64,000 bases of DNA. It comes from a virus. Both the position numbers and the translations under genes were made by a program. Shown piece after piece: positions 1-64,000 of this stretch (positions are counted from its first letter, which is position 1; every line of letters begins with the position of its first letter). A model generated the notes under the pieces. The model did no database searches and was not told the origin of the DNA. It saw nothing but the letters and a program-made list of their open reading frames with translations. The stretch lies in the IMG/VR virus record IMGVR_UViG_3300042197_000642, positions 31,796 to 95,795 of that record. One strand, given 5' to 3'.

Positions 1-275
1 GATACTGTTGCAGCTTTTCTTCTTTGATCTAATAAGGTGTCTAAATAAAACTCTAATTTATCTGGAGCCTCTATTAAAGTGTAGTTAGGGTAGTTAGATC
101 TAATTGTTTCTAAACTTGGTGTTTCTCCATACTTTTTATAGTGGTCGCACACAAAAGTAAATAACTTCTTTTCATTTGGATCTGCAAACCAATTACTATT
201 TACGTTCTTTGTAAGAACATGCGCAAGAGACTTTTCTTGAATGATCTTACTTAAAAGTAATGATTCATTATTCAT
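1..275 (-). CDS. DnaB-like replicative helicase, N-terminal part (runs off window edge)
   Basis: ATG at 275 overlaps the upstream stop (ATGA). It translates as MNNESLLLSKIIQEKS...WFADPNEKKLFTFVCDHYKKYGETPSLETI, resembling phage DnaB N-domains, and lies downstream of a DnaC-like gene. Not in the ORF track. Confidence 0.6.
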   Translation of the reverse strand, partial: MNNESLLLSKIIQEKSLAHVLTKNVNSNWFADPNEKKLFTFVCDHYKKYGETPSLETIRSNYPNYTLIEAPDKLEFYLDTLLDQRRKAATV

Positions 276-679
276 AATTGCGAAAAGTCCATTCCCCAGT
301 GCCCATATCTCAATAAGCGAGTCGGTAAATCTAGCACACCTATAACCTCTGGCCTATAAGGCAACTCTTGAACTAGATGGTCAATTGCCTCATAAGCTGT
401 AAAATACCTAAATGGATTAGTTCCTTTTTTATCTAATTTATTAATTAAATCTTCTAATTGTTCCTCTGTATGAGAAAAAGAAATAAGTTCTAAAGTATAT
501 CCAACACGCTGAGAAAAGACGTAAAGACGGCTTAAAGTAGACCTATTAAAGGTTTCTACCTTTTTTGAAACAGGAATGATTTTAAATTGTTTCTTGACCT
601 GCACATCAATGTCAATAAACGTGTCAACAACAACGATTACTCTTTTTGGTAATTCGTTGCTTATGTCCCCCTTAAGCAT
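272..679 (-). CDS. hypothetical protein in replication operon
   Basis: 135 aa ORF, translationally coupled to its neighbours. Confidence 0.6.
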   Translation of the reverse strand: MLKGDISNELPKRVIVVVDTFIDIDVQVKKQFKIIPVSKKVETFNRSTLSRLYVFSQRVGYTLELISFSHTEEQLEDLINKLDKKGTNPFRYFTAYEAIDHLVQELPYRPEVIGVLDLPTRLLRYGHWGMDFSQL

Positions 680-682
680 TAT

Positions 683-997
683 TTATAAAACCTCTATTTT
701 TCCATACCTTATAACAAAGTCTCTAAAAGTAGAATTAGATTCTTGTGCTTTTTCTGCATCTTCTCTAGATGCTTTTGTTGAGATTTCTAAAGGGTAAGTA
801 CCGCCGTTTGTTTCTATACGAGCTTTTACAAACTTAACATGTTTACAAAAGTTACGACCACGGAAACCAGCGCATGTGCAATAAAGGTTATCTTCTTTAT
901 CAGTACTTACTTCAAAAATGCTTGGTCCAGGAGTTTGCTGTTGAGTTAGAAAAACTTGAATAAGTCTTAACTCTTCTGACACGAAGGCCTCTTTCAT
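683..997 (-). CDS. SWIM-type zinc-finger protein
   Basis: CTCAGFRGRNFCKH matches the CxC...CxH SWIM motif. Confidence 0.75.
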   Translation of the reverse strand: MKEAFVSEELRLIQVFLTQQQTPGPSIFEVSTDKEDNLYCTCAGFRGRNFCKHVKFVKARIETNGGTYPLEISTKASREDAEKAQESNSTFRDFVIRYGKIEVL

Positions 998-1689
998 AGT
1001 TTACGAAGGTCTCCTTTCTGGCTATCCCATCGTATCTCAGCAAAAGCTTCTTTTGCAAAGCTTGCTGTTGATTCACCGTATTCGGATGGCCAAGCAGAAA
1101 GACCGTAGTTAGTGGTAACTATGGTAGGCAATCCTTTTGAATGGCGTGTGCGCAACACATGATGAAACATGTTTTTCTGCCAACCCGATGCCGAAGTGTG
1201 TTCTTTTCCTAAATCATCAATTACTAAGATCCTTATGTTGTAGCCATCGTCTTTAGCCTCACCAAATATGCCGGCAAGTAATAGGTTATCTTCTGAATTT
1301 GGGTCTGATTCCATGGTTCGACCTTTTAAGTCTAACAATTCAGCAAAAGTAATAAAATGCACAGGTCGGACTAAAACTGACCCAGACTTAGAGGCAAAGT
1401 TCTCCATTGAGAAGGTTCTAATCATGTCCTGTATCGCAGCTGCTGCTATGGTGGTTTTGCCATGTCCGGGGTGGCCTGAAATTAATAACCCTTTGCCACT
1501 AGAAGCCTTTCCAGAGGCTCGAATGATGTCTCCCTTGACCACATCCTCAATCCAGCCTCTAATGCGGTTTAAACCGGTTTTAGAGGCATCCTGGCAGTCG
1601 TCTAAAGTCCACCCTAGGTATTGATTTGGAATACCAGCGATTTGCAGCCACGTACGGCGTCTTATAGGTAAATCCGTTGGGGTGTACAC
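994..1689 (-). CDS. DnaC/IstB-like AAA+ ATPase (helicase loader)
   Basis: Walker A GHPGHGKT, Walker B LVIDDLGKE, and the LPTIVTTN motif. Confidence 0.85.
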   Translation of the reverse strand: MYTPTDLPIRRRTWLQIAGIPNQYLGWTLDDCQDASKTGLNRIRGWIEDVVKGDIIRASGKASSGKGLLISGHPGHGKTTIAAAAIQDMIRTFSMENFASKSGSVLVRPVHFITFAELLDLKGRTMESDPNSEDNLLLAGIFGEAKDDGYNIRILVIDDLGKEHTSASGWQKNMFHHVLRTRHSKGLPTIVTTNYGLSAWPSEYGESTASFAKEAFAEIRWDSQKGDLRKL

Positions 1690-2562
1690 CTACAATCCCC
1701 TTTCGGTCCAGTATTTATCATCTTCTTCTTCAGCAGACTCTTGGATTGACCTTGAGGCTATTGATCCGAGCCTAGCATCACTTAGAAGCATTGGGAACAT
1801 CTTTAAGAAAAGACGCCATAGGTGCTCTGGCTCTGAGTACTTTGATAAGTCTATGCGTAGAAAGAATCTTTCCATAACCTGCATCTCGATCTCGCCATTG
1901 GTTCCATATTTGTTTCTAGTGTTCCCCATAGCCTTTACAAATTGGCTAGCGTTAACGTTCCAAGGCTTGATATGCATGGTCCAAATGCGATTTGAGAACT
2001 CCTGACAGACGTGCTTAGGCTTCCATTGGCTAACTGGAATCTCGCTTCTGTATAGGTTGTTTTTTTCAACCTTTTGAGCCTTTTGCTCTTCATACTTTTC
2101 TTTGCTTTTACGTAAAGCTTTCTCAGACTCCTTAAGATACTCGTCTTTATCTATAGAGTTCTCGGAACTAAATAAGTTGTCCCAACCTCCCATACTTACC
2201 TCCAATACTTTTGTTTCTTCTTTCTCTCGAACTTCAGTTCGAGTATTTGCAAAACTATTAATACAATTAGTAATTAAGCTATAAGGATTATTAGCTAATT
2301 GGCTATTGGGCTTGCACTGCTGTAAAGGGAGTGCGGTTTCAGCACTCCCAGAATAGCACTCCACAACCTCAGATATTGTAATTAGGTTACTACCAAACCT
2401 TCTAGTAGTAGTCTTTATTAATCCTAAAGTTCTAAGTTCTTTTAGGGCAGCTAGCATACCCCTTCTACCATCTTTAAATACCTCAGCCAACCTATCAGCC
2501 GATATTGGGATGTTAGTTGCAACTAAGTACATGTATATCCCAAATGCCTTACCTGAAATCAC
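1690..2562 (-). CDS. putative replication initiator (N-terminal winged HTH)
   Basis: N-terminus GKAFGIYMYL...LAALKELRTLGLI is typical of phage Rep wHTH domains; directly upstream of the DnaC-like gene. Confidence 0.55.
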   Translation of the reverse strand: MISGKAFGIYMYLVATNIPISADRLAEVFKDGRRGMLAALKELRTLGLIKTTTRRFGSNLITISEVVECYSGSAETALPLQQCKPNSQLANNPYSLITNCINSFANTRTEVREKEETKVLEVSMGGWDNLFSSENSIDKDEYLKESEKALRKSKEKYEEQKAQKVEKNNLYRSEIPVSQWKPKHVCQEFSNRIWTMHIKPWNVNASQFVKAMGNTRNKYGTNGEIEMQVMERFFLRIDLSKYSEPEHLWRLFLKMFPMLLSDARLGSIASRSIQESAEEEDDKYWTERGL

Positions 2563-3209
2563 TTGCCCTTGTCCTTCTTCATTTCTTTGACTACTTCTCT
2601 AGCAATAACTTTTGCAAGTAAGGTTATGGACTCTGCTATAGTGAACGTGTCATCATCTACCTCTTCAAACTCTTCATCTGAAGGCTCTTCTTCATCTTCC
2701 TCATTTTCTTCAAATAACGAAGGATGATCTGATTTAGCAGTCGTGCTTTCTACTTCTGGCATCTTTGGTGTTTCAACCTTTTGTATATCTTTAGAAGCCT
2801 CAATTTTCGTAAGGCCGTCAGTTAAATCAAACGCAGGAATACCTGCTTCAGATACATAACCAATGATGTTAGCGGTTTCCATATCTTCATCAGACCAAAG
2901 CATAAAAACGGTAGAGTCAGAGCCCTTAAAGGATGAAATAGCATCTTTTATTGGATTGTCTGAATGACTAACTGTTGCTTGTGGTAAACCTTCTGATATA
3001 AAGCCTTCATTAGCAAATACTAATAAATCTTTATTATTATCTTTTGCAAACTGAGCTGCAAAAACTTGCCCTTGACTTGCTTGTCTATTAAATGCTAATA
3101 CAATTACGTACTTATCTTTTTTATTAAAAAAGTAGTCGTCTAGTAAAGCATCTACATTTGCTCTGCTGGTTTCTCCAGATCCCAGAACTAGTATATGTTT
3201 TGTTGGCAT
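2559..3209 (-). CDS. hypothetical protein, possible SLOG/Rossmannoid fold with acidic tail
   Basis: ILVLGSG start. Likely start is MPTKH at 3209, after a GGAGG-type RBS; the track start at 3239 is the alternative. Confidence 0.45.
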   Translation of the reverse strand: MPTKHILVLGSGETSRANVDALLDDYFFNKKDKYVIVLAFNRQASQGQVFAAQFAKDNNKDLLVFANEGFISEGLPQATVSHSDNPIKDAISSFKGSDSTVFMLWSDEDMETANIIGYVSEAGIPAFDLTDGLTKIEASKDIQKVETPKMPEVESTTAKSDHPSLFEENEEDEEEPSDEEFEEVDDDTFTIAESITLLAKVIAREVVKEMKKDKGK

Positions 3210-3240
3210 ATGCCCTCCCTTAGAGGGAATAGCATACACA

Positions 3241-3528
3241 TTATTCTCTATCTGGTTTAACAGCCCTAACTATGGCGGGTTGGTATGTCGAAATACGAGA
3301 CCCAATAGCTACAAGCAAGGCTGAGACAAAAGCCCCCGCCACCGTATAAATTACGAATACACGAATTGATTCAATACCTAGTAGCCATGCGCCGCCAGAT
3401 GATAAGCCTAACGCTGTCAAAGCTTTAATTAGCCTAAGGTTAATATAGTTTTCTATTATTTCAAATATCTGATCTAGTACTGCAAGCCAAAATGAAGCAA
3501 AACATGCAATAAGAATTAAGTCCAGCAT
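3241..3528 (-). CDS. small membrane protein (about 3 TM)
   Basis: Three hydrophobic segments; TATACT lies 7 nt before the ATG (leaderless-type). Confidence 0.6.
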   Translation of the reverse strand: MLDLILIACFASFWLAVLDQIFEIIENYINLRLIKALTALGLSSGGAWLLGIESIRVFVIYTVAGAFVSALLVAIGSRISTYQPAIVRAVKPDRE

Positions 3529-3541
3529 AGCTGGAAGTATA

Positions 3542-6019
3542 CTACGTTTTTGGCTGAGCTAAGTAAATAGTAAAAGTTGTGCCTGATGTCAAAAACTCGG
3601 GTAAAGCAGTTTTTAATCTAGATTCAATTGCTACTCTATTGGTGTATAGGTGGGATCTCGCACCATTAGCTATTCCGCCTTCCCAATACAGCTCTTCATC
3701 AGTTGCTGGGCCTTGGTTACCATCAAAGTACGGAAGCAAAAATGGAGTGTTTTCAAGCAATGCGTGGTCTATTGCCAACTCTGCCCCAGGTGTAGCGGGA
3801 ATCCATAAAAACTCCACTTTTGCATTAACTGCATTTTCTGGAGATATTCCAGTTACATAAACTCTAGTCCAGTCTGTAGTTATATTAGTGCTAACTCCTA
3901 TAGATTCATTAATTAAAATATCATTAGAGTCATACCAATATATAGTGCAGATACCTGTTTGGCTACCGCTGTAAGATTTTGTATATATGCTAAAAGTGTA
4001 AGAGGAACCGGGATAATATATAGGAATTAAAACAGATGTCCCTGTAGTTGATTCTACGTTTACTGGCGTAGTAGAGGGTGCTGTAAGTTTTATTACTGAT
4101 CCAGATTTAGCAACCGTTCCAGATACAGTTGTTAATGGTACATTTCCAGTTGTTAAACTAAAAGTAATAGTATTTTCAGTAACTACAGACACAGTGTGTT
4201 GTCCGTCTACTGTCACGTTAATGCCACTTACATTTATAACATCTCCAACTTTAATTTCATGACGTAAAGTAGTGTTTAACTCAACTAAATTAGTTTGTAT
4301 AAAGTAAGAATTAACCTGATATGTTGGATCGTCTGGATCCGGGGTTTCAGCGTCTGTAACGTATGTAGCGTTTAAGATGTTCCAAGGCGCTAAAGATCCA
4401 GCAAAATTTGGATTTATTAACTCATTAATTCTACTTGCTTTTAAAGTAATATGTAAGTTTCTAGCTTCATCAAACTCGGTAACTGCAGCAGATTGCTCAA
4501 ACTGAGCTGCGTCAAAATAATGGTGCTCTCCGCTTGCGGCGTTTGCTACAGAAGCAATAGAAATGATAGGAACAGCATAATAAGCAGTAGCTGGAGCAGT
4601 TCCAGTTACAGTAGGTCTTACCGTAAAGATTCCAGTGTTTCCATTTGGCGTAGCGGTTCCGTTAGTTGTAGAAATAGACGTACCAAATCGGTTATACCAA
4701 TGAATACTTAATGTAACACTTCTAGAGGTAGAGCCAACTGAATAAATGCTAAATGTGTAAGGCAGACCAGCTGTTACTGGTATGCCTGAGCCAATAGGAT
4801 CTGACTCAGCAGCAGAAATAGATACTGTTCCAGCACTGGCGCTTGAGTTAGAGATCCTTAATATTCCACTTTGTTTATTTGGATATCCATTAATAGTAGT
4901 TGGTTCATCCCAAGGAACTGGAAAAGACGATAATACACCTGTTGTTTCTGTTGTAGCAATATCATAAAACGTTTTAGCAAACGACACGGTGTTTGTAGTT
5001 ACAGCCGTTAAAGTGACTGGAGAAGTTGTATTTATTAATGGTATAGGTGACCCTGAAATGTTTACTTGGTCTCCAATACTGTAACCGTGTGCGGTATCTA
5101 AAGTTATAATTAATACGTTTGAGGCTACTTGGTAGTGGGTAACATTGCATGTAGTAAGTGCTTTTAAGACAGCATTAGACTTGCTTTCCCAAAGACCTGT
5201 AGACTCTTCAAAAGAAGAAGAATTGTAATCAAGCATTAAGTTATGGCTCACTACAATACCGTTAACCCCAGGGTTTGGTAAAGACGTATCTGGGTCAGGT
5301 ACCGCGTATCCGCTAAACGCTTTTATAAATTCTCTAATACCTTGATTACTACCTTTTTCTTTGTATAACTGAACAGCGTCACGTACAAGGACTCTAGACT
5401 GTTGTAATCCAATTTCTGGTTCAAACTTTAATCCAAACTCTTCTAAAAGAGTAGGGAGTATTGCACCGTTACTAACACTTAAATCGTATCTTTTTGTTGA
5501 GTTTTCTATAAAAGTTCTATATTTATCTAACTCAAACCCAAAAATACTTAAAAACTTATACAAACTTTGATTTGTTTCGTTACTTTTAGCCGAAGACAAA
5601 CTTGTATATTTATAAGGTTCTGGAATGTATTTATATAATAAATTAGCAGTTTTAAAGTCTTTTACTGCTAAAGCTGATACGTCACCTGCTTTAACCCAAA
5701 CATATTGTGAAATATCATAAACAAATAAAGAATAATAATAGAATCTTCCAGTAATTATATCGTTGTCGTCTAATAAAGAAGCAGGATCAAATCCGTAATA
5801 TCTGTCTAAAAGTTCTTTTCCTTCAAAAGCACTAGTAGGAAATCCATAAGTTCCTCTAACTAAACGAATTCTATTCCAAGAGCCGCTAGGGCTAGTCCAA
5901 TTTAACTTTATTTGCCCATGACCATACGGTACTGCTGTAAAATCAGTTACAATATAATCAACTAAAGCTGGTTGACCATAAAATGCTGAACCGTAATAAT
6001 TAATACCGTAACGGGACAT
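3542..6019 (-). CDS. baseplate wedge/tail protein (P2 gpI-like) with FN3-like and carbohydrate-binding-like domains
   Basis: LYKYIPEPY...LYKFLSIFGFELD...RDAVQLYKEKGS is gpI-like; NPNFA and FDAAQFEQ suggest CBM-like modules; lies after baseplate J. Confidence 0.7.
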   Translation of the reverse strand: MSRYGINYYGSAFYGQPALVDYIVTDFTAVPYGHGQIKLNWTSPSGSWNRIRLVRGTYGFPTSAFEGKELLDRYYGFDPASLLDDNDIITGRFYYYSLFVYDISQYVWVKAGDVSALAVKDFKTANLLYKYIPEPYKYTSLSSAKSNETNQSLYKFLSIFGFELDKYRTFIENSTKRYDLSVSNGAILPTLLEEFGLKFEPEIGLQQSRVLVRDAVQLYKEKGSNQGIREFIKAFSGYAVPDPDTSLPNPGVNGIVVSHNLMLDYNSSSFEESTGLWESKSNAVLKALTTCNVTHYQVASNVLIITLDTAHGYSIGDQVNISGSPIPLINTTSPVTLTAVTTNTVSFAKTFYDIATTETTGVLSSFPVPWDEPTTINGYPNKQSGILRISNSSASAGTVSISAAESDPIGSGIPVTAGLPYTFSIYSVGSTSRSVTLSIHWYNRFGTSISTTNGTATPNGNTGIFTVRPTVTGTAPATAYYAVPIISIASVANAASGEHHYFDAAQFEQSAAVTEFDEARNLHITLKASRINELINPNFAGSLAPWNILNATYVTDAETPDPDDPTYQVNSYFIQTNLVELNTTLRHEIKVGDVINVSGINVTVDGQHTVSVVTENTITFSLTTGNVPLTTVSGTVAKSGSVIKLTAPSTTPVNVESTTGTSVLIPIYYPGSSYTFSIYTKSYSGSQTGICTIYWYDSNDILINESIGVSTNITTDWTRVYVTGISPENAVNAKVEFLWIPATPGAELAIDHALLENTPFLLPYFDGNQGPATDEELYWEGGIANGARSHLYTNRVAIESRLKTALPEFLTSGTTFTIYLAQPKT

Positions 6020-6023
6020 TTAA

Positions 6024-6500
6024 TTACTCAAATGCTAATAAAGCGTTAACGTTGTCTACTTCTTGAGAGGTAGGGGATACTAAAGCACCACTTGCGTTAA
6101 TATAAGTAGTTGGTGTATTAGATCCGCTAGGGCGCCATTCTTGCAAATTAGCAGTTTGTCCAACTTTAGCTTTAACAATTATTCCTATGTTATCGTTAGC
6201 AGCTGGAGTAATAAGATTTTGAGAGTCTGCTGACTTCTTTAAATATTGAGTGTGAGTGTCTGCAACAATGCCGGTTTCAATGTTAGCTAGTCTAGCTCCT
6301 ACAGTTGAAAACGTTTGAGAAGACGCACTAAAAGAGCCAACTGAAGACGGTGTTGTTGAAACATTTGGATTAACACCAAGCACTGACTCAATTGCTAATA
6401 CTTCTTCTTGTAATGTGTTAGGGTGCGAAGCATCAATAACGTCTGTAACGTTAGTTTTAGACGTAAAGACCTTAACCGAACCTGGATAACTTGCTGCCAT
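6024..6500 (-). CDS. virion structural protein (baseplate/fibre associated)
   Basis: Position in the baseplate cluster; ASHPNTLQEEVLAIE motif resembles phage fibre N-termini. Confidence 0.5.
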   Translation of the reverse strand: MAASYPGSVKVFTSKTNVTDVIDASHPNTLQEEVLAIESVLGVNPNVSTTPSSVGSFSASSQTFSTVGARLANIETGIVADTHTQYLKKSADSQNLITPAANDNIGIIVKAKVGQTANLQEWRPSGSNTPTTYINASGALVSPTSQEVDNVNALLAFE

Positions 6501-6502
6501 GA

Positions 6503-8197
6503 TTAACCTGCTATTCCGCCTGAGGCATTGATTGTAAGTACTCCTACTTCAGGTAGCTCATTAAACTCGCAGGTTACATCGGATATAACCACGCCAGTTG
6601 CTGTTCCTGAAGGAGAAACCGCTGTTGATGGTACGTTAGTAGCTGTTAAATTATATGAAAATGTATTTGAACTTGTTGCAGTAATATAGTATCTACCATT
6701 AAACACAGTATCAACACCAGTAATGCTTACAGTTTCTCCAACTAAAAAGTTATGAGCAACACTAGTAGTAAGAGTAGCCACTCCTGTAGTTAAAACTTTA
6801 TTAGTTATAGAAGAAGTTTTAACCGCTGTTTGTTTTGATAATAAAACTGGTGTTACTTGTAAAACACCGCTTATGCTTGATACCGTTTCTAAAACATCAC
6901 TTAGTTTAATGGTATCGCCAAACACAACATTGTCTATATCTAATAGTAAATTTAAATCATTTTCTATTTGAGTTCTAATTGCAGAAGTCTTATACTGAGG
7001 GGCAACCGTTACGTCTACCGTTATATCAATTTTTGCATAAGATGGTGGTTGCACTGTTACAGTAGTATTTGGAGGACATTTATCTATATAGTACTCTAAT
7101 AATCTATTAGCAATTGTATTAAATATAGCTGTCGGATTTAGTGAACCATCAATACCACGATCACCAAATAAAGAAATATATACAGTTACATTAGAATAAA
7201 CATTTGCTTTAGCAACAGCTTTTGATATACCTGTTACTTGCAAGGCTAAGCTTGCGTAATCTGCTAAAGATACCGCTCTGTTTAATGCTTTTAAACTAGC
7301 AGGAGCATTAATTCTAATTGAGTCTGTAGACTCTTCGTCAGCCCCCGCTACAGCCGCAGACTGATTATTAACCGATAATCCTGCATTTGAGTTAGTAACA
7401 ATATAAGTAAGGGTATTAGCAGAAACGTTTCCTGAATCTCCACCGCCAACTCTGTAAGACGCATATATTTCCGCACCAGAAGGCGGTATTCTTCCACTAA
7501 CGTTGTCGCCAAAAGACACATAAGTAATACCATCAGCATCTGTGTTTATAACAAATACTGGGTCACTTCCAGCGTAATCAATTATATAAGGAACTTGATT
7601 ATAGGTAATTCCGTTAACACTTATTGAGACGCTACTTTCAATAATTGAAGTTTCTGAAAGTTCAAAAGTTTGACCAGAAGCTCCGTTTGAAGTGCCAATT
7701 AATTCATCAAATATACTTTCGCCTTGAGTGGCGACAACTGTTGCGCTTCCGTTTACTGTTCCTACTTTAGCTGGAACAGATATAGATGCAGCGGTTTCAA
7801 ATATGATTTGCGTAGACTCTCCATTAACTATAGAAGTAGTTGCTACTTGAGTAAGGGCGGGTACAGTTATTGTACCCGAACTACTATTTTGAAAAGTTAA
7901 CTCAACAAGAGCTGCTGTTTTTTGTGTTGGTACATACCCTAATAGCGATGCAATTTGCAATACGCTGTTTCTTTGACTTGCTGTAGTAATAAAAGACTCA
8001 TTAGTAGATCTATCAATATTGTAATTAAGTAAGTCGCCTACGTAAGAAAACAATTCTAATAAAACAATACCAAAGTCTGCAGCATTTCGTGAGGACCACT
8101 CTGGGGCATAGAGCGGGATTAAATCAAGCAAATCTTGTCTAATAGACGTGTAGTCTCTAGATGTATAATTTACTTGAGGAATAAAATTAGTACTCAC
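6503..8197 (-). CDS. baseplate J / T4 gp6-like wedge subunit
   Basis: NYTSRDYTSIR, DFGIVLLELFSYVGD, FGDNVSGRIP, GADEES..SIR, RAVSLADY. Confidence 0.9.
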   Translation of the reverse strand: MSTNFIPQVNYTSRDYTSIRQDLLDLIPLYAPEWSSRNAADFGIVLLELFSYVGDLLNYNIDRSTNESFITTASQRNSVLQIASLLGYVPTQKTAALVELTFQNSSSGTITVPALTQVATTSIVNGESTQIIFETAASISVPAKVGTVNGSATVVATQGESIFDELIGTSNGASGQTFELSETSIIESSVSISVNGITYNQVPYIIDYAGSDPVFVINTDADGITYVSFGDNVSGRIPPSGAEIYASYRVGGGDSGNVSANTLTYIVTNSNAGLSVNNQSAAVAGADEESTDSIRINAPASLKALNRAVSLADYASLALQVTGISKAVAKANVYSNVTVYISLFGDRGIDGSLNPTAIFNTIANRLLEYYIDKCPPNTTVTVQPPSYAKIDITVDVTVAPQYKTSAIRTQIENDLNLLLDIDNVVFGDTIKLSDVLETVSSISGVLQVTPVLLSKQTAVKTSSITNKVLTTGVATLTTSVAHNFLVGETVSITGVDTVFNGRYYITATSSNTFSYNLTATNVPSTAVSPSGTATGVVISDVTCEFNELPEVGVLTINASGGIAG

Positions 8198-8594
8198 TTA
8201 GTCCCTCCAAAATAGCGTCTCCACTTCTTGTAAACAAACCATACTTTATACTTACTACATCATCTTCATTTGTTGGAAGTTTGTAAGTTACAGTAAACTC
8301 AAGTGTACCATCTTCTGGTTTTAAAACTTCTACTTTGTTTAACACTAAATCGGGAAGCCACTTAGAAAACCCGGCTCTTACCTCTGAAACAACTATAGAT
8401 TCGGCTTCTGATTCAGTTTCAAAAACGGAAGTTCTGGCTGCAGTTCCAAATGTAGGTACCATAACCCTTTCGTTGTATAGGCTCATAATTACACTTATGA
8501 CCCTATCTTGGTATATCTTTTTGTAATCTGTTGTATACCCAACTTCACCTGCAGCGGTAAAAGTAAAAGGCAAAGCAATGCATCTTTGCGACAT
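8187..8594 (-). CDS. baseplate gp25/gpW-like protein
   Basis: LPFTF...ERVMVPTFG...FE motif; lies between the spike gene and baseplate J. Confidence 0.85.
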   Translation of the reverse strand: MSQRCIALPFTFTAAGEVGYTTDYKKIYQDRVISVIMSLYNERVMVPTFGTAARTSVFETESEAESIVVSEVRAGFSKWLPDLVLNKVEVLKPEDGTLEFTVTYKLPTNEDDVVSIKYGLFTRSGDAILEGLSEY

Positions 8595-9277
8595 TACTCA
8601 GCTCCTATCCATACGGGAAAGTTAGGGTCTCCTGCTATAAACATTACCCAAACTATGGTTCCTGGTTGTGGTTTCCATTTTCCTATTAAGTTTATAGTAG
8701 CAATAATTCCTGGAGTTGCCGGCCCAATCCCTGCATTATCATGGCTTAAAAAGGTGTTGCTGTTACTTGCAGACGAGACAAATTGTATGTAATCCCCAGC
8801 ATCTAAGTCTAAAATTAATGATACGGTCATCGTTATTTCAGCGCCGCTTCCGGCTAATGTAATTTTGGTGTTGCTATCTGGAATGTCTATTCCGTTCTTT
8901 CTGTACCACATATTAGCAGTTCCAGTATTAGCGCTTGATTTAGTAAACATGCAAGAAAACTGAGCAAAGTAATCTCCTGTCTCTTCTACATAAATACGAG
9001 TTCCATCTAAGTAAGTTTTACTAGTGTCAAGCTCAAACCAGTTATTAACTACTGTAGGAGTATTAACCCCAATAGCTTGGTCTGCTATTGTGTAAAAAGT
9101 TCCATAAGGGTATTTAGACTGTCCAATACTTCCACTAGATGCCCTGACCCAATCAGTTACATTGTTGCCAAACAGTTGAGGAACTTTAATTCTTACACGC
9201 CCTTGACTTTCGGGGTCGTTAGAGTCAACAACTAAACCTTCGTATAATCCGTAATACCTGCGATCTGCATCTATCAT
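8594..9277 (-). CDS. baseplate gp5/gpV OB-fold protein with an inserted C1q/TNF-like domain
   Basis: YGLYEGLVVDSNDPESQGRVRIKVP...W and PQPGTIVWVMFIAGDPNFPVWIG. Likely start is MIDAD at 9277 (ATGA overlap with the hub gene). Confidence 0.8.
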   Translation of the reverse strand: MIDADRRYYGLYEGLVVDSNDPESQGRVRIKVPQLFGNNVTDWVRASSGSIGQSKYPYGTFYTIADQAIGVNTPTVVNNWFELDTSKTYLDGTRIYVEETGDYFAQFSCMFTKSSANTGTANMWYRKNGIDIPDSNTKITLAGSGAEITMTVSLILDLDAGDYIQFVSSASNSNTFLSHDNAGIGPATPGIIATINLIGKWKPQPGTIVWVMFIAGDPNFPVWIGAE

Positions 9278-10599
9278 TTTTTCAATAACCTTTTTATTAC
9301 AACCGGTGGTTTGTAGGAACTTGTAGGTTGAACTACTCTTAAGTCTCTTAAAGTACTGCTCCATTTAGGAGACATTGTTTGAGCCTTTTTATTATTTAGT
9401 TTGTTTAAAGATGAGTTAGATGTCTTTTTATAAAAACCGCTAACTTTTAATTTAGTTTTGTTTTTAGTTTTTGTGTTTCTAACATTTGGTTTTATAATTC
9501 TTTTTTCCTCAGAACTTGGGTTTTCAATTAATCCGAATCGATCCCAGTTGTTAGACTTTCCTAGAGCGTCAATACCTAATTCTAAAACTGTTGTATATAC
9601 TAAAGTGTTTATTCCTGTTCTTTCAATCTTATGTTCTAGCGATAAGATTACCCAGTACCCGCTATATTCAGAACCAACGCCAGAAAGGTATATAGGTAAA
9701 TCTGGTCTAAGATCTGGACTTCCTATTACTTCCGCATAACCTCGGTATCCAAAGCGTTGTCTTTCTTCAGCAGCTTTTGTTTCCCACATAGCAACTTCAG
9801 AGTTAGAAACTACTGTATTAACAGAAAATCTATCAAACTGTTCGGGAACAACATTCTTTCTAGAAGACCTTTTACTTTTTTGTTTTACATACTGAAGTTC
9901 AATTTTAGAAAACCTATCAACTCCGGCATAAGATAACGCAGATTTAGCATCATCTTCTTCATCTCCAAATTGTAGACTTTCTCCAATAATAGGTCTAAAA
10001 CTATAAGTGTCTGTTCCTCCTAAAGTTTCAACAGTGCTCATAGTAAATCTTTTTGCATAAGCTCTATTTTCAGAATAGTCTTTTGATAATGGATAGAAGT
10101 ATAAAGACGTGTTTTCTGCTCTTAAGGTATATCCTATTTTTTTAGCTAACCACACAAGCAATTGCCAGTCAGTTCTTCCGGCTTGAGCTATTTGAGAAAA
10201 CACTCTTTTATGAGGTTCAACAAAGTAAGAAAACTCATATTTACGAGCAATCTTTTTAAGAACTTGGTCTGCAGTTACATTTGTATAAATAGTTTGAGAT
10301 GTATTTTTCATAACGTAAGACGCTCCAATAATATGTACTTCTACACTTCGCTCTCCTGGAGAATATATTGGTTTTATATGATGTACATACCCGTTAAACG
10401 TTTTAGTAGATGAACCAAGAGTATTTAAAGTAATTACTACTGGAGACATAGGTTTTACGTCGTAATAGTCTACTTCCCAATCTTTAAATAATATTATTGT
10501 GTATTCATGCTCATATCTTGCTTGTTTTAAATTAAACTCGTATACTAAACTAGGTCCTGACACACTATATGGAAAGTCTACAGTTACATATTTAAACAT
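9274..10599 (-). CDS. baseplate hub protein (gpD/gp27-like)
   Basis: TADQVLKKIARKY, QAGRTDWQLL..LA, GSPDLRP, YSGYWVI..LEH. Confidence 0.8.
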   Translation of the reverse strand: MFKYVTVDFPYSVSGPSLVYEFNLKQARYEHEYTIILFKDWEVDYYDVKPMSPVVITLNTLGSSTKTFNGYVHHIKPIYSPGERSVEVHIIGASYVMKNTSQTIYTNVTADQVLKKIARKYEFSYFVEPHKRVFSQIAQAGRTDWQLLVWLAKKIGYTLRAENTSLYFYPLSKDYSENRAYAKRFTMSTVETLGGTDTYSFRPIIGESLQFGDEEDDAKSALSYAGVDRFSKIELQYVKQKSKRSSRKNVVPEQFDRFSVNTVVSNSEVAMWETKAAEERQRFGYRGYAEVIGSPDLRPDLPIYLSGVGSEYSGYWVILSLEHKIERTGINTLVYTTVLELGIDALGKSNNWDRFGLIENPSSEEKRIIKPNVRNTKTKNKTKLKVSGFYKKTSNSSLNKLNNKKAQTMSPKWSSTLRDLRVVQPTSSYKPPVVIKRLLKK

Positions 10600-10876
10600 T
10601 TAACAAAATCTTTACTTTAGTACCCGCAGGTATAGTTAAAGTGTCTTTAATTTGAGGATTAAGCTCTGGTATTAACCACCATAATTTAGGGCTTTTATAA
10701 AATCTATTAGCTATTTGGTCTAACCTTTCGTCTTCTACCACAGTATGTTCTAAGTATTGAATAATTCCAAATGTAGAAAACTCATAGAAAACTACCGGTA
10801 ACGCATCTCCATTAACCTCAGTAGTAACAAAATCTACCAATGCGTTATCGTATCTAGACCCTCTATAAATTGCCAT
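10592..10876 (-). CDS. LysM-like baseplate protein (gpX/gp53-like)
   Basis: ERLDQIANRFYKSPKLWWLIPELNP...IPAGTKVKI. Confidence 0.85.
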   Translation of the reverse strand: MAIYRGSRYDNALVDFVTTEVNGDALPVVFYEFSTFGIIQYLEHTVVEDERLDQIANRFYKSPKLWWLIPELNPQIKDTLTIPAGTKVKILLNV

Positions 10877-10891
10877 ATGTAACTCTCTTTT

Positions 10892-12076
10892 CTACTCTTT
10901 GTTTTCTAGACCAAAACCTGTGTAAATCCACAAATCAAAAGCAAGTTCTGTTCTTAATGGAATCATATTAGTATTAAAAGCAGTGTGTTTAATTGAAACC
11001 GATTGCAACCAACCTACATAAGATAATGGCTTTAAAGATGTTGAAGAGGGCCCAAATTCAACTGCAGTTAACGCAGGATACAAATAACCCAAATCATAAG
11101 TTTCTCTACCTAACGGATTGACTGGTTGTTTATTTTCAAGTAGAGTACCAGCGTTTATCATTCTAAAAATGTATTCAATATCATGCATTGTGCCGTATTC
11201 CATTAAGTTTTTTAACTTTTTACCAAATGGCGTTCCAGTGTCTGAGTTTAATCCTTGTTTGTAGTAACCTTTATAATTTGTTTCTAGTTGGCTTTGATCA
11301 CCGTTATTTTCAATGTAAGACCTATAAATAGCCGCAAAGTCATTTGTTCTATCTATCATTAAACTAAAGGTTAAATGCTCTTGGCTTGGAAAAATACCAG
11401 CCACAGCCCTAAATCGGTCTCCCGCGTCTGGAACAATGTCCATTTTTGTTGCAACTTGAAGTTGAATCTCCTGTGGATTCCATAAGAATTGAAAACCGGC
11501 TGGCTTATAAAACGTTATTGCATTTCTTGCCTGATCGCCTCCTCCTAAGTTTTCTGTACTTTTAAGTTGGTTTTCTCTAGTTCTTGCAGTTTGGCCACTT
11601 GGCAGACTGCGACCACCTTCAGTGTTTGTGTTGGGTGTTTGAGTATTAGACGTTGTACTTTCTTCTACCCCAGCAATGTCAGAGTACAGCCACATTTTTC
11701 CTCTACGTCTAGAGTGGGCTGCTGTAACATCTGAAAGGTTATCTAAATTACTTGGGTTTAAAGGTAAACTCCATTCGTGTGGAGGTAAATTAAACTCAAC
11801 ACCATCTGTTGTAAGCTTTCCTTCAGATTGAGGGTATTCTTTTTTAAGACCTCTTACATATTTTCTATTTCTTACTTTTTCATCAATAGGTTTATCTGGT
11901 AACGGTAGATTAAAGTTATTAGTAAAGTTGTCAGGACGTAAAGGTTGAAACGCTGGCACTTGAACAAGAGTTGGTACACCGTTTATTAATACAGTTGTAG
12001 TTGTTGTTGGGGCTTGGAAACTTGATTTAACTGATTTACTAATATTTCTATTTGTGTTAGATGGTCCGACACCCAT
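10892..12076 (-). CDS. tail tube initiator-like protein
   Basis: FQFLWNPQEI and SVSIKHTAFNTNMIPLR motifs; lies between tape measure and LysM genes. Confidence 0.55.
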   Translation of the reverse strand: MGVGPSNTNRNISKSVKSSFQAPTTTTTVLINGVPTLVQVPAFQPLRPDNFTNNFNLPLPDKPIDEKVRNRKYVRGLKKEYPQSEGKLTTDGVEFNLPPHEWSLPLNPSNLDNLSDVTAAHSRRRGKMWLYSDIAGVEESTTSNTQTPNTNTEGGRSLPSGQTARTRENQLKSTENLGGGDQARNAITFYKPAGFQFLWNPQEIQLQVATKMDIVPDAGDRFRAVAGIFPSQEHLTFSLMIDRTNDFAAIYRSYIENNGDQSQLETNYKGYYKQGLNSDTGTPFGKKLKNLMEYGTMHDIEYIFRMINAGTLLENKQPVNPLGRETYDLGYLYPALTAVEFGPSSTSLKPLSYVGWLQSVSIKHTAFNTNMIPLRTELAFDLWIYTGFGLENKE

Positions 12077-14061
12077 TATTGTGTCCTCGCTTTGCTCTGT
12101 AATGCTTTATCATTTAAAGATCTTTCAAGGTCATTAGCTAAAGACTTACCATCAAAAGAAGACCCTTTAGGTATAATGATTTCTACTTTTACTCCACCAT
12201 AATTAATTACACTACCAGAAGCTGATCCAGACATGCTTCTAAACAAATTTGGAAATATAGAGGTTAATCTAGAAAAGAAACCACCTCCGCTATCAGAATC
12301 TGAGCTTCTAACCGTATTTACAACAGAATTACCAGAAGATGTGTTTAGTCCAAGCTTTTTAGAAGTATTCCACCAAGCATCCCAATCGGTTCCTTGGTTT
12401 GACATTTCATAACCAATCATTGCATTTTTTAATGGATCATAAAGAATATCATTACTAGAAAGACCAAACTTCTTTCTACGAGCTGGCCCTAAGTCTCCAA
12501 GCATATTAATTTGAAATAAACCGTATGATAAATCTCCAGTACTTGCATCTGGGTTTAACTCACCAGGTTTTCTTGCAGACTCTTGTCCAATAACTCTCAT
12601 AGCTGTTCCAATTTGGCTTCCTTTAAAACCAACATGGGCTAATATTTCTTTAACTTTTGCAGAATTCATTCTTCCTTCAGAATCTAAATCTTTATTAGAC
12701 CATTCAGGGTGTGGGTGTTGGTGGACGTAACCGCCTTCGTGTCTAGCTCCTGCCATACGTAAATCATTATTAGAAACAACATACCCAGAAGCATTTGGAA
12801 TAAATAACTCAGGACCAGCTTCTCCTACAAGATAAGCATTTTTAGAATTAGCAGAGCCGCCTTTAGCTCTAGGCGCTATGCTATCAGTAACACCCGCAAG
12901 CACTGCTGGTAGAGTAGCAAACCCAAGCAAGGCATTTAATCTTGCTAAACTTTCAGCAAGAACTCCTGCAGCTTCATTAGCTTTTGATAATCCATATGTT
13001 TCAGCTCTAGCTGTTGATTGAACCATGCCCATATCAGCAGCAGCACGGTTTGAGGCGCTAAGCATTCCTTCTGTAGTAAATCCAAGTTTTAATAAATTTG
13101 ATTTAGTGCTTACATCGTAAGCTGAAGCTCCGCCAGACATTGCTTTTGCTATTAAAATTGAAGCAATAATGTTACGAGCTAGTGAGTCGTCGCCAATAAG
13201 TTGATTTAATAAAGAATCAAGTGATCGACCTGGAAGTAAGCCACGTTGTATATCTTCTTTAGTTATAGGACTACTACCTATTTTTTGACTATTTATTCTG
13301 TTCCAAATTTGATCTGCTATTGTTCTAGGATCTTTTGGTCTTCCAGTTTCTGGGTCTGTAACAGAAAGGCCCATCATTCTTGCTCTATTTTGGTTTGAAG
13401 GTTGCATAATCGAATTAAATAAAGATGTTGCTGTTTTTTCAAAACCAGCTCCTGGAACTAGATTTGACATAGCTCCAGCACCTTGTAAAAAGGAACTAGC
13501 GTTTACATCACCCATAATGCCAAAGTTACTTCTGTAAGATAACTGGCCAATACCAGCGTACACATCCATTGGGTTAGTTATTGTTGAGTTTCGTGCTATC
13601 TCTCTTGTGAATTGGCTAGCCGCGTTGTATCGTCCTGTAAGGCCAGTTCCGTCAACATCTCTAGCAGGCATAGTCATTCCAAACAAGCCAGGTTGACCTT
13701 GCGCACCTGGTGAAAACATTCCGGCTAACCTAGTATTTGAATAATTAACAAAGTTAGCCTGAGTAGCGCCCGGCATTAAAGACATCGCTCCAGCAAGGCC
13801 TGAGACAGCTAACCCAGTAAATGAAGGTCTTCCGTTTTGGCTACCACCATTTGCAAATGGCGGATTAACTACATTTTGCGCTCCGTATGGTGGCACGCCT
13901 GCGCCACCATCAGTTTGAGTTAAATTAGTAAAGGTAGGCTTAGGCATAACAGTGTTAGAGCTGTTAACAATTGCTCCACCACTGCCCCCTCCACCAACGT
14001 CTTGTAGGCCAGCTTTAACTGCGTTAGCAATTAAACGTCCTAAATCATTGACGTTTGCCAT
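12076..14061 (-). CDS. tape measure protein with C-terminal lysozyme-like/lytic transglycosylase domain
   Basis: Ala/Gly-rich; RAKGG...YLVGEAGPELFIP; catalytic QES and SYGLFQINM; follows the tail chaperone. Confidence 0.85.
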   Translation of the reverse strand: MANVNDLGRLIANAVKAGLQDVGGGGSGGAIVNSSNTVMPKPTFTNLTQTDGGAGVPPYGAQNVVNPPFANGGSQNGRPSFTGLAVSGLAGAMSLMPGATQANFVNYSNTRLAGMFSPGAQGQPGLFGMTMPARDVDGTGLTGRYNAASQFTREIARNSTITNPMDVYAGIGQLSYRSNFGIMGDVNASSFLQGAGAMSNLVPGAGFEKTATSLFNSIMQPSNQNRARMMGLSVTDPETGRPKDPRTIADQIWNRINSQKIGSSPITKEDIQRGLLPGRSLDSLLNQLIGDDSLARNIIASILIAKAMSGGASAYDVSTKSNLLKLGFTTEGMLSASNRAAADMGMVQSTARAETYGLSKANEAAGVLAESLARLNALLGFATLPAVLAGVTDSIAPRAKGGSANSKNAYLVGEAGPELFIPNASGYVVSNNDLRMAGARHEGGYVHQHPHPEWSNKDLDSEGRMNSAKVKEILAHVGFKGSQIGTAMRVIGQESARKPGELNPDASTGDLSYGLFQINMLGDLGPARRKKFGLSSNDILYDPLKNAMIGYEMSNQGTDWDAWWNTSKKLGLNTSSGNSVVNTVRSSDSDSGGGFFSRLTSIFPNLFRSMSGSASGSVINYGGVKVEIIIPKGSSFDGKSLANDLERSLNDKALQSKARTQ

Positions 14062-14069
14062 GTCACCTC

Positions 14070-14216
14070 CTACTTACGCTTTGCTCGGTCTAACCAATTA
14101 AATCTATCTCTTCTAGATAGTCCTCGTATATCTGACAAAGACCATCCAGTAAATATTCTGGACAATACCTCGTATTGATCCATTAAATCTCTATAGTTGT
14201 TTTCACTATACTCGAA
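14070..14216 (-). CDS. tail assembly chaperone C-terminal extension (gpT-like), likely reached by frameshift
   Basis: Open +1 frame FEYSENNYRDLMDQYEVLSRIFTGWSLSDIRGLSRRDRFNWLDRAKRK* overlaps the end of the chaperone; an internal ATG at 14183 is an alternative start. Confidence 0.65.
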   Translation of the reverse strand, partial: FEYSENNYRDLMDQYEVLSRIFTGWSLSDIRGLSRRDRFNWLDRAKRK

Positions 14217-15006
14217 ACAAGTCGGCCAGGTTCAACGGAAGACTCATCTTTTCTCCGCATGCCTCACAGACCTTTTTCACCTCCCCAAGGCGTGGACCTG
14301 GAAGGTTGTTCATTATGTTATTTAATAGAGTTTCTCTATCAATAATTCCTAGTTTAAGTACAGTAGAAGCTCCAGCAGATGGAGTACCGTTTATAGATAG
14401 TAGGCATCCTGCAATAATAATTGTGTTTAATTCAGCAGTAGTCTTATCCAAGTTCTCCATAATCTTTCTTTGTAAAGCACCATTTGGAAGAGTGATTACG
14501 GCAATCTTTTCATCTTTAAGCTCTACGGTCCAAGTTCTTCCATTAGACTCATCAAACTCTTTTATTGGAACGTCATCTACTAAATGAATAGACACATCTT
14601 TTGTGTCATTACAGCTTCCACAAGTTACGTTTAAATTAATTGTTTCTCCAAACGTTACTCGTCTAATACCAAGAAGAATAGCGTCTCTATCTCCAGACAC
14701 TAAAGAGTCTAAATCTTCTTTAGTTACTGAGGTATCTCCTAAAGATACAAGTCCTCTTTGTAGTATGACATTTAATGCTTTTCCAGAAGATCCGGCTTTA
14801 GATATAGCCTCTTCGTCTACACCATTTAATTCTCTAACTTCAGCTATTTTAATTACTTCTCCTGTTTTATTAAGAAACCCAGTAACTAAAGATACTTCGT
14901 TTTTGGCAGGGGCCCGCGTGTTAATAACAGAGGCGGGCTCCTCCATAGCTTTACTTGCAAATCTTGATACCAATTCTGCATCGGTTATGATCTGAGGTTG
15001 TGTCAC
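14206..15006 (-). CDS. tail/baseplate assembly chaperone
   Basis: VRELNGVDEE, DRDAILLGIRRVTFG, two CxxC pairs; lies between tube and tape measure. Confidence 0.75.
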   Translation of the reverse strand: MTQPQIITDAELVSRFASKAMEEPASVINTRAPAKNEVSLVTGFLNKTGEVIKIAEVRELNGVDEEAISKAGSSGKALNVILQRGLVSLGDTSVTKEDLDSLVSGDRDAILLGIRRVTFGETINLNVTCGSCNDTKDVSIHLVDDVPIKEFDESNGRTWTVELKDEKIAVITLPNGALQRKIMENLDKTTAELNTIIIAGCLLSINGTPSAGASTVLKLGIIDRETLLNNIMNNLPGPRLGEVKKVCEACGEKMSLPLNLADLFRV

Positions 15007-15034
15007 CTTTTATACTCCTTATATATTAATTAGA

Positions 15035-15673
15035 TTACTTTATTGGGGTAAAGTCGTTCTTTACAAAGAATGCTGACAAGCCCTCATGGACTAGCGTCAT
15101 ATTCTCAAATAAGATTTCCCCAGCTCCTGCGTTTAAGTCAGAATAGTTTAATGAACTAATCCAAGCGTTATGTACTTTAAATCCAACACGAGGAACATCG
15201 TCTACAGCATTTAATGCGGTTACAGAGTTTCCTGCGTTTGGGTGATCTAACACGTATAGATTTACATCTACACGGAAGCTCTTGTTAGGGCCTGTAGCTA
15301 AACCATTTCCAGCAGCTGCTGCAAATAGACCACGTACCCAAGTCATTGCTTGATCATTTCCGTACATAACACCTCTTTGGAAACTGACTGGTGAAAATGT
15401 AGTCATTCCAGGAATTTGATGTACGGTTGTGTTGTATCCGCCTTCACGGTATGTGAGGGCTTGAATGTTTGTAGATAAACCAGCTACAGATGTAAAACCA
15501 CCAAACCAACCGGTTGATTTACCGGATACTGGTGGCGTTTTTGAAGCTGAGGCGCTAGTGATACGACTATCAAACGCACCCCCATCAACTGCATTGAACT
15601 CCGCATAGAAGCGAAAGCTTCTAATTGGGTCAGTAGCAATGCTGGAGAATCTATTGATTATGCTTTCAGTCAT
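15035..15673 (-). CDS. tail tube protein (T4 gp19-like)
   Basis: DPIRSFRF, GFTSVAGL, YREGG, PGMTTFSPVSFQRG, NAWIS, E.MTLVHEG. Confidence 0.9.
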   Translation of the reverse strand: MTESIINRFSSIATDPIRSFRFYAEFNAVDGGAFDSRITSASASKTPPVSGKSTGWFGGFTSVAGLSTNIQALTYREGGYNTTVHQIPGMTTFSPVSFQRGVMYGNDQAMTWVRGLFAAAAGNGLATGPNKSFRVDVNLYVLDHPNAGNSVTALNAVDDVPRVGFKVHNAWISSLNYSDLNAGAGEILFENMTLVHEGLSAFFVKNDFTPIK

Positions 15674-15687
15674 TGGTTGTTTTCTCC

Positions 15688-17178
15688 TTACGCCGTAGTG
15701 ACGGTGGTTCCGCCATCATACTGACCAATTTTAATGATTACGAACTCAGCTGGTCGCTGTAATGCTACACCAATCTCTATATTAACTTCTCCGTTATCAA
15801 TAGAAGTTTGTGAGTTTGTAGTTGCGTCACACTTAACAAAGAAAGCTGCATCTGGTGAAGAACCGGCTAACCCGCCTTGTCCCCAGAACTGTGTTAAGAA
15901 TGAAGCACAAGTATTAGTAATTTGACGCCACAATCTAGAGTCGTTTGGCTCAAAGACTGCAAACTTAGTTAAGTCACTTAATGATTTGCTTAAGTAAATT
16001 AAAGTTCTACGAACTGGAATGTATTTGTCAACATAACCTGGCTTTAAGGTTTTAGCACCCATTACAACGATACCAGCGCCTGGTATTGCTCTAATAGCAT
16101 TAACTGGTGCTGCGGCTGAGTTTAAACTATCTAATTCAGAATTAGATAATGGGTTAACTCCAGTAGACCCAGCAATACGAGCGCTTAATCCCGCTGGAGC
16201 TTTAAATACACCTCGTGAAGCATCAGTTGAAGCGTATAAACCAGCAACTGCAGCTCCTACGTTACCTGAAGTTGACGCATTTGCAATAATTGGATCTGGT
16301 ATTCCAATATTTGGATAGTAAACAGCTGCGTAAGAGCTAGATGTGTAAGATGCTGCTCTAGTTAATTGATTTGCAACTGTATCGTTTAATCCATCAATAA
16401 TTAAGAAACCATCTTTTCTTTCTTCGCAATACTGGATTAAAGTATTTACAGTAGAGGCATCTACATATCCTGGAGCATTAAACAATAAAGAAGATTGAAT
16501 TAAATCAAACTCTTCAAAAGAAGCTAATACGTTAGCTCCAGTTATTGCAGATCCATTTAAACCACCAGTTAATGGTTGATTAGTAATAACAGCTGGGTTT
16601 TTAGTAGCTCCTGTACTTGAAGAAGCAGAATCAATTAAAAGAAGATAATTTGATTTGCTGTTAATAAAGTTAGGCGCGTATCTAGCATCTGGATATGACA
16701 TAGTTAAATCTGTATATCTTTCAACAATATTAACAGGGTCTGTGCCACCAAAGTAAACTGTTAAATCAAAAAGCCCTGTAGTTGATGAGTTAGATACACT
16801 TATGTTTATGCTATTACCCCAAGTTCCACTGTTTTTAGCATTAACTACCATTGTGTCATCTGGAGTTGACGCTCTATCTAATAAAGTTCTAGCAGCCGGG
16901 GCAGCGCCAGATCCAATAGTTCTATTTACATAGCAAGCTCCTCCACCATTTTGGAAGAATAGATTTACTGCTATATGTAGGTTTAAATTGCTTGAATTCT
17001 CTAAATAAGTTCCATAGAGATTTACAAACTGAGTCCAAGACGTTATTAATGTTGGAACGCCTGGACCTCTAACGGCACTTCCAACAAACGCAGCTATAGT
17101 GTTTGCGTTTGGTCCAACTACTGATTGGACTGGGTTTAGCGTTTCTTCAACGTATACACCCGGACGTAGGTATGTCAT
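15688..17178 (-). CDS. tail sheath protein
   Basis: YLRPGVYVEE, FFQNGG, RGVFKAPAG, YIPVRR, VFEPND..LW, PAEFVII. Confidence 0.95.
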   Translation of the reverse strand: MTYLRPGVYVEETLNPVQSVVGPNANTIAAFVGSAVRGPGVPTLITSWTQFVNLYGTYLENSSNLNLHIAVNLFFQNGGGACYVNRTIGSGAAPAARTLLDRASTPDDTMVVNAKNSGTWGNSINISVSNSSTTGLFDLTVYFGGTDPVNIVERYTDLTMSYPDARYAPNFINSKSNYLLLIDSASSSTGATKNPAVITNQPLTGGLNGSAITGANVLASFEEFDLIQSSLLFNAPGYVDASTVNTLIQYCEERKDGFLIIDGLNDTVANQLTRAASYTSSSYAAVYYPNIGIPDPIIANASTSGNVGAAVAGLYASTDASRGVFKAPAGLSARIAGSTGVNPLSNSELDSLNSAAAPVNAIRAIPGAGIVVMGAKTLKPGYVDKYIPVRRTLIYLSKSLSDLTKFAVFEPNDSRLWRQITNTCASFLTQFWGQGGLAGSSPDAAFFVKCDATTNSQTSIDNGEVNIEIGVALQRPAEFVIIKIGQYDGGTTVTTA

Positions 17179-17193
17179 TTTGTCTCCTTTTCG

Positions 17194-17829
17194 TTATACC
17201 TGGATAGTTGTAGTGATCGGAGTTAGGTCGGTAGGGATATGAGTCGGGTTTGTGTTGATGTTTACCTGCTCTACTCGTCTAGATATCTCCTCAGCATAGT
17301 TTGGAGGCATCTCAGACACGATGAGTAAGGTAAACACTGTTCTAAATAAACGACGACCATCTTCAATGGTGTCTTTCTTTTTAATTTCTTCTAAAAACAT
17401 ATGACGCCATACACTGTCAGTTTCTGTTTCATTAGATACTAATATGTAACCAAACTTTCCTGGAAAATCTTGTAAAAACTGATGTGTTATTTCCCTTTCA
17501 TGGCGTGGATGTCGAGAATATGCAGTTACTTGATATATTAAATCGTATGCAACTGGAAAATGGTATTTATAGCTTGTTATTGAGTCCCCAGTGGTTGTTC
17601 CAGCAAAATCATTATCATATAAATAACCATAAGCCTGACGTTGGTCATCAGGTTCAATTCCTATTAAATCAATAGTCATAAATGGAAAAGTCTGTTGCCT
17701 TAACTCAACGTCTGGGTAGCCAAACCATACCGGCACAGTTCGAGTTGCATTCTTTTCATCTGTTACTTCAAAACTTTGTAAGTAAGATTTTAATGCCGTG
17801 TCTTCGGCAATCATCATTTTTAAAGTCAT
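17194..17829 (-). CDS. tail terminator/completion protein
   Basis: Directly upstream of the sheath; PVAYDLIYQVTAYSR motif. Confidence 0.6.
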   Translation of the reverse strand: MTLKMMIAEDTALKSYLQSFEVTDEKNATRTVPVWFGYPDVELRQQTFPFMTIDLIGIEPDDQRQAYGYLYDNDFAGTTTGDSITSYKYHFPVAYDLIYQVTAYSRHPRHEREITHQFLQDFPGKFGYILVSNETETDSVWRHMFLEEIKKKDTIEDGRRLFRTVFTLLIVSEMPPNYAEEISRRVEQVNINTNPTHIPTDLTPITTTIQV

Positions 17830-18149
17830 AGCGCTAGCAGAGCTCCTAACGGATTTTCATTTATTTCTCTATGAACAATGTCTGTAGCTTTTCTTTCTAA
17901 ATTCCTTTTAAAGTGTCTAATTACAGAGGAAGGAGGCTGGTTTTGATTTCCATATTCTACAAGCTCAACCTCATCAGATAGCGACTCTGGGTAGTGCACA
18001 TCTATTACTTTTCCGGTTACTCTCACAGATAAAACATCAATCAAATGCTCAGGCCAGCCTTGAGTAGAGGCTAAGGCTTTAAGCTCAATAGTTAATTCGT
18101 CTTCAATAGACGTAGATACGGTGGAAGTAAAGTTATTTGCGTTTTCCAC
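17826..18149 (-). CDS. putative neck/tail completion protein
   Basis: LVEYGNQNQPPSSVIR motif; synteny. Confidence 0.45.
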   Translation of the reverse strand: MENANNFTSTVSTSIEDELTIELKALASTQGWPEHLIDVLSVRVTGKVIDVHYPESLSDEVELVEYGNQNQPPSSVIRHFKRNLERKATDIVHREINENPLGALLAL

Positions 18150-18294
18150 GTTTTAGCGCTTTCCTAAATCCATATACCGCCACTGCAGCTGCTAAGACTC
18201 TTGCGCCCGTAGATTTACCACCTTGTTGTGCCGCTCGGATCATTGCATCCATAAAGTCATCCGATGACGGTCCATCAACCCGATTAGAGGGCAT
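18133..18294 (-). CDS. small hypothetical protein (53 aa)
   Basis: MPSNRVDGPSSDDFMDAMIRAAQQGG...GFRKALKRGKRK*, with a GAAGGAG RBS; not in track. Confidence 0.55.
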   Translation of the reverse strand: MPSNRVDGPSSDDFMDAMIRAAQQGGKSTGARVLAAAVAVYGFRKALKRGKRK

Positions 18295-18377
18295 AGCAAG
18301 TCTCCTTCTGGAGTGGCAAAGTAAAGCGCATTTGTCTTACCGTAGAAACCGCATGGCTTCTACATACACAGGATAAA

Positions 18378-18402
18378 GCAAAAGGCCCCCTTGCGGGGGC
18401 CT
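18378..18402 (-). terminator. intrinsic terminator
   Basis: AGGCCCCC-GCAA-GGGGGCCT followed by a T-run on the minus strand. Confidence 0.75.
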
Positions 18403-18442
18403 AAAGACTAATCTTTCTTTGACTTCTTTTCTTTCTTTTCTT

Positions 18443-18583
18443 TTACTTTTTCTTTCTTACCATAGAAGACTTCTTCTTATTTGCAGGAGCACCCTTCTTT
18501 GCAGCAAACTTCTTGTTCGCTGCCTTCAGAGTCTTCATCCCGTGCTTGTCTTTTGGACGACCACAACCGCAAGTCGCGCACAT
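18443..18583 (-). CDS. Lys-rich peptide with N-terminal CxxCGC motif (copy 3)
   Basis: MCATCGCGRPKDKHGMKTLKAANKKFAAKKGAPANKKKSSMVRKKK*, TAATG-coupled; not in track. Confidence 0.75.
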   Translation of the reverse strand: MCATCGCGRPKDKHGMKTLKAANKKFAAKKGAPANKKKSSMVRKKK

Positions 18584-18720
18584 TACTTCTTCTTTTTCTT
18601 CTTGGCTTTACAATTTTTGCAAGTACAATTCTTACCTTTGGTGCATTTAGAAGTATTTGCTGCTGGAGCCTTTTTTGCAACCTTTTTAATGTTTCCCATA
18701 CAGCCGCAAGTAGCGCACAT
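18583..18720 (-). CDS. Lys/Cys-rich peptide with N-terminal CxxCGC motif (copy 2)
   Basis: MCATCGCMGNIKKVAKKAPAANTSKCTKGKNCTCKNCKAKKKKKK*, TAATG-coupled; not in track. Confidence 0.75.
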   Translation of the reverse strand: MCATCGCMGNIKKVAKKAPAANTSKCTKGKNCTCKNCKAKKKKKK

Positions 18721-18908
18721 TATTTCTTCTTCTTTCCACGTAGGGCAGCAAAATCAGAGCCCTCTAACTTGCCGTCTTTGTCTACATCTAACTTCTTTTG
18801 CTTAGACGACATGCCTTTTGAAGCAGACTTCTTAGCAGCTTTCTTCTTAGGTCCTTTGCCAAATCCTGGTTGACCTTTCTTTTTACCACAGCCACACATT
18901 GCGCACAT
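18720..18908 (-). CDS. Lys-rich peptide with N-terminal CxxCGC motif and EF-hand-like loop (copy 1)
   Basis: MCAMCGCGKKK...DVDKDGKLEGSDF. Confidence 0.75.
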   Translation of the reverse strand: MCAMCGCGKKKGQPGFGKGPKKKAAKKSASKGMSSKQKKLDVDKDGKLEGSDFAALRGKKKK

Positions 18909-18910
18909 AG

Positions 18911-19081
18911 TTACTTTCCTGTTCTCTTGTATCGGATAGTTGCTTTTGGTTTTCTAACGATTCCACCTTTTTTACGGCGAACCTTTGCTCCACCTGTATC
19001 GTACTTACTTCCGGTTAGAGCAATACTGACTGCCTTAGTAGGTTGTTTACCCACTGATTGACCAATTCGTTTTTTAGCCAT
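18911..19081 (-). CDS. small basic protein (56 aa)
   Basis: MAKKRIGQSVGKQPTKAVSIALTGSKYDTGGAKVRRKKGG...; AAAGG RBS; not in track. Confidence 0.6.
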   Translation of the reverse strand: MAKKRIGQSVGKQPTKAVSIALTGSKYDTGGAKVRRKKGGIVRKPKATIRYKRTGK

Positions 19082-19091
19082 TGTAACCTTT

Positions 19092-19604
19092 CTAAACTTG
19101 TGCGTAACTTAAAAACTGAGCGTCATTAACCATTTCATCAGGCATTACCTGTTGCATATCAACTGTAACAATAGTATATCTTTCAGAAACAATACCGGCG
19201 TTCTGAACTTTAAATGGACGGTATACCTGTCCTTTCCAGATCACACGGTCTCGTGTAGTTGCGTCTGTTGATGCAATAATTCCAGGGTTCATGCGCTCTA
19301 AGTCGTCTACGTTCATTGTTAGATGTAAAGTATCAGTATTGTAGAAACCGCGATCACTTTGTAAGACTTGACCTTGTGTAATAGTAGCTCTAATTACTGG
19401 AACTTTAACTGGAGATTTCCATACACGACCAGCTCCTACAGCCTCAACATCATAAAGAGAATCTTTTGTAGAAACGTCAGGCCTGTACACCCACCAGTCT
19501 GCCACAGTACCAGCAGGATTAGTTAAGTCTGAGGTAATACCATCACTAATTGAATCTAATTCAAAATCAGAATCAAAACGACCACCAGGGGTGTACCCAC
19601 GCAT
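19092..19604 (-). CDS. putative head closure/neck protein
   Basis: Beta-rich, with DRVIWKGQVY..; located in the morphogenesis region. Confidence 0.5.
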   Translation of the reverse strand: MRGYTPGGRFDSDFELDSISDGITSDLTNPAGTVADWWVYRPDVSTKDSLYDVEAVGAGRVWKSPVKVPVIRATITQGQVLQSDRGFYNTDTLHLTMNVDDLERMNPGIIASTDATTRDRVIWKGQVYRPFKVQNAGIVSERYTIVTVDMQQVMPDEMVNDAQFLSYAQV

Positions 19605-20668
19605 TAAATCTCCTCAGCAGTATAGAACTCTAGGTTACGCTTTAATCTTTCATCTGTGGGGTTGAGCTCAATTGCTTTTTTACCGTACTCTAAAGCTTTG
19701 TTTCTATTACCTAAATGGTATTGGCTTAGCGCAGCAAAGTCGTATGGGTTTGGCCCCCAAGCAAACTCTTCACATAAATAGTCTAAAGGTTTTTCTTTAA
19801 TACTTAACGCGGCTTCAGCCATCTTAAGACAAGAACCCCAAATCTCTTCTTTGTAATAAAGTTCCGACAACTCTACTAAAGCTTCTCTTCTTGTTGGGTC
19901 TTCATTATGCGCTTTTAGTAACCACTCTTCTTTTACCGTAAAATTATCATCCATTTTTGCTATGTACCTCATAGAAGCGGCTCGTTCAGGTTTCCATACA
20001 GCTGTTTGTAAACTTAAATGCCTTTTAAACTCTTTTGTTGATTCTTCGTATTGACCATAGAAATATAGCTCTCTTGCATAATAAAATGCATTTCTATCAT
20101 TAAATGGGTTTTCTATAGTAGACACCTTTAGTAAAGGAAGGTACTGACTTCTAGGTTTTGAGTTATCAGCTTTATGATGTATTTCTAGCTCAGTCCACTC
20201 TTGGGTTTCTACAAAACCATGTGCGGGCGCTACTACTTCATGCACTGGATGCTTCCAAATATAACCAAATCTAGTATGTATCTTTTCTCCACTAAACTGA
20301 AGTCCCGGACTTCCATCTTGATTAAAGTTCCAAGTAAACTTGTATCTTGGTCTTGTAATATTTAACTTAAATACTTTTTCTAACTCCGGTCTCCAACCAT
20401 CTACCAATAGCTCATCCATGTCCAAAGCAATACAATAATCAATATCATTAGGTAAAACGGCTAAAGATACGTTTCTAGCAACATCAAATCGCCATGGGTT
20501 TATAAAAGATTTAACTACAACTATTCCTAAGGATTCTGCAATTTCAACTGTTTTGTCTGTAGAACCTGTATCTAGTATTAAATGATAATCTGCATCTTTT
20601 GAAGACTCATACCAACGTTTAACAAATTGCTCTTCATTTAGAGCTATGGTGTATACGGCTATCTTCAC
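19604..20668 (-). CDS. family 2 glycosyltransferase with C-terminal TPR repeats
   Basis: IAVYTIALNEE, LDTGSTDKT, WRFDVARN, LDMDE, VHE, followed by TPR-like helices. Confidence 0.9.
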   Translation of the reverse strand: MKIAVYTIALNEEQFVKRWYESSKDADYHLILDTGSTDKTVEIAESLGIVVVKSFINPWRFDVARNVSLAVLPNDIDYCIALDMDELLVDGWRPELEKVFKLNITRPRYKFTWNFNQDGSPGLQFSGEKIHTRFGYIWKHPVHEVVAPAHGFVETQEWTELEIHHKADNSKPRSQYLPLLKVSTIENPFNDRNAFYYARELYFYGQYEESTKEFKRHLSLQTAVWKPERAASMRYIAKMDDNFTVKEEWLLKAHNEDPTRREALVELSELYYKEEIWGSCLKMAEAALSIKEKPLDYLCEEFAWGPNPYDFAALSQYHLGNRNKALEYGKKAIELNPTDERLKRNLEFYTAEEI

Positions 20669-20686
20669 GCCGTAAAGTCTATCAGG

Positions 20687-20833
20687 CTATTCTTCTAAGG
20701 ATGCTAACTCTTCGTTAGCCGCAGATGGGCTTACGTGGTCGTACCCAATGATTTCATTTGTTTCGCTATCACGAACCTCAAATACCTCGACGCCACTTGG
20801 CTCTACTCTAATACTTGTTTTTATTACTGACAT
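20687..20833 (-). CDS. small acidic protein (48 aa), possible fibre chaperone
   Basis: MSVIKTSIRVEPSGVEVFEVRDSETNEIIGYD..., TAATG-coupled; not in track. Confidence 0.5.
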   Translation of the reverse strand: MSVIKTSIRVEPSGVEVFEVRDSETNEIIGYDHVSPSAANEELASLEE

Positions 20834-21666
20834 TATGAGAACCTTCCCCAGAAAGCCGTTTGACCGGCGGTTGGTGTTATTGTTGTTGGTAGGTCAGATT
20901 GAGATGATGCAAAAGAACGAAGTATTGGGTTTAAGCTAACCATAGAAACTGGGATTAAACCCGCACCAGCTAAGTAAGCGTTTCCAGGAGTACCACCTAC
21001 AACAATGATACCTAGGGCGTATCTAAGACCACGTTGAATAGTGTAAGCGGATGGAAAGCCTCCGGTAGTATTAAATGATCTAGTGTAAAGAGTATTTACT
21101 GCACTAAAAATAGTAGTGTCGTTTGCGGTACGTGCTACCAGTGTTAGCTGACCTGTTGTTTCATTTACTGTGTACAAACCAAATCTAATTAGAGATGCAC
21201 CTGTCGTTACGACACCAGCTGAAGACACGCTAATATTGCTTACGTTTACTGTGTTCATATGAGTAAAGTATGTAAAATATGCAGTTCCAGATGTAATAAG
21301 AGCGTTACCAGTAGAGTATCTTGGAGTTACATCTACCGCATCGATTCCGTATCCAAGGTTATCTTCTAAGTTTTCTGTTACCACATAGTGTTCATCAAGC
21401 GTTGTTTTTAAAGCATTTACGTCTAAGGCAACTGTTTGTGTTGGGCTATCGTATGTAATTGGTGAAGTTGCTACTGCTATCCCAGCGGGTCCAGTAGGGC
21501 CAGTTGGTCCGGTTGGACCTGTATCACCTATGTCGCCTTGAGGACCTGTTGGTCCAACTGCGCTTGTACGAACAAGACGCCAAGCAGTTCCAGTCCATTG
21601 GTATGTTTGACCTAAATAAGAGTACGTCTGACCACTCGTCGGTGAACTTGGAAAATCAATAGGCAT
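20833..21666 (-). CDS. fibre protein with a short collagen segment and a C-terminal beta domain
   Basis: MPIDFPSSP N-terminus; GPT triplets. Confidence 0.7.
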   Translation of the reverse strand: MPIDFPSSPTSGQTYSYLGQTYQWTGTAWRLVRTSAVGPTGPQGDIGDTGPTGPTGPTGPAGIAVATSPITYDSPTQTVALDVNALKTTLDEHYVVTENLEDNLGYGIDAVDVTPRYSTGNALITSGTAYFTYFTHMNTVNVSNISVSSAGVVTTGASLIRFGLYTVNETTGQLTLVARTANDTTIFSAVNTLYTRSFNTTGGFPSAYTIQRGLRYALGIIVVGGTPGNAYLAGAGLIPVSMVSLNPILRSFASSQSDLPTTITPTAGQTAFWGRFS

Positions 21667-21676
21667 TTATATCTCC

Positions 21677-23343
<1,667 letters not shown>

Positions 23344-23344
<1 letters not shown>

Positions 23345-23634
23345 TAGTCGTTTACCCCTCCACAATCAACTGGGTCTAACCCACCGTATTCACTAGTTGG
23401 CGTTCCAGCATCTACGTTTTGAAACAATGGACCTTGTGCTCCAGTTGGACCAGTTACTCCTTGAGAGCCCGTAGGCCCAGTAGGTCCCTGAGTTCCTTGT
23501 GGACCGGTTGGTCCTGTAGGACCGACAACTTGTGTGGTTTTAATTAACCAAACACTGCCATCCCAATACCATGTATGGGTGCCAACAGTAAACTCTTCAT
23601 TTAGTGCTGGACTATTTGGAAAGTCTATTGGCAT
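23344..23634 (-). CDS. short collagen-like fibre protein
   Basis: [10 protein letters not shown]-terminus shared with 20833..21666; 11 GXY triplets. Confidence 0.7.
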
Positions 23635-23652
23635 CGTAATCCTTTAAACAAC

Positions 23653-23677
23653 TAAGGGGAGGAAAGTCCTCCCCTTA
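23653..23677. terminator. hairpin/terminator
   Basis: Perfect stem TAAGGGGAGGA-AAG-TCCTCCCCTTA. Confidence 0.6.
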
Positions 23678-23693
23678 ATTATAAGCCCATTAT

Positions 23694-25346
23694 TTAGTTA
23701 ACGTAGCCGAAGGTACGTTGCTCTTCAGGATATGGCCTTAAGTAGGTTAGAGTTGGCATGTAATGACCGTTTCTATCCTTACCACCAAATCCAAATCTTC
23801 TGTTTATAAGAATTACTGGCGCTTGTCCAGGAATATCAAAAACTTGCCAGGCTTCAAATAAACTTTGATCTGGGTATTCTGGCTCTAAACAATAGAAGTT
23901 TGAGTAGTACCACTCATCGCTTTTACCAATAAGTGCTGAGTTCCAAACTCGGTATTGTTTCCAAGAAGAAGATCCTCCGGAAAGATCCCAGTTTGTTTCT
24001 CTCTGTATATTTCCAAACTCCGCAAGGTTGAATGCTTTACCAGTATTAGTCTTGTTGTTAGTAATACGAGCACGGATATCTGCGTTACGCCATGATCCAT
24101 TCCAACGACCTGAAAGGTTAGTTGCTTTGATGTAGAAGTTCCAGAATTGGTTCTCTTGGTCATCAGTAACAGCAGCAAACTGAATACGAGAGTCATCTTT
24201 CATATTAGTTGGAGTTGTTTTTGCTGCATGTGCAATCTGCTCATCATCTGATAATGCAACTTCGTATAGAAGGAACTGTTCAATAGCACCTTCCCAATGG
24301 TTTCCTGGGGTTGCGTCATGCCCTAAGTGTAAGGTGGAGAAAGAGCCACCAGGAGCAGCGTTTGAGCCTGAAGCTGTTGTTACTACAGCTGCACCATTAA
24401 TTGAATAAAACAATTTAATATTAGTTTTACTCATTGTAAAGCCAACCCATAGGTAATCACCTGGGTTTAGATTTACACCGCTTGCGTTAATAGTTCCACC
24501 AGAAGCAGCTAAGCTTAAAGTAGTTGTAGACTTTGAGTAAGTAAGTGTTGCTGTACTAACTCCGGTCATTGCAAATATAGTAGTAATAGGTGCGCCAGTT
24601 TGACCACCAGAACCTACTCTTGTCCAGAAATTACCTGAAATAGGTACTGGCAATTCAATTGAGCTACCGTGTCCTAAAGTTAAGTTATAAGTTAATTGTC
24701 CGGCACCATAAGTATAAGTTGTGGTTGTACTGTTTTCGTCATTAAAATCAAGGGCTGTACGAGTTGAGTTAATTAACTCTGCCTGTGACCAGTAGACCTC
24801 AACACCATTTTGAGTTACAGTACCATCACCAACAACAAGTACAACTTTTCTAAAGTTAGAGCCGGCAAATGTGCTAGTAACATTAATACGTTTTGTTACG
24901 TTTGCGTCTAACGAAATGTTACCGCTATCTGCTGTGTCAAGTACGGTAGTTCCACCGGCGTCAGTTCCTAAAATACGGATAGACACTGTTGTAGCTACGT
25001 TAGATGTTACATAAACTGAAGCTGATGTAGAGAACGCAGAGCCTAAGTTAATAACATCAGATGTTAAAAGGCCTTGAACTGAGGTTGTTAGAAAACGTGC
25101 TGAGTAGTAACCAGATACTCCGCGCTTACCTTGAGTAACCCAGAATGAACCACCAGAGGCTGTCCAGTATGAACCGTTACGGAAAGCTCCGTTTTGCAGA
25201 TAATCGGTGCGGCTAAGCATGGTAACAACACCAGCGTTAAATTTACATGGAAGCATGTTCACACGGGTTGCTGTAGTGGCTTGTGCTTGTCGGTAAAACT
25301 CTACCGGGTACACCCGCATAGTGTTATTTAGGGTACCTTGAGACAT
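23694..25346 (-). CDS. tail fibre/receptor-binding protein with CBM-like and LamG/ConA-like domains
   Basis: LQNGAF; WVGFT...LFYSING...LHLG...WEGAIEQFLLYEVALSDDE. Confidence 0.6.
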   Translation of the reverse strand: MSQGTLNNTMRVYPVEFYRQAQATTATRVNMLPCKFNAGVVTMLSRTDYLQNGAFRNGSYWTASGGSFWVTQGKRGVSGYYSARFLTTSVQGLLTSDVINLGSAFSTSASVYVTSNVATTVSIRILGTDAGGTTVLDTADSGNISLDANVTKRINVTSTFAGSNFRKVVLVVGDGTVTQNGVEVYWSQAELINSTRTALDFNDENSTTTTYTYGAGQLTYNLTLGHGSSIELPVPISGNFWTRVGSGGQTGAPITTIFAMTGVSTATLTYSKSTTTLSLAASGGTINASGVNLNPGDYLWVGFTMSKTNIKLFYSINGAAVVTTASGSNAAPGGSFSTLHLGHDATPGNHWEGAIEQFLLYEVALSDDEQIAHAAKTTPTNMKDDSRIQFAAVTDDQENQFWNFYIKATNLSGRWNGSWRNADIRARITNNKTNTGKAFNLAEFGNIQRETNWDLSGGSSSWKQYRVWNSALIGKSDEWYYSNFYCLEPEYPDQSLFEAWQVFDIPGQAPVILINRRFGFGGKDRNGHYMPTLTYLRPYPEEQRTFGYVN

Positions 25347-25756
25347 TAGTTACTCTCCTCTTCTTTAGGGTACTTCTCTTTAACTGCTTTAATTCTAGCG
25401 TCAATTTCTTTAATTGGCTTGTCATTTCCTTGACGAGCATCATAAAGGGCTGCTAGTTGGTCTGCAGCTGACGGGTACTCCAGAATTCTATCGTTTATAA
25501 TCATTTGACCTTTTATTGCTTCTTTTGCTGCTTTTTGGTCTTCAGTCTCTTCAATGTTATAAACTGTAACTGTGATCTCTGGGTCTGTTGGTTCGCCTTG
25601 GAATCCGTATTCACTAGTAACGTTTAGCTCAACGTTCTCTGGTGTTTCTACGTCTTCTGGCTTTTCGCTGTAGATTACTTCTAAAACAGGAGCCTCTACT
25701 ACCTCAGGGGCTGGCACAATTGGTGCATCTAATTCATTGTTAATATCTTCTGACAT
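25346..25756 (-). CDS. putative tail fibre assembly chaperone
   Basis: C-terminal motif YPSAADQLAALY...IKAVKEKYPK. Confidence 0.55.
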   Translation of the reverse strand: MSEDINNELDAPIVPAPEVVEAPVLEVIYSEKPEDVETPENVELNVTSEYGFQGEPTDPEITVTVYNIEETEDQKAAKEAIKGQMIINDRILEYPSAADQLAALYDARQGNDKPIKEIDARIKAVKEKYPKEEESN

Positions 25757-25764
25757 ATTTCCTC

Positions 25765-26511
25765 CTATTTAATTCCGTATATAGCAACCCAAGATTGCGG
25801 GTGCAAATACCCAGATTCAGCTTGAATCCAAATTCTATGAATAGGCCTTGAATTTCTGTTTGAGTCACCTTCGTTAGCTTGGTTCCAACCATAACCATAA
25901 GATTGGTAGCCTATCTCTTCTTGGGTTCTCCAACCTATCCAGTGATGTACGTTTTGTTCTCTACTATAGCCAGGTATATGAATTTCGGTATAGCCTGAGT
26001 TGTAGTTATCAGGGCTATAATATCTACCTATGTAATACCTATCAGCGTTATCTACGTTTTGAGTAGACGTACCCGTGTAAGCCCAACGACTATAATGTCC
26101 AGTGTTACCGCTTCCACTATAGTTATTAAAGCGCATAGAAACCCAGTTAGGGTAAGTACCGCGTTCTCCATAAAACTCACCTTTAATTACTAATGTTCTA
26201 TAAGTTTGTGGAATAAAGTTAAACTCCAACTGATGCATGTTATGGCCATCATTAGTTCCGTTTGCTAATCTGTAACCAGCACGGTTGTCAGTATCTAACT
26301 TCATACTATTTTTTGGATCCCACATAGCTAACAATACGTAATCTTTAGCCTGCCAAGCAAATTGTTTTTCATACGCTTGTTGTTGAGTTTCAGGATACTT
26401 TGGGTCAAGACTTTGCCATGAGTAGTCACCATCTTGGCTTGAGTTCTTTACCAATACATCCCAACGTTTACCGCCGTGCTTTATTGGATCTGGATTAAAC
26501 GTATTAGCCAT
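25765..26511 (-). CDS. fibre-associated structural protein
   Basis: IPQTYRTLVI..., GYTEIHIPGYS, WVAIYGIK; likely start MANTF. Confidence 0.5.
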   Translation of the reverse strand: MANTFNPDPIKHGGKRWDVLVKNSSQDGDYSWQSLDPKYPETQQQAYEKQFAWQAKDYVLLAMWDPKNSMKLDTDNRAGYRLANGTNDGHNMHQLEFNFIPQTYRTLVIKGEFYGERGTYPNWVSMRFNNYSGSGNTGHYSRWAYTGTSTQNVDNADRYYIGRYYSPDNYNSGYTEIHIPGYSREQNVHHWIGWRTQEEIGYQSYGYGWNQANEGDSNRNSRPIHRIWIQAESGYLHPQSWVAIYGIK

Positions 26512-26512
26512 G

Positions 26513-27574
26513 TTATGCGACCTCCGCGCCAAATAGATTAAAGTTAATTTCACCAGAGTCTGCCGCTACATACAATTTATCTCCAGCTGACAAGGTGATT
26601 CCTTGTCCAAGTGTACGGCTTTGACGAGGGGATACCTGCTCATCAAATGCAATAAAGTGGTCTAGTGATAGGTTTTCAAATGATGTTCCAGATGGAAGAA
26701 TTGCAATTCTGTATGGAGAGTTAATTTTTCCTGCATTTGTTACAACAATAGAAGAAACCATTGTTGAAGTCGAGGCTGGAACTGTGTATAGAAGTGTTTG
26801 AGGGCCAGCAAATGAACGGCCTGTATATGACTTATTTACATCTCCCAAGAAGCCATTACGACGCTTATCAAATGGAGCAAGATATGTCATGTCCGGAACA
26901 TCTGGGTTAAATGGAGCCTCAGCATACTCTCTGTAACGGCCAAAATATAAATCATCAAACATATGATAGATATTATCTGCTGATGTTTTATAGAAAGCAA
27001 AACTTACATATGAAGTACGACCATCTGTAGTCATTGTAGTAAATATTCTTTGCCATTTATTAGTACCACCAGTATTAGCGTAATCTGCAGAGAAATCAAG
27101 ATCATTGCCAGTAACATATCTGTAATCTTCATCCCATTGATGAATACGGAAACGGTAGGTAGATGCTGTGTTAGAACTCCAACGCATTAAACTAAATCCA
27201 TAGTTGTATTGCTGCTGAGCAGATACTGGAACTAGATCCTCTGGATATGGGCAAAGCGTAGTTTGGTTTACGCCTCTAAATGGATCCCATCCGGTATACA
27301 AAGCAACAGCACGAGAGTCATCAGCTGAAAATTGTGCACATATATCACTTCCCCAAGTATTTGGGTAAATAGCAGGCTCACTAGTTGAGCTGTTTAGTAA
27401 CGCCTCACTTAAATAATATCTAATGTATGGAGTTGAGTTTCTTGAGTCAGTCGTCATTTTCCAACCTTCAATTGAACGTTGTTCAAAAGACGGGTTCTTA
27501 ACGTAGTTAATGATTTCAGGAGGACGAGCTGCAGAAGGTCTTACCTGTGCTAATGATTTATAATTAAATGCCAT
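26513..27574 (-). CDS. fibre adaptor-type protein with inserted carbohydrate-binding-like module (paralog of 27576..28643)
   Basis: NYVKNPSFE insertion; C-terminal LYTVP...VSSIVVTN...GITLSAGDKLYV...FNLFGAEVA. Confidence 0.6.
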   Translation of the reverse strand: MAFNYKSLAQVRPSAARPPEIINYVKNPSFEQRSIEGWKMTTDSRNSTPYIRYYLSEALLNSSTSEPAIYPNTWGSDICAQFSADDSRAVALYTGWDPFRGVNQTTLCPYPEDLVPVSAQQQYNYGFSLMRWSSNTASTYRFRIHQWDEDYRYVTGNDLDFSADYANTGGTNKWQRIFTTMTTDGRTSYVSFAFYKTSADNIYHMFDDLYFGRYREYAEAPFNPDVPDMTYLAPFDKRRNGFLGDVNKSYTGRSFAGPQTLLYTVPASTSTMVSSIVVTNAGKINSPYRIAILPSGTSFENLSLDHFIAFDEQVSPRQSRTLGQGITLSAGDKLYVAADSGEINFNLFGAEVA

Positions 27575-27575
27575 G

Positions 27576-28643
27576 TTAGCTTATCTCCGCTCCAAATAGT
27601 TTGAAGTTTACTTCTCCGCTATCTGCGGCTACATACAACTTATCTCCAGCAGAAAGAGTCATTCCTTGAATCAAAGTTTGACTATTTTGAGGCTTTAACA
27701 TCTCATCAAATCTTAAAAAGTGCTTTAAGGAAAGGTCATTAAGAGTTTCTCCAGATTTAATTAACGCGACTCTTTGTGGAGTTACTATTTTTCCAACATT
27801 AGTAGAAATCAAACTTGAAACAGTAGTTTGAGTTGCGTTAGGAGTTGTATATAACAAAGATAATGGACCAGCATAAGAACGGCCTGTATATGAATTTCCA
27901 GGATCTCCTAAATATCCGTTGCGACGCTTATCAAATGGATAAAGATATGTACAATCAATTGACCCATCTAAGCTAAATGGAGCTTCTGCGTACTCTTTGT
28001 ACTCACCAAAGTAAATATCAGTAATGTAAGGAGATGCGCCGTTTCCGTTAGTAGTTTGAATACTTATGCTAACCCACATACAATCTTGCTGCAGTTCAAT
28101 AGTAGAAAAGTATCTTTCAAACTTTGATGCGCCACCGTTCCACGCACCGTTGTTACCAGGGTTGTGGTTCCAATCGTTCCAAGTAATCCAACGCTTATCT
28201 CCATCATACTGGTACAAACGATACTGTATGTTGTTTGTACTTGAAGTTACCGGCATTTGACTCCAAGCAATATTATATTGTTTATAAGGATTTACTGGAA
28301 TTAAATTATGAGGTTGGTTTGCTGTATTGCTAGTTCGATGGGACATATCATATGGCTCTGACATGTAAATTCCCATTGAAATATCAGCTTCTGAAGTCCA
28401 ACGAAGAACGTTTTTGCTACCCCAAGTTGCTGGGTAAGACTGTGGCTCACCACTAACAGTGTCTAGAAGTTGCTCTACCGGATAAATGTTTTGATACCAA
28501 TGGTATCGTCGGTCAGATGCCCATGTATACCAATTATCAAGACCACGCTCAGTAAATGATGGATTTTTAATCCAGTTAAACACTTCAGTCTTTTTAGCCG
28601 CAGTTGGACGGACTGAGCCTAACATCTTATATACTTGAGGCAT
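27576..28643 (-). CDS. fibre adaptor-type protein with inserted carbohydrate-binding-like module (paralog of 26513..27574)
   Basis: Shares PFDKRRNG, YTGRS and TLSAGDKLYVAADSGE with its neighbour. Confidence 0.6.
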   Translation of the reverse strand: MPQVYKMLGSVRPTAAKKTEVFNWIKNPSFTERGLDNWYTWASDRRYHWYQNIYPVEQLLDTVSGEPQSYPATWGSKNVLRWTSEADISMGIYMSEPYDMSHRTSNTANQPHNLIPVNPYKQYNIAWSQMPVTSSTNNIQYRLYQYDGDKRWITWNDWNHNPGNNGAWNGGASKFERYFSTIELQQDCMWVSISIQTTNGNGASPYITDIYFGEYKEYAEAPFSLDGSIDCTYLYPFDKRRNGYLGDPGNSYTGRSYAGPLSLLYTTPNATQTTVSSLISTNVGKIVTPQRVALIKSGETLNDLSLKHFLRFDEMLKPQNSQTLIQGMTLSAGDKLYVAADSGEVNFKLFGAEIS

Positions 28644-28696
28644 TATTTACCCTTTTCTTCCGAAGTAACTATATCACACAGATTCTTGTTCATGGG

Positions 28697-31600
28697 TTAT
28701 AACGCCGCCATCATGAATGGGTGAGCAAATGTTACGTTATCTACATAATCTTTTCTAGTAGCGTGTGAGGCTGCGGTTGGAAGCGCATTTGTAATTGAAA
28801 CAAATGGAGCGCTTGCACTAGTTGAAGCTGCAAGGGTTGTAACCTCTGTAGCTCCAGCTTTAAAGGCATCAAAAGTAACACCAGCAAAGTTAATTGTTCC
28901 ACCAGTTGGGCGTGTATCTAACTCTGAGAATAGTTTCCACTTACCATCAGTATTATCTTTAGCAAGGCCTGCGTACTTTGGACGATATACGTTTGTAGCG
29001 TTTGCAGCACCTGATAAACCGGTTAAAGTAGTATCAGCAGTTGTTAAGTTAACTGTAATAGATGATGTTCCAACAGCTGCTACGGCATACGTACCATTAA
29101 AGGTTCCGTTTACGCCAGTAATAACTACAGAGTCGTTTACACGGAACTTCTCTTCAGGGAGAACTCCACCTGGGTAAGTAAGTGCAAATGTTGCTAAGTT
29201 ACTCGATACAGAAACTGCTGTAACTGTCGCAGTTGGGTCAATTGTTGTTACAAGTGCATATTCTGCAACTAAACCAAGCTCAAAGTTATTCTGTGGATTA
29301 TCGGCACCTACGAAGATAAGCGGGTCAGTAACAGACAAGTTAGCGGTGCTAACAGTTGTACCAGAACCACCGAATGAAATGGTACCTTGGATGTAGACGT
29401 CACCTTGAATACCTACACCACCAACAACGGTTAATGCACCAGTAGTTGGGCTAATAGAAGCGGTTGGAATCTCAATGTGTATGTTTAAGTCTGGCGTAAT
29501 AACCATTTGAGTGTTATCAGAAGACAGACCGCCAGCAGCAAATACAATTTTGTTTTCAGTTCCGCGACCACCAGTTGCGAATACTAAATTACCGCTACCT
29601 GTAGTTCCTTGTGGTGCATCCATAAAGATGTAACCATCGTTACCACCTGTAATTGTAAACTCTGGATCAGCAAAGTTCTCTGAAGTAATACCCATATCAA
29701 TATAACCAGAGAAGTCATCACCATTGTTTGCATATGCAATAAAGTCAGATGAAGAGTTAGGATCTGTACCAATGTTTTGTACTACTAATTGAGCATAGTC
29801 ATCTGCGTCAGCGACAAACACAGCCATTGGATTAGTAAATCCAGGAACTTGAGAAGCAGTTCCTGAAGCAACTACTGTGTTAGCTACTAGAGATCCAGTG
29901 CTTGAATACGTAAATGTTGTAGCAGTAGGTACATCTATAACTTCAATTTCACCATCAAATGTTGCATCACCAATTGCTACAGTAACTAGCATAAATGGAG
30001 CAAAGTTGTGCGCTGCTGTTGTAGTTAAGGTAGCAACGTTAGATGCATCTCTTGATTTAAAGCTAACAGTCTTTACGTTTGTACCAACGTTTTCTGCTTG
30101 CTCTGGTGCGTCAGCTCCTACAAATAGGGCGTCACGAGCAATAATTCCACCAGACTCAACGCTTAGGTCACCCGCCATAAACATATCACCTTGTACACCA
30201 ACGCCTCCAACAATTGTTAGGGCACCGGTAGATGGTGAAGTGGATGGAGTAGCAATCTCAATATGTACATTTTGATCTGGCATAATAGTTACTTGTTCAT
30301 TACCAGAAGAAAAACCACCAGCAGCAAATACGATAGCATTTCGTTCTCCGCCATCACCAGTTGCTAGAACTAAATCACCATTTCCATATCCTTGCACCGC
30401 TTGACCAGATAAGCCTGAGGCTGCAGCAATGTTTGCATTTGTTTTTGCATAGGTAAATGTTGTTGTTGTTGGGGTTCCAGTAATAGTGTAGGTTCCGTTA
30501 TAAGCAGACGCTAAACCAGTAATAACAACTGGTAACCCAGATTTAAATCCATGAGCTGCGCTTGTAGTAAGGGTTACTACGTTTGAATTAAGTACTGAGT
30601 TTGTTACTGTTCTAGTTTTAGATGGGACACCCTGTACAAAGATATAACCATCGTTTGGACCAGTAATTCCAAAAGTCTCGGAATCAAACATGCTGTTGGC
30701 GATACCTACATCAATAAAGCCTTCGTCATTGTTTCCTTGGTCACTGTAAACAATTATGTCAGCTGAAGACTCAGTTCCTTGTCCTTCATTTTTATAAGCA
30801 ATTTGAGTATAGTTAGTTGAAGTGTCAACAAATACCGCAGTTGCATCGGTTAAACCAGCATCTGTTTCAAACTCTTCTGCTGAATCGGCAACAGTAGCTG
30901 AGTCGCTTACATAAAGTTTGTTTACCTCATAGCCCCAGAATGGATCTGTACCATCAGTTCCAAGAATCTTTCCAGCATTACCAACTTGACCAGGTAAGTA
31001 ATCTGCTCCTTGAGCAAATAAATCCCACTTAGTAGAATCAGCGGCAATACTTGCGCCTGAAGTAAAGTCCTGGTTTGCAATGTAAGTGTCAACACCGTCA
31101 AATGCTAAATCTCCAGTTAAATAAGGAGTGCTAGCTGTAAAGTCTCCAGTAACACGTATACCACCATTAAAAGCTTGCCACTTTGCTTCAGCAAGATCTG
31201 CAGAAAACGTTCCAGATGATATGTGCGCTAGTAAAGCTATATAAGTTTTACCGCCACGATTTACAACGTCATTTGGGTAGTACTGAGTTGTGCCAGCCCA
31301 TTCACTTCTATAAGATATACCACCACTAAATGCTTGCCAATAGGTTGTATTTGTAGGTACGTTTCCTGTTGTTTCTAAAATACATGTAAAAGTGTTTGCG
31401 CCGTAAGCTACAACATCTCCAGGAACATAATTAGTTCCGTTATTGTAAACACCAGATGCAGCAATACCATCAACAAACTTATCCCAATAAGTTGTATTAG
31501 TTGGTAAGTTACCCGCACCATCAACTTTAGCAATATAAGCTTTTCCGCCGTATTTTACAACGTCATTCTTTTGATAAGTTGTAGAACCGTTGTAAGAACC

Positions 31601-31945
31601 TTCGTATTGAATACCATCAACAAACTGTGACCAGTATGTAGCATTTGGTGGAGTAATGTTTACGCTGTTTGCAATAGCAATATAAACTTTACCACCATGC
31701 GCAACACCATCACCAACTTGATAGCTAGTTCCTGAAACATATGGTCCTTCAAAGTTAATGCCTCTTAGCATTAATGACCAGTAAGCTACATCAGTTGGTA
31801 GGTTACCAGCAGCTGAAATTACGGAAATGTAAACGTATACGTTACCGCCATACTTTACAACATCGTTAACTTCATATGTAGTTGAGTTGTTATACTCACC
31901 GGCAAAAAAGAAACGCAGTTTGCCTAAATCAATAAGTTGCGGCAT
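28697..31945 (-). CDS. large tail fibre with CBM5/12-like repeats
   Basis: About six repeats of Y..NDVV.YGG..Y...P....W at the N-terminus; duplicated internal modules; HATRKDYVD near the end. Confidence 0.7.
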   Translation of the reverse strand: MPQLIDLGKLRFFFAGEYNNSTTYEVNDVVKYGGNVYVYISVISAAGNLPTDVAYWSLMLRGINFEGPYVSGTSYQVGDGVAHGGKVYIAIANSVNITPPNATYWSQFVDGIQYEGSYNGSTTYQKNDVVKYGGKAYIAKVDGAGNLPTNTTYWDKFVDGIAASGVYNNGTNYVPGDVVAYGANTFTCILETTGNVPTNTTYWQAFSGGISYRSEWAGTTQYYPNDVVNRGGKTYIALLAHISSGTFSADLAEAKWQAFNGGIRVTGDFTASTPYLTGDLAFDGVDTYIANQDFTSGASIAADSTKWDLFAQGADYLPGQVGNAGKILGTDGTDPFWGYEVNKLYVSDSATVADSAEEFETDAGLTDATAVFVDTSTNYTQIAYKNEGQGTESSADIIVYSDQGNNDEGFIDVGIANSMFDSETFGITGPNDGYIFVQGVPSKTRTVTNSVLNSNVVTLTTSAAHGFKSGLPVVITGLASAYNGTYTITGTPTTTTFTYAKTNANIAAASGLSGQAVQGYGNGDLVLATGDGGERNAIVFAAGGFSSGNEQVTIMPDQNVHIEIATPSTSPSTGALTIVGGVGVQGDMFMAGDLSVESGGIIARDALFVGADAPEQAENVGTNVKTVSFKSRDASNVATLTTTAAHNFAPFMLVTVAIGDATFDGEIEVIDVPTATTFTYSSTGSLVANTVVASGTASQVPGFTNPMAVFVADADDYAQLVVQNIGTDPNSSSDFIAYANNGDDFSGYIDMGITSENFADPEFTITGGNDGYIFMDAPQGTTGSGNLVFATGGRGTENKIVFAAGGLSSDNTQMVITPDLNIHIEIPTASISPTTGALTVVGGVGIQGDVYIQGTISFGGSGTTVSTANLSVTDPLIFVGADNPQNNFELGLVAEYALVTTIDPTATVTAVSVSSNLATFALTYPGGVLPEEKFRVNDSVVITGVNGTFNGTYAVAAVGTSSITVNLTTADTTLTGLSGAANATNVYRPKYAGLAKDNTDGKWKLFSELDTRPTGGTINFAGVTFDAFKAGATEVTTLAASTSASAPFVSITNALPTAASHATRKDYVDNVTFAHPFMMAAL

Positions 31946-32229
31946 TACCTAACCTCCGTAAGCAGGTGAGACTTGTTGGAACTATTCCACTGAAAAGATA
32001 AATCACGTTTTGTCCAAACCCACTGTTTATAATCATTTGAACTAACAGATGTTTCAGTAGGTAGAGTCACAGGTGATCCGTCATTTATCTCTTCTACTGT
32101 AAGTTTAGCAGTAATAGGGTTATATTTGAACCCGTAAAAGGTCTGATCGCTAACATCATTTATATTAAAAGTATCGACATTTCCCACTAAATCATTGGCA
32201 CCTGGCTCGGGCTTAGCAAATCCTGGCAT
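31945..32229 (-). CDS. hypothetical virion protein
   Basis: Coupled ORF in the fibre cluster. Confidence 0.5.
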   Translation of the reverse strand: MPGFAKPEPGANDLVGNVDTFNINDVSDQTFYGFKYNPITAKLTVEEINDGSPVTLPTETSVSSNDYKQWVWTKRDLSFQWNSSNKSHLLTEVR

Positions 32230-32237
32230 TTACTCTC

Positions 32238-32585
32238 CTATACGATTTCTTCTTGCAAGATACCGTTTACATAAAACGCTAGATCGGTGTTTCCTGCAAC
32301 CTTTAGTACATCTGTAGGTTTCATTGAAAATCTAAACGTTTCATATGTATTGTATCCAGAAATAGATAAGTTGTAAGCAAGAAAACAATCAGTTAAAGTT
32401 GAACTATCTACCCATATAGAAAAGTTAGCTGTAGTAGCAGATTTATTAGTTACTATTACTGAAGCAAGAGGATAGTAAACTCCTCCTACTTGTAAAGTAG
32501 AAACTGATAACAAAGTAACAGCTCCTGATTGATACGTAGAATCAGTAGTTAAGACCGTGCTTGCTAAAGGTTCAATTATTGCCAT
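32238..32585 (-). CDS. fibre adaptor-type small beta protein
   Basis: SVIVTNKSATTANFSI...FLAYNLSI...DVLKV resembles 49413..49745 and the C-termini of 26513/27576. Confidence 0.5.
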   Translation of the reverse strand: MAIIEPLASTVLTTDSTYQSGAVTLLSVSTLQVGGVYYPLASVIVTNKSATTANFSIWVDSSTLTDCFLAYNLSISGYNTYETFRFSMKPTDVLKVAGNTDLAFYVNGILQEEIV

Positions 32586-32586
32586 G

Positions 32587-34209
<1,623 letters not shown>

Positions 34210-34212
34210 TTA

Positions 34213-35268
34213 TTATTGAGATATTTCTCGCTCAGTAAATACTTGACCTTTCATATATGTTTGGACAAGCGTTGGGTCTGCAGTAGTTGTAGCTTGTAAA
34301 TCCCAGAATCCACGAACAGGTAAGTACTTAGTTTGAGTTGCTGTTAATTTAAGTTTAATCTTTCCTGCAGCTGCATCAGTTTTTGTTATATCAAACTCAG
34401 CCCATAAAGATGGTGAGCTTGGATAGGTTCTAACCTGAGCTTTAAATGTGTAAGTAGTAACATCAAATGGAAAATCAAATATACCTTCCCAAGTATCTCC
34501 CTGGTATATAACAATGTCATAAATTGGAATATTAGAAATAATAGGGGTTCGACCGGTCATATCAGTTGCTATGTAAACTCTTTCTGGGCGACGTGAGTCA
34601 TCAATTTCTTGAGGTATGTATATAGGAATAAGTTTGTTAGTTGTACGGCTAACTCGACGTAGTTGTCCAACTTCAATGCGCCATAGGCCAATGTTTAAAG
34701 CAGAACATAGAGCTTTGTACTGTTCCATACGTTGTTCAATTAATGATATTAATTGGTGGTAGCGCTCAGAACGGGGAATAGTAACTCCGTCTGGAGCAAA
34801 TATGTTGATATCGTAGGCTGCATCGGTAGACAAGGCCCATAAAGCTTCAACAGTAGAAAGAATAGTAAGTGGGTACTCTTCTACGGGTGGAAGAAGGGCA
34901 ACTGTCATTTGGCGACCAAAGCCATCGGTTCTATTAAAAGTATGCTGCTCAACAGCAATGTTTACAAAGTTTGTAATGTCAGCATCACTAAAGTATCTAA
35001 ATACGTTTCCTACTACTGAGATATTAGCGTTGAGAGCTGGAGGGTTCGTAAAGTGAACAACGCCAAAGTTTGCCTCTATTGTGTATCCAGAAGGTTGAGC
35101 TATTGGAGTTCCATTTACAGTAACTAATAGAGTTGAGGTATCTACAGGCTTCACGCCAAGAGTAAATGACTTTGTGCTTCCGTCACCAATAAAGGTTTTA
35201 GTAAACTGACGGGGTTGGTCGTTTAACTCTGTGCGGACTTTAGCCACTAAATCAGCAATAACAGCCAC
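34213..35268 (-). CDS. head-tail adaptor / neck protein
   Basis: Lies after the capsid operon; YFSDADITNF; C-terminal IYQGDTW...AQVR...GKIKLKLTATQT Ig-like module. Confidence 0.55.
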   Translation of the reverse strand: MAVIADLVAKVRTELNDQPRQFTKTFIGDGSTKSFTLGVKPVDTSTLLVTVNGTPIAQPSGYTIEANFGVVHFTNPPALNANISVVGNVFRYFSDADITNFVNIAVEQHTFNRTDGFGRQMTVALLPPVEEYPLTILSTVEALWALSTDAAYDINIFAPDGVTIPRSERYHQLISLIEQRMEQYKALCSALNIGLWRIEVGQLRRVSRTTNKLIPIYIPQEIDDSRRPERVYIATDMTGRTPIISNIPIYDIVIYQGDTWEGIFDFPFDVTTYTFKAQVRTYPSSPSLWAEFDITKTDAAAGKIKLKLTATQTKYLPVRGFWDLQATTTADPTLVQTYMKGQVFTEREISQ

Positions 35269-35295
35269 ATTTACTCCTCAACATTCAACTATCTA

Positions 35296-35324
35296 ATGAT
35301 GACAAGATGTTGCCAAAAAGTCAG
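35296..35324 (-). promoter_or_regulatory. putative late promoter CTGACT-N17-CATCAT
   Basis: Member of the recurring CTGACA-N17-nAnnnT class. Confidence 0.5.
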
Positions 35325-35334
35325 CCTATAAAAC

Positions 35335-35360
35335 GAAAACAGCGGGCTTTTTGCCCGCTG
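35335..35360 (-). terminator. intrinsic terminator
   Basis: CAGCGGGC/GCCCGCTG stem followed by TTTT on the minus strand. Confidence 0.7.
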
Positions 35361-35378
35361 CTCCGCTAAGATTAACTT

Positions 35379-35750
35379 TTAAAGAACGTTTGCTAGATAA
35401 CCCTTTTCTTTTAAGTGCGCAGCAACTTCTTTAGTTACTGAGTACTTTTGACCAGCTTTAAAGCTGTAGGTGTTACCTGCTCCAAAAGTCATAGATTCGA
35501 TAGTGTCAACAGTTCTAATAACTACAGTCTCTTCACCATCTTTTGCTAATCTCTTAACTTCGTCTACCACTACGGTGACTGGGCGATTTGGTTTTGTAGC
35601 ATCTAAGACTTCTGTTTCTAATTTAATTTGAGCTTCAGCAGTAGCCATTGACATTTCATTGGCTCTATTTTGCTGTTCTTCAATAAACTGCTCAGCGAGA
35701 GCTTCTCTTTGACGACCAGTAAAGTCGTTTGGTTTTGATTGTCTTGCCAT
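35379..35750 (-). CDS. hypothetical protein downstream of the capsid gene
   Basis: GGAGG RBS; YSFKAGQKYSV...HLKEKGYL. Confidence 0.6.
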   Translation of the reverse strand: MARQSKPNDFTGRQREALAEQFIEEQQNRANEMSMATAEAQIKLETEVLDATKPNRPVTVVVDEVKRLAKDGEETVVIRTVDTIESMTFGAGNTYSFKAGQKYSVTKEVAAHLKEKGYLANVL

Positions 35751-35782
35751 TTATTTCCTCCGGTTTAATGACTGGGTGTTTG

Positions 35783-35818
35783 TGTTGGGCGGGAAGTTTC
35801 AAGGCTTCCCGCCTCAAC
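35783..35818 (-). terminator. hairpin after major capsid gene
   Basis: GTTGGGCGGGAAG...CTTCCCGCCTCAAC stem. Confidence 0.6.
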
Positions 35819-35840
35819 TATCTTACATATTAAATTGTTA

Positions 35841-36926
35841 TTAGTTAGTTTCTGCAATAACAACAGCTTGATCAGTGATTAGACCAAGACCGAAGATTGA
35901 GTACCAAGCTAATGCATGCTCACGACCAAAGTCTAGAATACCGCCATCACGGAGTTCTACTGGAAGTGAAATTGCGTGACCGAATGCGTTATCTCCAATG
36001 AAGATAGCGTCATAACGATCTGATCCACCGTTACCTGTGAATTCAGCTGGTGAAATGTATCCACCACCTGCGGTAACTGTTGGAGTTACAGCTGTATCAG
36101 TTGTGTATGAAGTACCAGCTCCGCCAACAACCTTGCGAACTTGTGTTGTCTCGATGAATACTGTGTCGTATAGACGACCAATTTCACCAAGCATAAAGTT
36201 ACCAGGTGCAGCGTATTTAGTTACTTCAATAAACTCAGCAGTATCGCGTAGTTTACGGCTTTGATGTGGGTGCACGAAAGCAACATAAGTCTCACCCAAA
36301 CGTGGGATGTTCTTAGTTGATAGTGTCTCTGCTGCGTCCTTAACAGTACGTGGTGTCAAGTTAAACGCACCTGTCATAGAAGCACGGTTTGTTCCATTTG
36401 TACCTGAAGCGTACTGGTTAAATGTACCAGTTCCGTTGGTAATGGTTTGCATTGTTGTGCGGTCTTCACCATAAATGGTTGAAGTTGCAGAGTACAGTGT
36501 GTCACGGCTCAACTTATCTAGATAAAGAGCCATGTTACGTCCTAGAAGACGTGAAGCTGATGCCATTACATCATCAAATGATGCATTTAACAAAAGCTCA
36601 GAAACCGCAAGAGCATATCCATGCTCTGATACGGTAATGCTAAACTGTTGTGCAGTTAGCGCATTAGTTTGCATACGAACACCTTCGACTAGCGCTGTTG
36701 CGAAGCCTAAGTTGTTGTAACGCATGAAGTTAATTTGTAAACCAGGAGCAACACCAAGTTCAGTCTTCTTGACTGCAAATTGCTCGAAGCGAAGGATAGG
36801 CATAGCCTGGAAAAGGATTTCCTTTGACCAGATTGTCTGGATCGCTTGAGTTAACTGTGTGTTGGTACCTGAGTAGGCTGTAGGGGCCGCGGCAAGATTG
36901 CCTGTACCCGTAATACCAGATGCCAT
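35841..36926 (-). CDS. major capsid protein (N4-gp56-like, HK97 fold)
   Basis: LRFEQFA, LVEG, EHG, AFVHPHQ..LRD, GEIGRLY..VFIET, DFGREHALAWY; follows the scaffold; biased codon usage. Confidence 0.9.
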   Translation of the reverse strand: MASGITGTGNLAAAPTAYSGTNTQLTQAIQTIWSKEILFQAMPILRFEQFAVKKTELGVAPGLQINFMRYNNLGFATALVEGVRMQTNALTAQQFSITVSEHGYALAVSELLLNASFDDVMASASRLLGRNMALYLDKLSRDTLYSATSTIYGEDRTTMQTITNGTGTFNQYASGTNGTNRASMTGAFNLTPRTVKDAAETLSTKNIPRLGETYVAFVHPHQSRKLRDTAEFIEVTKYAAPGNFMLGEIGRLYDTVFIETTQVRKVVGGAGTSYTTDTAVTPTVTAGGGYISPAEFTGNGGSDRYDAIFIGDNAFGHAISLPVELRDGGILDFGREHALAWYSIFGLGLITDQAVVIAETN

Positions 36927-36964
36927 TTAGTTATTTCTCCTTATTTGGAATTGGGGGTTTTTAA

Positions 36965-37744
36965 TTACCCGAACAGTCCCTTTGAACGCCCTTGAGCCTG
37001 TGGGCTCAACAAACGTTGGCGGTACTTAGCGTATTCGTTCATCGGCATAGCTGAAATTTCTTCAGCTGTTAACGTTCTTTGCTCCGAGTTAGTTTCCAAC
37101 GGTCCGGCTGACGGAGACGTAATTCTTGTTCCCGTCATTTCTTTCCGAGCATTCTGCATTGCAGATTGCGCAGAGTCTAGAATTCGTGCAGAGCGTTCCT
37201 TCAAACCTTCGATGCTTGCTTCAACCTCTTCTTTGGTATTACCACTTACTAGGTCTAGCAATTCGGGAATGATAGTTTCGCGCTCTTCGTCTAATCGAGT
37301 TTGTCGATAAGACTGTAGATCAGCGAAGTTTCTTTCACGTTCCAGAAGAGCGAAGGCGCGTTCACGTTCTTGACGCTCACGCTCCAACTGCTCTTGCCAA
37401 TCTGCTTCTTTCTTTTGAAGCAATTGGCGAACATCCATGTCGGCTTCTAAAGCTTCTTGTTCTAAAGCTGCTTTTTTAGCTTCCTCTTCAGCTACGCGTA
37501 AAGCTTCTGCTTCACGGTCTTTCTTTAAAGAGTCTAGTTCTTCTTTTAGTTTCTCTATTTGAGGATAAAGTTTTTCTTTTTCTTGGCTACGAACTTTAGC
37601 CAAGTCATCCTCTGTATAAAACTTAGAAGAGTTCTTAGGAGTTGGTGCGTCAGCGACAAGTGTCTCTGAAACTGCACTTTCAACAACTGGAACTACTCCT
37701 GCTTCGGCTGCAAAAGCCTCGGCACTTGCTGATGTTGTTTCCAT
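36965..37744 (-). CDS. capsid scaffolding protein
   Basis: Acidic coiled coil lying between portal and capsid genes; ends ISAMPMNEYAKYRQRLL. Confidence 0.8.
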   Translation of the reverse strand: METTSASAEAFAAEAGVVPVVESAVSETLVADAPTPKNSSKFYTEDDLAKVRSQEKEKLYPQIEKLKEELDSLKKDREAEALRVAEEEAKKAALEQEALEADMDVRQLLQKKEADWQEQLERERQERERAFALLERERNFADLQSYRQTRLDEERETIIPELLDLVSGNTKEEVEASIEGLKERSARILDSAQSAMQNARKEMTGTRITSPSAGPLETNSEQRTLTAEEISAMPMNEYAKYRQRLLSPQAQGRSKGLFG

Positions 37745-37810
37745 AGGTATCCTTTACATTCTCTGGGTCTTTATCCGATATGTGAGCACAAATGACCAAA
37801 CGGTGTTTAT

Positions 37811-37839
37811 ATTCTTACGGTTTTACACCTTTTTGTCAG
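37811..37839 (-). promoter_or_regulatory. putative late promoter CTGACA-N17-AAGAAT
   Basis: Recurring class; upstream of the scaffold gene. Confidence 0.5.
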
Positions 37840-37848
37840 TGTAAACGA

Positions 37849-39561
37849 TTACCTTTGATAATCTTCAGGTACCTTTCTCTGTGGTAGCACTGTTCCGTAA
37901 GCTTCGGTTACTAACTTGTTTCTTAAGTCAGCCTCACCCATGTCTGCTTGCATTAGGGCGTCATCAATTTGAGCAATAGGCTGTCCAGCCATTGCTTCTC
38001 CATTTGGACCGGCAACCGCGGTTGCTGGTGTAAATCCTTTACCATCTGGGGATGGTGTGGTTCCGGTCAAATCTGCAATTTCTTGTTCAATTTGAGTTTG
38101 TAATAGTTTTAACGCACCATCAGCCGTTGCATCGTCTAATAGCTCTTGTCTAATCTCATTAAGTTTATCTGTTGGGAATTCCTCACCTAAAGTACGCAAT
38201 GCGCCTTCTTTAGACTCTAACCCAAGTGAAAGCATAGACTGAACCTCATTAAGAGCAATTAACTTGTCTAAAGGTAGAGGTTGTGGAAACTGAACATATG
38301 TACGATAAGTTAAAGGGTCATTTGGATCTAGTCGATCTATCTGACCTTTCTTTAACTTAGGGTTAATTGTTGGGTTCCAAACAAGCATTTCTGGTTCTTT
38401 TACTGCAAGACTTAAAATAATAAGTTCGTTAATGCGTTCTAATCCACGAGCGTACTGAACAATCTTTTGATGATAACGATTCATCAAAGGTTGAAACTGA
38501 ATAGCTAGCGCTACACCTGATGTATTTGAAATAGGTTGAGCTTGTCCTAAGGCTGTTTCAGGAACACCAATCATTTCATGCATTGACTTTTTAAGAGTAG
38601 CTAAGAAATCCATAGCACCTTTTAGACCCTGACCGCCACCTTCTAAGTTTTCAACTCTAGCGTCTTTAGGCAGACCACCCCATACTTTGTTAGCACCTTT
38701 TTCTAGTTGTGATGCTTTCGCTCCAATGATGACAGTAACCGGCGCGGCATGGTAATTAACAATATCAGCAATGTCAGTAGCAGTTTCATTGTAAGAGCGG
38801 TTAAGAGAAATAATGTCATGGCAATCACTAAGGCCCCAAGGAGAACCACTGACACGCACATTTGGAATATGAACAATGGGAATAGTGCCAAGCGGATTAG
38901 GGCGGGAATCGATAAGCTCATCATTAATGTACTCCTCAATAATGTCATCAGTTAAGATTTCTGTATAAGTAAATACTTGACGAGTACCTTCAAGAGAAGT
39001 GCCCCAAAATCGATATTTAAGTTTAAAACGAATAAGGCGTTCACGATCGTGTGGATGAAACTCTGGAAAACAAAAAGAAGAATTAAGAGGAAGAATACGT
39101 ACACGGCCAGAGTGTTGACGGCCAGATGGATCAACCCAAGCTTCTTCATAAGCAATCTTTACAAAACAGTCACCAGATACAGCGCCTTGTTGCCCCATTT
39201 CCCAAAGAACTGTTGCTTTATTGTTATCTACTTCCCATACTCTTTCAAGTAAGTCTGGAACAATTGCTTCAGTTTCTCTTGGACTTCTAAATCCTACACC
39301 CTTACTAAAAGTAAAGTTAATAACAAAGTCTGTAAATGCACGATAATAATTAAATGCCATTTGAGACTCACCAACTTGGCGTCGATAAGAATAGTGATGA
39401 CCTAGGTACATAGCCCAGTTTAAAGAATAGCGGTTTAAACGAGGACCATGGACTTCAAACTCTTCGTCTGCTAACTCCACCAAACCAAGTGGTGAAATAG
39501 AAATAGTTAAATCAGATGAGGCTGCTCTATACGAAGGTGGTGAGAAGTCTATAGATGCCAT
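37849..39561 (-). CDS. portal protein (SPP1 gp6-like)
   Basis: NPLGTIPIVHIPN, WGLSD, SGVAL motifs; lies between terminase and scaffold. Confidence 0.9.
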   Translation of the reverse strand: MASIDFSPPSYRAASSDLTISISPLGLVELADEEFEVHGPRLNRYSLNWAMYLGHHYSYRRQVGESQMAFNYYRAFTDFVINFTFSKGVGFRSPRETEAIVPDLLERVWEVDNNKATVLWEMGQQGAVSGDCFVKIAYEEAWVDPSGRQHSGRVRILPLNSSFCFPEFHPHDRERLIRFKLKYRFWGTSLEGTRQVFTYTEILTDDIIEEYINDELIDSRPNPLGTIPIVHIPNVRVSGSPWGLSDCHDIISLNRSYNETATDIADIVNYHAAPVTVIIGAKASQLEKGANKVWGGLPKDARVENLEGGGQGLKGAMDFLATLKKSMHEMIGVPETALGQAQPISNTSGVALAIQFQPLMNRYHQKIVQYARGLERINELIILSLAVKEPEMLVWNPTINPKLKKGQIDRLDPNDPLTYRTYVQFPQPLPLDKLIALNEVQSMLSLGLESKEGALRTLGEEFPTDKLNEIRQELLDDATADGALKLLQTQIEQEIADLTGTTPSPDGKGFTPATAVAGPNGEAMAGQPIAQIDDALMQADMGEADLRNKLVTEAYGTVLPQRKVPEDYQR

Positions 39562-39613
39562 CTAGTAATTCCTCTCATTCAAAAACACTGTCAAATCCTA
39601 CCACTTAATGTGG

Positions 39614-39928
39614 CTATTTTGATTTAGTTACTGGCTTAGTGACTTTTTTCTTAACGTCTCTAACGATGCTTTTTTTACTTTCTTTTTCTTTCTTTTCTTT
39701 AGCCTCTTCGGCAACATCTCTATTTCGTGGATCAATATCTTTTTTAGATGCAACGAACTTGCCACCCATTTGTGAGTAGTGTGTGCGAACCCAGTGTGCT
39801 GCTGCTGGAGATGGATATTTAGAAAACTTAGACCTAGCTTGTACAGTAACCATATTCCAAAGTCGAGGATTGGCAGGGTACTCTTGACCCTCGTCCTCTT
39901 TTACTTCTTTACCTTTAATTAATGCCAT
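39614..39928 (-). CDS. basic hypothetical protein
   Basis: ANPRLW...KYPSPAAAHWV..Y..MGG.F. Confidence 0.6.
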   Translation of the reverse strand: MALIKGKEVKEDEGQEYPANPRLWNMVTVQARSKFSKYPSPAAAHWVRTHYSQMGGKFVASKKDIDPRNRDVAEEAKEKKEKESKKSIVRDVKKKVTKPVTKSK

Positions 39929-39948
39929 GAATATTCCTTATAAAAGGT

Positions 39949-39991
39949 TCTTGCCCCCGCTGTTGTTTAAATGTGCAACGCGGGGGTAAGA
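39949..39991. terminator. long hairpin/terminator
   Basis: TCTTGCCCCCGC...GCGGGGGTAAGA. Confidence 0.55.
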
Positions 39992-40004
39992 GACTTTTAG
40001 TAAA

Positions 40005-40412
40005 TTAGTCCTGTACGACTGATGGGTTTGAACGAGCTTGACGAGATCCATCACGGAATTCTCTTTCAAACTTGTTGTCACCGTGATCAGCAAAACCACC
40101 TTTTGAGAAGTCACCTAACATTGCAGGTGCTTCTACCCATGCTGCAGAACCTACGTGAGCACGCTCACGCATTGTTTCTTCAGCTGGTTTTGTGTGTACA
40201 GCTTTGTTACGGTTTGGACGGCCTGCTGCAGGTTCATAACCTTGCATCGCACCAGTTTCAAACTCTTGAGGGACATCTGTATCTGTTGCTACACCCTCTT
40301 CAAAACGCAATGGTCCACGTTGTCCTGGGACAGCGCCTGCCATTTTACGATCGTATACGTTGCCAACACGCTCAGGAAGCTGAGGTGCTGGACCGATTGT
40401 TGATTCAGCCAT
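40005..40412 (-). CDS. hypothetical protein between terminase and portal
   Basis: Likely start MAESTIG at 40412, after AAGGAG. Confidence 0.6.
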   Translation of the reverse strand: MAESTIGPAPQLPERVGNVYDRKMAGAVPGQRGPLRFEEGVATDTDVPQEFETGAMQGYEPAAGRPNRNKAVHTKPAEETMRERAHVGSAAWVEAPAMLGDFSKGGFADHGDNKFEREFRDGSRQARSNPSVVQD

Positions 40413-40452
40413 TAATGACTCCTTATAAATTGAGATTGAGGACCTCAAGTAC

Positions 40453-40481
40453 AGTGTTCTAGTTTTTCCCCCAAATGTCAG
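40453..40481 (-). promoter_or_regulatory. putative late promoter CTGACA-N17-AACACT
   Basis: Recurring class. Confidence 0.5.
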
Positions 40482-40494
40482 TATAAAGTATACT

Positions 40495-42069
40495 TTATTT
40501 ATAAAATGGAGATGACGTAACCTCAACACTAGGCATTGTCATATCCATAGTTAAAACTACTGCTATAGCTAGGCTATCTGCATAATCATCATGAGCATGT
40601 GCCTCTTCTGGGGCATGGGCTAAAAAGTTAGGCCCCTGAAACTTAGTTTCAAGATCCGCCATCTGTTGGTAAAACCGCTTCCAAGTTCTTAACCTTCTAG
40701 TCTTAGCGTGAGCGGGCCACCCAATCATTTTTCTATCAATTAAAGCTTTTAAATGTTTCCACCTTTTTGATTGTGCGGATTGACTACTCTCTAGAGCGTG
40801 TACTTCAGATCCCGGTAATAGAAGTTTTAATCTTTGAGCTACGGCATCACCTACACCATTAGCGTCTACACCTACAGATAGAACATCGTAATTACTTAAA
40901 AAAGTAGTAATTTGAAAATACTGATCTTCCCAATCATCTCCTTGTATCTCTAACCAGTTTAAAACTCTATGATCAAAATAGCCAAACTCATCAGGCCTAT
41001 CCCAGTCTACCCAAAGAACTGTTACTACTGTTGAGTCTATTTTTCTAGCAGGATCTATACCAACTACAACTGGGGAACGGTGCCAGGCTTTTACTACTTC
41101 TTGCGAGGTGTCACCTAGCTCATCTAATATAGATGATGTAATAAACATACCTCGTTCAAGAAGCCACTTACAGTTGTAAGACATCTGAAACTCATCAGAG
41201 TCCTCCCCAATACGAAGCATCTCTTTTCTTATAAACTTACCGTAGTTTTCATTTACTTTAGCTACGTCTCGCCAATCCCATTCAAAATGGTTTTGTCTAG
41301 TTCCCCTACTAGTCTGTCTACGTTTGTTTAATTGAATAGACCTGTAAAAGTTGTTTTTGCTAGTAGTTGGGGTTCCGGTTTTAACCATAGTTCCTGAGTA
41401 GTATGCAAGCATAGGAGATATAGATTTAGATACAACAAAGTCGTCTGCTTCTTGGCACTCGTCAATAACTACTAAATGAAAAGACTTGGATTCAATCTTT
41501 GCGCGAGGGTTAGCTGTCATCATCATTAAAGTAGAACCAGAGTTCTTAAGTTTAATTTGTCGTGTAACTCCAGGGACTTTTCCTAAAGAGTCATCAATCT
41601 CTGGGTCACCTAAAATCTCTAATGCCCGTTCACTAGTAAGTCTACTAATTGTTCTACCAAATAGTGTTTCTACTTGCCCCTCAACTGGAGCAAACATACC
41701 AACCCATAATCCATCTTTAAACTTACCTAATAAATCTGGGTACATCTTTGCAAGTCGTGGTAGCAAAACCATTAATGTTGCAACAGTATTAGCAATAGTT
41801 TCAGATTTACCAGACTGACGAGCTGCAAGAGCAGTAACTTCTTCACCGTCATTAATAATTATAGATTCCATTATACGTCTAGATAAAGGTTCTTGATATG
41901 AGTGTAGTTCATGCCCAACTAATGCTGTCATAAATGTTACGCATCGGTCTACTAGTTTTTTGACAAACTCTTTAGAAAGCTCGTCGAGTTCATCTACCTC
42001 TTCTTCTTCTAAAAAAGGTACTTCATCTTCTAGTAGCTCATCTTCTTCATAAAATACTTGTTCTGACAT
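40495..42069 (-). CDS. terL: terminase large subunit
   Basis: ARQSGKS Walker A, VVIDECQ Walker B, GTP motif, VGIDPA nuclease, HDDYADSLA. Confidence 0.95.
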   Translation of the reverse strand: MSEQVFYEEDELLEDEVPFLEEEEVDELDELSKEFVKKLVDRCVTFMTALVGHELHSYQEPLSRRIMESIIINDGEEVTALAARQSGKSETIANTVATLMVLLPRLAKMYPDLLGKFKDGLWVGMFAPVEGQVETLFGRTISRLTSERALEILGDPEIDDSLGKVPGVTRQIKLKNSGSTLMMMTANPRAKIESKSFHLVVIDECQEADDFVVSKSISPMLAYYSGTMVKTGTPTTSKNNFYRSIQLNKRRQTSRGTRQNHFEWDWRDVAKVNENYGKFIRKEMLRIGEDSDEFQMSYNCKWLLERGMFITSSILDELGDTSQEVVKAWHRSPVVVGIDPARKIDSTVVTVLWVDWDRPDEFGYFDHRVLNWLEIQGDDWEDQYFQITTFLSNYDVLSVGVDANGVGDAVAQRLKLLLPGSEVHALESSQSAQSKRWKHLKALIDRKMIGWPAHAKTRRLRTWKRFYQQMADLETKFQGPNFLAHAPEEAHAHDDYADSLAIAVVLTMDMTMPSVEVTSSPFYK

Positions 42070-42089
42070 ACGTTCCTAGTCTAGATTAA

Positions 42090-42154
42090 AACGGAAAGCC
42101 TGGGTATTCAACCCAGGCTGGCCGCTGCCACACGGGAGAGAAGGAAGAGAGGCA
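42090..42154 (-). ncRNA. candidate small RNA with pyrimidine-rich (anti-SD) loop and terminator hairpin
   Basis: TATACT -10 at 42160-42165; UGCC-[UCUCUUCCUUCUCUCCCGUGU]-GGCA; then AGCCUGGGU/ACCCAGGCU-UUCC. Confidence 0.4.
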
Positions 42155-42183
42155 AGTAAAGTATAGTACATAAAGTTTAAAAC

Positions 42184-42429
42184 CTATAAAGTGGTTGTCT
42201 TCCTCTTATGAATTTCATAAACAACTGCATGCAAAACCTCTGCTCCGTCTAAAGCTTCATTTAAATAGACTTTTTCACTTGATTTTGCAAATCTAGAAAG
42301 ATTACGATTTATCTCAGTAAGTGCCTGGTCTAGCCACATCTCTAGGTCTGCTGTAGGTATTTTAGAAACTCTTTTTGCTACTTTATTTGAAAAAGGTCTT
42401 TCTTGTGGTTTTCTCTTAAAAAGATTCAT
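42184..42429 (-). CDS. hypothetical protein
   Basis: ORF in the terminase-upstream cluster. Confidence 0.55.
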   Translation of the reverse strand: MNLFKRKPQERPFSNKVAKRVSKIPTADLEMWLDQALTEINRNLSRFAKSSEKVYLNEALDGAEVLHAVVYEIHKRKTTTL

Positions 42430-42709
42430 CGTAGCTTCCTTTATCTGGAGTCCATGCAGTTCTAGCCCGCAATGCCTTTTTCATTAATAAATCTATATCT
42501 TCATCTGTTAATAATTTAGGGTCTGCAACAGTTTTAAATAAAATACCTAAGTAAATGCTTTTGTTTGTGTAGGGCATTCTAAAGACAAGACATTTACCAC
42601 TTCTGTATGGCATTTCAGTTTCTTGGGTTGTGCCCTTTTCAATTATTGGTAAAAACTTCTTATGCCAGTATTTAAGAGTTCCGCCGTATAGTGATCCAAA
42701 TGTTACCAA
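42416..42709 (-). CDS. hypothetical protein
   Basis: Coupled ORF. Confidence 0.5.
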   Translation of the reverse strand: MVTFGSLYGGTLKYWHKKFLPIIEKGTTQETEMPYRSGKCLVFRMPYTNKSIYLGILFKTVADPKLLTDEDIDLLMKKALRARTAWTPDKGSYDESF

Positions 42710-42712
42710 GAG

Positions 42713-43300
42713 TTATTCCATCTCCTTAGAAAGGGTTTCCATAAACCCTTTAACTTTCTGTATTCTAGCGGATATTGTTGCTTGATGGTTTAACTGAACC
42801 CTATATGAGCGCTCCATGCTCTTAACCTCAGCAGGTCCCATGTCGTTCCATATGTCTAATCCAGAAGACTTTAGGTATTTACCGGTTGAATCGCTATTCT
42901 TTAGCCCATTCCACATATCCTCAGACACGCCTCGGTATTCCCACCAAGTGTTGTCTCTAAACACAACAGTTAGAGTTTTTGAGTCTCTTTCATATCCAAT
43001 AGATAAAGCCCTAGGGCGTTTAAAGTTACTGGTTGGAGCATCAAGGGCTTCTACATCTTTTGGTTGAATAACCTCGTAGTCACCAGAATCTCTTTCTGTA
43101 TTATCTTGTATTTCATTCCTAAAGCCATCTATATCGGCTTTAGTTGGTGGTGCAGAGTCTGCCATTGATACCTTGGTAGGCAGATCTGCTACGCGCTCGC
43201 TCATACGCATAGCTAAATTTAAAATACGGTTTTCGTTATCTAACCGTTGAGAGACCTTCTTTACAGAAGCTCTTTTGTTTTTATTATAATTCTTGGCCAC
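42713..43300 (-). CDS. KTSC-domain protein
   Basis: SIGYERDSKTLTVVFRDNTWWEYRGVSEDMWNGLKNSDSTGKYL. Confidence 0.8.
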   Translation of the reverse strand: MAKNYNKNKRASVKKVSQRLDNENRILNLAMRMSERVADLPTKVSMADSAPPTKADIDGFRNEIQDNTERDSGDYEVIQPKDVEALDAPTSNFKRPRALSIGYERDSKTLTVVFRDNTWWEYRGVSEDMWNGLKNSDSTGKYLKSSGLDIWNDMGPAEVKSMERSYRVQLNHQATISARIQKVKGFMETLSKEME

Positions 43301-43565
43301 TTGTGTCTCCGCAAGTATGATCTTTAGTTTGAGTACTTAATACCCTTTCAAGGCATGTCCCACAGACTAACACCCGTACTTCAGAGAAGTTATTTTGCGC
43401 AGTTGCCCCTTTAGGAAAGTTACTACCATCTTCTGAAAACTCTGGTTCGTAATCTGATACAGATCTAATTTCATCAAATAGTTCTTGAGGAAATGGGCCT
43501 TTAGGTTCTGTTGCTGTTGAAGGAACCGGGTGAGGCTGGATAGCCTTCACCCGGATAAGCTTCAT
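43284..43565 (-). CDS. hypothetical protein with C-terminal C2HC zinc-finger-like motif
   Basis: CGTC...HTC. Confidence 0.5.
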   Translation of the reverse strand: MKLIRVKAIQPHPVPSTATEPKGPFPQELFDEIRSVSDYEPEFSEDGSNFPKGATAQNNFSEVRVLVCGTCLERVLSTQTKDHTCGDTSGQEL

Positions 43566-43768
43566 TATTCTTCCTCTGCTACTTTAGTTTCCTCTTTTGG
43601 CTCTTTCTTTGCAGACTTCTTTGGTGTTGCTTCACGTAATGGGAAGTCACCCCGAGCAGCACGATCTCTTAGCCATGTAGGTAAACAAGTAGCACAGTAA
43701 TCAACTGGATTTACTCCAGGATCAGCGCATGTATAGTCCGCTTTATTTTTACAGTTAACACAGGTCAT
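43565..43768 (-). CDS. small zinc-finger protein
   Basis: CVNC...CATC. Confidence 0.55.
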   Translation of the reverse strand: MTCVNCKNKADYTCADPGVNPVDYCATCLPTWLRDRAARGDFPLREATPKKSAKKEPKEETKVAEEE

Positions 43769-43775
43769 TTAATTA

Positions 43776-44057
43776 TTATTTCTTTTTTGCTTTCTTTGCT
43801 GCTTCGGCAGATAATTTCTTTCCAGCCTCTTTAGCAACAGTTTCAGCAATTCTGCCAAATGCAGGATCTTTTTTATTTAACCAACGAAGCGCTGTTGGGA
43901 TAATGGATGCCCATAGAGCATTGGCTACTAGTAACCATTCTCCTGAACCAAATTCAAGTGGACTGGCAATTCCGCTTGTTTGAGTAACAATCATTACTGC
44001 ACCAATTACCTGACCAAGCAGGTTTCGTACATATGATTCTATTGCGGCTTTATTCAT
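43776..44057 (-). CDS. holin-like membrane protein
   Basis: Two hydrophobic helices, LRWLN.KDPAFG, basic C-terminus. Confidence 0.5.
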   Translation of the reverse strand: MNKAAIESYVRNLLGQVIGAVMIVTQTSGIASPLEFGSGEWLLVANALWASIIPTALRWLNKKDPAFGRIAETVAKEAGKKLSAEAAKKAKKK

Positions 44058-44077
44058 TGTTTCTCCTTAGAGTTGTA

Positions 44078-44293
44078 TTACTGAGAATATTCAGTCATAA
44101 CAGCAGGTGACTTAGGGGTATCTGTCATCTTTTTAGTTGCAGCACCCATAACATCCATACCTGCTTTAAAAGCCATTCCTTGTACAACGCGTTTGCCAAC
44201 TTTAGATCGAGCAGCACGAGTAGTAGTAGCTAGGAGGCGTGGTCCAACAACTCGGGCAGCGGCTCCAACTGCAGCAGCAATAGGAAAAGGCAT
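44078..44293 (-). CDS. small hypothetical protein
   Basis: ATG 6 nt after the CTGACA-N17-CACACT promoter (leaderless-type). Confidence 0.5.
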   Translation of the reverse strand: MPFPIAAAVGAAARVVGPRLLATTTRAARSKVGKRVVQGMAFKAGMDVMGAATKKMTDTPKSPAVMTEYSQ

Positions 44294-44299
44294 GGTTAT

Positions 44300-44328
44300 A
44301 GTGTGGCAAGGTCTGACTTAAATGTCAG
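44300..44328 (-). promoter_or_regulatory. putative late promoter CTGACA-N17-CACACT
   Basis: Recurring class. Confidence 0.5.
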
Positions 44329-44329
44329 C

Positions 44330-44620
44330 CTAATCTACCGATTCTTTAATATGTTGGTTGAAGCTGCCGCGTAATTCGGCTATATTTTCTTTAACTTCTG
44401 TAATGTCGACCCTTAACCAACCAATTTCTTTTTGTATCTGATTGATGGTGTCCTTGATACTAGAGCCTCCATTGGGCTTCAGCTCTGATAGCTCATTCTT
44501 TCGTATGTCGGCTATTTCTTTACGTAAGAACGCTCGGGCTATCCAACTTATAATCCCAAAAGCAATAACTAAAAGTCCTATAAGATAGGTAACAATCTGT
44601 AATGTCTCTGCAGTAAACAT
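44330..44620 (-). CDS. single-TM coiled-coil protein (lysis-associated type in actinophages)
   Basis: TM helix plus ELKPNGGSSIKD motif. Confidence 0.6.
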   Translation of the reverse strand: MFTAETLQIVTYLIGLLVIAFGIISWIARAFLRKEIADIRKNELSELKPNGGSSIKDTINQIQKEIGWLRVDITEVKENIAELRGSFNQHIKESVD

Positions 44621-44807
44621 TTAGTCTCCATTAAGTGTTTAATTCGTATATTAGTATTTGTTTTCCGTATATGAGACACGAATCTATAAAGTATACGCTT
44701 AATTCAATGTTTTATGTCAGGTTAAACTAAATTAATTGTAATTGAACTTGACACATAGTGTATCTCTAGTGTTGTCTAGTATATGCACCAACTGAAAAGG
44801 AGCAGAA

Positions 44808-45386
44808 ATGCTAAATATCAGAAGGAGGTTTTCTATTATGGTGGTTGCAGCAATATTTGCTGGGCATTGCACACCAGCCATTGGGCTGGAAGCACCTATC
44901 GTAGAGAAAACCCAAGGCGAAATCGCCAAGAATCCTTTAGAGCTATACGCTCTTAAGAAAAAGCTAAATGACGATGAGTTAATTGGCTTACTGCAAGAAG
45001 TTGGGTTTAAGGGAAAGTCCCTTAAAATGGCTTATGCAGTTGCAAAAAAGGAGTCCAACGGACGCCCCAAAGCGCATAATGATAATGTAAAAACTGGAGA
45101 CAACTCCTATGGTATATTTCAAATTAATATGCTTGGAGAACTTGGAGAACAACGTAGAAAAAAGTATGGTTTGTCCAGCAACCGTGATTTATTTAACCCT
45201 GTCACTAATGCACAAATTGCTTACCACATGAGTAATAAAGGTAAAGTTTGGACTGCATGGAAAGTGGCATATGGAAAAAACAATGGACCTCGGTTTGAGA
45301 TGTTCTATAAGAACATCCTTACAGACGTTTGTATTGCACCGCTAACCCCGCTTAAATCGGAGAATCGAAAGGATAACTTAACTTAA
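44808..45386 (+). CDS. secreted lysozyme-like lytic transglycosylase
   Basis: N-terminal signal peptide; KES catalytic Glu; SYGIFQINM; AAGGAG RBS. Confidence 0.85.
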   Translation: MLNIRRRFSIMVVAAIFAGHCTPAIGLEAPIVEKTQGEIAKNPLELYALKKKLNDDELIGLLQEVGFKGKSLKMAYAVAKKESNGRPKAHNDNVKTGDNSYGIFQINMLGELGEQRRKKYGLSSNRDLFNPVTNAQIAYHMSNKGKVWTAWKVAYGKNNGPRFEMFYKNILTDVCIAPLTPLKSENRKDNLT

Positions 45387-45673
45387 TGAAGACTATAGCC
45401 CCGTATTTTGATGGAACTCAGTTGTGTGCCCAGACAGATCCGGAGCTCTTCTTCCCCTCTAGTCCTGTATTGACAGTTAAACATAAGCGTTTAACTAAAC
45501 CAATATGCGATGCCTGCCACTTTAAGTCAGAGTGTTTAGATTACGCTGTGACAACTAATGTGTCTGGTATTTGGGCTAATACGAGCGATAACGATAGGCG
45601 ATTAATACGTAGGAAGCGTGGCTTGCCTGCACCGTCAACCGTTGGTTCACTAATAACTAAACTAGTGAGCTAA
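45386..45673 (+). CDS. whiB: WhiB-family transcription factor
   Basis: CAQTDPELFF...CDAC...CLDYA...GIWANTSDNDRR: four Cys plus a GIW turn. Confidence 0.9.
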   Translation: MKTIAPYFDGTQLCAQTDPELFFPSSPVLTVKHKRLTKPICDACHFKSECLDYAVTTNVSGIWANTSDNDRRLIRRKRGLPAPSTVGSLITKLVS

Positions 45674-45687
45674 GCTTTTATAAATGC

Positions 45688-45715
45688 CAAAGGCCGGGAG
45701 CAATCCCGGCCTTTG
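45688..45715. terminator. bidirectional intrinsic terminator
   Basis: CAAAGGCCGGGA-GCAA-TCCCGGCCTTTG between convergent genes. Confidence 0.8.
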
Positions 45716-45732
45716 TGCTTTTTGAGTGTGAC

Positions 45733-46461
45733 TTAAGAAGCGAAGTAAGGTGCAATTGTAATTGTTGCAGTTGAAGCAACTGAACCTGCTCCTGCTGCTG
45801 TTGACTGAGTTTTAATAGTTCCAGCCTTAGCCATAACCTTTGCTGTACCTGTATCTGCGGTAGACGCAATATTATCATTGGTCTTAGCAAATGTGAAGGT
45901 GTTAGTTGCAGCTCCTGTAATAGTGTATGTACCGTTTAGTACTGTAGTAGTTAAGCCAGCAATAACAACTGATTGACCTGTGGCATAGCCATGTGCATTA
46001 GCTGTAATTGTTGCAACGTTGTCAGTTAGAGCTACGTTGCTAATTGCTGGGGTTACTGCTGAAGATGTAGTAATGTTAGCTGTTTCGTAACCAGCGTCAC
46101 GAAGAGCATCAAGTGCCAAAGCTGTGGTTAGTCCAATAACGTTTGGTACGTTGATATAAGCAACACCTGAGATGTAAGCGCCATCTCCTGAAGCATTGGC
46201 TGGGAATCCAGCATAAGCAGCCTCAGCTACTGCGTGGTTTGAAAGTGTTGGGTTCAAGCGTGAGCTTGGGTATACAGTGTATCCGCCCCATCCGTAGTTC
46301 TGTGAAGCGTTTGCCGCTACAGCTACAGTTGAAGGTGCGGTTGTGTAATCTGCCGTTGTTGTACGTTCGTCGTTTGGTTGCATTGGGAAGTTGCCCCATA
46401 CAAAGTCAACGAATACGTTACCAGCGGTATCAAGAAGATTACCGTTGTTATTTGTTGCCAT
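45733..46461 (-). CDS. virion-type protein with a split PASTA domain
   Basis: VPNVIGLTTALALDALRDAGY...[~70 aa insert]...AGTIKTQSTAAG. Confidence 0.65.
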   Translation of the reverse strand: MATNNNGNLLDTAGNVFVDFVWGNFPMQPNDERTTTADYTTAPSTVAVAANASQNYGWGGYTVYPSSRLNPTLSNHAVAEAAYAGFPANASGDGAYISGVAYINVPNVIGLTTALALDALRDAGYETANITTSSAVTPAISNVALTDNVATITANAHGYATGQSVVIAGLTTTVLNGTYTITGAATNTFTFAKTNDNIASTADTGTAKVMAKAGTIKTQSTAAGAGSVASTATITIAPYFAS

Positions 46462-46511
46462 TATTTACCTTTTCTCTAGAGTGGGTATGCGCCTGATCGG
46501 GGCGCCCTACT

Positions 46512-46540
46512 AGTATCTAAGAGGATTTGAGGTATGTCAG
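46512..46540 (-). promoter_or_regulatory. putative late promoter CTGACA-N17-GATACT
   Basis: Recurring class. Confidence 0.5.
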
Positions 46541-46698
46541 CGCTTATTAAAGGGTTTAAACAGCCTTTTTACAAAGTCTTTAATAGAGTGCCACTTGGCT
46601 TCTATTTTTCTTTCTAGTTCAGCTTCATGAGTTTCTTCATAGTGATCTGACCCAAAGTAAGGACCACTCATTTGTTTATAGTGGTGGTGAGGAGACAT
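46537..46698 (-). CDS. small His-rich peptide containing GPYFG (53 aa)
   Basis: MSPHHHYKQMSGPYFGSDHYEETHEAELERKIEAKWHSIKDFVKRLFKPFNKR*; starts 3 nt after the upstream stop; not in track. Confidence 0.55.
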   Translation of the reverse strand: MSPHHHYKQMSGPYFGSDHYEETHEAELERKIEAKWHSIKDFVKRLFKPFNKR

Positions 46699-46701
46699 AA
46701 T

Positions 46702-47445
46702 TTAATTATAATTCTTTTTGACCCATTTTAACTTTTTATAAGCTCCATAAAATGGAAAATCTTTAGGTCTATATGTAGCGTTGTTCATAGAACGCCTAAC
46801 ATGTTGCTGATGAGGCGTAGGCATCTCAAACTCACTAAACCAATTTACCCTTTGTATTGGAATAACTTGAATAAAAGGAGTTCCTTTAGGAACAATTCCG
46901 CTATAACCTTTCTTTACAAAAAAAGGCATACGACCACTAATAGTTGCTACATCTGAATCTATAATTCCAGATGGTGTGTAGTAAGGTAGCTCAAACCGAT
47001 TCATTGGTTGAGTTACTAGCAAACTCCATCCAGGAGGAGCTTCCATACCCCAAATAGTTTGCCAATGAAAGTGGTTTTCCCAGTAGCCTTCTGGAACGTG
47101 AAATCCCGCCATCTTTTCTCTTATTTGTAAAAAAGGTTTATAAGCCTCTTCTGAAACAATAATAGTACAACCTTTTTTAGTAGATATAATTTCTATATCG
47201 CATGGAAGCGGAAATAAATAACCTGAGGTCATGGCATCAAAAAAAGGTATACATGATTTAAACCCGATTGGTATTGTATGACCCTGCTCATGAATTTTAA
47301 CAAGATCTTCATTTTTTACTTTATGGGTAAAGAAGTCTGCTTCTCTGTACCATTGAGGCATTGAACTAGCCGCGGGTACTGGTTTTGAAGAGTCGTCAGT
47401 TAAACATATTTCTTGATCAGCGATGAACTTTATAGTTACATCCAT
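46702..47445 (-). CDS. conserved phage protein (DUF6065-like; uncertain) adjacent to a 2OG oxygenase
   Basis: PVPA...PQWY, KSCIPFFDAMTSGY, PPGWSLLVTQPMN, SGIIDSD, KGTPFIQVIP. Confidence 0.55.
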   Translation of the reverse strand: MDVTIKFIADQEICLTDDSSKPVPAASSMPQWYREADFFTHKVKNEDLVKIHEQGHTIPIGFKSCIPFFDAMTSGYLFPLPCDIEIISTKKGCTIIVSEEAYKPFLQIREKMAGFHVPEGYWENHFHWQTIWGMEAPPGWSLLVTQPMNRFELPYYTPSGIIDSDVATISGRMPFFVKKGYSGIVPKGTPFIQVIPIQRVNWFSEFEMPTPHQQHVRRSMNNATYRPKDFPFYGAYKKLKWVKKNYN

Positions 47446-47448
47446 TTT

Positions 47449-48084
47449 TTAATAATCTTTTCTTCTAATATTCTTTTCGTGGTACCTATCGGTGTAATCA
47501 AACATTGTTACGGCAGAATACTTAATGCCACCAGATACCGGCATAGCCCTATGGCGATATATGTAGTTTGATGGGAATAAGAAATGGTCTCCTCTTTTAG
47601 GTTTTACCGTTAGATCAAACTCTTCAAACCAAAGTTCTCCACCCTCATAATCATCGTTTAAGTACAAAACAGATGAAAGAGTACATGTAAATGTAGGACC
47701 ATGATCTGGATGAGTATTAAAGAACTCACCTTCCCCATATCTAACAAAGTTTATAACTTGTTGCCACTCACATCGTAACTTGTGAATCGGCTCGTAATGG
47801 TTTTTGCACTCATGAAGAATAGAGTTAACTGGGTTCCAAATAGCTGCTAAGTCTTTGTTTTTTGAGTTTATAGGCCAGCAGTCTAATTTACCTATTTTAA
47901 AATCTACACATTTTCTGTGTTGTATAAGCTCTTCTGCATCACCAACTCTTGCTCTATTCCATTTACGAAAGGGTGTACTTCCATCTAAAGACGACTCAAG
48001 CATACTTGGAATATCTAAGTCTGCAGGAATAGTGTTTTTATACAAGTATATTCCTACTGCTAGTTTTTCAAATTCGTAATTCAT
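47449..48084 (-). CDS. 2OG-Fe(II) oxygenase, prolyl-4-hydroxylase-like
   Basis: HPD, YLNDDYEGGEL.F, FPSNYIYRH, K at the 2OG-binding position. Confidence 0.85.
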   Translation of the reverse strand: MNYEFEKLAVGIYLYKNTIPADLDIPSMLESSLDGSTPFRKWNRARVGDAEELIQHRKCVDFKIGKLDCWPINSKNKDLAAIWNPVNSILHECKNHYEPIHKLRCEWQQVINFVRYGEGEFFNTHPDHGPTFTCTLSSVLYLNDDYEGGELWFEEFDLTVKPKRGDHFLFPSNYIYRHRAMPVSGGIKYSAVTMFDYTDRYHEKNIRRKDY

Positions 48085-48123
48085 GTTCTGCTCCCAATTG
48101 TGTTAGTAGTTGTTTCCCTCTAC

Positions 48124-49269
48124 TTACTTGTTATGTGACAATAAGTTTTCAGTAAAGTAAACGTCGTACGGTTCAACAGAAATATCATACACGGTTACCC
48201 CATCTTTTTCAAAAGTACGAAGAGTATCTTCCACAGGTACAAAGGTAGGAATACCATCTAAATGAGGCTCAATGTTGTCTGTATTGGCCTTTAGAGCTAA
48301 TACTTCGTCATTAGTAGTTATAAATTGAGCTTGAACAAACTCATATTCATTGTTCCTTTTTACTAACACTAAATGTTCAGGCGTGTAAAACACACCGTTT
48401 ATTCTTAATAACTCATAAGCTTTAAAGTTACGTATATTAGTAATATTAGTTTCTTTTATACCTTTTATAGTAAAAGTACTACTTAACCAATAATGAACAT
48501 TAATTTTATCCTCATCAAGATCAATTTCTTCAACATCAATAGATATTAACTTATCTGCTATTGTCAAGTCTTGAGCAGCTTTAGCTGGACCATTTGAAGT
48601 AAATACTTTTGTAGTACCAAGCATGCAAACGATTCCACCGGGACCAAAGTATGGTCCAAAAGATGGAGGTGGAACATAGAAGTCACCAAACGAAGGACCA
48701 AACGATGGTCCAACTGGAGGAGGAGGTGGGGGAGGTGTGTACCCAGGAGATGCTCCAGAGAATGAAGGACCAGGATTGTTTGCATCAGGCGCAAAGTAAG
48801 GTGGAACGTATGGACCAACGCCGAAGTAAGGACCAGGAGGTGGGTTGCTTCCATCAAAGTAAGGTTCAATAAATTGAAAAAATGGACCAAACGAAGGGCC
48901 AAATGAAGGACCGAAGGAAGGACCTGCAGCTTGATACGTAATAGTGTTTAGTTGAATGTTTTGAGTTGGATGTACTAAGTCATCTGCTTGTGGTGTTGTA
49001 GAGGCAACATACCCGCCAGAAAACGATTGGTAGGTTGTGTCATTAGATGTAGTATTTGATTTTGTTACAGTAAACCCTAAACCAGTTAACGTAGCCGCAG
49101 CGGTGTCATAAGCTTGACCAACTACATTTGGTACTCTTTTTGCAGCAAGTCTCCAAGTACCGTCTTGTTTTACCCATAAAGCATCAACGGTTCGCCAAGT
49201 GTTCCCAACTTTGGTATAGACTTTAGCTACAGTTCGCCAAATATTGGAGATCCGATAGATTATAGACAT
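48124..49269 (-). CDS. fibre-tip protein: W-repeat N-terminus, PASTA domain, Pro-x-Phe repeats, C-terminal Hint domain
   Basis: VPNVVG PASTA; 12 P-[S/Y/F]-F motifs; Hint block A CMLGTTKV (Cys215), block B TPEH, blocks F/G VYDISV...LLSHN then K-stop. Confidence 0.8.
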   Translation of the reverse strand: MSIIYRISNIWRTVAKVYTKVGNTWRTVDALWVKQDGTWRLAAKRVPNVVGQAYDTAAATLTGLGFTVTKSNTTSNDTTYQSFSGGYVASTTPQADDLVHPTQNIQLNTITYQAAGPSFGPSFGPSFGPFFQFIEPYFDGSNPPPGPYFGVGPYVPPYFAPDANNPGPSFSGASPGYTPPPPPPPVGPSFGPSFGDFYVPPPSFGPYFGPGGIVCMLGTTKVFTSNGPAKAAQDLTIADKLISIDVEEIDLDEDKINVHYWLSSTFTIKGIKETNITNIRNFKAYELLRINGVFYTPEHLVLVKRNNEYEFVQAQFITTNDEVLALKANTDNIEPHLDGIPTFVPVEDTLRTFEKDGVTVYDISVEPYDVYFTENLLSHNK

Positions 49270-49284
49270 TAAATCTCCTAAAGG

Positions 49285-49413
49285 TTATACGTATTTAATC
49301 CAGATATCGCCATCTATGCCGTTAGCTGATTGTGGATCAGTAGTTGCGGTTAATATATTAGTTCGTCCTTGGTTGTTTACTCCAAAGATAATTGGACCAG
49401 TTACTTCAGTCAT
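49285..49413 (-). CDS. mini fibre protein (42 aa) ending GIDGDIWIKYV
   Basis: TAATG-coupled to the upstream gene; GDIW fibre motif; not in track. Confidence 0.6.
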   Translation of the reverse strand: MTEVTGPIIFGVNNQGRTNILTATTDPQSANGIDGDIWIKYV

Positions 49414-49745
49414 TAAGCTACCTCGACTCCTGAAACAAGAATATTTAACACAGCCGATGTTCCGGCTTTAGCAACAATAAAGTCTCCTGCTTCTAAAACT
49501 TGACTACATTTAAAAGTAAGAGTTGAATAACCAGCAATAGTAATTTGGCAAAGTATTTCGTTGGTTTGCGCCACACTCGCTCCGGAAGGAACAAGGTTTA
49601 CAGTTACTGTAGCAGCGGTGTTACTAGTATTACTAACTAGTATTTCTTTAATTACAGTTTTAACACCACTAGAGGTATAAAGTGTTGAATTTGTGGTTGC
49701 AAGCTGAGTGATGGACCCTAGTCGTCTAGGTGTGTAGGTTGCCAT
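49413..49745 (-). CDS. fibre adaptor-type small beta protein
   Basis: LYT...VIKEILVSN...VLEAGDFI...SGVEVA; GAAAGGA RBS. Confidence 0.6.
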   Translation of the reverse strand: MATYTPRRLGSITQLATTNSTLYTSSGVKTVIKEILVSNTSNTAATVTVNLVPSGASVAQTNEILCQITIAGYSTLTFKCSQVLEAGDFIVAKAGTSAVLNILVSGVEVA

Positions 49746-49784
49746 TTATTTCCTTTCTAACTGCCTTATAGTACCGTATAAAAG

Positions 49785-49943
49785 CTAATTATAGCCGTGC
49801 CAACCACGCCCAGGGTTCATATAGGAGTTAACGCTTGGGCGCTCCTCCTTGTTTATATATAAACGGCGCATCCCAAACCTAGAGTCTTTTATATTAATTA
49901 GTTTGTGTTGGGTAAGCCCTTTAAACTCTTTTAACCTACTCAA
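49785..49943 (-). CDS. small basic hypothetical protein (52 aa)
   Basis: TTG start overlapping the upstream TGA; SRLKEFKGLTQHKLINIKDSRFGMRR... Confidence 0.4.
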   Translation of the reverse strand: MSRLKEFKGLTQHKLINIKDSRFGMRRLYINKEERPSVNSYMNPGRGWHGYN

Positions 49944-50143
49944 ATGCTCCACCTGTTCCATTGAGCTGTGTCTGACTTTACCCCAACAACGGCGCCTTTA
50001 GCCCGAGTTAGGGCATCACGAAACTGTCTAGGATTCATTTTCTTTTCTTGAGCACGCATTTGTGCTAAAGATTGAGTAGCGTAGTCCTCTTTAGGACTTA
50101 GGCTTCTTTTGAGTTGACGCTTGTTGCCAGGTCTTTTTGCCAC
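49940..50143 (-). CDS. small basic protein
   Basis: ORF track; contains NPRQF. Confidence 0.5.
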   Translation of the reverse strand: MAKRPGNKRQLKRSLSPKEDYATQSLAQMRAQEKKMNPRQFRDALTRAKGAVVGVKSDTAQWNRWSI

Positions 50144-50597
50144 TACCTTCAGCCTTCTGTTTAGGTTCTTTAGGCTCTGAATACTTTACAGCCCCTAAAG
50201 TTGTTTTTATTTCGCTGATACCTTGACCTTTTAAAGATCCAGCAGAGTTAACCATTGCTTCATGAGATTTAATGTTAGAGCGCAGCTTAGTACGTTCGGA
50301 ATGAGAAGTTTCTTTTCTTTTTAGTTTAGAAGCGTGTTCAGCTCCTTTTTGTCTTCTGCCTTCTTTAAGCTCTTCCATTTTGTTAGAAACCCAAGCTGAA
50401 TGAAGCTCACTTTGTTGATGGTGCTCGTGCTCAGCTCTCATAAGATTTAACTTATTTTGGTAGTCTTGCTCAGACATGCCTGAACCACCTAATGTCTTTT
50501 TTGCTAAAGCACCTAAAGCTACGGCTGCTACTTTTCTGCGCATGCTTCCGCCTCCACCGGTGTGTTTAGCTTTACTGATATGTTCCCAAGTAGGCAT
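50091..50597 (-). CDS. basic hypothetical protein
   Basis: ORF track. Confidence 0.5.
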   Translation of the reverse strand: MPTWEHISKAKHTGGGGSMRRKVAAVALGALAKKTLGGSGMSEQDYQNKLNLMRAEHEHHQQSELHSAWVSNKMEELKEGRRQKGAEHASKLKRKETSHSERTKLRSNIKSHEAMVNSAGSLKGQGISEIKTTLGAVKYSEPKEPKQKAEGSGKKTWQQASTQKKPKS

Positions 50598-50638
50598 AGA
50601 TTAATTCTCTAACAATAACGGGGTTTAGTCCGTCTATT

Positions 50639-50881
50639 CTAACTATCTTTTAGTCTACCTAAGTTGGTTTTAGACTGTTTTATCATTTTACGTCTAGTAG
50701 CCCTATTAAATGAGGTAAAGGATGGCACCTCTGATAAAGGGGTTATATCTTTAAAGTATTGTTTCAAAAACTCAACATCTTCATCTTTTACAATTAAAGA
50801 AAACCCAGTATCAATAGGCTCTTCTGGGATAGGTGAGCCTTCAAGCTCTTCTTTAGTTACGTGTACTCTTGGGTCTTGCAT
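50639..50881 (-). CDS. hypothetical protein
   Basis: ORF track; NRATRR motif. Confidence 0.45.
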   Translation of the reverse strand: MQDPRVHVTKEELEGSPIPEEPIDTGFSLIVKDEDVEFLKQYFKDITPLSEVPSFTSFNRATRRKMIKQSKTNLGRLKDS

Positions 50882-50907
50882 AAGAGAACAATATCATAAA
50901 GAAAAGG

Positions 50908-50994
50908 TTACAGCCCTAAAGCATCATACTCGTCTATAGAGTCATCTATAGTTCTATCGTGCTCTTTAGCGCACTGACCACATGCTTTACACAT
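50908..50994 (-). CDS. 28-aa Cys peptide MCKACGQC...
   Basis: Starts 1 nt after the endolysin stop; not in track. Confidence 0.4.
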   Translation of the reverse strand: MCKACGQCAKEHDRTIDDSIDEYDALGL

Positions 50995-50995
50995 G

Positions 50996-51556
50996 TTATT
51001 TACCGCAGGTTGGACAAACTTCCGATGCTTTAGCTTTCGCTGGGGCGGCCCCTGCTCCTTTAAACTTTGGACGACCAAACCCTACAATTGATATTTGTAT
51101 TTTCTTTGGGTTCTTCTTGTAAGCACGAAGCTTCTTGCAGACCTCGCCACCATTTCTTTGACTACCTTTTGCATCTCCAGATGTATTACCTTCAATGCAC
51201 CAAACCGTTCCGTCTTCATTGTCTTTAATAACAATACCAACATGGCTAATGCGATCTACACCATCTGCTGGAAAGTCAAAGTAAGCAATATCTCCTGGCT
51301 CTGGATCAGCAAGGTCACCATCAATCCAAGCATTTTTCTTTTTAAATGCAGCAGCACCGCCTGGAGTATAAACAGTATTTGGTACTTTTACTCCCGCTTC
51401 ATTTGCACACCACATTACAAAAGATCCGCACCAAGGCTGGAAATTAGCCTTGGTAAACGCACCATACTTAGTTTCATTGTCTTTAGGACCTTCTACGGTT
51501 CCAACTTCAGCTTTTGCAACTTCAACAAGTCGCTCTGCTGTGCCTTGATTAGCCAT
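50996..51556 (-). CDS. CHAP-domain endolysin/peptidoglycan hydrolase
   Basis: PWCGSFVMWC, PGDIAYFD, SHVGIV, IEGNT. Confidence 0.9.
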   Translation of the reverse strand: MANQGTAERLVEVAKAEVGTVEGPKDNETKYGAFTKANFQPWCGSFVMWCANEAGVKVPNTVYTPGGAAAFKKKNAWIDGDLADPEPGDIAYFDFPADGVDRISHVGIVIKDNEDGTVWCIEGNTSGDAKGSQRNGGEVCKKLRAYKKNPKKIQISIVGFGRPKFKGAGAAPAKAKASEVCPTCGK

Positions 51557-51558
51557 AG

Positions 51559-51969
51559 TTATTCTTTATCCCAATCTGTGTCAACTGGTTGCTCAGCTGG
51601 CATTTGACCATCTGGCTTTGCTAGTCGACGGGCTTTAGCCTCATCAATCTCTGCTTCTAGTTTCTTATCAGCTTGGGTATTCTTAGCATCCATTTCTTTG
51701 TTTGCTAATTGTGCAGACATAACGTCTTTAGCACCTGACTGGCCAATGAGTAAACCAGCAAGCGTTCCTGTAATAAATGTAGCTACGCTACCCAATACGT
51801 TAAAGAACATCTTATCGTTCTCTGATTGGGCACCAATTGGTTGAGTTACAAATAAAAGACCATAGAGGATTCCTATGGAAGTTAAAAATAAGATTGATCC
51901 TAAAGTTATGCCAAGAATGAATTTTAATCTGGCGTCTAGGTCAGCTGGTGAAAGGCGTTGTTTACTCAT
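51559..51969 (-). CDS. 2-TM membrane protein (holin candidate)
   Basis: Two TM helices; immediately upstream of the endolysin. Confidence 0.6.
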   Translation of the reverse strand: MSKQRLSPADLDARLKFILGITLGSILFLTSIGILYGLLFVTQPIGAQSENDKMFFNVLGSVATFITGTLAGLLIGQSGAKDVMSAQLANKEMDAKNTQADKKLEAEIDEAKARRLAKPDGQMPAEQPVDTDWDKE

Positions 51970-52159
51970 TTGATGTTCCTTCTTTTAGTCCTGGCACTAA
52001 GTCTACAGCACAAGTACCGCTAGCGACGCAAATAGGCGCTTTACACTCTGCGTTTTCCCAATTAGCTGGGTCTTGGCATGGGTATCGATAAGTCCCATCG
52101 TATCCGCATCCTGATAATAAGAGAGTTGATAGTGCTAGAAGTAGTATTCCTTTTTTCAT
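51962..52159 (-). CDS. small Cys-rich lipoprotein
   Basis: MKKGILLLALSTLLLSG-C lipobox plus four further Cys; start at 52159. Confidence 0.7.
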   Translation of the reverse strand: MKKGILLLALSTLLLSGCGYDGTYRYPCQDPANWENAECKAPICVASGTCAVDLVPGLKEGTSNE

Positions 52160-52169
52160 AGAAACTAGT

Positions 52170-52340
52170 TTAGTCGTCTTTTGGGTTTCGTAAAGGATAA
52201 GTAACAAGCCAAGCAACTAAAGTTCCAACAGTTGCCCATCCAACTACAGTTTTGGCACTGCCATCAAGCACAACCCAAGCAATAAACATGCCTAGCAGGG
52301 TCCATAACTGGTCCGCCATGTCTCTAAATAGGTTTTTCAA
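52170..52340 (-). CDS. small 2-TM membrane protein (56 aa)
   Basis: TTG start overlapping the upstream stop; DQLWTLLGMFIAWVVLDGSAKTVVGWATVGTLVAWLVTYPLR; not in track. Confidence 0.6.
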   Translation of the reverse strand: MKNLFRDMADQLWTLLGMFIAWVVLDGSAKTVVGWATVGTLVAWLVTYPLRNPKDD

Positions 52341-54295
52341 GGTTTACGTCTCCTAACGGCCTTACTATCTCCAGAAGGGGCTCCCCCTCCAGAACTTCCT
52401 CCACCTGTAGGTGTACTACCAGTTGTAGCAATACCTACAGCGTTTAGTGCAGCACCACTTGCAATGATTGCGGCAACTACCATTTTTTCAGCTTCTTCAC
52501 GTTCTTCAGGGGACATGTCCGCACCTATACTTCCAAGTGCTTGTAAAGCTTGCCCTGGATCGCTAAATATTGCGCCAATTAATTCTGCAGGATTTTCTAA
52601 TAAAACAAGAGCTGCGGCAACTTCTGCTGTAATTATAACTTGATTACCGTTTTCATCCTGCCTAACCTCGACAGGCGTACTTGGTGGAAGATCTGAGTAT
52701 TCAAGTCCTGCTTCAGCAATTGCTTCAGCAGTAACGGCTTCACCATCTGCCGCTTCAATAAGCGCATCAGCAATTACTTCTTTTTCTTCACTAGTAAGTT
52801 CACCATCCGCTAACGCTTCCTCAACGGCTTCATCAACAGCCTCTTCTGGTGTGGTAGGCTCTGAGGATGGTTCTTCTGACTGACTTTCTTGCTCTTGGTT
52901 GTCTGACTCTTGCTGCTCTTCTTCTCCTGAGGTTTGTTCCTCTTCAGAAGTCTGATCCTCTGTTGCTTCGTCTGTTTGTTCGGAGTCTTCCTGTTGTGGT
53001 TGGTCTTCTGTGGGTTCTGATGGCTCTTCTGTATCAGTTTCAGTAGGAGTTTCTGGCTCAGTAGGTGCATCTGGCGTTACAGGATCAAACGTAATGTTTG
53101 AATAAAAAGGTGCTGGAGCTGGTATAACTCTTGCTTCTTCTATAACTGTTTTTGCAGATTCAACAGCAGCAACGGCTAACTCAACTTTGTTATCCATTAC
53201 AACAATAGCGGCATCTAAAGCGCTTTCAGCATTTGTTAAGTTTGTTTGAGCTGTAACTAAAGTGTTTTGTGCAACTGTTACTACCCCTTGTTGGGTATTA
53301 ATTGCTTGTTGTTTATTAGATGATGTATAAACTGTTTGTTGTTCCAGAACACCATCCTGTCTAACACCTGTCCTTGGCCCACCATATACGTTTAGATTTC
53401 CATCAATGGTTCCAGTACCAGTCCATTCACCTGTACTTGGGTTTACTGTCATATCCCATGAGATATAGGTAAGGGGACCATTGTTGTCTCCAAACCTATG
53501 AAGAGTCCAGTCAATACCTAAAGTGGTTTCGGTTGTAGTAACAACAACAGAAGCGCCAGCCCCTGCGCTCATGTAGTCAGATTGAAATATGTAAATTCCA
53601 TCTTGAGTTTGGTTAGGCCAATCCCAATAAGTCCAATCAGGCCCACCAAATGAAATAGTTGCTTTGGAGCTCACGTATATTTGACTTGCATTACCTTGAC
53701 CTTCAAAAACAGTATCTCCCATTTTAATATCAAATGGGGTTTGAATCTTGGTTGCAGCATCCCACATTGCGGGAAGAGTAGTAGTTGTTACCGTTGGGGT
53801 TTCTGGTGCAACTGGGGCAACATACCCATCGGTTGTGTAGTTCATGCTTCCTAATGGGGCGTTTTGAATATCAGTTAATTCTTGTTGTTCTGCGGTTAGT
53901 GTTGTCTGAGCAACAACAACAATTGCTTCTTTATCTTCAACTACTGCAATAGCATCGTTTACATCTTCAATAGCAACTTCAGCCTCTGTAATAGCAACAC
54001 TAGCTGTGCTAATTGCCTCTTGCACTTCTGGTTCAGAAGAGACAGCTTCAGAAGAAGGGATTACAACAGTAGTTAATTCGGTAGATGTAGCGGTTAGGGT
54101 TTCCTGTGCAGCAGTTACAGCTTGCTCTGGAGTGACGGGTTGTACCTGTACTTGTTCTGAGCTAGAAGGAACCTCGTTTGCATAAGAATAAGACATGCCA
54201 AAGACTAGGAATAGGATGACTATTCCTCCACATAGTAGAAGTCTTCCAGTATTAAATAAGCCAGATAATGCTGCGAATATACGCAGTTTTTTCAA
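52337..54295 (-). CDS. large secreted/surface protein with coiled coils, beta domain, acidic linker and C-terminal TM
   Basis: Signal peptide ending SYA; E/Q/S/T-rich linker; hydrophobic C-terminal segment followed by RRRKP. Confidence 0.7.
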   Translation of the reverse strand: MKKLRIFAALSGLFNTGRLLLCGGIVILFLVFGMSYSYANEVPSSSEQVQVQPVTPEQAVTAAQETLTATSTELTTVVIPSSEAVSSEPEVQEAISTASVAITEAEVAIEDVNDAIAVVEDKEAIVVVAQTTLTAEQQELTDIQNAPLGSMNYTTDGYVAPVAPETPTVTTTTLPAMWDAATKIQTPFDIKMGDTVFEGQGNASQIYVSSKATISFGGPDWTYWDWPNQTQDGIYIFQSDYMSAGAGASVVVTTTETTLGIDWTLHRFGDNNGPLTYISWDMTVNPSTGEWTGTGTIDGNLNVYGGPRTGVRQDGVLEQQTVYTSSNKQQAINTQQGVVTVAQNTLVTAQTNLTNAESALDAAIVVMDNKVELAVAAVESAKTVIEEARVIPAPAPFYSNITFDPVTPDAPTEPETPTETDTEEPSEPTEDQPQQEDSEQTDEATEDQTSEEEQTSGEEEQQESDNQEQESQSEEPSSEPTTPEEAVDEAVEEALADGELTSEEKEVIADALIEAADGEAVTAEAIAEAGLEYSDLPPSTPVEVRQDENGNQVIITAEVAAALVLLENPAELIGAIFSDPGQALQALGSIGADMSPEEREEAEKMVVAAIIASGAALNAVGIATTGSTPTGGGSSGGGAPSGDSKAVRRRKP

Positions 54296-54328
54296 TTACT
54301 CTCCCTGTAATTAGATACAGTTAGTATA

Positions 54329-54520
54329 CTAAATAAGTAAATTATCTGGGTCGTAAATAGACAATGCTATTTCTTTAAGTGTCTTGTGTGCTCTTGCGTG
54401 ATGACCACAAAACATTAATTGGCCGTTCATAAATGTAGCAATAACTTTAGCTGCAGCATTGCATTTGTCGCAACGGTCGTTACTAGTGAGGCTAGCGTCC
54501 TCAAGTACGATCGTGTTCAT
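54329..54520 (-). CDS. small zinc-binding protein (DRCDxC...LMFCGHH)
   Basis: Resembles small conserved actinobacterial proteins; likely start MNTIV at 54520. Confidence 0.6.
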   Translation of the reverse strand: MNTIVLEDASLTSNDRCDKCNAAAKVIATFMNGQLMFCGHHARAHKTLKEIALSIYDPDNLLI

Positions 54521-54521
54521 G

Positions 54522-54689
54522 CTATTTTCTTGCTTTCTTGTTTTCTTTAGCCCACTCTGACTCGTAATAACGAGACATTTCATCAATAGTTTCTGGAGTG
54601 GCGTACCACTCTTCTGGCCAATCTAAATAAACAGGTTTTTTATTATATTTACGATTGCTGTCGTTAGCTCTGTTTTTTGGGGCACCCAT
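54522..54689 (-). CDS. small hypothetical protein (55 aa)
   Basis: MGAPKNRANDSNRKYNKKPVYLDWPEEWY...; fills the gap between coupled genes; not in track. Confidence 0.4.
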   Translation of the reverse strand: MGAPKNRANDSNRKYNKKPVYLDWPEEWYATPETIDEMSRYYESEWAKENKKARK

Positions 54690-54691
54690 AA

Positions 54692-54946
54692 TTAACGTTT
54701 CTTTTTGGTGGCTTTCTTCTTAGCTGTCTTTTTAACAGCTTTCTTTGCAGACTTCTTAGCAATCTTCTTAACTGCTTTCTTCTTTGTTACTTTCATTTCT
54801 CGTGATGTCCCTTCAAATATCCAACCATCGTTATCTCTATCAATTGGTAGTTTCTTTGGTCGCTTGTTCTCAATTACTACATTTACAGTAATAATAACCG
54901 CCATTAGTCCAAGAACTAGACCTACTATTAGAATACCATTTTCCAT
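54692..54946 (-). CDS. membrane-anchored protein with a histone-H1-like Lys/Ala tail
   Basis: N-terminal TM; KKKAVKKIAKKSAKKAVKKTAKKKATKKR; AGGAGG RBS. Confidence 0.65.
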   Translation of the reverse strand: MENGILIVGLVLGLMAVIITVNVVIENKRPKKLPIDRDNDGWIFEGTSREMKVTKKKAVKKIAKKSAKKAVKKTAKKKATKKKR

Positions 54947-54947
54947 A

Positions 54948-55124
54948 TTACTTTCCTCCTAAATACTTCTTACGTCTTTCAGAAAAAGCTGCTTGGTTTT
55001 TGGCGGCTTCTTGTACTTCTGGACGTGCGCCCGCTAATGCTTCGGGTGACTTGCGAGCAAGGTGCACTTCCCACATAAATTCTTCATCACGTTTAGATTG
55101 TGCATCTTGCTGGCGATTAATCAT
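54948..55124 (-). CDS. small hypothetical protein (58 aa)
   Basis: MINRQQDAQSKRDEEFMWEVHL..., TAATG-coupled; not in track. Confidence 0.5.
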   Translation of the reverse strand: MINRQQDAQSKRDEEFMWEVHLARKSPEALAGARPEVQEAAKNQAAFSERRKKYLGGK

Positions 55125-55354
55125 TATTTGTTTTTCATGTCCTTAAGCCAATGTTTTGCGTTTGCACCCATACGCATGCCTTTAGCACTAACGGGTAAAT
55201 CACCTAAGCTTTCGACTTCACTTACTTTTAAATCAGGGTTTAAACCAACAATATAACCACCGCTATCCGCTTCTGACTTTGTGTGTGCAGCCTCTTGTTT
55301 CTTAGCGCGGTCAAATAGTGGGAACTGGTCATCATTCTTACGATATATAGCCAT
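55124..55354 (-). CDS. hypothetical protein
   Basis: ORF track; GAGG RBS. Confidence 0.5.
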   Translation of the reverse strand: MAIYRKNDDQFPLFDRAKKQEAAHTKSEADSGGYIVGLNPDLKVSEVESLGDLPVSAKGMRMGANAKHWLKDMKNK

Positions 55355-55399
55355 TGTGCCTCATTCTTCTTGTTAATAGTATAAGAATACTAGTATAAG

Positions 55400-56221
55400 T
55401 TACTGTTGGTATCTTAAGTAAGACCAAAGTCCTGTGAACTTTCGGTCTTGGGGCTTAAACCCAGCAGTTACTGCATGGTAAAGTTTAAACATATCTGGGC
55501 AAACAAGGTCTCCTTGTTGCCATTTATGCACAAGACGGTTATCTTCATCGTTGTAGACTTGATCTGTTATTTCCTGTAACAGAGTTCGATAAACATTATT
55601 TTCATCTTCTGTAGCAGGTCTTCCATCAAAAGAGGCTAACTCTATATTTTGTACTCTAATATGAGTCCTTAAGTCTGCTCTAATAGTAGGTGCTCCAGAC
55701 AACCAATGTGGTCTTACTATTTTTGTATCTGTTTTATTCCCATGTCTATCTCTATTTTTAAACACACATTTATTTAAAAAGTCTTGTTTTTCAGTAGATA
55801 AAGAAGAGTATAAATAGCAAGAGTCATAGAAGTAAGTTTTACCAGCCTCTTCTGAACATTTAAATATTAAGTTGTTCCAAGTTGAAAATATAATAGGTTC
55901 TGTAAAATAAGGATGTTCAACATGCCAACCTAAACCTATTTCATCTGGTCCTTTTTCTAAATGAAACCCATTAGTAGCGTGGTCTTCAGTGTACCTATAC
56001 TCTGTTTTTTCATCAGAGTTTGGATAAATGTACCCAGCATTTGTAACGGAAGAGAAGTAGTCACCTAAAGCAAATGAAAATATAGCTTGGTCTTCTTTGC
56101 TTAGGTTAGCCCCTCTAAATGCTACTACATGCTTATTTTCATACCCAGAAAAATGCAGAGGTATGCTGTCTAACATTTCTTCTAATGAAGATACGTAAAT
56201 TGGTTCGGTATAGTTTGCCAT
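55400..56221 (-). CDS. TauD/TfdA-family 2OG-Fe(II) dioxygenase
   Basis: VVAFRG, WHVE, GKTYF.D, HKWQQGDLV..D....H. Confidence 0.8.
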   Translation of the reverse strand: MANYTEPIYVSSLEEMLDSIPLHFSGYENKHVVAFRGANLSKEDQAIFSFALGDYFSSVTNAGYIYPNSDEKTEYRYTEDHATNGFHLEKGPDEIGLGWHVEHPYFTEPIIFSTWNNLIFKCSEEAGKTYFYDSCYLYSSLSTEKQDFLNKCVFKNRDRHGNKTDTKIVRPHWLSGAPTIRADLRTHIRVQNIELASFDGRPATEDENNVYRTLLQEITDQVYNDEDNRLVHKWQQGDLVCPDMFKLYHAVTAGFKPQDRKFTGLWSYLRYQQ

Positions 56222-56236
56222 GTGCTGCTCCTTTAG

Positions 56237-56527
56237 TTACTTTTCGTTCTCCCTTTTACCGGCACGGCGTTTGTTTTCTTTAGCCGTGTTCTTACCATGC
56301 TTCAATGCTCTTAGGTTACCTTTAGAGTCATTGTTGTGGTTGTTGTCCTTATGGTCAACATCCGTTCCTCGTGGTAGTTTTCCATTCTTTGATTCATAAT
56401 CGGCCCTAGCTTTATTCTTAGATGTAGTAACCCATTTACCGCCTACCTTTTTCTTGTAGACGTAGATTGGACGACCTCCATTCGCTTTGGAACCTTTGTA
56501 AGGGCCAAACTTCTTGGTCTCTGCCAT
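56237..56527 (-). CDS. HNH endonuclease-like protein
   Basis: DVDHKDNNHNNDSKGNLRAL....N. Confidence 0.7.
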   Translation of the reverse strand: MAETKKFGPYKGSKANGGRPIYVYKKKVGGKWVTTSKNKARADYESKNGKLPRGTDVDHKDNNHNNDSKGNLRALKHGKNTAKENKRRAGKRENEK

Positions 56528-56621
56528 TATTGTCCTAACCTTATATACTTACAACCAACTCTTAAGTCATCTTCGTCAAGCCATTTGTCAAGATACCCTG
56601 CTTCAGAAGCGACTTCCATTA

Positions 56622-56786
56622 CTACTTCTTTTTCTTCTTTGCTGCGTTCATATTGTCAATTAGATTTGGATATGGACGCCCTGCCGCTTTAGCTCTTGCT
56701 TTAGCTGCAGCTTTCTTCTTTGGTGATAACTTCTTATCCTTACCTGTTGGATCTTTCTTTTCCCATACTGGTTTATCTTTTGCCAT
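56622..56786 (-). CDS. small basic protein (54 aa)
   Basis: MAKDKPVWEKK...KAAAKARAKAAGRPYPNLIDNMNAAKKKKK*; not in track. Confidence 0.65.
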   Translation of the reverse strand: MAKDKPVWEKKDPTGKDKKLSPKKKAAAKARAKAAGRPYPNLIDNMNAAKKKKK

Positions 56787-57094
56787 TATTCAACCTTTCT
56801 AAAGTCGTGCACAGCATCTACTGTAAATCCATGCGGGCTTTCAAAATGCATTTCTCCCTTTTTAGTACCATCTTGTTGTATAACATCATCAGGTTTAATA
56901 GCAGAAACTCTATATATCTTTACAGGAGCTTTTGGGTTTACTCCAATAGGAAGTTTGGTTTTACCGTACATTGCGGCTTGTTCTGGGTCGTTAGTAGCCC
57001 AAGCAGGTCCAGTAACTAGCCTATCTCCTAAAGAAGCTCTGGTACCGTGATAAAGTTCAAACTGATTTTCACTTGGATCCATTAGCAATCCCAC
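56786..57094 (-). CDS. putative ADP-ribosyltransferase (Arr-like fold)
   Basis: LYHGT, AWAT.D...A..YG, KIYRV, F.S..GF.V. Confidence 0.45.
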   Translation of the reverse strand: MGLLMDPSENQFELYHGTRASLGDRLVTGPAWATNDPEQAAMYGKTKLPIGVNPKAPVKIYRVSAIKPDDVIQQDGTKKGEMHFESPHGFTVDAVHDFRKVE

Positions 57095-57339
57095 TTTCTA
57101 AGCGCAAGCGCCTTACGTGTTGGTTTTCCATTCTTTTCCATTGGTCCAGGCATTCCACCCATACGTGCACAAAATGATTTACGACGAGATGCTGCTTTAG
57201 GAGACTTCTTTGCTTGTTTTGCAGAAACAGGTGGTTTTAAATTATGACCTTGTGCTTTTGCACTTGCACGGCCTTTAGCGTTTAATCCGCCCTCAGGGTT
57301 CTTACCTTCTTTGCGTTGCCACGCTGGTGATTTAGCCAT
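57082..57339 (-). CDS. small basic conserved phage protein
   Basis: WQRKEGKNPEGGLNAKGR...RRKSFCARM...LRKWDC. Confidence 0.7.
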   Translation of the reverse strand: MAKSPAWQRKEGKNPEGGLNAKGRASAKAQGHNLKPPVSAKQAKKSPKAASRRKSFCARMGGMPGPMEKNGKPTRKALALRKWDC

Positions 57340-57536
57340 TAGTGTGGGTTCTCCTTATGCCAATCTTTAACAGCTTTAATACCCTGTTTAACGGTCTTAG
57401 AGCCGCCTTTTTTAGTTAAGTTAATTTTATCGTATTTACCGGCTTTTGCCTTTGCTTCGTGGTCAACAATAATGTTGCCCTTTTTGTTCTTTTTTACGGT
57501 GTGTTTTACACCTTTAACTTTAATAGTTTTAGCCAT
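57339..57536 (-). CDS. small basic protein
   Basis: TAATG-coupled; Lys-rich. Confidence 0.6.
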   Translation of the reverse strand: MAKTIKVKGVKHTVKKNKKGNIIVDHEAKAKAGKYDKINLTKKGGSKTVKQGIKAVKDWHKENPH

Positions 57537-57673
57537 TATTTAGCAGCTTTCTTACCAGATGGAGGCCAGGTATCAAGAACTTCTCTTATTTTTCCATTTT
57601 TACCTAAGCGAACTATTTTTTTGTCTTTAATTTGAATAGGGTTAAATCCATCATGACGTATACGCTTAGACAT
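57536..57673 (-). CDS. small basic protein (45 aa)
   Basis: MSKRIRHDGFNPIQIKDKKIVRLGKNGKIREVL...; not in track. Confidence 0.55.
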   Translation of the reverse strand: MSKRIRHDGFNPIQIKDKKIVRLGKNGKIREVLDTWPPSGKKAAK

Positions 57674-58064
57674 AAGTTAGACCGTCCTCACTAGAGGTTT
57701 CTTTAACAAAACCTTTTTCTCTATCAAATAGAACATAGTCTATATCGATTACATTGAACGTTTCATAAAACATAGCAATAACAGCTTGTAAGTTAAGTCT
57801 ACCGCAAGTATATAAATCAAATTGGATTAATCCAGGATCTTCTTCATCCCAGATGTGAAAAGCAATATGACTAGTTTCTATCATTACGATAGCCGTTAAT
57901 CCACGATTACCTGGTTTATCAACATATGAAGCAAATGGACCTTTGATAATTTTCATATCAATGTTCTCAACAAGACGTGTTAAAAACCCAATTCCTTCTT
58001 CTTCAGAATTAATAGGATTTTTTACTCTAGCATTAACTAATAAATGCTTATGATAAAGAGTCAT
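57666..58064 (-). CDS. speD: S-adenosylmethionine decarboxylase proenzyme
   Basis: HKHLLV, GLTAIVMIETSHIAFHIW (pyruvoyl Ser), FDLYTCG. Confidence 0.85.
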   Translation of the reverse strand: MTLYHKHLLVNARVKNPINSEEEGIGFLTRLVENIDMKIIKGPFASYVDKPGNRGLTAIVMIETSHIAFHIWDEEDPGLIQFDLYTCGRLNLQAVIAMFYETFNVIDIDYVLFDREKGFVKETSSEDGLTYV

Positions 58065-58231
58065 CGTTCTGGCGTCCTAACTGCTCGATTAATTGCATCC
58101 GATGCTTGTTCAGCAACGTTGTATCTTTGGACGCTCATTCGAGGGCCGCTATACAGACCTAAATTTATCATACGAAACTGACGATTAATAGGTTGTTTAG
58201 AGTCTTGTTTTACTCGTTTCTTATTTGCCAT
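58061..58231 (-). CDS. small basic protein (56 aa)
   Basis: MANKKRVKQDSKQPINRQFRMINLG...; stop overlaps the speD ATG; not in track. Confidence 0.5.
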   Translation of the reverse strand: MANKKRVKQDSKQPINRQFRMINLGLYSGPRMSVQRYNVAEQASDAINRAVRTPER

Positions 58232-58418
58232 CTGGGTTAGGAAACTTTCCGCTATTTCCTAAAGCGATAGCTTCATCAGCATGTTGACGAAATTCAGGTG
58301 TCTCTATTTCAGTGCTTTTAAACTGGCGACCTGCAATGCCTTTTTGCACAGGACCAAAAGGAGATTTTTTAGCCATCTTCTTTACTTGTGCTTCTGTGAA
58401 GCCTATAACTTTACCCAT
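58221..58418 (-). CDS. small hypothetical protein
   Basis: ORF track; contains AGRQF. Confidence 0.5.
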   Translation of the reverse strand: MGKVIGFTEAQVKKMAKKSPFGPVQKGIAGRQFKSTEIETPEFRQHADEAIALGNSGKFPNPDGK

Positions 58419-58429
58419 GAATATATTAT

Positions 58430-58690
58430 CTACTCTAGCTCTGGTTTATCGAAGGCTGAACTAGAATAGTATTCTTTATATGCAGTTGATAGTAGTGGAA
58501 CAATTTGAGAGATTTTTGTTGGGTGGTGGTCTGTAAAGTGGTCTATCCAACCTTTAATATGTGCAATACGGGGCGCACAGCCGTTATTAACATCCCTCTT
58601 GCATAGACGTGCAATATCGCCTACATCGTTTTGTTCATCGGTTTGACCAAACAACCAGGTAGTGAATAGCATGGTAGAAGGGTAAGACAT
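58430..58690 (-). CDS. YozE SAM-like domain protein
   Basis: FTTWLFGQ...VGDIAR...D...P; AYKEY. Confidence 0.55.
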   Translation of the reverse strand: MSYPSTMLFTTWLFGQTDEQNDVGDIARLCKRDVNNGCAPRIAHIKGWIDHFTDHHPTKISQIVPLLSTAYKEYYSSSAFDKPELE

Positions 58691-58705
58691 CTTTAAAGTA
58701 ATGTC

Positions 58706-59332
58706 TTAATCTACTTTAATAAGATCTTTGTTACTGTTGTAGTACTCATCATGGAACTCTGGAACCACGACCTTAGAAGGAGTGTGGTGCCAGAAAGAAG
58801 ACAAGGTATACCTAATGGTTTTTTTAATTTCGGTTACCCCATGTTCATGAATCTCATCTCCTGGGTGAACGGCTAACATGCCAGCTTTAGGAGTTATGTA
58901 GTGATTAAACTTTGGATAGTAAGTTTGACCCCCTTCATAATCATCATTTAAATAGATTATCACTCCATATTTACGATGTGAGTTCCAAGAGTTTTCTTCC
59001 CCTAGACCCTTCATATCATCCCAGTGTGTAGGTTGAGATAGACCTACAGGCCACCTAACTAGATCTATGCTGTCTGGAAATGTAGGTAAATCTAGATCAT
59101 ATTGAGATACAAGTTTTTTTCTTATTCTAGGAAATATTTCATGCCTTATTAAGGAGTAAGCAGGTTTACTTACTAAACTTAATTGAGGAAGGTGTATTAC
59201 ACGTCCCTGCCAGAAAGGATGAGTATTCTCTAAATTCCACTGCTCTTCAGTTATAGATATAGCAGCATTAACTAATACGTAGGTTTCATCCTTAGATAAG
59301 AAGTCCTCTACAGTGGAGGCTTTAAACTCCAT
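58706..59332 (-). CDS. 2OG-Fe(II) oxygenase, prolyl-4-hydroxylase-like
   Basis: EDFLS..E, HWD, YLNDDYEGG, HGV, RYT...FW. Confidence 0.85.
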   Translation of the reverse strand: MEFKASTVEDFLSKDETYVLVNAAISITEEQWNLENTHPFWQGRVIHLPQLSLVSKPAYSLIRHEIFPRIRKKLVSQYDLDLPTFPDSIDLVRWPVGLSQPTHWDDMKGLGEENSWNSHRKYGVIIYLNDDYEGGQTYYPKFNHYITPKAGMLAVHPGDEIHEHGVTEIKKTIRYTLSSFWHHTPSKVVVPEFHDEYYNSNKDLIKVD

Positions 59333-59334
59333 GT

Positions 59335-59472
59335 CTACCTACAAGATGAGCAGTAGTTGTTAACCCGTATCTCTAAGGTAGTAACGCTAAATGTTCTAGC
59401 ACAATGAGCACATGTCACCATTACTAGTTTATTTCTAGACTTTACAATACCTCGTAATTTTGTTAAATTCAC
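59335..59472 (-). CDS. small zinc-ribbon protein (45 aa)
   Basis: CAHC...CSSC; GTG 6 nt after TAAGCT; not in track. Confidence 0.5.
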   Translation of the reverse strand: MNLTKLRGIVKSRNKLVMVTCAHCARTFSVTTLEIRVNNYCSSCR

Positions 59473-59513
59473 GGCGCAAGCTTATCAGATCCCGTCCGAT
59501 AGAGCAATAGGGG

Positions 59514-59690
59514 CTATCGTTTTAACCCTAGTCTAGTAGATATGAATTTAAAGGGAATCATTACTAAGCTCTTACCGCGCCAGGCAACCTCTACCACCAA
59601 ATAGCTCTTCTTTCCAATACCAGTCCATCTATAGTACCTAAAGATGCCAGTACGTCTATTGTGCTTTTCTACTATCGCTTCGATGTCCAT
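59514..59690 (-). CDS. small hypothetical protein (58 aa)
   Basis: ATG 6 nt after TAGAAT; not in track. Confidence 0.45.
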   Translation of the reverse strand: MDIEAIVEKHNRRTGIFRYYRWTGIGKKSYLVVEVAWRGKSLVMIPFKFISTRLGLKR

Positions 59691-59760
59691 CCCACCATTC
59701 TAGGCTACTGCCTCACTTTTTCACACTCAATGATGGTTGTCGCCTGCCGCCCACGCGGTC

Positions 59761-59836
59761 GGGCGTGTCGTTTAACCCCTACCCCCTCTCACAGGTATGT
59801 CCTATCCTTTACATGAGGAGTGCTTGCGCCTATACT
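59761..59836 (+). promoter_or_regulatory. early promoter module 1
   Basis: GGGCGTGTCGT; CTCACAGGTATGTCCTATCC; TTTACA-N17-TATACT. Confidence 0.6.
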
Positions 59837-59878
59837 CTTACCATTCACCTAATCGGGTGGATATATAGGGGGTTATAT

Positions 59879-59992
59879 ATGATTACTAAGACATGCGAGT
59901 ATTGCTTCACCAATACCGCTTATGTATCTAAACAAGGCATACCTGCTATGTGCGATAGTTGCATCGCTAAGAATTGGCAGGTGGCACGATGA
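59879..59992 (+). CDS. small zinc-finger protein
   Basis: MITKTCEYC...CDSC; AGGGGG RBS. Confidence 0.5.
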   Translation: MITKTCEYCFTNTAYVSKQGIPAMCDSCIAKNWQVAR

Positions 59993-60171
59993 ACACCACT
60001 TTTACCATTCCACAGGTGGGAGATGTTATTACCACACAGCGCAACGGACTGACTGGAATAGTTAAAGAAGTTGTGGCTAATAGGACTGGCACTTACCGCA
60101 TTAGATACCAACACCCTACACAGGGCATGCTATGGACTACCTATGACCCACGCAAGGAGGTAAAGGCATGA
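59989..60171 (+). CDS. small SH3/KOW-like beta protein
   Basis: QVGDVI...GLTGIVKEV; ATGA-coupled. Confidence 0.5.
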   Translation: MNTTFTIPQVGDVITTQRNGLTGIVKEVVANRTGTYRIRYQHPTQGMLWTTYDPRKEVKA

Positions 60172-60446
60172 TGACTAGAAAGGACTTTCAGGCGATTGCT
60201 TCTATCCTTAAAACACCGCTTGAGTCTATCCGCAAGGCTAAACTCTATAACGACCTAGAGGATAAAGACCGCTCTTATCGTGATTGGTTAGATGGGCGAG
60301 GCATGATGATATATGAGTTAGTAGCTGAGTTCAGTTATTACTTTGAGCAAGTAAACCCTGCTTTCGATAGAGCGCGGTTTTATAAAGAATGTGGCATTGA
60401 GCCAAACTTTAAGGTAAACTCAGACAAACTACAGGGGGTAAAGTAA
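60168..60446 (+). CDS. conserved small phage protein
   Basis: MTRKDFQAIA...NPAFDRARF..ECG; AAGGAGG RBS. Confidence 0.65.
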   Translation: MMTRKDFQAIASILKTPLESIRKAKLYNDLEDKDRSYRDWLDGRGMMIYELVAEFSYYFEQVNPAFDRARFYKECGIEPNFKVNSDKLQGVK

Positions 60447-60625
60447 TGATGTTTTACAATGGCTTTAATCTGATGATAGACCTAATTATCGTGGGTCTAG
60501 CAGGATTAGCATGTAGGCACTACTGGCTCAGGGGTTATGGCGCTGGACAGTATGACCTTCAGGAACACTGGGATAATAAAGCCGATTACTGGCTGGCACA
60601 GGAGCGCGAACATGAAAACAATTAA
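60446..60625 (+). CDS. small membrane protein (59 aa)
   Basis: MMFYNGFNLMIDLIIVGLAGL...; TAATG-coupled; not in track. Confidence 0.5.
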   Translation: MMFYNGFNLMIDLIIVGLAGLACRHYWLRGYGAGQYDLQEHWDNKADYWLAQEREHENN

Positions 60626-60794
60626 CGCCAAGAAACTCAATGACCGCATGCTCAATGAATACATGAAAGATAAAGACCGCAGGTTTTGTCAGGACTGCCG
60701 AGTTCTAACAGATGTGTTAGATATGTGGGTTCAGTATTATGTCAATGGTCTTTACGGATACACATGTAATGACTGCGCCAAGCCTAAGACTTAG
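60612..60794 (+). CDS. small zinc-finger protein
   Basis: CQDC...CNDC; AGGAG RBS before ATG 60612. Confidence 0.5.
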   Translation: MKTINAKKLNDRMLNEYMKDKDRRFCQDCRVLTDVLDMWVQYYVNGLYGYTCNDCAKPKT

Positions 60795-60848
60795 CCCCCG
60801 CTAAGAAGGGGAGCGGGTCTTGACTTTTATTCACCCGCTCTTCTATTC

Positions 60849-60886
60849 GAGTTCCCGCGTTGCCTCCTATCGGCGCGGGAGCTTTT
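60849..60886 (+). terminator. intrinsic terminator (second of two hairpins)
   Basis: GTTCCCGCG...CGCGGGAGC-TTTT. Confidence 0.7.
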
Positions 60887-60948
60887 GTTTGTGTCGGGGT
60901 GGCTGGGTGGGGTGGGGGGCCGTGCAGCTAAGTGGCTCCAACACAAAC
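60887..60948. repeat. spaced inverted repeat GTTTGTGTYGG...CCAACACAAAC (pair 1)
   Basis: Arms at 60887-60897 (one mismatch) and 60938-60948. Confidence 0.75.
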
Positions 60949-60961
60949 TCCCCCCGCGCTC

Positions 60962-61036
60962 GGGCGTGTCGTCCGGGATTGCCAGGGCTCACAGATTCGT
61001 CCTACCCTTGAGAGTTGAGAGTGCTAGGCATATTAT
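60962..61036 (+). promoter_or_regulatory. early promoter module 2
   Basis: GGGCGTGTCGT; CTCACAGATTCGTCCTACCC; TTGAGA-N17-TATTAT. Confidence 0.6.
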
Positions 61037-61064
61037 TAGCGCACCTACTACGAAGGGGGTTAAA

Positions 61065-62063
61065 ATGGCTCACAACTTAGAGAGATTCGGCTCTGATGTT
61101 GCTTTTGCTACGCGGGAGATTCCCGCATGGCATGGGCTAGGGCAAGTGTTCTCAGGTGAGGTATCTACATCTGAAATGCTAAGCCTTGCACACTTAAACG
61201 GATGGAATGTTCGTTTATCTCCACTATCTACAAGCGCACCAAGCGCTAAACCTTATTTTGAGGTTATCCGCACTAATCCATCAACTAACGCCGATGAGGT
61301 ATTGGCTGTAGTTGGTGACCGCTATCGTGTATTGCAGAATGAAGAATTGTTTCAATTCGGCGATGCAATTCTAGATGGTGGCGCACAATGGGAAACCGCA
61401 GGCTCAATTAAAAAGGGCACTACTGTATTCGGCTCATTACTTATCAATAGAGAATTCACCCTTGACCCACAAGGCGCAAGCGATACAACTAAAACTTATC
61501 TGCTAGTGAACTCTTCACATGATGGTTCTTGCTCCGTGCGTGCTAGTGTTACGCCTGTTAGAGTTGTTTGCCAGAATACGCTTAATCTAGCATTACGCTC
61601 TGTTAAGCAATCATTCACAATTCGCCACACCACTAACCTAACCCAGCGTGCAAGCCAAGCACGCCAAGCGCTAGGCTTAACATTCTCATACATGGATGAA
61701 TTCGAGGTATTAGCGGGTCAATTATTCGAGGCTAAAGTTAGCCAAGATGACTTTCGCAAGATGTTAGATGTCGTTTATCCAATCGACATTGCTAATGCTA
61801 AGCAATCTCAGATAACCAAGCGCGATAACAAGATCGATTTCTTGATGGCGCTATGGCTAAACTCTCCTACTATGGAGACAATCAAGGGCACCGCGTGGGG
61901 CGCACTTAACGCAATCACTGAGCGTTTGGATTACTTCCGCGATTCCCGCACATCTTCAAATGGCACTGAAGGTATTCAATCCGCAGCAAGCGGTTTCGAA
62001 CCAGCGATGAACGCTGAAAAAGCGCGGGTGTTAAATATCATCCGAGACAAGGTAGGTGTCTAA
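61065..62063 (+). CDS. DUF932 / LGT_TIGR03299-family protein
   Basis: MAHNL...PAWHGLG, VGDRYRVLQNEE.F.F, ETAGS.K.G, NSSHDGS, TPVRVVCQNTL, GTAWGALNA.TE..D; start 61065 after GAAGGGGG. Confidence 0.9.
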   Translation: MAHNLERFGSDVAFATREIPAWHGLGQVFSGEVSTSEMLSLAHLNGWNVRLSPLSTSAPSAKPYFEVIRTNPSTNADEVLAVVGDRYRVLQNEELFQFGDAILDGGAQWETAGSIKKGTTVFGSLLINREFTLDPQGASDTTKTYLLVNSSHDGSCSVRASVTPVRVVCQNTLNLALRSVKQSFTIRHTTNLTQRASQARQALGLTFSYMDEFEVLAGQLFEAKVSQDDFRKMLDVVYPIDIANAKQSQITKRDNKIDFLMALWLNSPTMETIKGTAWGALNAITERLDYFRDSRTSSNGTEGIQSAASGFEPAMNAEKARVLNIIRDKVGV

Positions 62064-62076
62064 CCTACAAAGCTTC

Positions 62077-62106
62077 AAAGCCTCCGCAGCCAGCGGGGGC
62101 TTTTTT
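62077..62106 (+). terminator. intrinsic terminator
   Basis: AAAGCCTCCGC-AGCCA-GCGGGGGCTTTTTT. Confidence 0.8.
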
Positions 62107-62121
62107 GCTTTATCCCGAATT

Positions 62122-62208
62122 GTTTGTGTTGGTGTCTTGGTTTTTGGTGGTTCCTTGGAATCTTGGATGGCGCAATGCAATGGAGCCAGTAAAGATTCCA
62201 ACACAAAC
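62122..62208. repeat. spaced inverted repeat (pair 2)
   Basis: GTTTGTGTTGG at 62122-62132; CCAACACAAAC at 62198-62208. Confidence 0.8.
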
Positions 62209-62277
62209 ATTGGCTAATCTGATAGTCCCATTTGATTGTAGGAGAGAGAGTGCCGGCGCCTGGATCCAGATCTGACA

Positions 62278-62327
62278 GCTCTCAGCTGCGTCCTACCCTT
62301 GACTTTGAGAGTATTGAAGAGTTTAAT
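62278..62327 (+). promoter_or_regulatory. early promoter module 3
   Basis: CTCTCAGCTGCGTCCTACCC; TTGACT-N17-TTTAAT. Confidence 0.6.
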
Positions 62328-62359
62328 TCGTTTACCACTAATTGAAAGGGGGGCTAACT

Positions 62360-62524
62360 ATGGACGACCCACGTCTATGGATGGCAGAAGTATACCGAGC
62401 AGTAAGAAATCAACCCAACCTTAAAACCGAGTTCAACCAACAGATAAACAGTTGCGAAGGTCCTGACCACGCAATTCAAATCTGCAAGAAGTTCCTAATG
62501 CTTGCTTCCGTGAGCAAGGCTTAA
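62360..62524 (+). CDS. small hypothetical protein
   Basis: MDDPRLW... after GAAAGGGGGG. Confidence 0.5.
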   Translation: MDDPRLWMAEVYRAVRNQPNLKTEFNQQINSCEGPDHAIQICKKFLMLASVSKA

Positions 62525-62525
62525 C

Positions 62526-62693
62526 ATGTGTAATTGTATAGTTCATCATCCAGATCTACAAAGCGAGGACTGGCAAATTGCTTTAAGTAATTTGCGTCAA
62601 ACTATTGACCATGGCGACGGTAATCTAATACCATTACTTGCAGAACAAGTGTTTGGCAATTGCCCTAGTAGAACGGATAAAGTAAATGGGTAA
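62526..62693 (+). CDS. small hypothetical protein (55 aa)
   Basis: MCNCIVHHPDLQ...; fills the gap between coupled genes; not in track. Confidence 0.4.
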   Translation: MCNCIVHHPDLQSEDWQIALSNLRQTIDHGDGNLIPLLAEQVFGNCPSRTDKVNG

Positions 62694-62901
62694 AATGAAA
62701 GATATCGTAATGGATATCATGGCTTACGAGTCAGGGGAAATGAACGAGCAAGAAATCCTTGACTTCTTTCAGTATCTAGTAGATACTAAACTAGTATGGC
62801 AATTACAAGGACACTACGGAAGAACCGCTACCGCCCTAATAGAAACTGGAGCAATAAGTGATAACACTAACACACACAGTAACACTCAAGACAACGATTG
62901 A
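62686..62901 (+). CDS. conserved small phage protein
   Basis: IMAYESGE...FQYLVDT.LVWQLQGHYGRTA..LIE.G. Confidence 0.65.
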   Translation: MGKMKDIVMDIMAYESGEMNEQEILDFFQYLVDTKLVWQLQGHYGRTATALIETGAISDNTNTHSNTQDND

Positions 62902-63076
62902 CGAAACCAAAGCGCCTAAGGATATGCTTGAGCGTTTGTATAAAGTAGATAGCGAAGACTTGCCAAGACTTCTAAATGTTGTCTTCCTAGCAACAGCAGA
63001 GAAGTTAAAGGTGTTTGAGAAGATGAACGAGCACAACAGTTACGCAACTGTCGAGCCAGTATTGGAGACACTATGA
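62858..63076 (+). CDS. hypothetical protein
   Basis: ORF track; GGAG RBS. Confidence 0.45.
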   Translation: MITLTHTVTLKTTIDETKAPKDMLERLYKVDSEDLPRLLNVVFLATAEKLKVFEKMNEHNSYATVEPVLETL

Positions 63077-63432
63077 ACCCTAAGTGCGCAGATATAATCG
63101 ACGCAGACATCAAGAACACCGAGGACTATCTCTCAGGCTTATTAGATAGGCTTGAGGGAGATACCTTAGATGATGAACGTGATGAGGTAGTAGCCCAACT
63201 GGACGAGTTCGCCGCGGGTGTAGAGAAGTACAATGTGATAAGACTAGTACTCTCAGGCGGAGGACCATCATCATTCATAGATGTTCTATATACACCGTAT
63301 GGTGATATTCAGAATATTGCATACCACTACCAAGATTGGTACGACGGAGCGGTCAAATTACTACCGAAGAGTTCCCCAATATGGCAATACGCAGAGGGTC
63401 AACTGGAGGGACACATAATCTTATCTACATAG
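63073..63432 (+). CDS. conserved hypothetical phage protein
   Basis: LSGGGPS...YHYQDWYDGA motif. Confidence 0.6.
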   Translation: MNPKCADIIDADIKNTEDYLSGLLDRLEGDTLDDERDEVVAQLDEFAAGVEKYNVIRLVLSGGGPSSFIDVLYTPYGDIQNIAYHYQDWYDGAVKLLPKSSPIWQYAEGQLEGHIILST

Positions 63433-63467
63433 GGTGGGTAAGCACGAGGCATAGTGGAGCCTCACAA

Positions 63468-63504
63468 GAAAGGCCGGCTACCTGTCAAGCCGGCCTTTCG
63501 CTTT
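63468..63504 (+). terminator. intrinsic terminator
   Basis: GAAAGGCCGGCT...AGCCGGCCTTTC. Confidence 0.8.
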
Positions 63505-63526
63505 GTCAGGACTAGCAAGCGCGAGA

Positions 63527-63601
63527 GTTTGTGTTGGTTGCCGACCGCTTGCTGCGCTCGCTACCGGCTACCAATAGGGGAGGATAAAATCCAACACAAA
63601 C
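63527..63601. repeat. spaced inverted repeat (pair 3)
   Basis: GTTTGTGTTGG at 63527-63537; CCAACACAAAC at 63591-63601. Confidence 0.8.
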
Positions 63602-63650
63602 AAATGCTGAGATAGAGGTTTAAATTGGAGTATAGGGGGAGAGTGCGGCA

Positions 63651-63701
63651 GCTCTCAGGTTTGTCCTACCCTTGCTAATATCGTATTTGAGAGAGTAAAG
63701 T
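63651..63701 (+). promoter_or_regulatory. early promoter module 4
   Basis: CTCTCAGGTTTGTCCTACCC; TTGCTA-N18-TAAAGT. Confidence 0.6.
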
Positions 63702-63722
63702 GCGCTAACGAAGGGAGAGTGT

Positions 63723-64000
63723 ATGGACACACTACGCAAGAAAGAACTCTTTACGGAACTAATGACCGCTATGGAGTTGTATGACCTAAAGTCAGATGAG
63801 CCAGTAGTTTTATCACTACAAGGCTTATCAGATAGCGGATACCGCGAAGCGGTAATCGCACAAGCCGTTCATCAAAGTGATGAGTGGCAAGCCAACCTAT
63901 GTATGGGCATTACTCGTGCCTATATGGAAGGGATACATAACGATAGCAACCATGAACCTAATGCTGACCAACTATCAGGACTAGCACTCGCTATCTACCT
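63723..64000 (+). CDS. hypothetical protein (runs off window edge)
   Basis: MDTLRKKELFTELM... after GAAGGGAGAG; open to the end of the window. Confidence 0.55.
   Translation, partial: MDTLRKKELFTELMTAMELYDLKSDEPVVLSLQGLSDSGYREAVIAQAVHQSDEWQANLCMGITRAYMEGIHNDSNHEPNADQLSGLALAIY

Follow-up and report, generated by a model that had tools for sequence, protein, structure and literature searches.

Lysine-rich microproteins of actinophages that open with the N-terminal motif of HypB

The myovirus-type genome of about 96 kb recorded in IMG/VR as IMGVR_UViG_3300042197_000642 almost certainly encodes three small lysine-rich peptides that each begin with M-C-x-x-C-G-C, a candidate metal-binding head with which HypB, a protein of hydrogenase maturation, also begins. 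These headed peptides are members of a large modular family of phage microproteins, abundant enough to comprise hundreds of clusters in several lineages, in which the head is a portable module, obligatorily N-terminal. The carriers are WhiB-encoding actinophages of several lineages, to which the head is restricted, and an MCATCGCG octapeptide in a cellular genome is in practice a signature of HypB. New here are the modularity of the family, the strictness of the N-terminal position, the actinophage carriers, the HypB-signature octapeptide, and the accessory status of the peptides. Microproteins of fewer than 70 aa routinely escape gene callers. Positions given without another identifier are those of the window, which is the whole stretch of 64,000 nucleotides analyzed (positions 31,796 to 95,795 of the record).

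The gene cassette and the selection on it

The headed peptides are the products of three minus-strand ORFs of 62, 45 and 46 aa, spanning 18908..18443 and each opening with MCxxCGC (Table 1). The original prediction, which described three coupled ORFs with the starts MCAMCGCG, MCATCGCM and MCATCGCG and a terminator behind them, is confirmed: the 62/45 and 45/46 junctions are both TAATG overlaps, and a hairpin closes the cassette. The 62-aa ORF starts with an ATG 2 nt past the stop of the 56-aa ORF, with AGGAAAG ahead of it. Two of the three headed genes are missing from the ORF track, as had been pointed out. The peptides are as Lys-rich as claimed (net charge +15 each), have two Asp/Glu residues in total outside the Ca-loop-like motif, and contain 3, 7 and 3 Cys (62-, 45- and 46-aa peptides, respectively); the Cys of the 45-aa peptide make up 16% of its residues and include the predicted CxxxxxCxCxxC at residues 26-37. 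The pattern ATG-TGY-N6-TGY-GGN-TGY occurs three times in the window, at the same three places in the whole 95.8 kb record, and not once in 100 shuffles. The long plus-strand ORFs over the cassette are mirror products of its Lys codons.

Table 1. Positions of the features of the small-gene cassette in the window
Feature	Position	Strand	Evidence
Basic 56-aa peptide, net charge +17, first gene of the cassette, without the Cys head	19081..18911	-	Kept in 13/13 relatives
62-aa microprotein: MCAMCGCG head, Gly/Lys-rich linker, EF-hand/dockerin-like loop, poly-Lys end	18908..18720	-	ORF, alignment, AlphaFold, profile
Head 1, codons 1-7 of the 62-aa gene, M-C-A-M-C-G-C	18908..18888	-	DNA pattern match
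Ca-loop-like motif, 12 residues, positions 41-52 of the 62-aa peptide	18788..18753	-	Pfam sub-threshold, PDB profile
45-aa microprotein: MCATCGCM head, Lys-rich linker, C-terminal Cys cluster, poly-Lys end	18720..18583	-	ORF
Head 2, start of the 45-aa gene	18720..18700	-	DNA pattern match
Cys cluster C-x5-C-x-C-x2-C, residues 26-37 of the 45-aa peptide	18645..18610	-	ORF and comparison with relatives
46-aa microprotein: MCATCGCG head, conserved body P-K-D-K-H-G-M-K-T-L..A-N-K-K-F	18583..18443	-	Protein clusters, dN/dS
Head 3, start of the 46-aa gene	18583..18563	-	DNA pattern match
Leftover 3' end of a deleted 86-aa Lys/Glu-rich gene, intact in L004	18442..18408	-	Alignment with L004
Intrinsic terminator hairpin: 8 bp stem with 7 GC pairs, T-rich tail; closes the cassette	18402..18383	-	

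Comparative genomics indicates that the cassette is conserved. Thirteen related viral contigs, fetched via the neighboring 170-aa protein (52-93% identity), all have a coupled cassette of small Lys-rich genes at the corresponding site and encode one or two headed peptides apiece, and those that apparently lack the ATG keep the head behind a GTG overlapping the upstream TAG. Genomes of the window's clade encode from one to three headed peptides. Orthologs of the 62-aa peptide are 90-98% identical in L004-L008. The 46-aa peptide has 162 clusters, all without a name, in a collection of 5.8 billion proteins, carried on contigs that reach about 180 kb and in many cases measure 92-103 kb; of the best 120 of these 162 clusters, 113 start with MC[AST]TCGC, and most of the exceptions are mis-called starts. 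The bodies are under purifying selection, with dN/dS ratios of 0.089 (the 46-aa type) and 0.129 by the Nei-Gojobori method (52 and 43 distinct genes), and synonymous sites in the same two gene sets are near-saturated (pS 0.58-0.71). Synonymous codons are mixed in the head, each Cys position showing both Cys codons and each Gly position three or four of the Gly codons; selection thus evidently acts on the protein rather than on an RNA or DNA element. The case for the 45-aa peptide is weaker than that for its two neighbors: it is nearly without orthologs, a search having returned its own genome and one 53%-identical homolog of the same architecture, and it resembles a recently formed mosaic of modules present elsewhere.

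That the headed ORFs go unexpressed, the motif being due to chance or to a nucleotide-level feature, is scarcely credible: gene callers do often miss or shorten such ORFs, and database versions of these microproteins are truncated, but the three pattern matches against none in the shuffles, the hundreds of conserved orthologs, the dN/dS near 0.1 and the mixed synonymous codons of the head all stand against it. The original prediction had named three findings that would count against it, among them a motif not conserved in related phages and peptides that are not translated; the motif is kept in 13/13 relatives and the genes are under purifying selection, so these two fall away.

Of the 86-aa gene that is intact in L004 (L004:2811-3071), the last 11 codons and the stop survive in the window (18442-18408, minus strand). 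By comparison with L004, the gene was lost through a deletion between Lys-codon repeats, and the same deletion altered the end of the 46-aa peptide, which reads ..R-K-K-K in the window and ..R-K-K-G-M in the relatives. A Cys-rich micro-ORF of 18 aa (L005:3067-3123) is joined via TAATG to the end of the 46-aa gene of L005; the C-x-x-C-G-C-G string that it contains is not N-terminal.

The head, its bodies and the link to HypB

Scans of IMG/VR with DNA patterns returned at least 120 and at least 119 stretches, whose loci were then parsed to give at least 216 distinct headed peptides of 22-85 aa. Invariance of the head is true by construction in this set, because the DNA patterns fixed the head positions, and is free of that bias only in the 46-aa-type protein clusters and in the alignment of loop peptides. 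The bodies attached to the head include a Gly/Lys linker with the Ca-loop-like motif, the P-K-D-K-H-G body of the 46-aa peptide, and Cys-rich extended heads (up to 9 Cys per 25 residues) that stand alone or precede a Lys/Asp/Ala-rich body; others have inserted mini-modules of the form C-T-C-x2-C-K-x-C, and the Cys-cluster mini-module of the 45-aa peptide is also inserted in peptides of L007, L059, L114 and L032. Six or more Cys are present in 49 of the 216 distinct peptides among the matches listed, and 35 of the 216 (about 1 in 6), likewise among the matches listed, have a K+R content below 25%; their bodies are neutral or acidic, with abundant Tyr, His, Asn and Asp.

In a scan without a start-codon requirement, ATG or GTG directly precedes 104 of the 122 C-A-T-C-G-C-G matches listed, and the remainder are mostly out-of-frame chance occurrences with stops nearby, one being inside an open reading frame. 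A site that coordinates through the free alpha-amine would require just such a strict N-terminal position. The sole large headed protein seen is one of 248 aa (L112:367-1113), with a nine-Cys extended head at its N-terminus and no family. Longer fused forms were pursued as a clue to function and dropped, just two read-through joins of adjacent microgenes having turned up; these (P0162 and P0163) have Gln at the stop position and are either natural stop-to-sense variants or artifacts of assembly or gene calling. Five unrelated contigs (L139, L150, L151, L154 and L184) share an identical stretch around a chance C-A-T-C-G-C-G, with stops in frame, which may be a conserved non-coding or RNA element.

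The likeness to HypB that had been noted is accurate, and stronger than was claimed. Among 185,579 prokaryotes (one genome per species), the DNA pattern for MCATCGCG is found at 92 places, and about 80 of the 92 ORFs resemble full-length HypB, with a His-rich tract and a GTPase P-loop; most are from Nocardia, Rhodococcus, Arthrobacter and other Actinobacteria, and one from Rhodococcus was verified as HypB (TIGR00073, E 2.4e-83). Just one of the 92 places, in a MAG contig of 2.3 kb, has a phage-type peptide. The phage peptides have M-C-x-x-C-G-C directly after the start codon, like the HypB N-terminal prefix, and the corresponding model (NF053667, HypB_prefix_1) gives peptides 1 and 3 of the window 20.2 and 20.8 bits (E 1.2e-3 and 7.7e-4) against a cut-off of 30, the genuine Rhodococcus HypB likewise staying below the cut-off at 21.5 bits. 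The 45-aa peptide has no match to this model, and the phage peptides of 45-62 aa have none to the GTPase domain (TIGR00073 / CobW-HypB-UreG).

In HypB the motif coordinates Ni(II) at picomolar affinity, the N-terminal amine together with Cys2, Cys5 and Cys7 making up a square-planar site, and an isolated short peptide with the motif binds Ni and Zn (PMC12284835), in agreement with the original description of the N-terminal CxxCGC as a Ni(II)/Zn(II) site. Given the identity to HypB, the phage head is by sequence a known minimal metal-binding peptide, and it probably binds metal itself. Because the head is one of the best-characterized peptides of this kind, its function is directly testable with synthetic peptides. 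No literature linking CxxCGC to phages was found among papers using the term.

The predicted EF-hand-like loop of the 62-aa peptide (D-V-D-K-D-G-K-L-E-G-S-D) is present and is supported at the level of the motif. Its scores are 18.2 with Pfam Dockerin_1 (PF00404, E 0.0029, cut-off 22.9) and 14.4 with EF-hand_1 (PF00036, E 0.028, cut-off 25.4). A profile of 24 loop-bearing peptides matched an EF-hand or dockerin, always at the loop, in 40/40 PDB matches (best E 0.0032), and D41, G46, L48 and D52 are invariant in the alignment. An AlphaFold2 model of low confidence (mean pLDDT 56.6) leaves residues 1-33 unstructured and predicts helices at 35-44 and 50-61 (pLDDT 60-75) on either side of the loop, which may bind Ca2+ or mediate Ca-dependent pairing.

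Genomic context and carrier phages

Downstream of the cassette are genes for the tail sheath, the tube, a T4 gp15-like sheath stabilizer, the baseplate hub and the tape measure, and upstream are collagen-like fibers and a glycosyltransferase. The cassette lies between the sheath-stabilizer, sheath and tube genes and, on the opposite side, a 170-aa protein without a family; its assignment to the 'head-neck region' was thus roughly right. In other carriers the headed genes adjoin the major head protein, an HslV-like peptidase, the terminase or the neck/sheath module, depending on the lineage.

The upstream glycosyltransferase (19604-20668, minus strand) is a GT2 enzyme fused to TPR repeats (PHROG 13126, E 2.6e-112). 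It lies two genes away and its architecture recalls peptide S-glycosyltransferases, but it was rejected as a partner of the headed peptides on account of inconsistent association: homologs occur near headed peptides in several lineages, within 5 kb at 3/14 and 4/11 of the loci with enough flank, and the enzyme is absent from the cultured 'Ca. Planktophila' phages described below. Also rejected were a RiPP precursor (no modifying enzymes nearby, no leader peptide, and a motif that is N-terminal) and a lipoprotein-type N-terminal Cys (no signal peptide). Upstream of the glycosyltransferase are two collagen-repeat tail-fiber-like genes of 277 and 562 aa (20833-23365, minus strand), and between 22 and 24 kb the GC content climbs to 0.49.

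WhiB is an accepted marker for phages of Actinobacteria (PMC10202952, PMC10914622), and the two WhiB genes of the record (about 45419-45601, plus strand, and G000:C1:21544-21768, minus strand, outside the window) mark the phage as an actinophage. They place the host no more finely than Actinomycetota, the best match (69%) coming from a short contig in the bin of a Rhodoluna MAG. By tail sheath the closest cultured phages are Streptomyces phages (37-38% identity), and in the one examined, pSt2308, no small-gene cassette is annotated at the corresponding position. Among the matches listed, 179 loci plausibly encode headed peptides, 127 in the window's myovirus clade and 52 in other lineages; WhiB is present in 4/5 tested records from the other lineages, the fifth of which is a 19%-complete fragment. 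The carriers probably infect dominant freshwater actinobacteria.

The only phages of 'Ca. Planktophila' in culture, LanE43-AprE7 and LanE43-AprF5 (E7 and F5), have relatives among the carriers: one lineage shares with them a cassette of small basic proteins after the major head protein (the 85-aa member is 89% identical). No headed peptide is encoded anywhere in the genomes of E7 and F5; headed peptides are therefore accessory and are not needed to build a virion. In the Planktophila-phage-like contigs L024 (1787-2491) and L033 (reverse strand, 9146-9709), an HslV/proteasome-like Ntn peptidase (PHROG 1040) abuts the headed gene on its upstream side and could be a processing enzyme. A thioredoxin gene is found near the headed peptide in L086.

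Database searches gave the peptides no name. Pfam and PHROGs have no family for them, the ESM Atlas returned nothing other than low-score clusters without a name, and a PDB sequence search with the 46-aa peptide had no match. GenBank phages have no match to the region as DNA or to two of the peptides as protein, and no headed peptides were found in cultured GenBank phages.

Possible functions and comparison with known systems

The reading preferred here, plausible though short of an even chance, is that disordered polycations with a metal-thiolate head act at a late stage, probably on phage DNA in or near the capsid. Removal of Met1 would expose a free alpha-amine that, with the thiolates of Cys2, Cys5 and Cys7, would most likely hold one thiophilic metal ion. 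The likeliest metal in vivo would be Zn(II), with Ni(II) or Cu(I) possible; nickel is scarce in cells and normally arrives via delivery proteins, so that a HypB-type Ni site may not form in vivo. The bodies are short, apparently mostly disordered and mostly polylysine, and may have mini-modules such as a single EF-hand/dockerin-type loop, a Cys4 cluster or a conserved His. Presumably expressed together with head and packaging genes, peptides with a charge of +15 would bind nucleic acid late in infection and would probably enter the capsid with the DNA as internal, charge-neutralizing components, and metal or disulfide bridges between heads could make them multivalent, like protamines or the retroviral nucleocapsid protein.

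That the peptides are packaged DNA condensers is possible but doubtful; a purely DNA-condensing role leaves the neutral or acidic peptides, about 1 in 6, unexplained. These members, together with the dispensability seen in E7 and F5, lend some weight to three alternatives: an address label, an effect on host metals and a purely redox role. If packaged, they would bear on the neutralization of phage DNA charge in the capsid and on the metals in virions. A bolder and somewhat unlikely extension is that the tip of HypB has been turned into a portable module on shuffling, genome-packed microproteins that serve as metal- or redox-switched, protamine-like condensers. These would be locked outside the cell and freed in the reducing cytoplasm, and might also bring a load of trace metal into the host; if so, they would constitute a new class of virion components and give the first example of the HypB site standing alone in a role other than hydrogenase maturation.

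It is distinctly unlikely that the head is mainly an address label, comparable to the capsid-targeting sequence of the T4 internal proteins, directing diverse small cargo peptides into the procapsid, docking perhaps via a shared metal on the scaffold, portal or protease and being cut off later. One invariant tag on many unrelated bodies, non-basic ones included, fits such a label, as do the plasticity of the cassettes (gain, loss, deletion and mosaics) and the location of the genes in head modules, right behind the HslV-like peptidase in L024 and L033. However, no cleavage motif is evident behind the head, identity to a characterized metal site would be superfluous for a pure label, and E7 and F5 assemble without headed peptides.

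Manipulation of host metal handling, by peptides that act late in infection as decoys of the HypB prefix or as Ni/Zn/Cu sponges, is improbable. The octapeptide is identical to that of actinobacterial HypB and the carriers are actinophages, many members are metallothionein-like (up to 9 Cys in 25 residues), and a variant in which partners of the HypB N-terminus such as SlyD are engaged would fit with the N-terminal extension of HypB being the region that SlyD contacts (PMC12284835). Against this, the genes belong to late structural operons and not to early or host-takeover regions, and a decoy needs no extreme positive charge. [NiFe]-hydrogenases are not known as a feature of streamlined freshwater actinobacteria, which also weighs against an effect on host metals. 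Peptides active in the cell would be a new phage route to disturb host metal handling.

Quite improbable is a head that acts by metal-free thiol chemistry or carries an Fe-S cluster. Three close Cys on polycations, the extra Cys modules in many members and the thioredoxin gene of L086 agree with intermolecular disulfides that would lock condensed DNA outside the cell, on the analogy of protamine, and be reduced after injection, but the invariant Gly6 and the strict N-terminal position favor the amine-plus-three-thiolate geometry of HypB over generic disulfides.

The headed peptides share features with several known systems. Bacterial metallothioneins resemble the extended-head members, which have 6-9 Cys in about 25 residues, CxC/CxxC arrays and few aromatics; the window peptides differ in having just 3, 7 and 3 Cys and long Lys tails, and headed peptides have no match to the Pfam/NCBIfam metallothionein models. 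The loop of the 62-aa peptide fits the EF-hand/dockerin pattern D-x-[DN]-x-[DN]-G-x-[ILV]-x3-[DE], with flanking helices predicted and, as in dockerins, Asp at position 12, but unlike EF-hands (PF00036 / PF13499) it is single and unpaired, all of its Pfam scores are sub-threshold, and its acidic residues are lost in some relatives.

The internal proteins of T4 are otherwise unrelated but have a common capsid-targeting sequence. Like the headed peptides, T4 IPI-III are small proteins of a plastic cluster that share an N-terminal tag and are produced alongside the head proteins. The two groups are unrelated in sequence, however: the tag of T4 lacks Cys and is removed by the prohead protease, and the T4 proteins are basic and packaged with DNA, whereas packaging of the phage peptides is proposed from the position of their genes in head modules. 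Protamines and the retroviral nucleocapsid protein NCp7 are nucleic-acid condensers, a role that is proposed for the phage peptides; the latter are Lys-rich instead of Arg-rich, lack the CCHC knuckle spacing and have their site at the extreme N-terminus, but are alike in their size (45-62 aa), in their strong positive charge, and in combining a Cys-based site, putatively for metal or disulfides, with a tail that would condense nucleic acid (PMC11209390 for the nucleocapsid protein). The phage peptides differ from HypB in having no GTPase domain, His-rich stretch or hydrogenase gene context, being stand-alone peptides of 22-85 aa, mostly polylysine, in head/packaging modules; what they have in common with its prefix is the first 7-8 residues (MCATCGCG both in HypB of actinobacteria and in the majority of the phage peptides), the strictly N-terminal position, the invariant Gly6 and an intrinsically disordered context.

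Follow-up and report, generated by a model that had tools for sequence, protein, structure and literature searches.

A-type bacterial intein-like (BIL) domains (Amitai 2003; Dassa 2004; summarised in PMC7765530), with solved examples in 2lwy from C. thermocellum and 6tmm/6y75 from Tetrahymena BUBL BIL2, are self-processing Hint domains with which the C-terminal part of a 381-aa phage protein can be compared. This protein is encoded in the window, by which we mean the whole 64,000-nucleotide stretch of viral DNA analyzed here. Both share the Hint fold, Cys1 and the block-B TxxH motif, both domains end in His-Asn with no nucleophile at +1, both sit in hypervariable, non-conserved proteins rather than at conserved sites of housekeeping genes, and in both N- and C-terminal self-cleavage is expected over efficient splicing. 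Unlike BIL domains, which are internal to secreted toxins and adhesins, the viral Hint is terminal (0-9 residues follow it) and regularly preceded by aromatic/Pro repeats, and its family is almost exclusively viral, scattered over six Hint Pfam models, and has a second flavor combining Ser1 with [H/Y/F]-Asp. In Hedgehog Hog/Hint, likewise, a C-terminal Hint cuts itself off an N-terminal cargo, the functional product, via a thioester formed at a junction rich in Gly; the viral Hint differs in lacking a sterol-recognition region, being followed by just Lys381, and in retaining His-Asn, as inteins do.

The best functional analogy is with the peptidase S74 domains of the K1F endosialidase and the T5 L-shaped fiber, C-terminal fiber domains thought to aid assembly before their autocatalytic removal (PMC7824862). 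Their Ser-Lys dyad, fold and chemistry are unrelated to the Cys/His/Asn Hint, and a Pfam search of the 381-aa protein gave no sequence match to S74; a chaperone role for the Hint is putative. Viral and bacterial prolyl 4-hydroxylases (P4H) that act on Pro-rich repeats (chlorovirus 5c5t; Bacillus anthracis 5iax/3itq) share with the oxygenase encoded next to the 381-aa protein the 2OG-FeII_Oxy_3 domain, the HxD...H triad and the 2OG-binding Lys/Arg, and are alike in being virus-encoded beside a Pro-rich repeat protein; here, in contrast, the candidate substrate is aromatic/Pro (PSFG, PYFG; FFPP and FGFTP in relatives) rather than collagen-like or (PAPK)n, up to 8 oxygenase paralogues occur per array in relatives of the window, and there is a dUTPase-fold partner. 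Dickeya phage AD1 gp108 (phrog_38766) carries a C-terminal Hint of the same family on a fibrous virion/tail protein (26% identity, E 2e-5; Erwinia phage relatives down to 3e-6), but its N-terminal part is collagen-like (G-x-y) instead of PASTA plus PxF, no oxygenase lies nearby, and with a +1 Thr and a 9-aa tail splicing is conceivable.

The minus-strand gene block

The features of the locus are as follows (basis in parentheses).

49413..49745, minus strand: conserved 110-aa viral protein, function unassigned (ORF)
49285..49413, minus strand: conserved 42-aa protein, C-terminus ...GIDGDIW(I/F)KYV (ORF)
48124..49269, minus strand: 381-aa putative precursor with Trp-rich beta-hairpins, PASTA, aromatic/Pro repeat, Hint, Lys, stop (ORF)
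49138..49269, minus strand: its Trp-rich beta-hairpin N-terminus, aa 1-44 (PHROG matches, structure model)
48949..49137, minus strand: its PASTA domain, aa 45-107 (Pfam PF03793)
48628..48933, minus strand: its hypervariable Pro/Gly/Phe low-complexity segment, aa 113-214 (composition, motif count)
48130..48627, minus strand: its Hint (intein-like) autoprocessing domain, aa 215-380, Cys215 codon 48625-48627 (profile, fold)
48127..48129, minus strand: Lys381, the lone residue after the Hint Asn (stop codon 48124-48126)
47449..48084, minus strand: predicted P4H-type 2OG/Fe(II) oxygenase, 211 aa (PF13640)
46702..47445, minus strand: DUF6065-like protein, 247 aa, predicted dUTPase/dCTP-deaminase fold (phrog_7084, predicted structure)
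46537..46698, minus strand: 53-aa His-rich peptide with conserved S-[GA]-PYFG-S (ORF)
45733..46461, minus strand: 242-aa protein with a partial PASTA domain (Pfam PASTA)
45688..45715, listed on the plus strand, stem palindromic: GC-rich 12-bp palindromic hairpin between the 242-aa gene and whiB

The initial annotation described the first six genes as a closely packed, self-contained operon far from the main tail cluster. All six minus-strand ORFs are present in the ORF listing of the window at these coordinates, spaced by a 1-nt overlap and then by gaps of 15, 39, 3 and 3 nt, and their remoteness is borne out by the window map, in which baseplate and sheath genes occupy 6.5-17 kb, collagen-like fibers 21-34 kb and the terminase gene 40495-42069, with the operon beyond the terminase, near the lysis genes and away from the tail genes. 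The block is not complete at six genes, since the 242-aa gene (45733-46461) belongs to it too: it is probably the seventh and last gene of the transcription unit, ending at the hairpin (45688-45715), a likely bidirectional terminator between this gene and the convergent whiB. Its product (PASTA E 6e-5, Pfam) weakly resembles virion structural or tail proteins, and the gene is syntenic, at 68-71% identity, in the related contigs L002-L005. The oxygenase, DUF6065-like and peptide genes, with their 3-nt gaps, are nested between two PASTA proteins. The phage infects low-GC actinobacteria.

The 110-aa protein, formerly labeled a fiber adaptor, is conserved (70-74% identity, syntenic in L002-L005), but matches solely unannotated PHROGs (phrog_1276, E 2e-6) and, in the ESM Atlas, many 110-aa clusters that are all viral and without a Pfam family. 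Nor is the label mini-fiber supported for the 42-aa product, a conserved protein without assigned function, with 60-69% identity in three relatives and 24 invariant positions; its C-terminal motif resembles (E 3e-6, single pair) the C-terminus of a 264-aa protein from L054, a distant locus in which the gene for that protein precedes the Hint protein gene. The 53-aa peptide is present as proposed and retains its PYFG motif in four related contigs at 64-79% identity, but it is confined to its own phage clade and lies outside the wider module, the other loci retrieved having no homologue of it. Among the ORFs of the window, GPYFG occurs only in this peptide and, twice, in the 381-aa protein.

The 381-aa protein and the viral Hint family

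The 381-aa protein has twelve close homologues (47-90% identity by alignment, 40-88% by BLASTP), and in four syntenic contigs its gene is the most divergent of the block (41-46% versus 57-79% for the operon neighbors). Residues 1-44, modeled as three beta-hairpin strands, match the N-termini of phrog_36019 (E 8e-6) and phrog_25859, and the Hint protein of L054 shares both the Trp-rich N-terminus and these PHROGs. The PASTA domain proposed earlier is confirmed by Pfam (PF03793, E 5e-9, score 36.4 bits, cut-off 23.2) and by a fold match to PASTA of M. tuberculosis PknB (VIA, Z 10.2, rmsd 1.6 Å, 65 residues). The following 102 residues (aa 113-214) comprise 30 Pro, 18 Gly and 15 Phe, and here too the earlier count holds: 12 P-[S/Y/F]-F motifs lie at aa 117-206, in addition to a Pro7 run, whereas composition-preserving shuffles of the segment contain 1.35 on average and none of 20,000 reaches 12. 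The segment is modeled as disordered (pLDDT below 50) and is poorly conserved among relatives, with many insertions and deletions.

Residues 215-380 are a true Hint domain with intact catalytic residues, namely Cys215, T296-P-E-H299 and LLSH379-N380, followed by Lys381 and the stop codon. The Pfam Hint models that match the protein all stay under their cut-offs, and PT-HINT and Hint_2 gave no Pfam match at E <= 1, but profile A2 searched against PDB sequences found the Aes123 PolB1 intein (E 7e-7) in an alignment that includes blocks F and G. Although this part of the structure model is of low confidence (pLDDT 45-68), its top Foldseek matches are exclusively Hint folds, with the BIL domain 2lwy first (E 5e-6) and inteins, Hedgehog 1at0 and 6tyy besides, and VIA superimposes it on the gp41-1 intein (Z 9.9, rmsd 1.7 Å) such that intein residue 1 falls on Cys215 and the intein end on Asn380. 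C215, H379 and N380 are invariant among 13 relatives and H299 nearly so, Lys381 is invariant within the clade, and no other part of this hypervariable protein is conserved as well as the Hint. The initial reading of a complete Hint without a +1 nucleophile is thereby upheld, and canonical splicing of the 381-aa protein is impossible.

The domain belongs to a large and apparently undescribed viral family of 965 clusters at 50% identity that is almost purely viral, searches with near-identical patterns returning 207 matches in IMG/VR versus 1 in 185,579 species genomes. Its members, spread over six different Hint Pfam models, are 150-1588 aa long and carry the Hint at their very C-terminal end, with a median tail of 6 aa; the N-terminal parts contain fn3 (24/94), PASTA (23/94) or Ig domains, most members have aromatic/Pro repeats similar to those of the window before the Hint, and many have Gly-rich stretches before Cys1. 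In ~110-kb phages the Hint gene directly follows tail-fiber genes (PHROG tail-fiber E 1e-16 to 1e-19), and relatives in Erwinia/Dickeya jumbo phages bear the annotation virion structural protein or tail protein.

A residue census of the window protein and 150 representative clusters (154 domain matches) found Cys (71) or Ser (59) at position 1 of the full-length matches, the one exception being a Gly in the degenerate first domain of a two-Hint protein. The block-B His is present in 141 of the 154 and absent in 13, and about 8 have lost the terminal motif. Cys1 pairs with a terminal His-Asn, and Ser1 with [H/Y/F]-Asp or Tyr-Asn. The +1 residue is Lys in 27 of the 74 His-Asn members and Ser/Thr in just 4, with Lys at +1 or +2 in 54 of them, and the "HNK-stop" ending is seen again in distant clusters; the Ser-type relatives have Ser/Thr at +1 in 40/60. 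A +1 nucleophile is absent from most members of the Cys/His-Asn type, which rules out canonical splicing and makes self-cleavage at the N-junction the likely chemistry.

The enzymes and their linkage to repeat proteins

The 211-aa oxygenase (2OG-FeII_Oxy_3, PF13640, E 4e-12) is by sequence P4H-type with an intact iron triad, H125-x-D127...H178 being invariant and position 188 being Lys/Arg in all 13 sequences. The prolyl-hydroxylase likeness noted at first is sustained by its nearest solved relatives, which are protein prolyl/lysyl hydroxylases (B. anthracis P4H, 8e-13; chlorovirus-type P4H 5c5t, 1e-9); P3H1, LH3, PiuC and PHD2 are also among the best solved matches. For the 247-aa protein the name DUF6065-like stands through phrog_7084 (E 9e-33; 95 homologous clusters) and not through Pfam DUF6065 itself, which is sub-threshold (E 0.024, 14.6 bits versus 26.6). 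Its AF2 model (pLDDT 91) predicts a dUTPase/dCTP-deaminase fold: in a wide VIA search the top 22 matches are dUTPases, dCTP deaminases and dUTPase-fold viral proteins (HCMV pp71, ORF10), at Z 9.4-5.3, and at rank 24 Z is down to 4.0. Its GIIDSD and KGTPxAQ motifs, both conserved, are similar to dUTPase motifs III and IV.

Co-occurrence of repeat-plus-Hint proteins with 2OG oxygenases, predicted at the outset, was found in both search directions and is directional. Within 8 kb and on the same strand, oxygenase or DUF6065-like genes lie directly downstream in 14/18 Hint lineages versus upstream in 3/17 (46 enzyme genes in 135 kb versus 4 in 117 kb), although many loci come from related phages and the linkage counts are not fully independent. 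Starting from DUF6065, 35 of 41 enzyme arrays begin no more than 640 nt downstream of a Hint gene; ahead of the remaining six stands the same FFPP repeat protein in a Hint-less form, which ends in a short Cys-rich tail or in the repeat. The immediate upstream gene encodes an aromatic/Pro repeat protein in all 41 arrays with enough upstream sequence, and it is this repeat protein, rather than the Hint domain itself, that constantly accompanies the enzymes. Hint lineages L008, L084 and L059 have no oxygenases nearby, and L053 has them upstream only. The module also occurs in phages whose terminase has no detectable kinship to that of the window. Arrays in relatives contain up to 8 paralogous oxygenases each, and in distant ones a short-chain dehydrogenase, a methyltransferase and an APH-type kinase are found as well, a set that hints at small-molecule chemistry.

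Proposed processing and alternative readings

The best explanation, which we hold with moderate confidence, is that the 381-aa product is a self-cleaving Hint precursor of a phage surface appendage whose repeat arm is hydroxylated by the adjacent oxygenase. The precursor would most likely give a fiber-like or whisker-like virion adhesin, anchored by its Trp-rich beta-hairpins and having a PASTA domain of the peptidoglycan type and a hypervariable Pro/Phe/Gly arm, and would be made with a C-terminal BIL-like Hint. Cys215, assisted by block-B Thr296/His299, would attack the Val214 carbonyl in an N-S acyl shift, and resolution of the thioester by hydrolysis or another nucleophile would remove the 167-residue C-terminal part (Hint plus Lys381) and leave a mature end ...GPGGIV214; His379-Asn380 could also cyclize, releasing the lone Lys381. 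In function the Hint would parallel S74, the self-cleaving intramolecular chaperone found on other phage fibers. The translationally coupled P4H-type oxygenase would most likely act on the repeat arm by hydroxylating its prolines or other residues there, with the DUF6065-like dUTPase-fold protein as its conserved, unexplained partner. The module looks like a testable phage protein-tailoring system.

It is possible, though we consider it the less probable reading, that the enzymes do not act on the Hint protein and form an auxiliary nucleotide, sugar or secondary-metabolite island that merely follows the fiber module. The dUTPase-like fold and motifs of the DUF6065-like protein, and its relatives in cultured haloarchaeal viruses, beside thymidylate synthase and DNA polymerase in HSTV-2, suggest that the enzymes may not act on the fiber; no canonical dUTPase was found in the phage of the window, distant arrays hold the dehydrogenase, methyltransferase and kinase, and cyanophage 2OG hydroxylase clusters have been interpreted as secondary-metabolite or polysaccharide-decoration systems (PMC7824862). 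Against this, the association is strongly one-sided, with the repeat protein immediately upstream in 41/41 arrays, and recurs in phages with unrelated terminases; the nearest solved oxygenase relatives are protein hydroxylases, and the single oxygenase and single DUF6065-like gene of the window, between two PASTA proteins, are too few for a pathway. A Hedgehog-like conjugation of ...GPGGIV to a virion protein, a cell-wall amine or the released Lys seems unlikely, even though in Hedgehog and BIL domains external or flanking nucleophiles resolve this very intermediate (PMC7765530). PASTA would bring the protein to peptidoglycan, the Gly-rich stretch before Cys1 in many members is like the Hedgehog cleavage site, and the Lys at +1 or +2 in 54/74 His-Asn members and the recurrent "HNK-stop" fit such a reaction, but only one residue follows the Hint, leaving no adduct-recognition region, and no acceptor is identifiable from sequence. 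The Ser-type relatives, moreover, would form an oxyester, presumably less reactive than a thioester.

Improbable, in our estimate, is a catalytically silent Hint retained on the mature protein as a structural knob, for example a receptor-binding or oligomerization tip. Its standing as the best-conserved part of a hypervariable protein, and the loss of the block-B His in 13 and of the terminal motif in about 8 of the 154 matches, would suit such a role, whereas the position-1 nucleophile, block-B His and terminal His-Asn/x-Asp are kept across 150 diverged clusters, and Cys/His-Asn and Ser/x-Asp co-vary, which a purely structural role would not need. Very hard to credit is the chance insertion of an ordinary mobile mini-intein (or what is left of one) near the 3' end of a fiber gene: the nearest sequence and fold matches are inteins, 40/60 Ser-type relatives have a +1 Ser/Thr, and the Dickeya AD1 relative, with Cys1...His-Asn-Thr and its 9-aa tail, could splice, but the "C-extein" in the clade of the window is a single invariant Lys and there is no homing endonuclease. 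The Hint, furthermore, is conserved while its host protein varies (PASTA, fn3, Ig, collagen), the inverse of homing into conserved sites.

The Hint domain and the protein that carries it

The 381-aa protein encoded at 48124-49269 (minus strand) is most likely the precursor of a surface appendage, and we lean towards its product being part of the virion. Outside its PASTA domain, it is divided as follows:

aa 1-44: Trp-rich beta-hairpins, matching only the N-termini of two unannotated PHROGs
aa 113-214: low-complexity arm of 102 residues, of which 30 are Pro, 18 Gly and 15 Phe
aa 215-380: Hint domain, supported by profile, Foldseek and VIA-align

The PASTA domain (aa 45-107) is recognized both by Pfam (PF03793, E 5e-9, 36.4 bits against a cut-off of 23.2) and by fold (Z 10.2 to the PknB PASTA). 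Besides a Pro7 run, the arm holds 12 P-[SYF]-F motifs where shuffled sequences average 1.35; the model leaves it disordered, and its length and sequence are hypervariable across relatives. The AF2 model of the entire protein is poor (pLDDT 51).

The initial annotation had assigned the C-terminal part to the Hint fold, and Foldseek bore this out, the top matches to a low-confidence model being Hint proteins throughout (E 5e-6 and weaker), among them a C. thermocellum bacterial intein-like (BIL) domain, inteins, Tetrahymena BIL2 and Hedgehog. VIA-align superimposed the gp41-1 intein (Z 9.9, rmsd 1.7 Å, 68 residues) so as to cover model residues 212-380, where the Hint part has a pLDDT of 45-68, with Cys215 opposite intein residue 1 and Asn380 opposite the intein end, and a 7-sequence profile aligned with a solved intein at E 7e-7, including blocks F and G. 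As a single sequence, the Hint part found no relative in the PDB (best E 1.6). Searched in Pfam as a single protein, the 381-aa product matched Intein_splicing (E 0.0084, 16.4 bits against a cut-off of 35.8) and Hint (E 0.13) below threshold and PT-HINT (PF07591) not at all at E ≤ 1. Among the family libraries, NCBIfam contributed nothing further.

Cys215, His379, Asn380 and Lys381 are invariant in 13 relatives (47-90% identity to the window protein), and His299, which closes the block B motif T296-P-E-H299, is nearly so. Judged by such sequence criteria, the Hint is very probably genuine and catalytically competent. Canonical inteins call for Cys, Ser or Thr at +1, the residue after the Hint end; here that residue is Lys381, followed by the stop codon, in all 13 relatives. 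Nor is the domain an insertion into a conserved site of a conserved host, since it is the Hint that is conserved and the N-terminal partners that vary (PASTA, fn3, Ig, collagen, repeats), and no Hint-less allele of the gene was found among close relatives. Hedgehog Hog domains carry a sterol- or adduct-recognition region after the Hint, a place taken here by one residue. A-type BIL domains are defined by a C-terminal His-Asn, by the lack of a +1 nucleophile and by occurrence in hypervariable, non-conserved proteins (PMC7765530), and the window protein shows all three properties.

A profile of the Hint part retrieved 965 clusters (50% identity) at E ≤ 0.001, 291 of them at E ≤ 1e-10, and residue statistics were compiled from 154 domain matches in the best 150 of the 965 plus the window protein. 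In these best 150 clusters, the Hint lies nearly always at the extreme C-terminus of proteins of 150-1588 aa, with a median tail of 6 residues. Of the matches that extend to position 1, 71 have Cys and 59 have Ser there, the one exception being a Gly in the degenerate first domain of a two-Hint protein; the block-B His is present in 141 of the 154 matches. The two ends co-vary, Cys1 occurring with His-Asn and Ser1 with [H/Y/F]-Asp or Tyr-Asn. The +1 residue after His-Asn is Lys in 27 of 74 cases and Ser or Thr in 4 of 74, with 16 proteins terminating exactly in ...HNK; after x-Asp, it is Ser or Thr in 40 of 60. This pattern of conservation favors predicted catalysis at the N-junction and, for the window's type, argues against canonical splicing. 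Across the family (proteins P0121-P0265), Ser1-type Hints end in [H/Y/F]-Asp, mostly with +1 Ser (35 of 60) and a tail of 3-4 residues such as SVSI or SFSI, and for these, unlike the Cys/His-Asn/Lys type, genuine splicing of a very short C-extein is conceivable. Two proteins, P0160 and P0234, carry a tandem double Hint with one copy degenerate, and several phages (L018-L025 and L032-L040 among the fetched loci) encode two separate Hint-ended proteins within ~6 kb, for example at L025:3648-4631 and 9308-10597 and at L038:7883-10627 and 14856-16250.

The Hint parts spread across six Pfam Hint models with no clear membership in any; at E ≤ 0.01, Intein_splicing is matched by 32 of 94 family members and PT-HINT by 15 of 94, no more than match other Hint models. 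N-terminal partners are fn3 (24/94), PASTA (23/94), Ig-like and other adhesin-type domains. The 80 residues preceding the Hint consist in most members of aromatic/Pro or aromatic/Gly repeats (FGFTP, FFPPYFPP, PYYNPPP, FSVFGFSP, GFYHGFYH, PSFG), and a Gly run stands immediately before Cys1 in many of the Cys type; this general pre-Hint architecture counts the window's PSFG/PYFG arm among its variants.

The Hint family is essentially viral. Searches with near-identical patterns confirmed 207 loci in IMG/VR against a single one in 185,579 species genomes. That one match (L172, JBBRXZ010000043.1), a 9.6-kb contig assigned to Candidatus Saccharimonadales, probably comes from a phage and was placed in a metagenome-assembled genome by binning. 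Cultured carriers are Erwinia and Dickeya jumbo phages; there, a collagen-like "virion structural / tail protein" has the ending Cys1...His-Asn-Thr with nine residues after it. In gp108 of Dickeya phage AD1 (L001:3017-4456), a virion/tail protein with collagen-like G-x-y repeats, the same-family Hint has Cys1, THEH, His-Asn, Thr and a 9-residue tail and, going by these residues, would in principle be able to splice, unlike that of the window protein.

The gene unit and its enzyme partners

The window derives from a complete 95.8-kb virus record, and the virus is a myovirus. A WhiB gene together with a GC content near 40% points to a low-GC actinobacterial host. The six minus-strand ORFs of the initial annotation, encoding proteins of 110 aa (49413-49745), 42 aa (49285-49413), 381 aa, 211 aa (the oxygenase, 47449-48084), 247 aa (DUF6065-like, 46702-47445) and 53 aa (46537-46698), were all found in place and tightly spaced, with a 1-nt overlap followed by gaps of 15, 39, 3 and 3 nt. 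The remaining landmarks are as follows:

6503-8197: baseplate wedge
15688-17178: tail sheath
21-34 kb: collagen-like fibres
37849-39561: portal
40495-42069: large terminase
44808-45386, plus strand: SLT transglycosylase (Pfam)
45688-45715: GC-rich palindromic hairpin between the 242-aa gene and the convergent whiB gene
45733-46461: 242-aa protein with a partial PASTA domain, 75 nt past the six genes
50996-51556, minus strand: CHAP/NlpC-P60-type amidase-like ORF, read from translation
51559-51969, minus strand: holin-like membrane protein ORF, read from translation

Sited beyond the terminase and beside lysis-type genes, the operon is indeed distant from the tail genes. Its extent has to be revised from six genes to seven, because the 242-aa gene follows in synteny in the relatives as well and the hairpin parts it from whiB; the seven-gene block is syntenic as a whole in four related contigs, which are close kin. 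The amidase-like ORF, the holin-like ORF and the SLT transglycosylase flank the operon, and the PASTA proteins are therefore placed within a cell-wall-directed neighborhood.

A Hint-seeded survey comprised 75 IMG/VR loci obtained with a Ser-type Hint profile, the loci collected earlier and the window, with Hints clustered at 60% identity. In agreement with the co-occurrence of repeat/Hint proteins and oxygenases proposed beforehand, 14 of 18 lineages have P4H-type (prolyl 4-hydroxylase) oxygenase and/or DUF6065-like genes on the same strand no more than 8 kb downstream. The downstream side holds 46 enzyme genes in 135 kb; upstream, enzymes occur in 3 of 17 lineages (4 genes in 117 kb).

A second survey was seeded with DUF6065-like genes and yielded 41 arrays with enough upstream sequence. 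The constant partner of the enzymes is the repeat protein, since 35 of the 41 arrays start within 640 nt after a Hint gene and the other 6 are preceded by an FFPP[H/F]FPP repeat protein of the same kind without a Hint, whose C-terminus is either a short Cys-rich tail or the repeats themselves. They look like a form of the module that naturally lacks the Hint. Examples at L139:6791-7813, L155:6620-7783, L163:6712-7785, L164:7130-8095 and L167:6782-7795 occupy the same place as Hint proteins, upstream of the array, and one such Cys-rich tail reads ...VGGGNYYCPCCCCSGNNWFC.

In phages of ~110 kb, where the Hint protein ends a tail-fibre module, an array can comprise as many as 8 oxygenase paralogues along with 1-2 DUF6065-like genes. 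A short-chain dehydrogenase is present in the arrays of both loci examined in this respect (L047 and L054), and that of L054 also contains a methyltransferase and an APH-type kinase. Elsewhere, in numerous loci that are for the most part DUF6065-seeded, the closest homologue of the window oxygenase is one of two oxygenases between the repeat protein and the DUF6065-like gene. The Hint/repeat-enzyme module is common to unrelated phage lineages, because the window's terminase is undetectable in five complete genomes of the ~110-kb type; as a control, the terminase family matched the window's own genome and gave a weak match in one of four others.

Enzyme identities and proposed maturation chemistry

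The P4H-like label of the operon oxygenase is justified. It matches PF13640 at 47.3 bits against a cut-off of 27, its iron triad H125-x-D127...H178 is invariant across 13 sequences, which also keep Lys or Arg, the 2OG-binding basic residue, at position 188, and among solved structures it is closest to B. anthracis P4H (8e-13) and the viral-type P4H 5c5t (1e-9), along with P3H1, the lysyl hydroxylase LH3, PiuC and PHD2. The window encodes a second P4H-type oxygenase (58706-59332, minus strand), 17% identical to the operon enzyme and with its triad intact, and relatives have a further paralogue between the lysis genes and the operon (L003:4004-4615).

The name "DUF6065-like" holds for a distant relative and not for a member of the family, since the protein scores 14.6 bits against the PF19541 cut-off of 26.6, its relatives reach 19.3 bits and the homologous protein P0091 carries a precomputed DUF6065 label. 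It matches phrog_7084 (E 9e-33) and has 95 homologous clusters; its family profile found no sequence relative among PDB sequences, the structural matches coming from fold searches alone. The model (pLDDT 91) adopts the jelly-roll fold of dUTPase and dCTP deaminase, which led us to reject a cupin-type oxygenase, and the fold search listed 22 consecutive dUTPase, dCTP deaminase or dUTPase-fold viral-protein entries at Z 9.4-5.3 before falling to Z 4.0 by rank 24. Two conserved motifs, GIIDSD and KGTPxAQ, are similar to dUTPase motifs III and IV. No C-terminal P-loop-like motif V was recognized, and Pfam dUTPase (PF00692) gave no match. Homologues in cultured viruses are confined to haloarchaeal tailed viruses (49 records). 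That of HSTV-2 (L169, NC_020159.1 28132-29001, gene 40) adjoins thymidylate synthase and DNA polymerase genes, which suggests a nucleotide-metabolism role in that virus.

Two accounts of the enzymes have to be weighed. In our proposal, the repeat arm of the appendage precursor would be hydroxylated by the P4H-type enzyme encoded next to it; taken by itself, the claim that this oxygenase acts on the arm is, on the sequence evidence, finely balanced and falls slightly short of an even chance. The alternative, in which the oxygenase and the DUF6065-like enzyme serve nucleotide or small-molecule chemistry, is retained mainly because of the dUTPase fold of the latter, which goes beyond the initial annotation, together with the neighbors of the HSTV-2 gene and the finding that the window's genome has no canonical dUTPase. 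Beside these stands the position of the arrays, directly downstream of a repeat protein in Hint-bearing and Hint-less loci alike.

For the Hint itself, we propose an N-S acyl shift at Val214-Cys215, after which the domain would remove itself from the precursor. BIL and Hedgehog Hint domains remove themselves by such N-junction chemistry (PMC7765530), and self-cleavage at this junction is likely for the window protein, as its conserved residues indicate. Since it would thus leave an appendage precursor, the Hint would be a functional counterpart, as a self-removing C-terminal fibre domain, of the self-cleaving S74 chaperone domains that other phage fibres carry (PMC7824862). A further reading, which we consider improbable, makes the terminal Hint a one-shot ligase, in which a specific amine or hydroxyl would trap the Val214 thioester and covalently fix an enzymatically hydroxylated, aromatic/Pro-rich "sticky" arm; possible acceptors would be the virion, peptidoglycan held by the PASTA domain or the released Lys. 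Such a ligase would bring together, in a bacterial virus, a Hedgehog-like lipidation logic and a hydroxylation chemistry like that of the mussel foot.

The Hint domains described to date belong to inteins, Hedgehog proteins and bacterial toxins or adhesins. The searchable open-access literature, which leaves room for an earlier description elsewhere, was covered for Hint and intein-like domains of phage virion or tail proteins, for DUF6065 and for phage P4H with tail fibres; it held no account of this module, nor of the Hint as a regular C-terminal module of phage fibre-like proteins. The components (BIL-like Hint, PASTA, P4H and dUTPase fold) are already known; the combination we could not find described is that of a terminal Hint on phage fibre-like proteins, two co-varying catalytic types, aromatic/Pro repeats and a directional linkage to hydroxylase arrays. 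If confirmed, the chemistry would constitute a second, independent route to self-cleaving fibre maturation beside S74, would give many unexplained 2OG oxygenases of aquatic phages a concrete protein substrate and would offer compact, natural C-terminal self-cleaving tags of the Cys and Ser types.

Small ORFs of the unit and of related loci

The names "adaptor" and "mini-fibre" given to the 110-aa and 42-aa proteins found no support, and both are better regarded as unannotated conserved proteins. The former belongs to a widespread, unannotated viral family. The latter is conserved, with a ...GDxWxKY terminus similar to the C-terminal end encoded by the gene just before that of the Hint protein in L054; that the two ORFs are halves of a split gene was rejected, this 42-aa C-terminal motif being the only part resembling the L054 upstream protein. 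A complex prediction that paired the 42-aa protein with residues 1-112 of the Hint protein yielded "no answer" at a score of 0.05, which weighs neither for nor against docking.

The 53-aa peptide is a clade-specific addition. It is 64-79% identical in the four related contigs, with S-[GA]-PYFG-S kept, and their cognate Hint proteins contain GPYF 0-1 times; no homologue was present in any other fetched locus, and a part for the GPYFG peptide in the general module is ruled out by this confinement to the phage's clade. Lastly, a Cys-rich protein of 77-91 aa follows the repeat/Hint protein directly or one gene later in several lineages, including oxygenase-free ones (L008:6636-6869, L009:5200-5433, L139:8327-8563, L155:8314-8562 and L163:8310-8585), and its pattern ...DTRPWD...CxxC...CxxC...ECPxGKW is zinc-ribbon-like in appearance.
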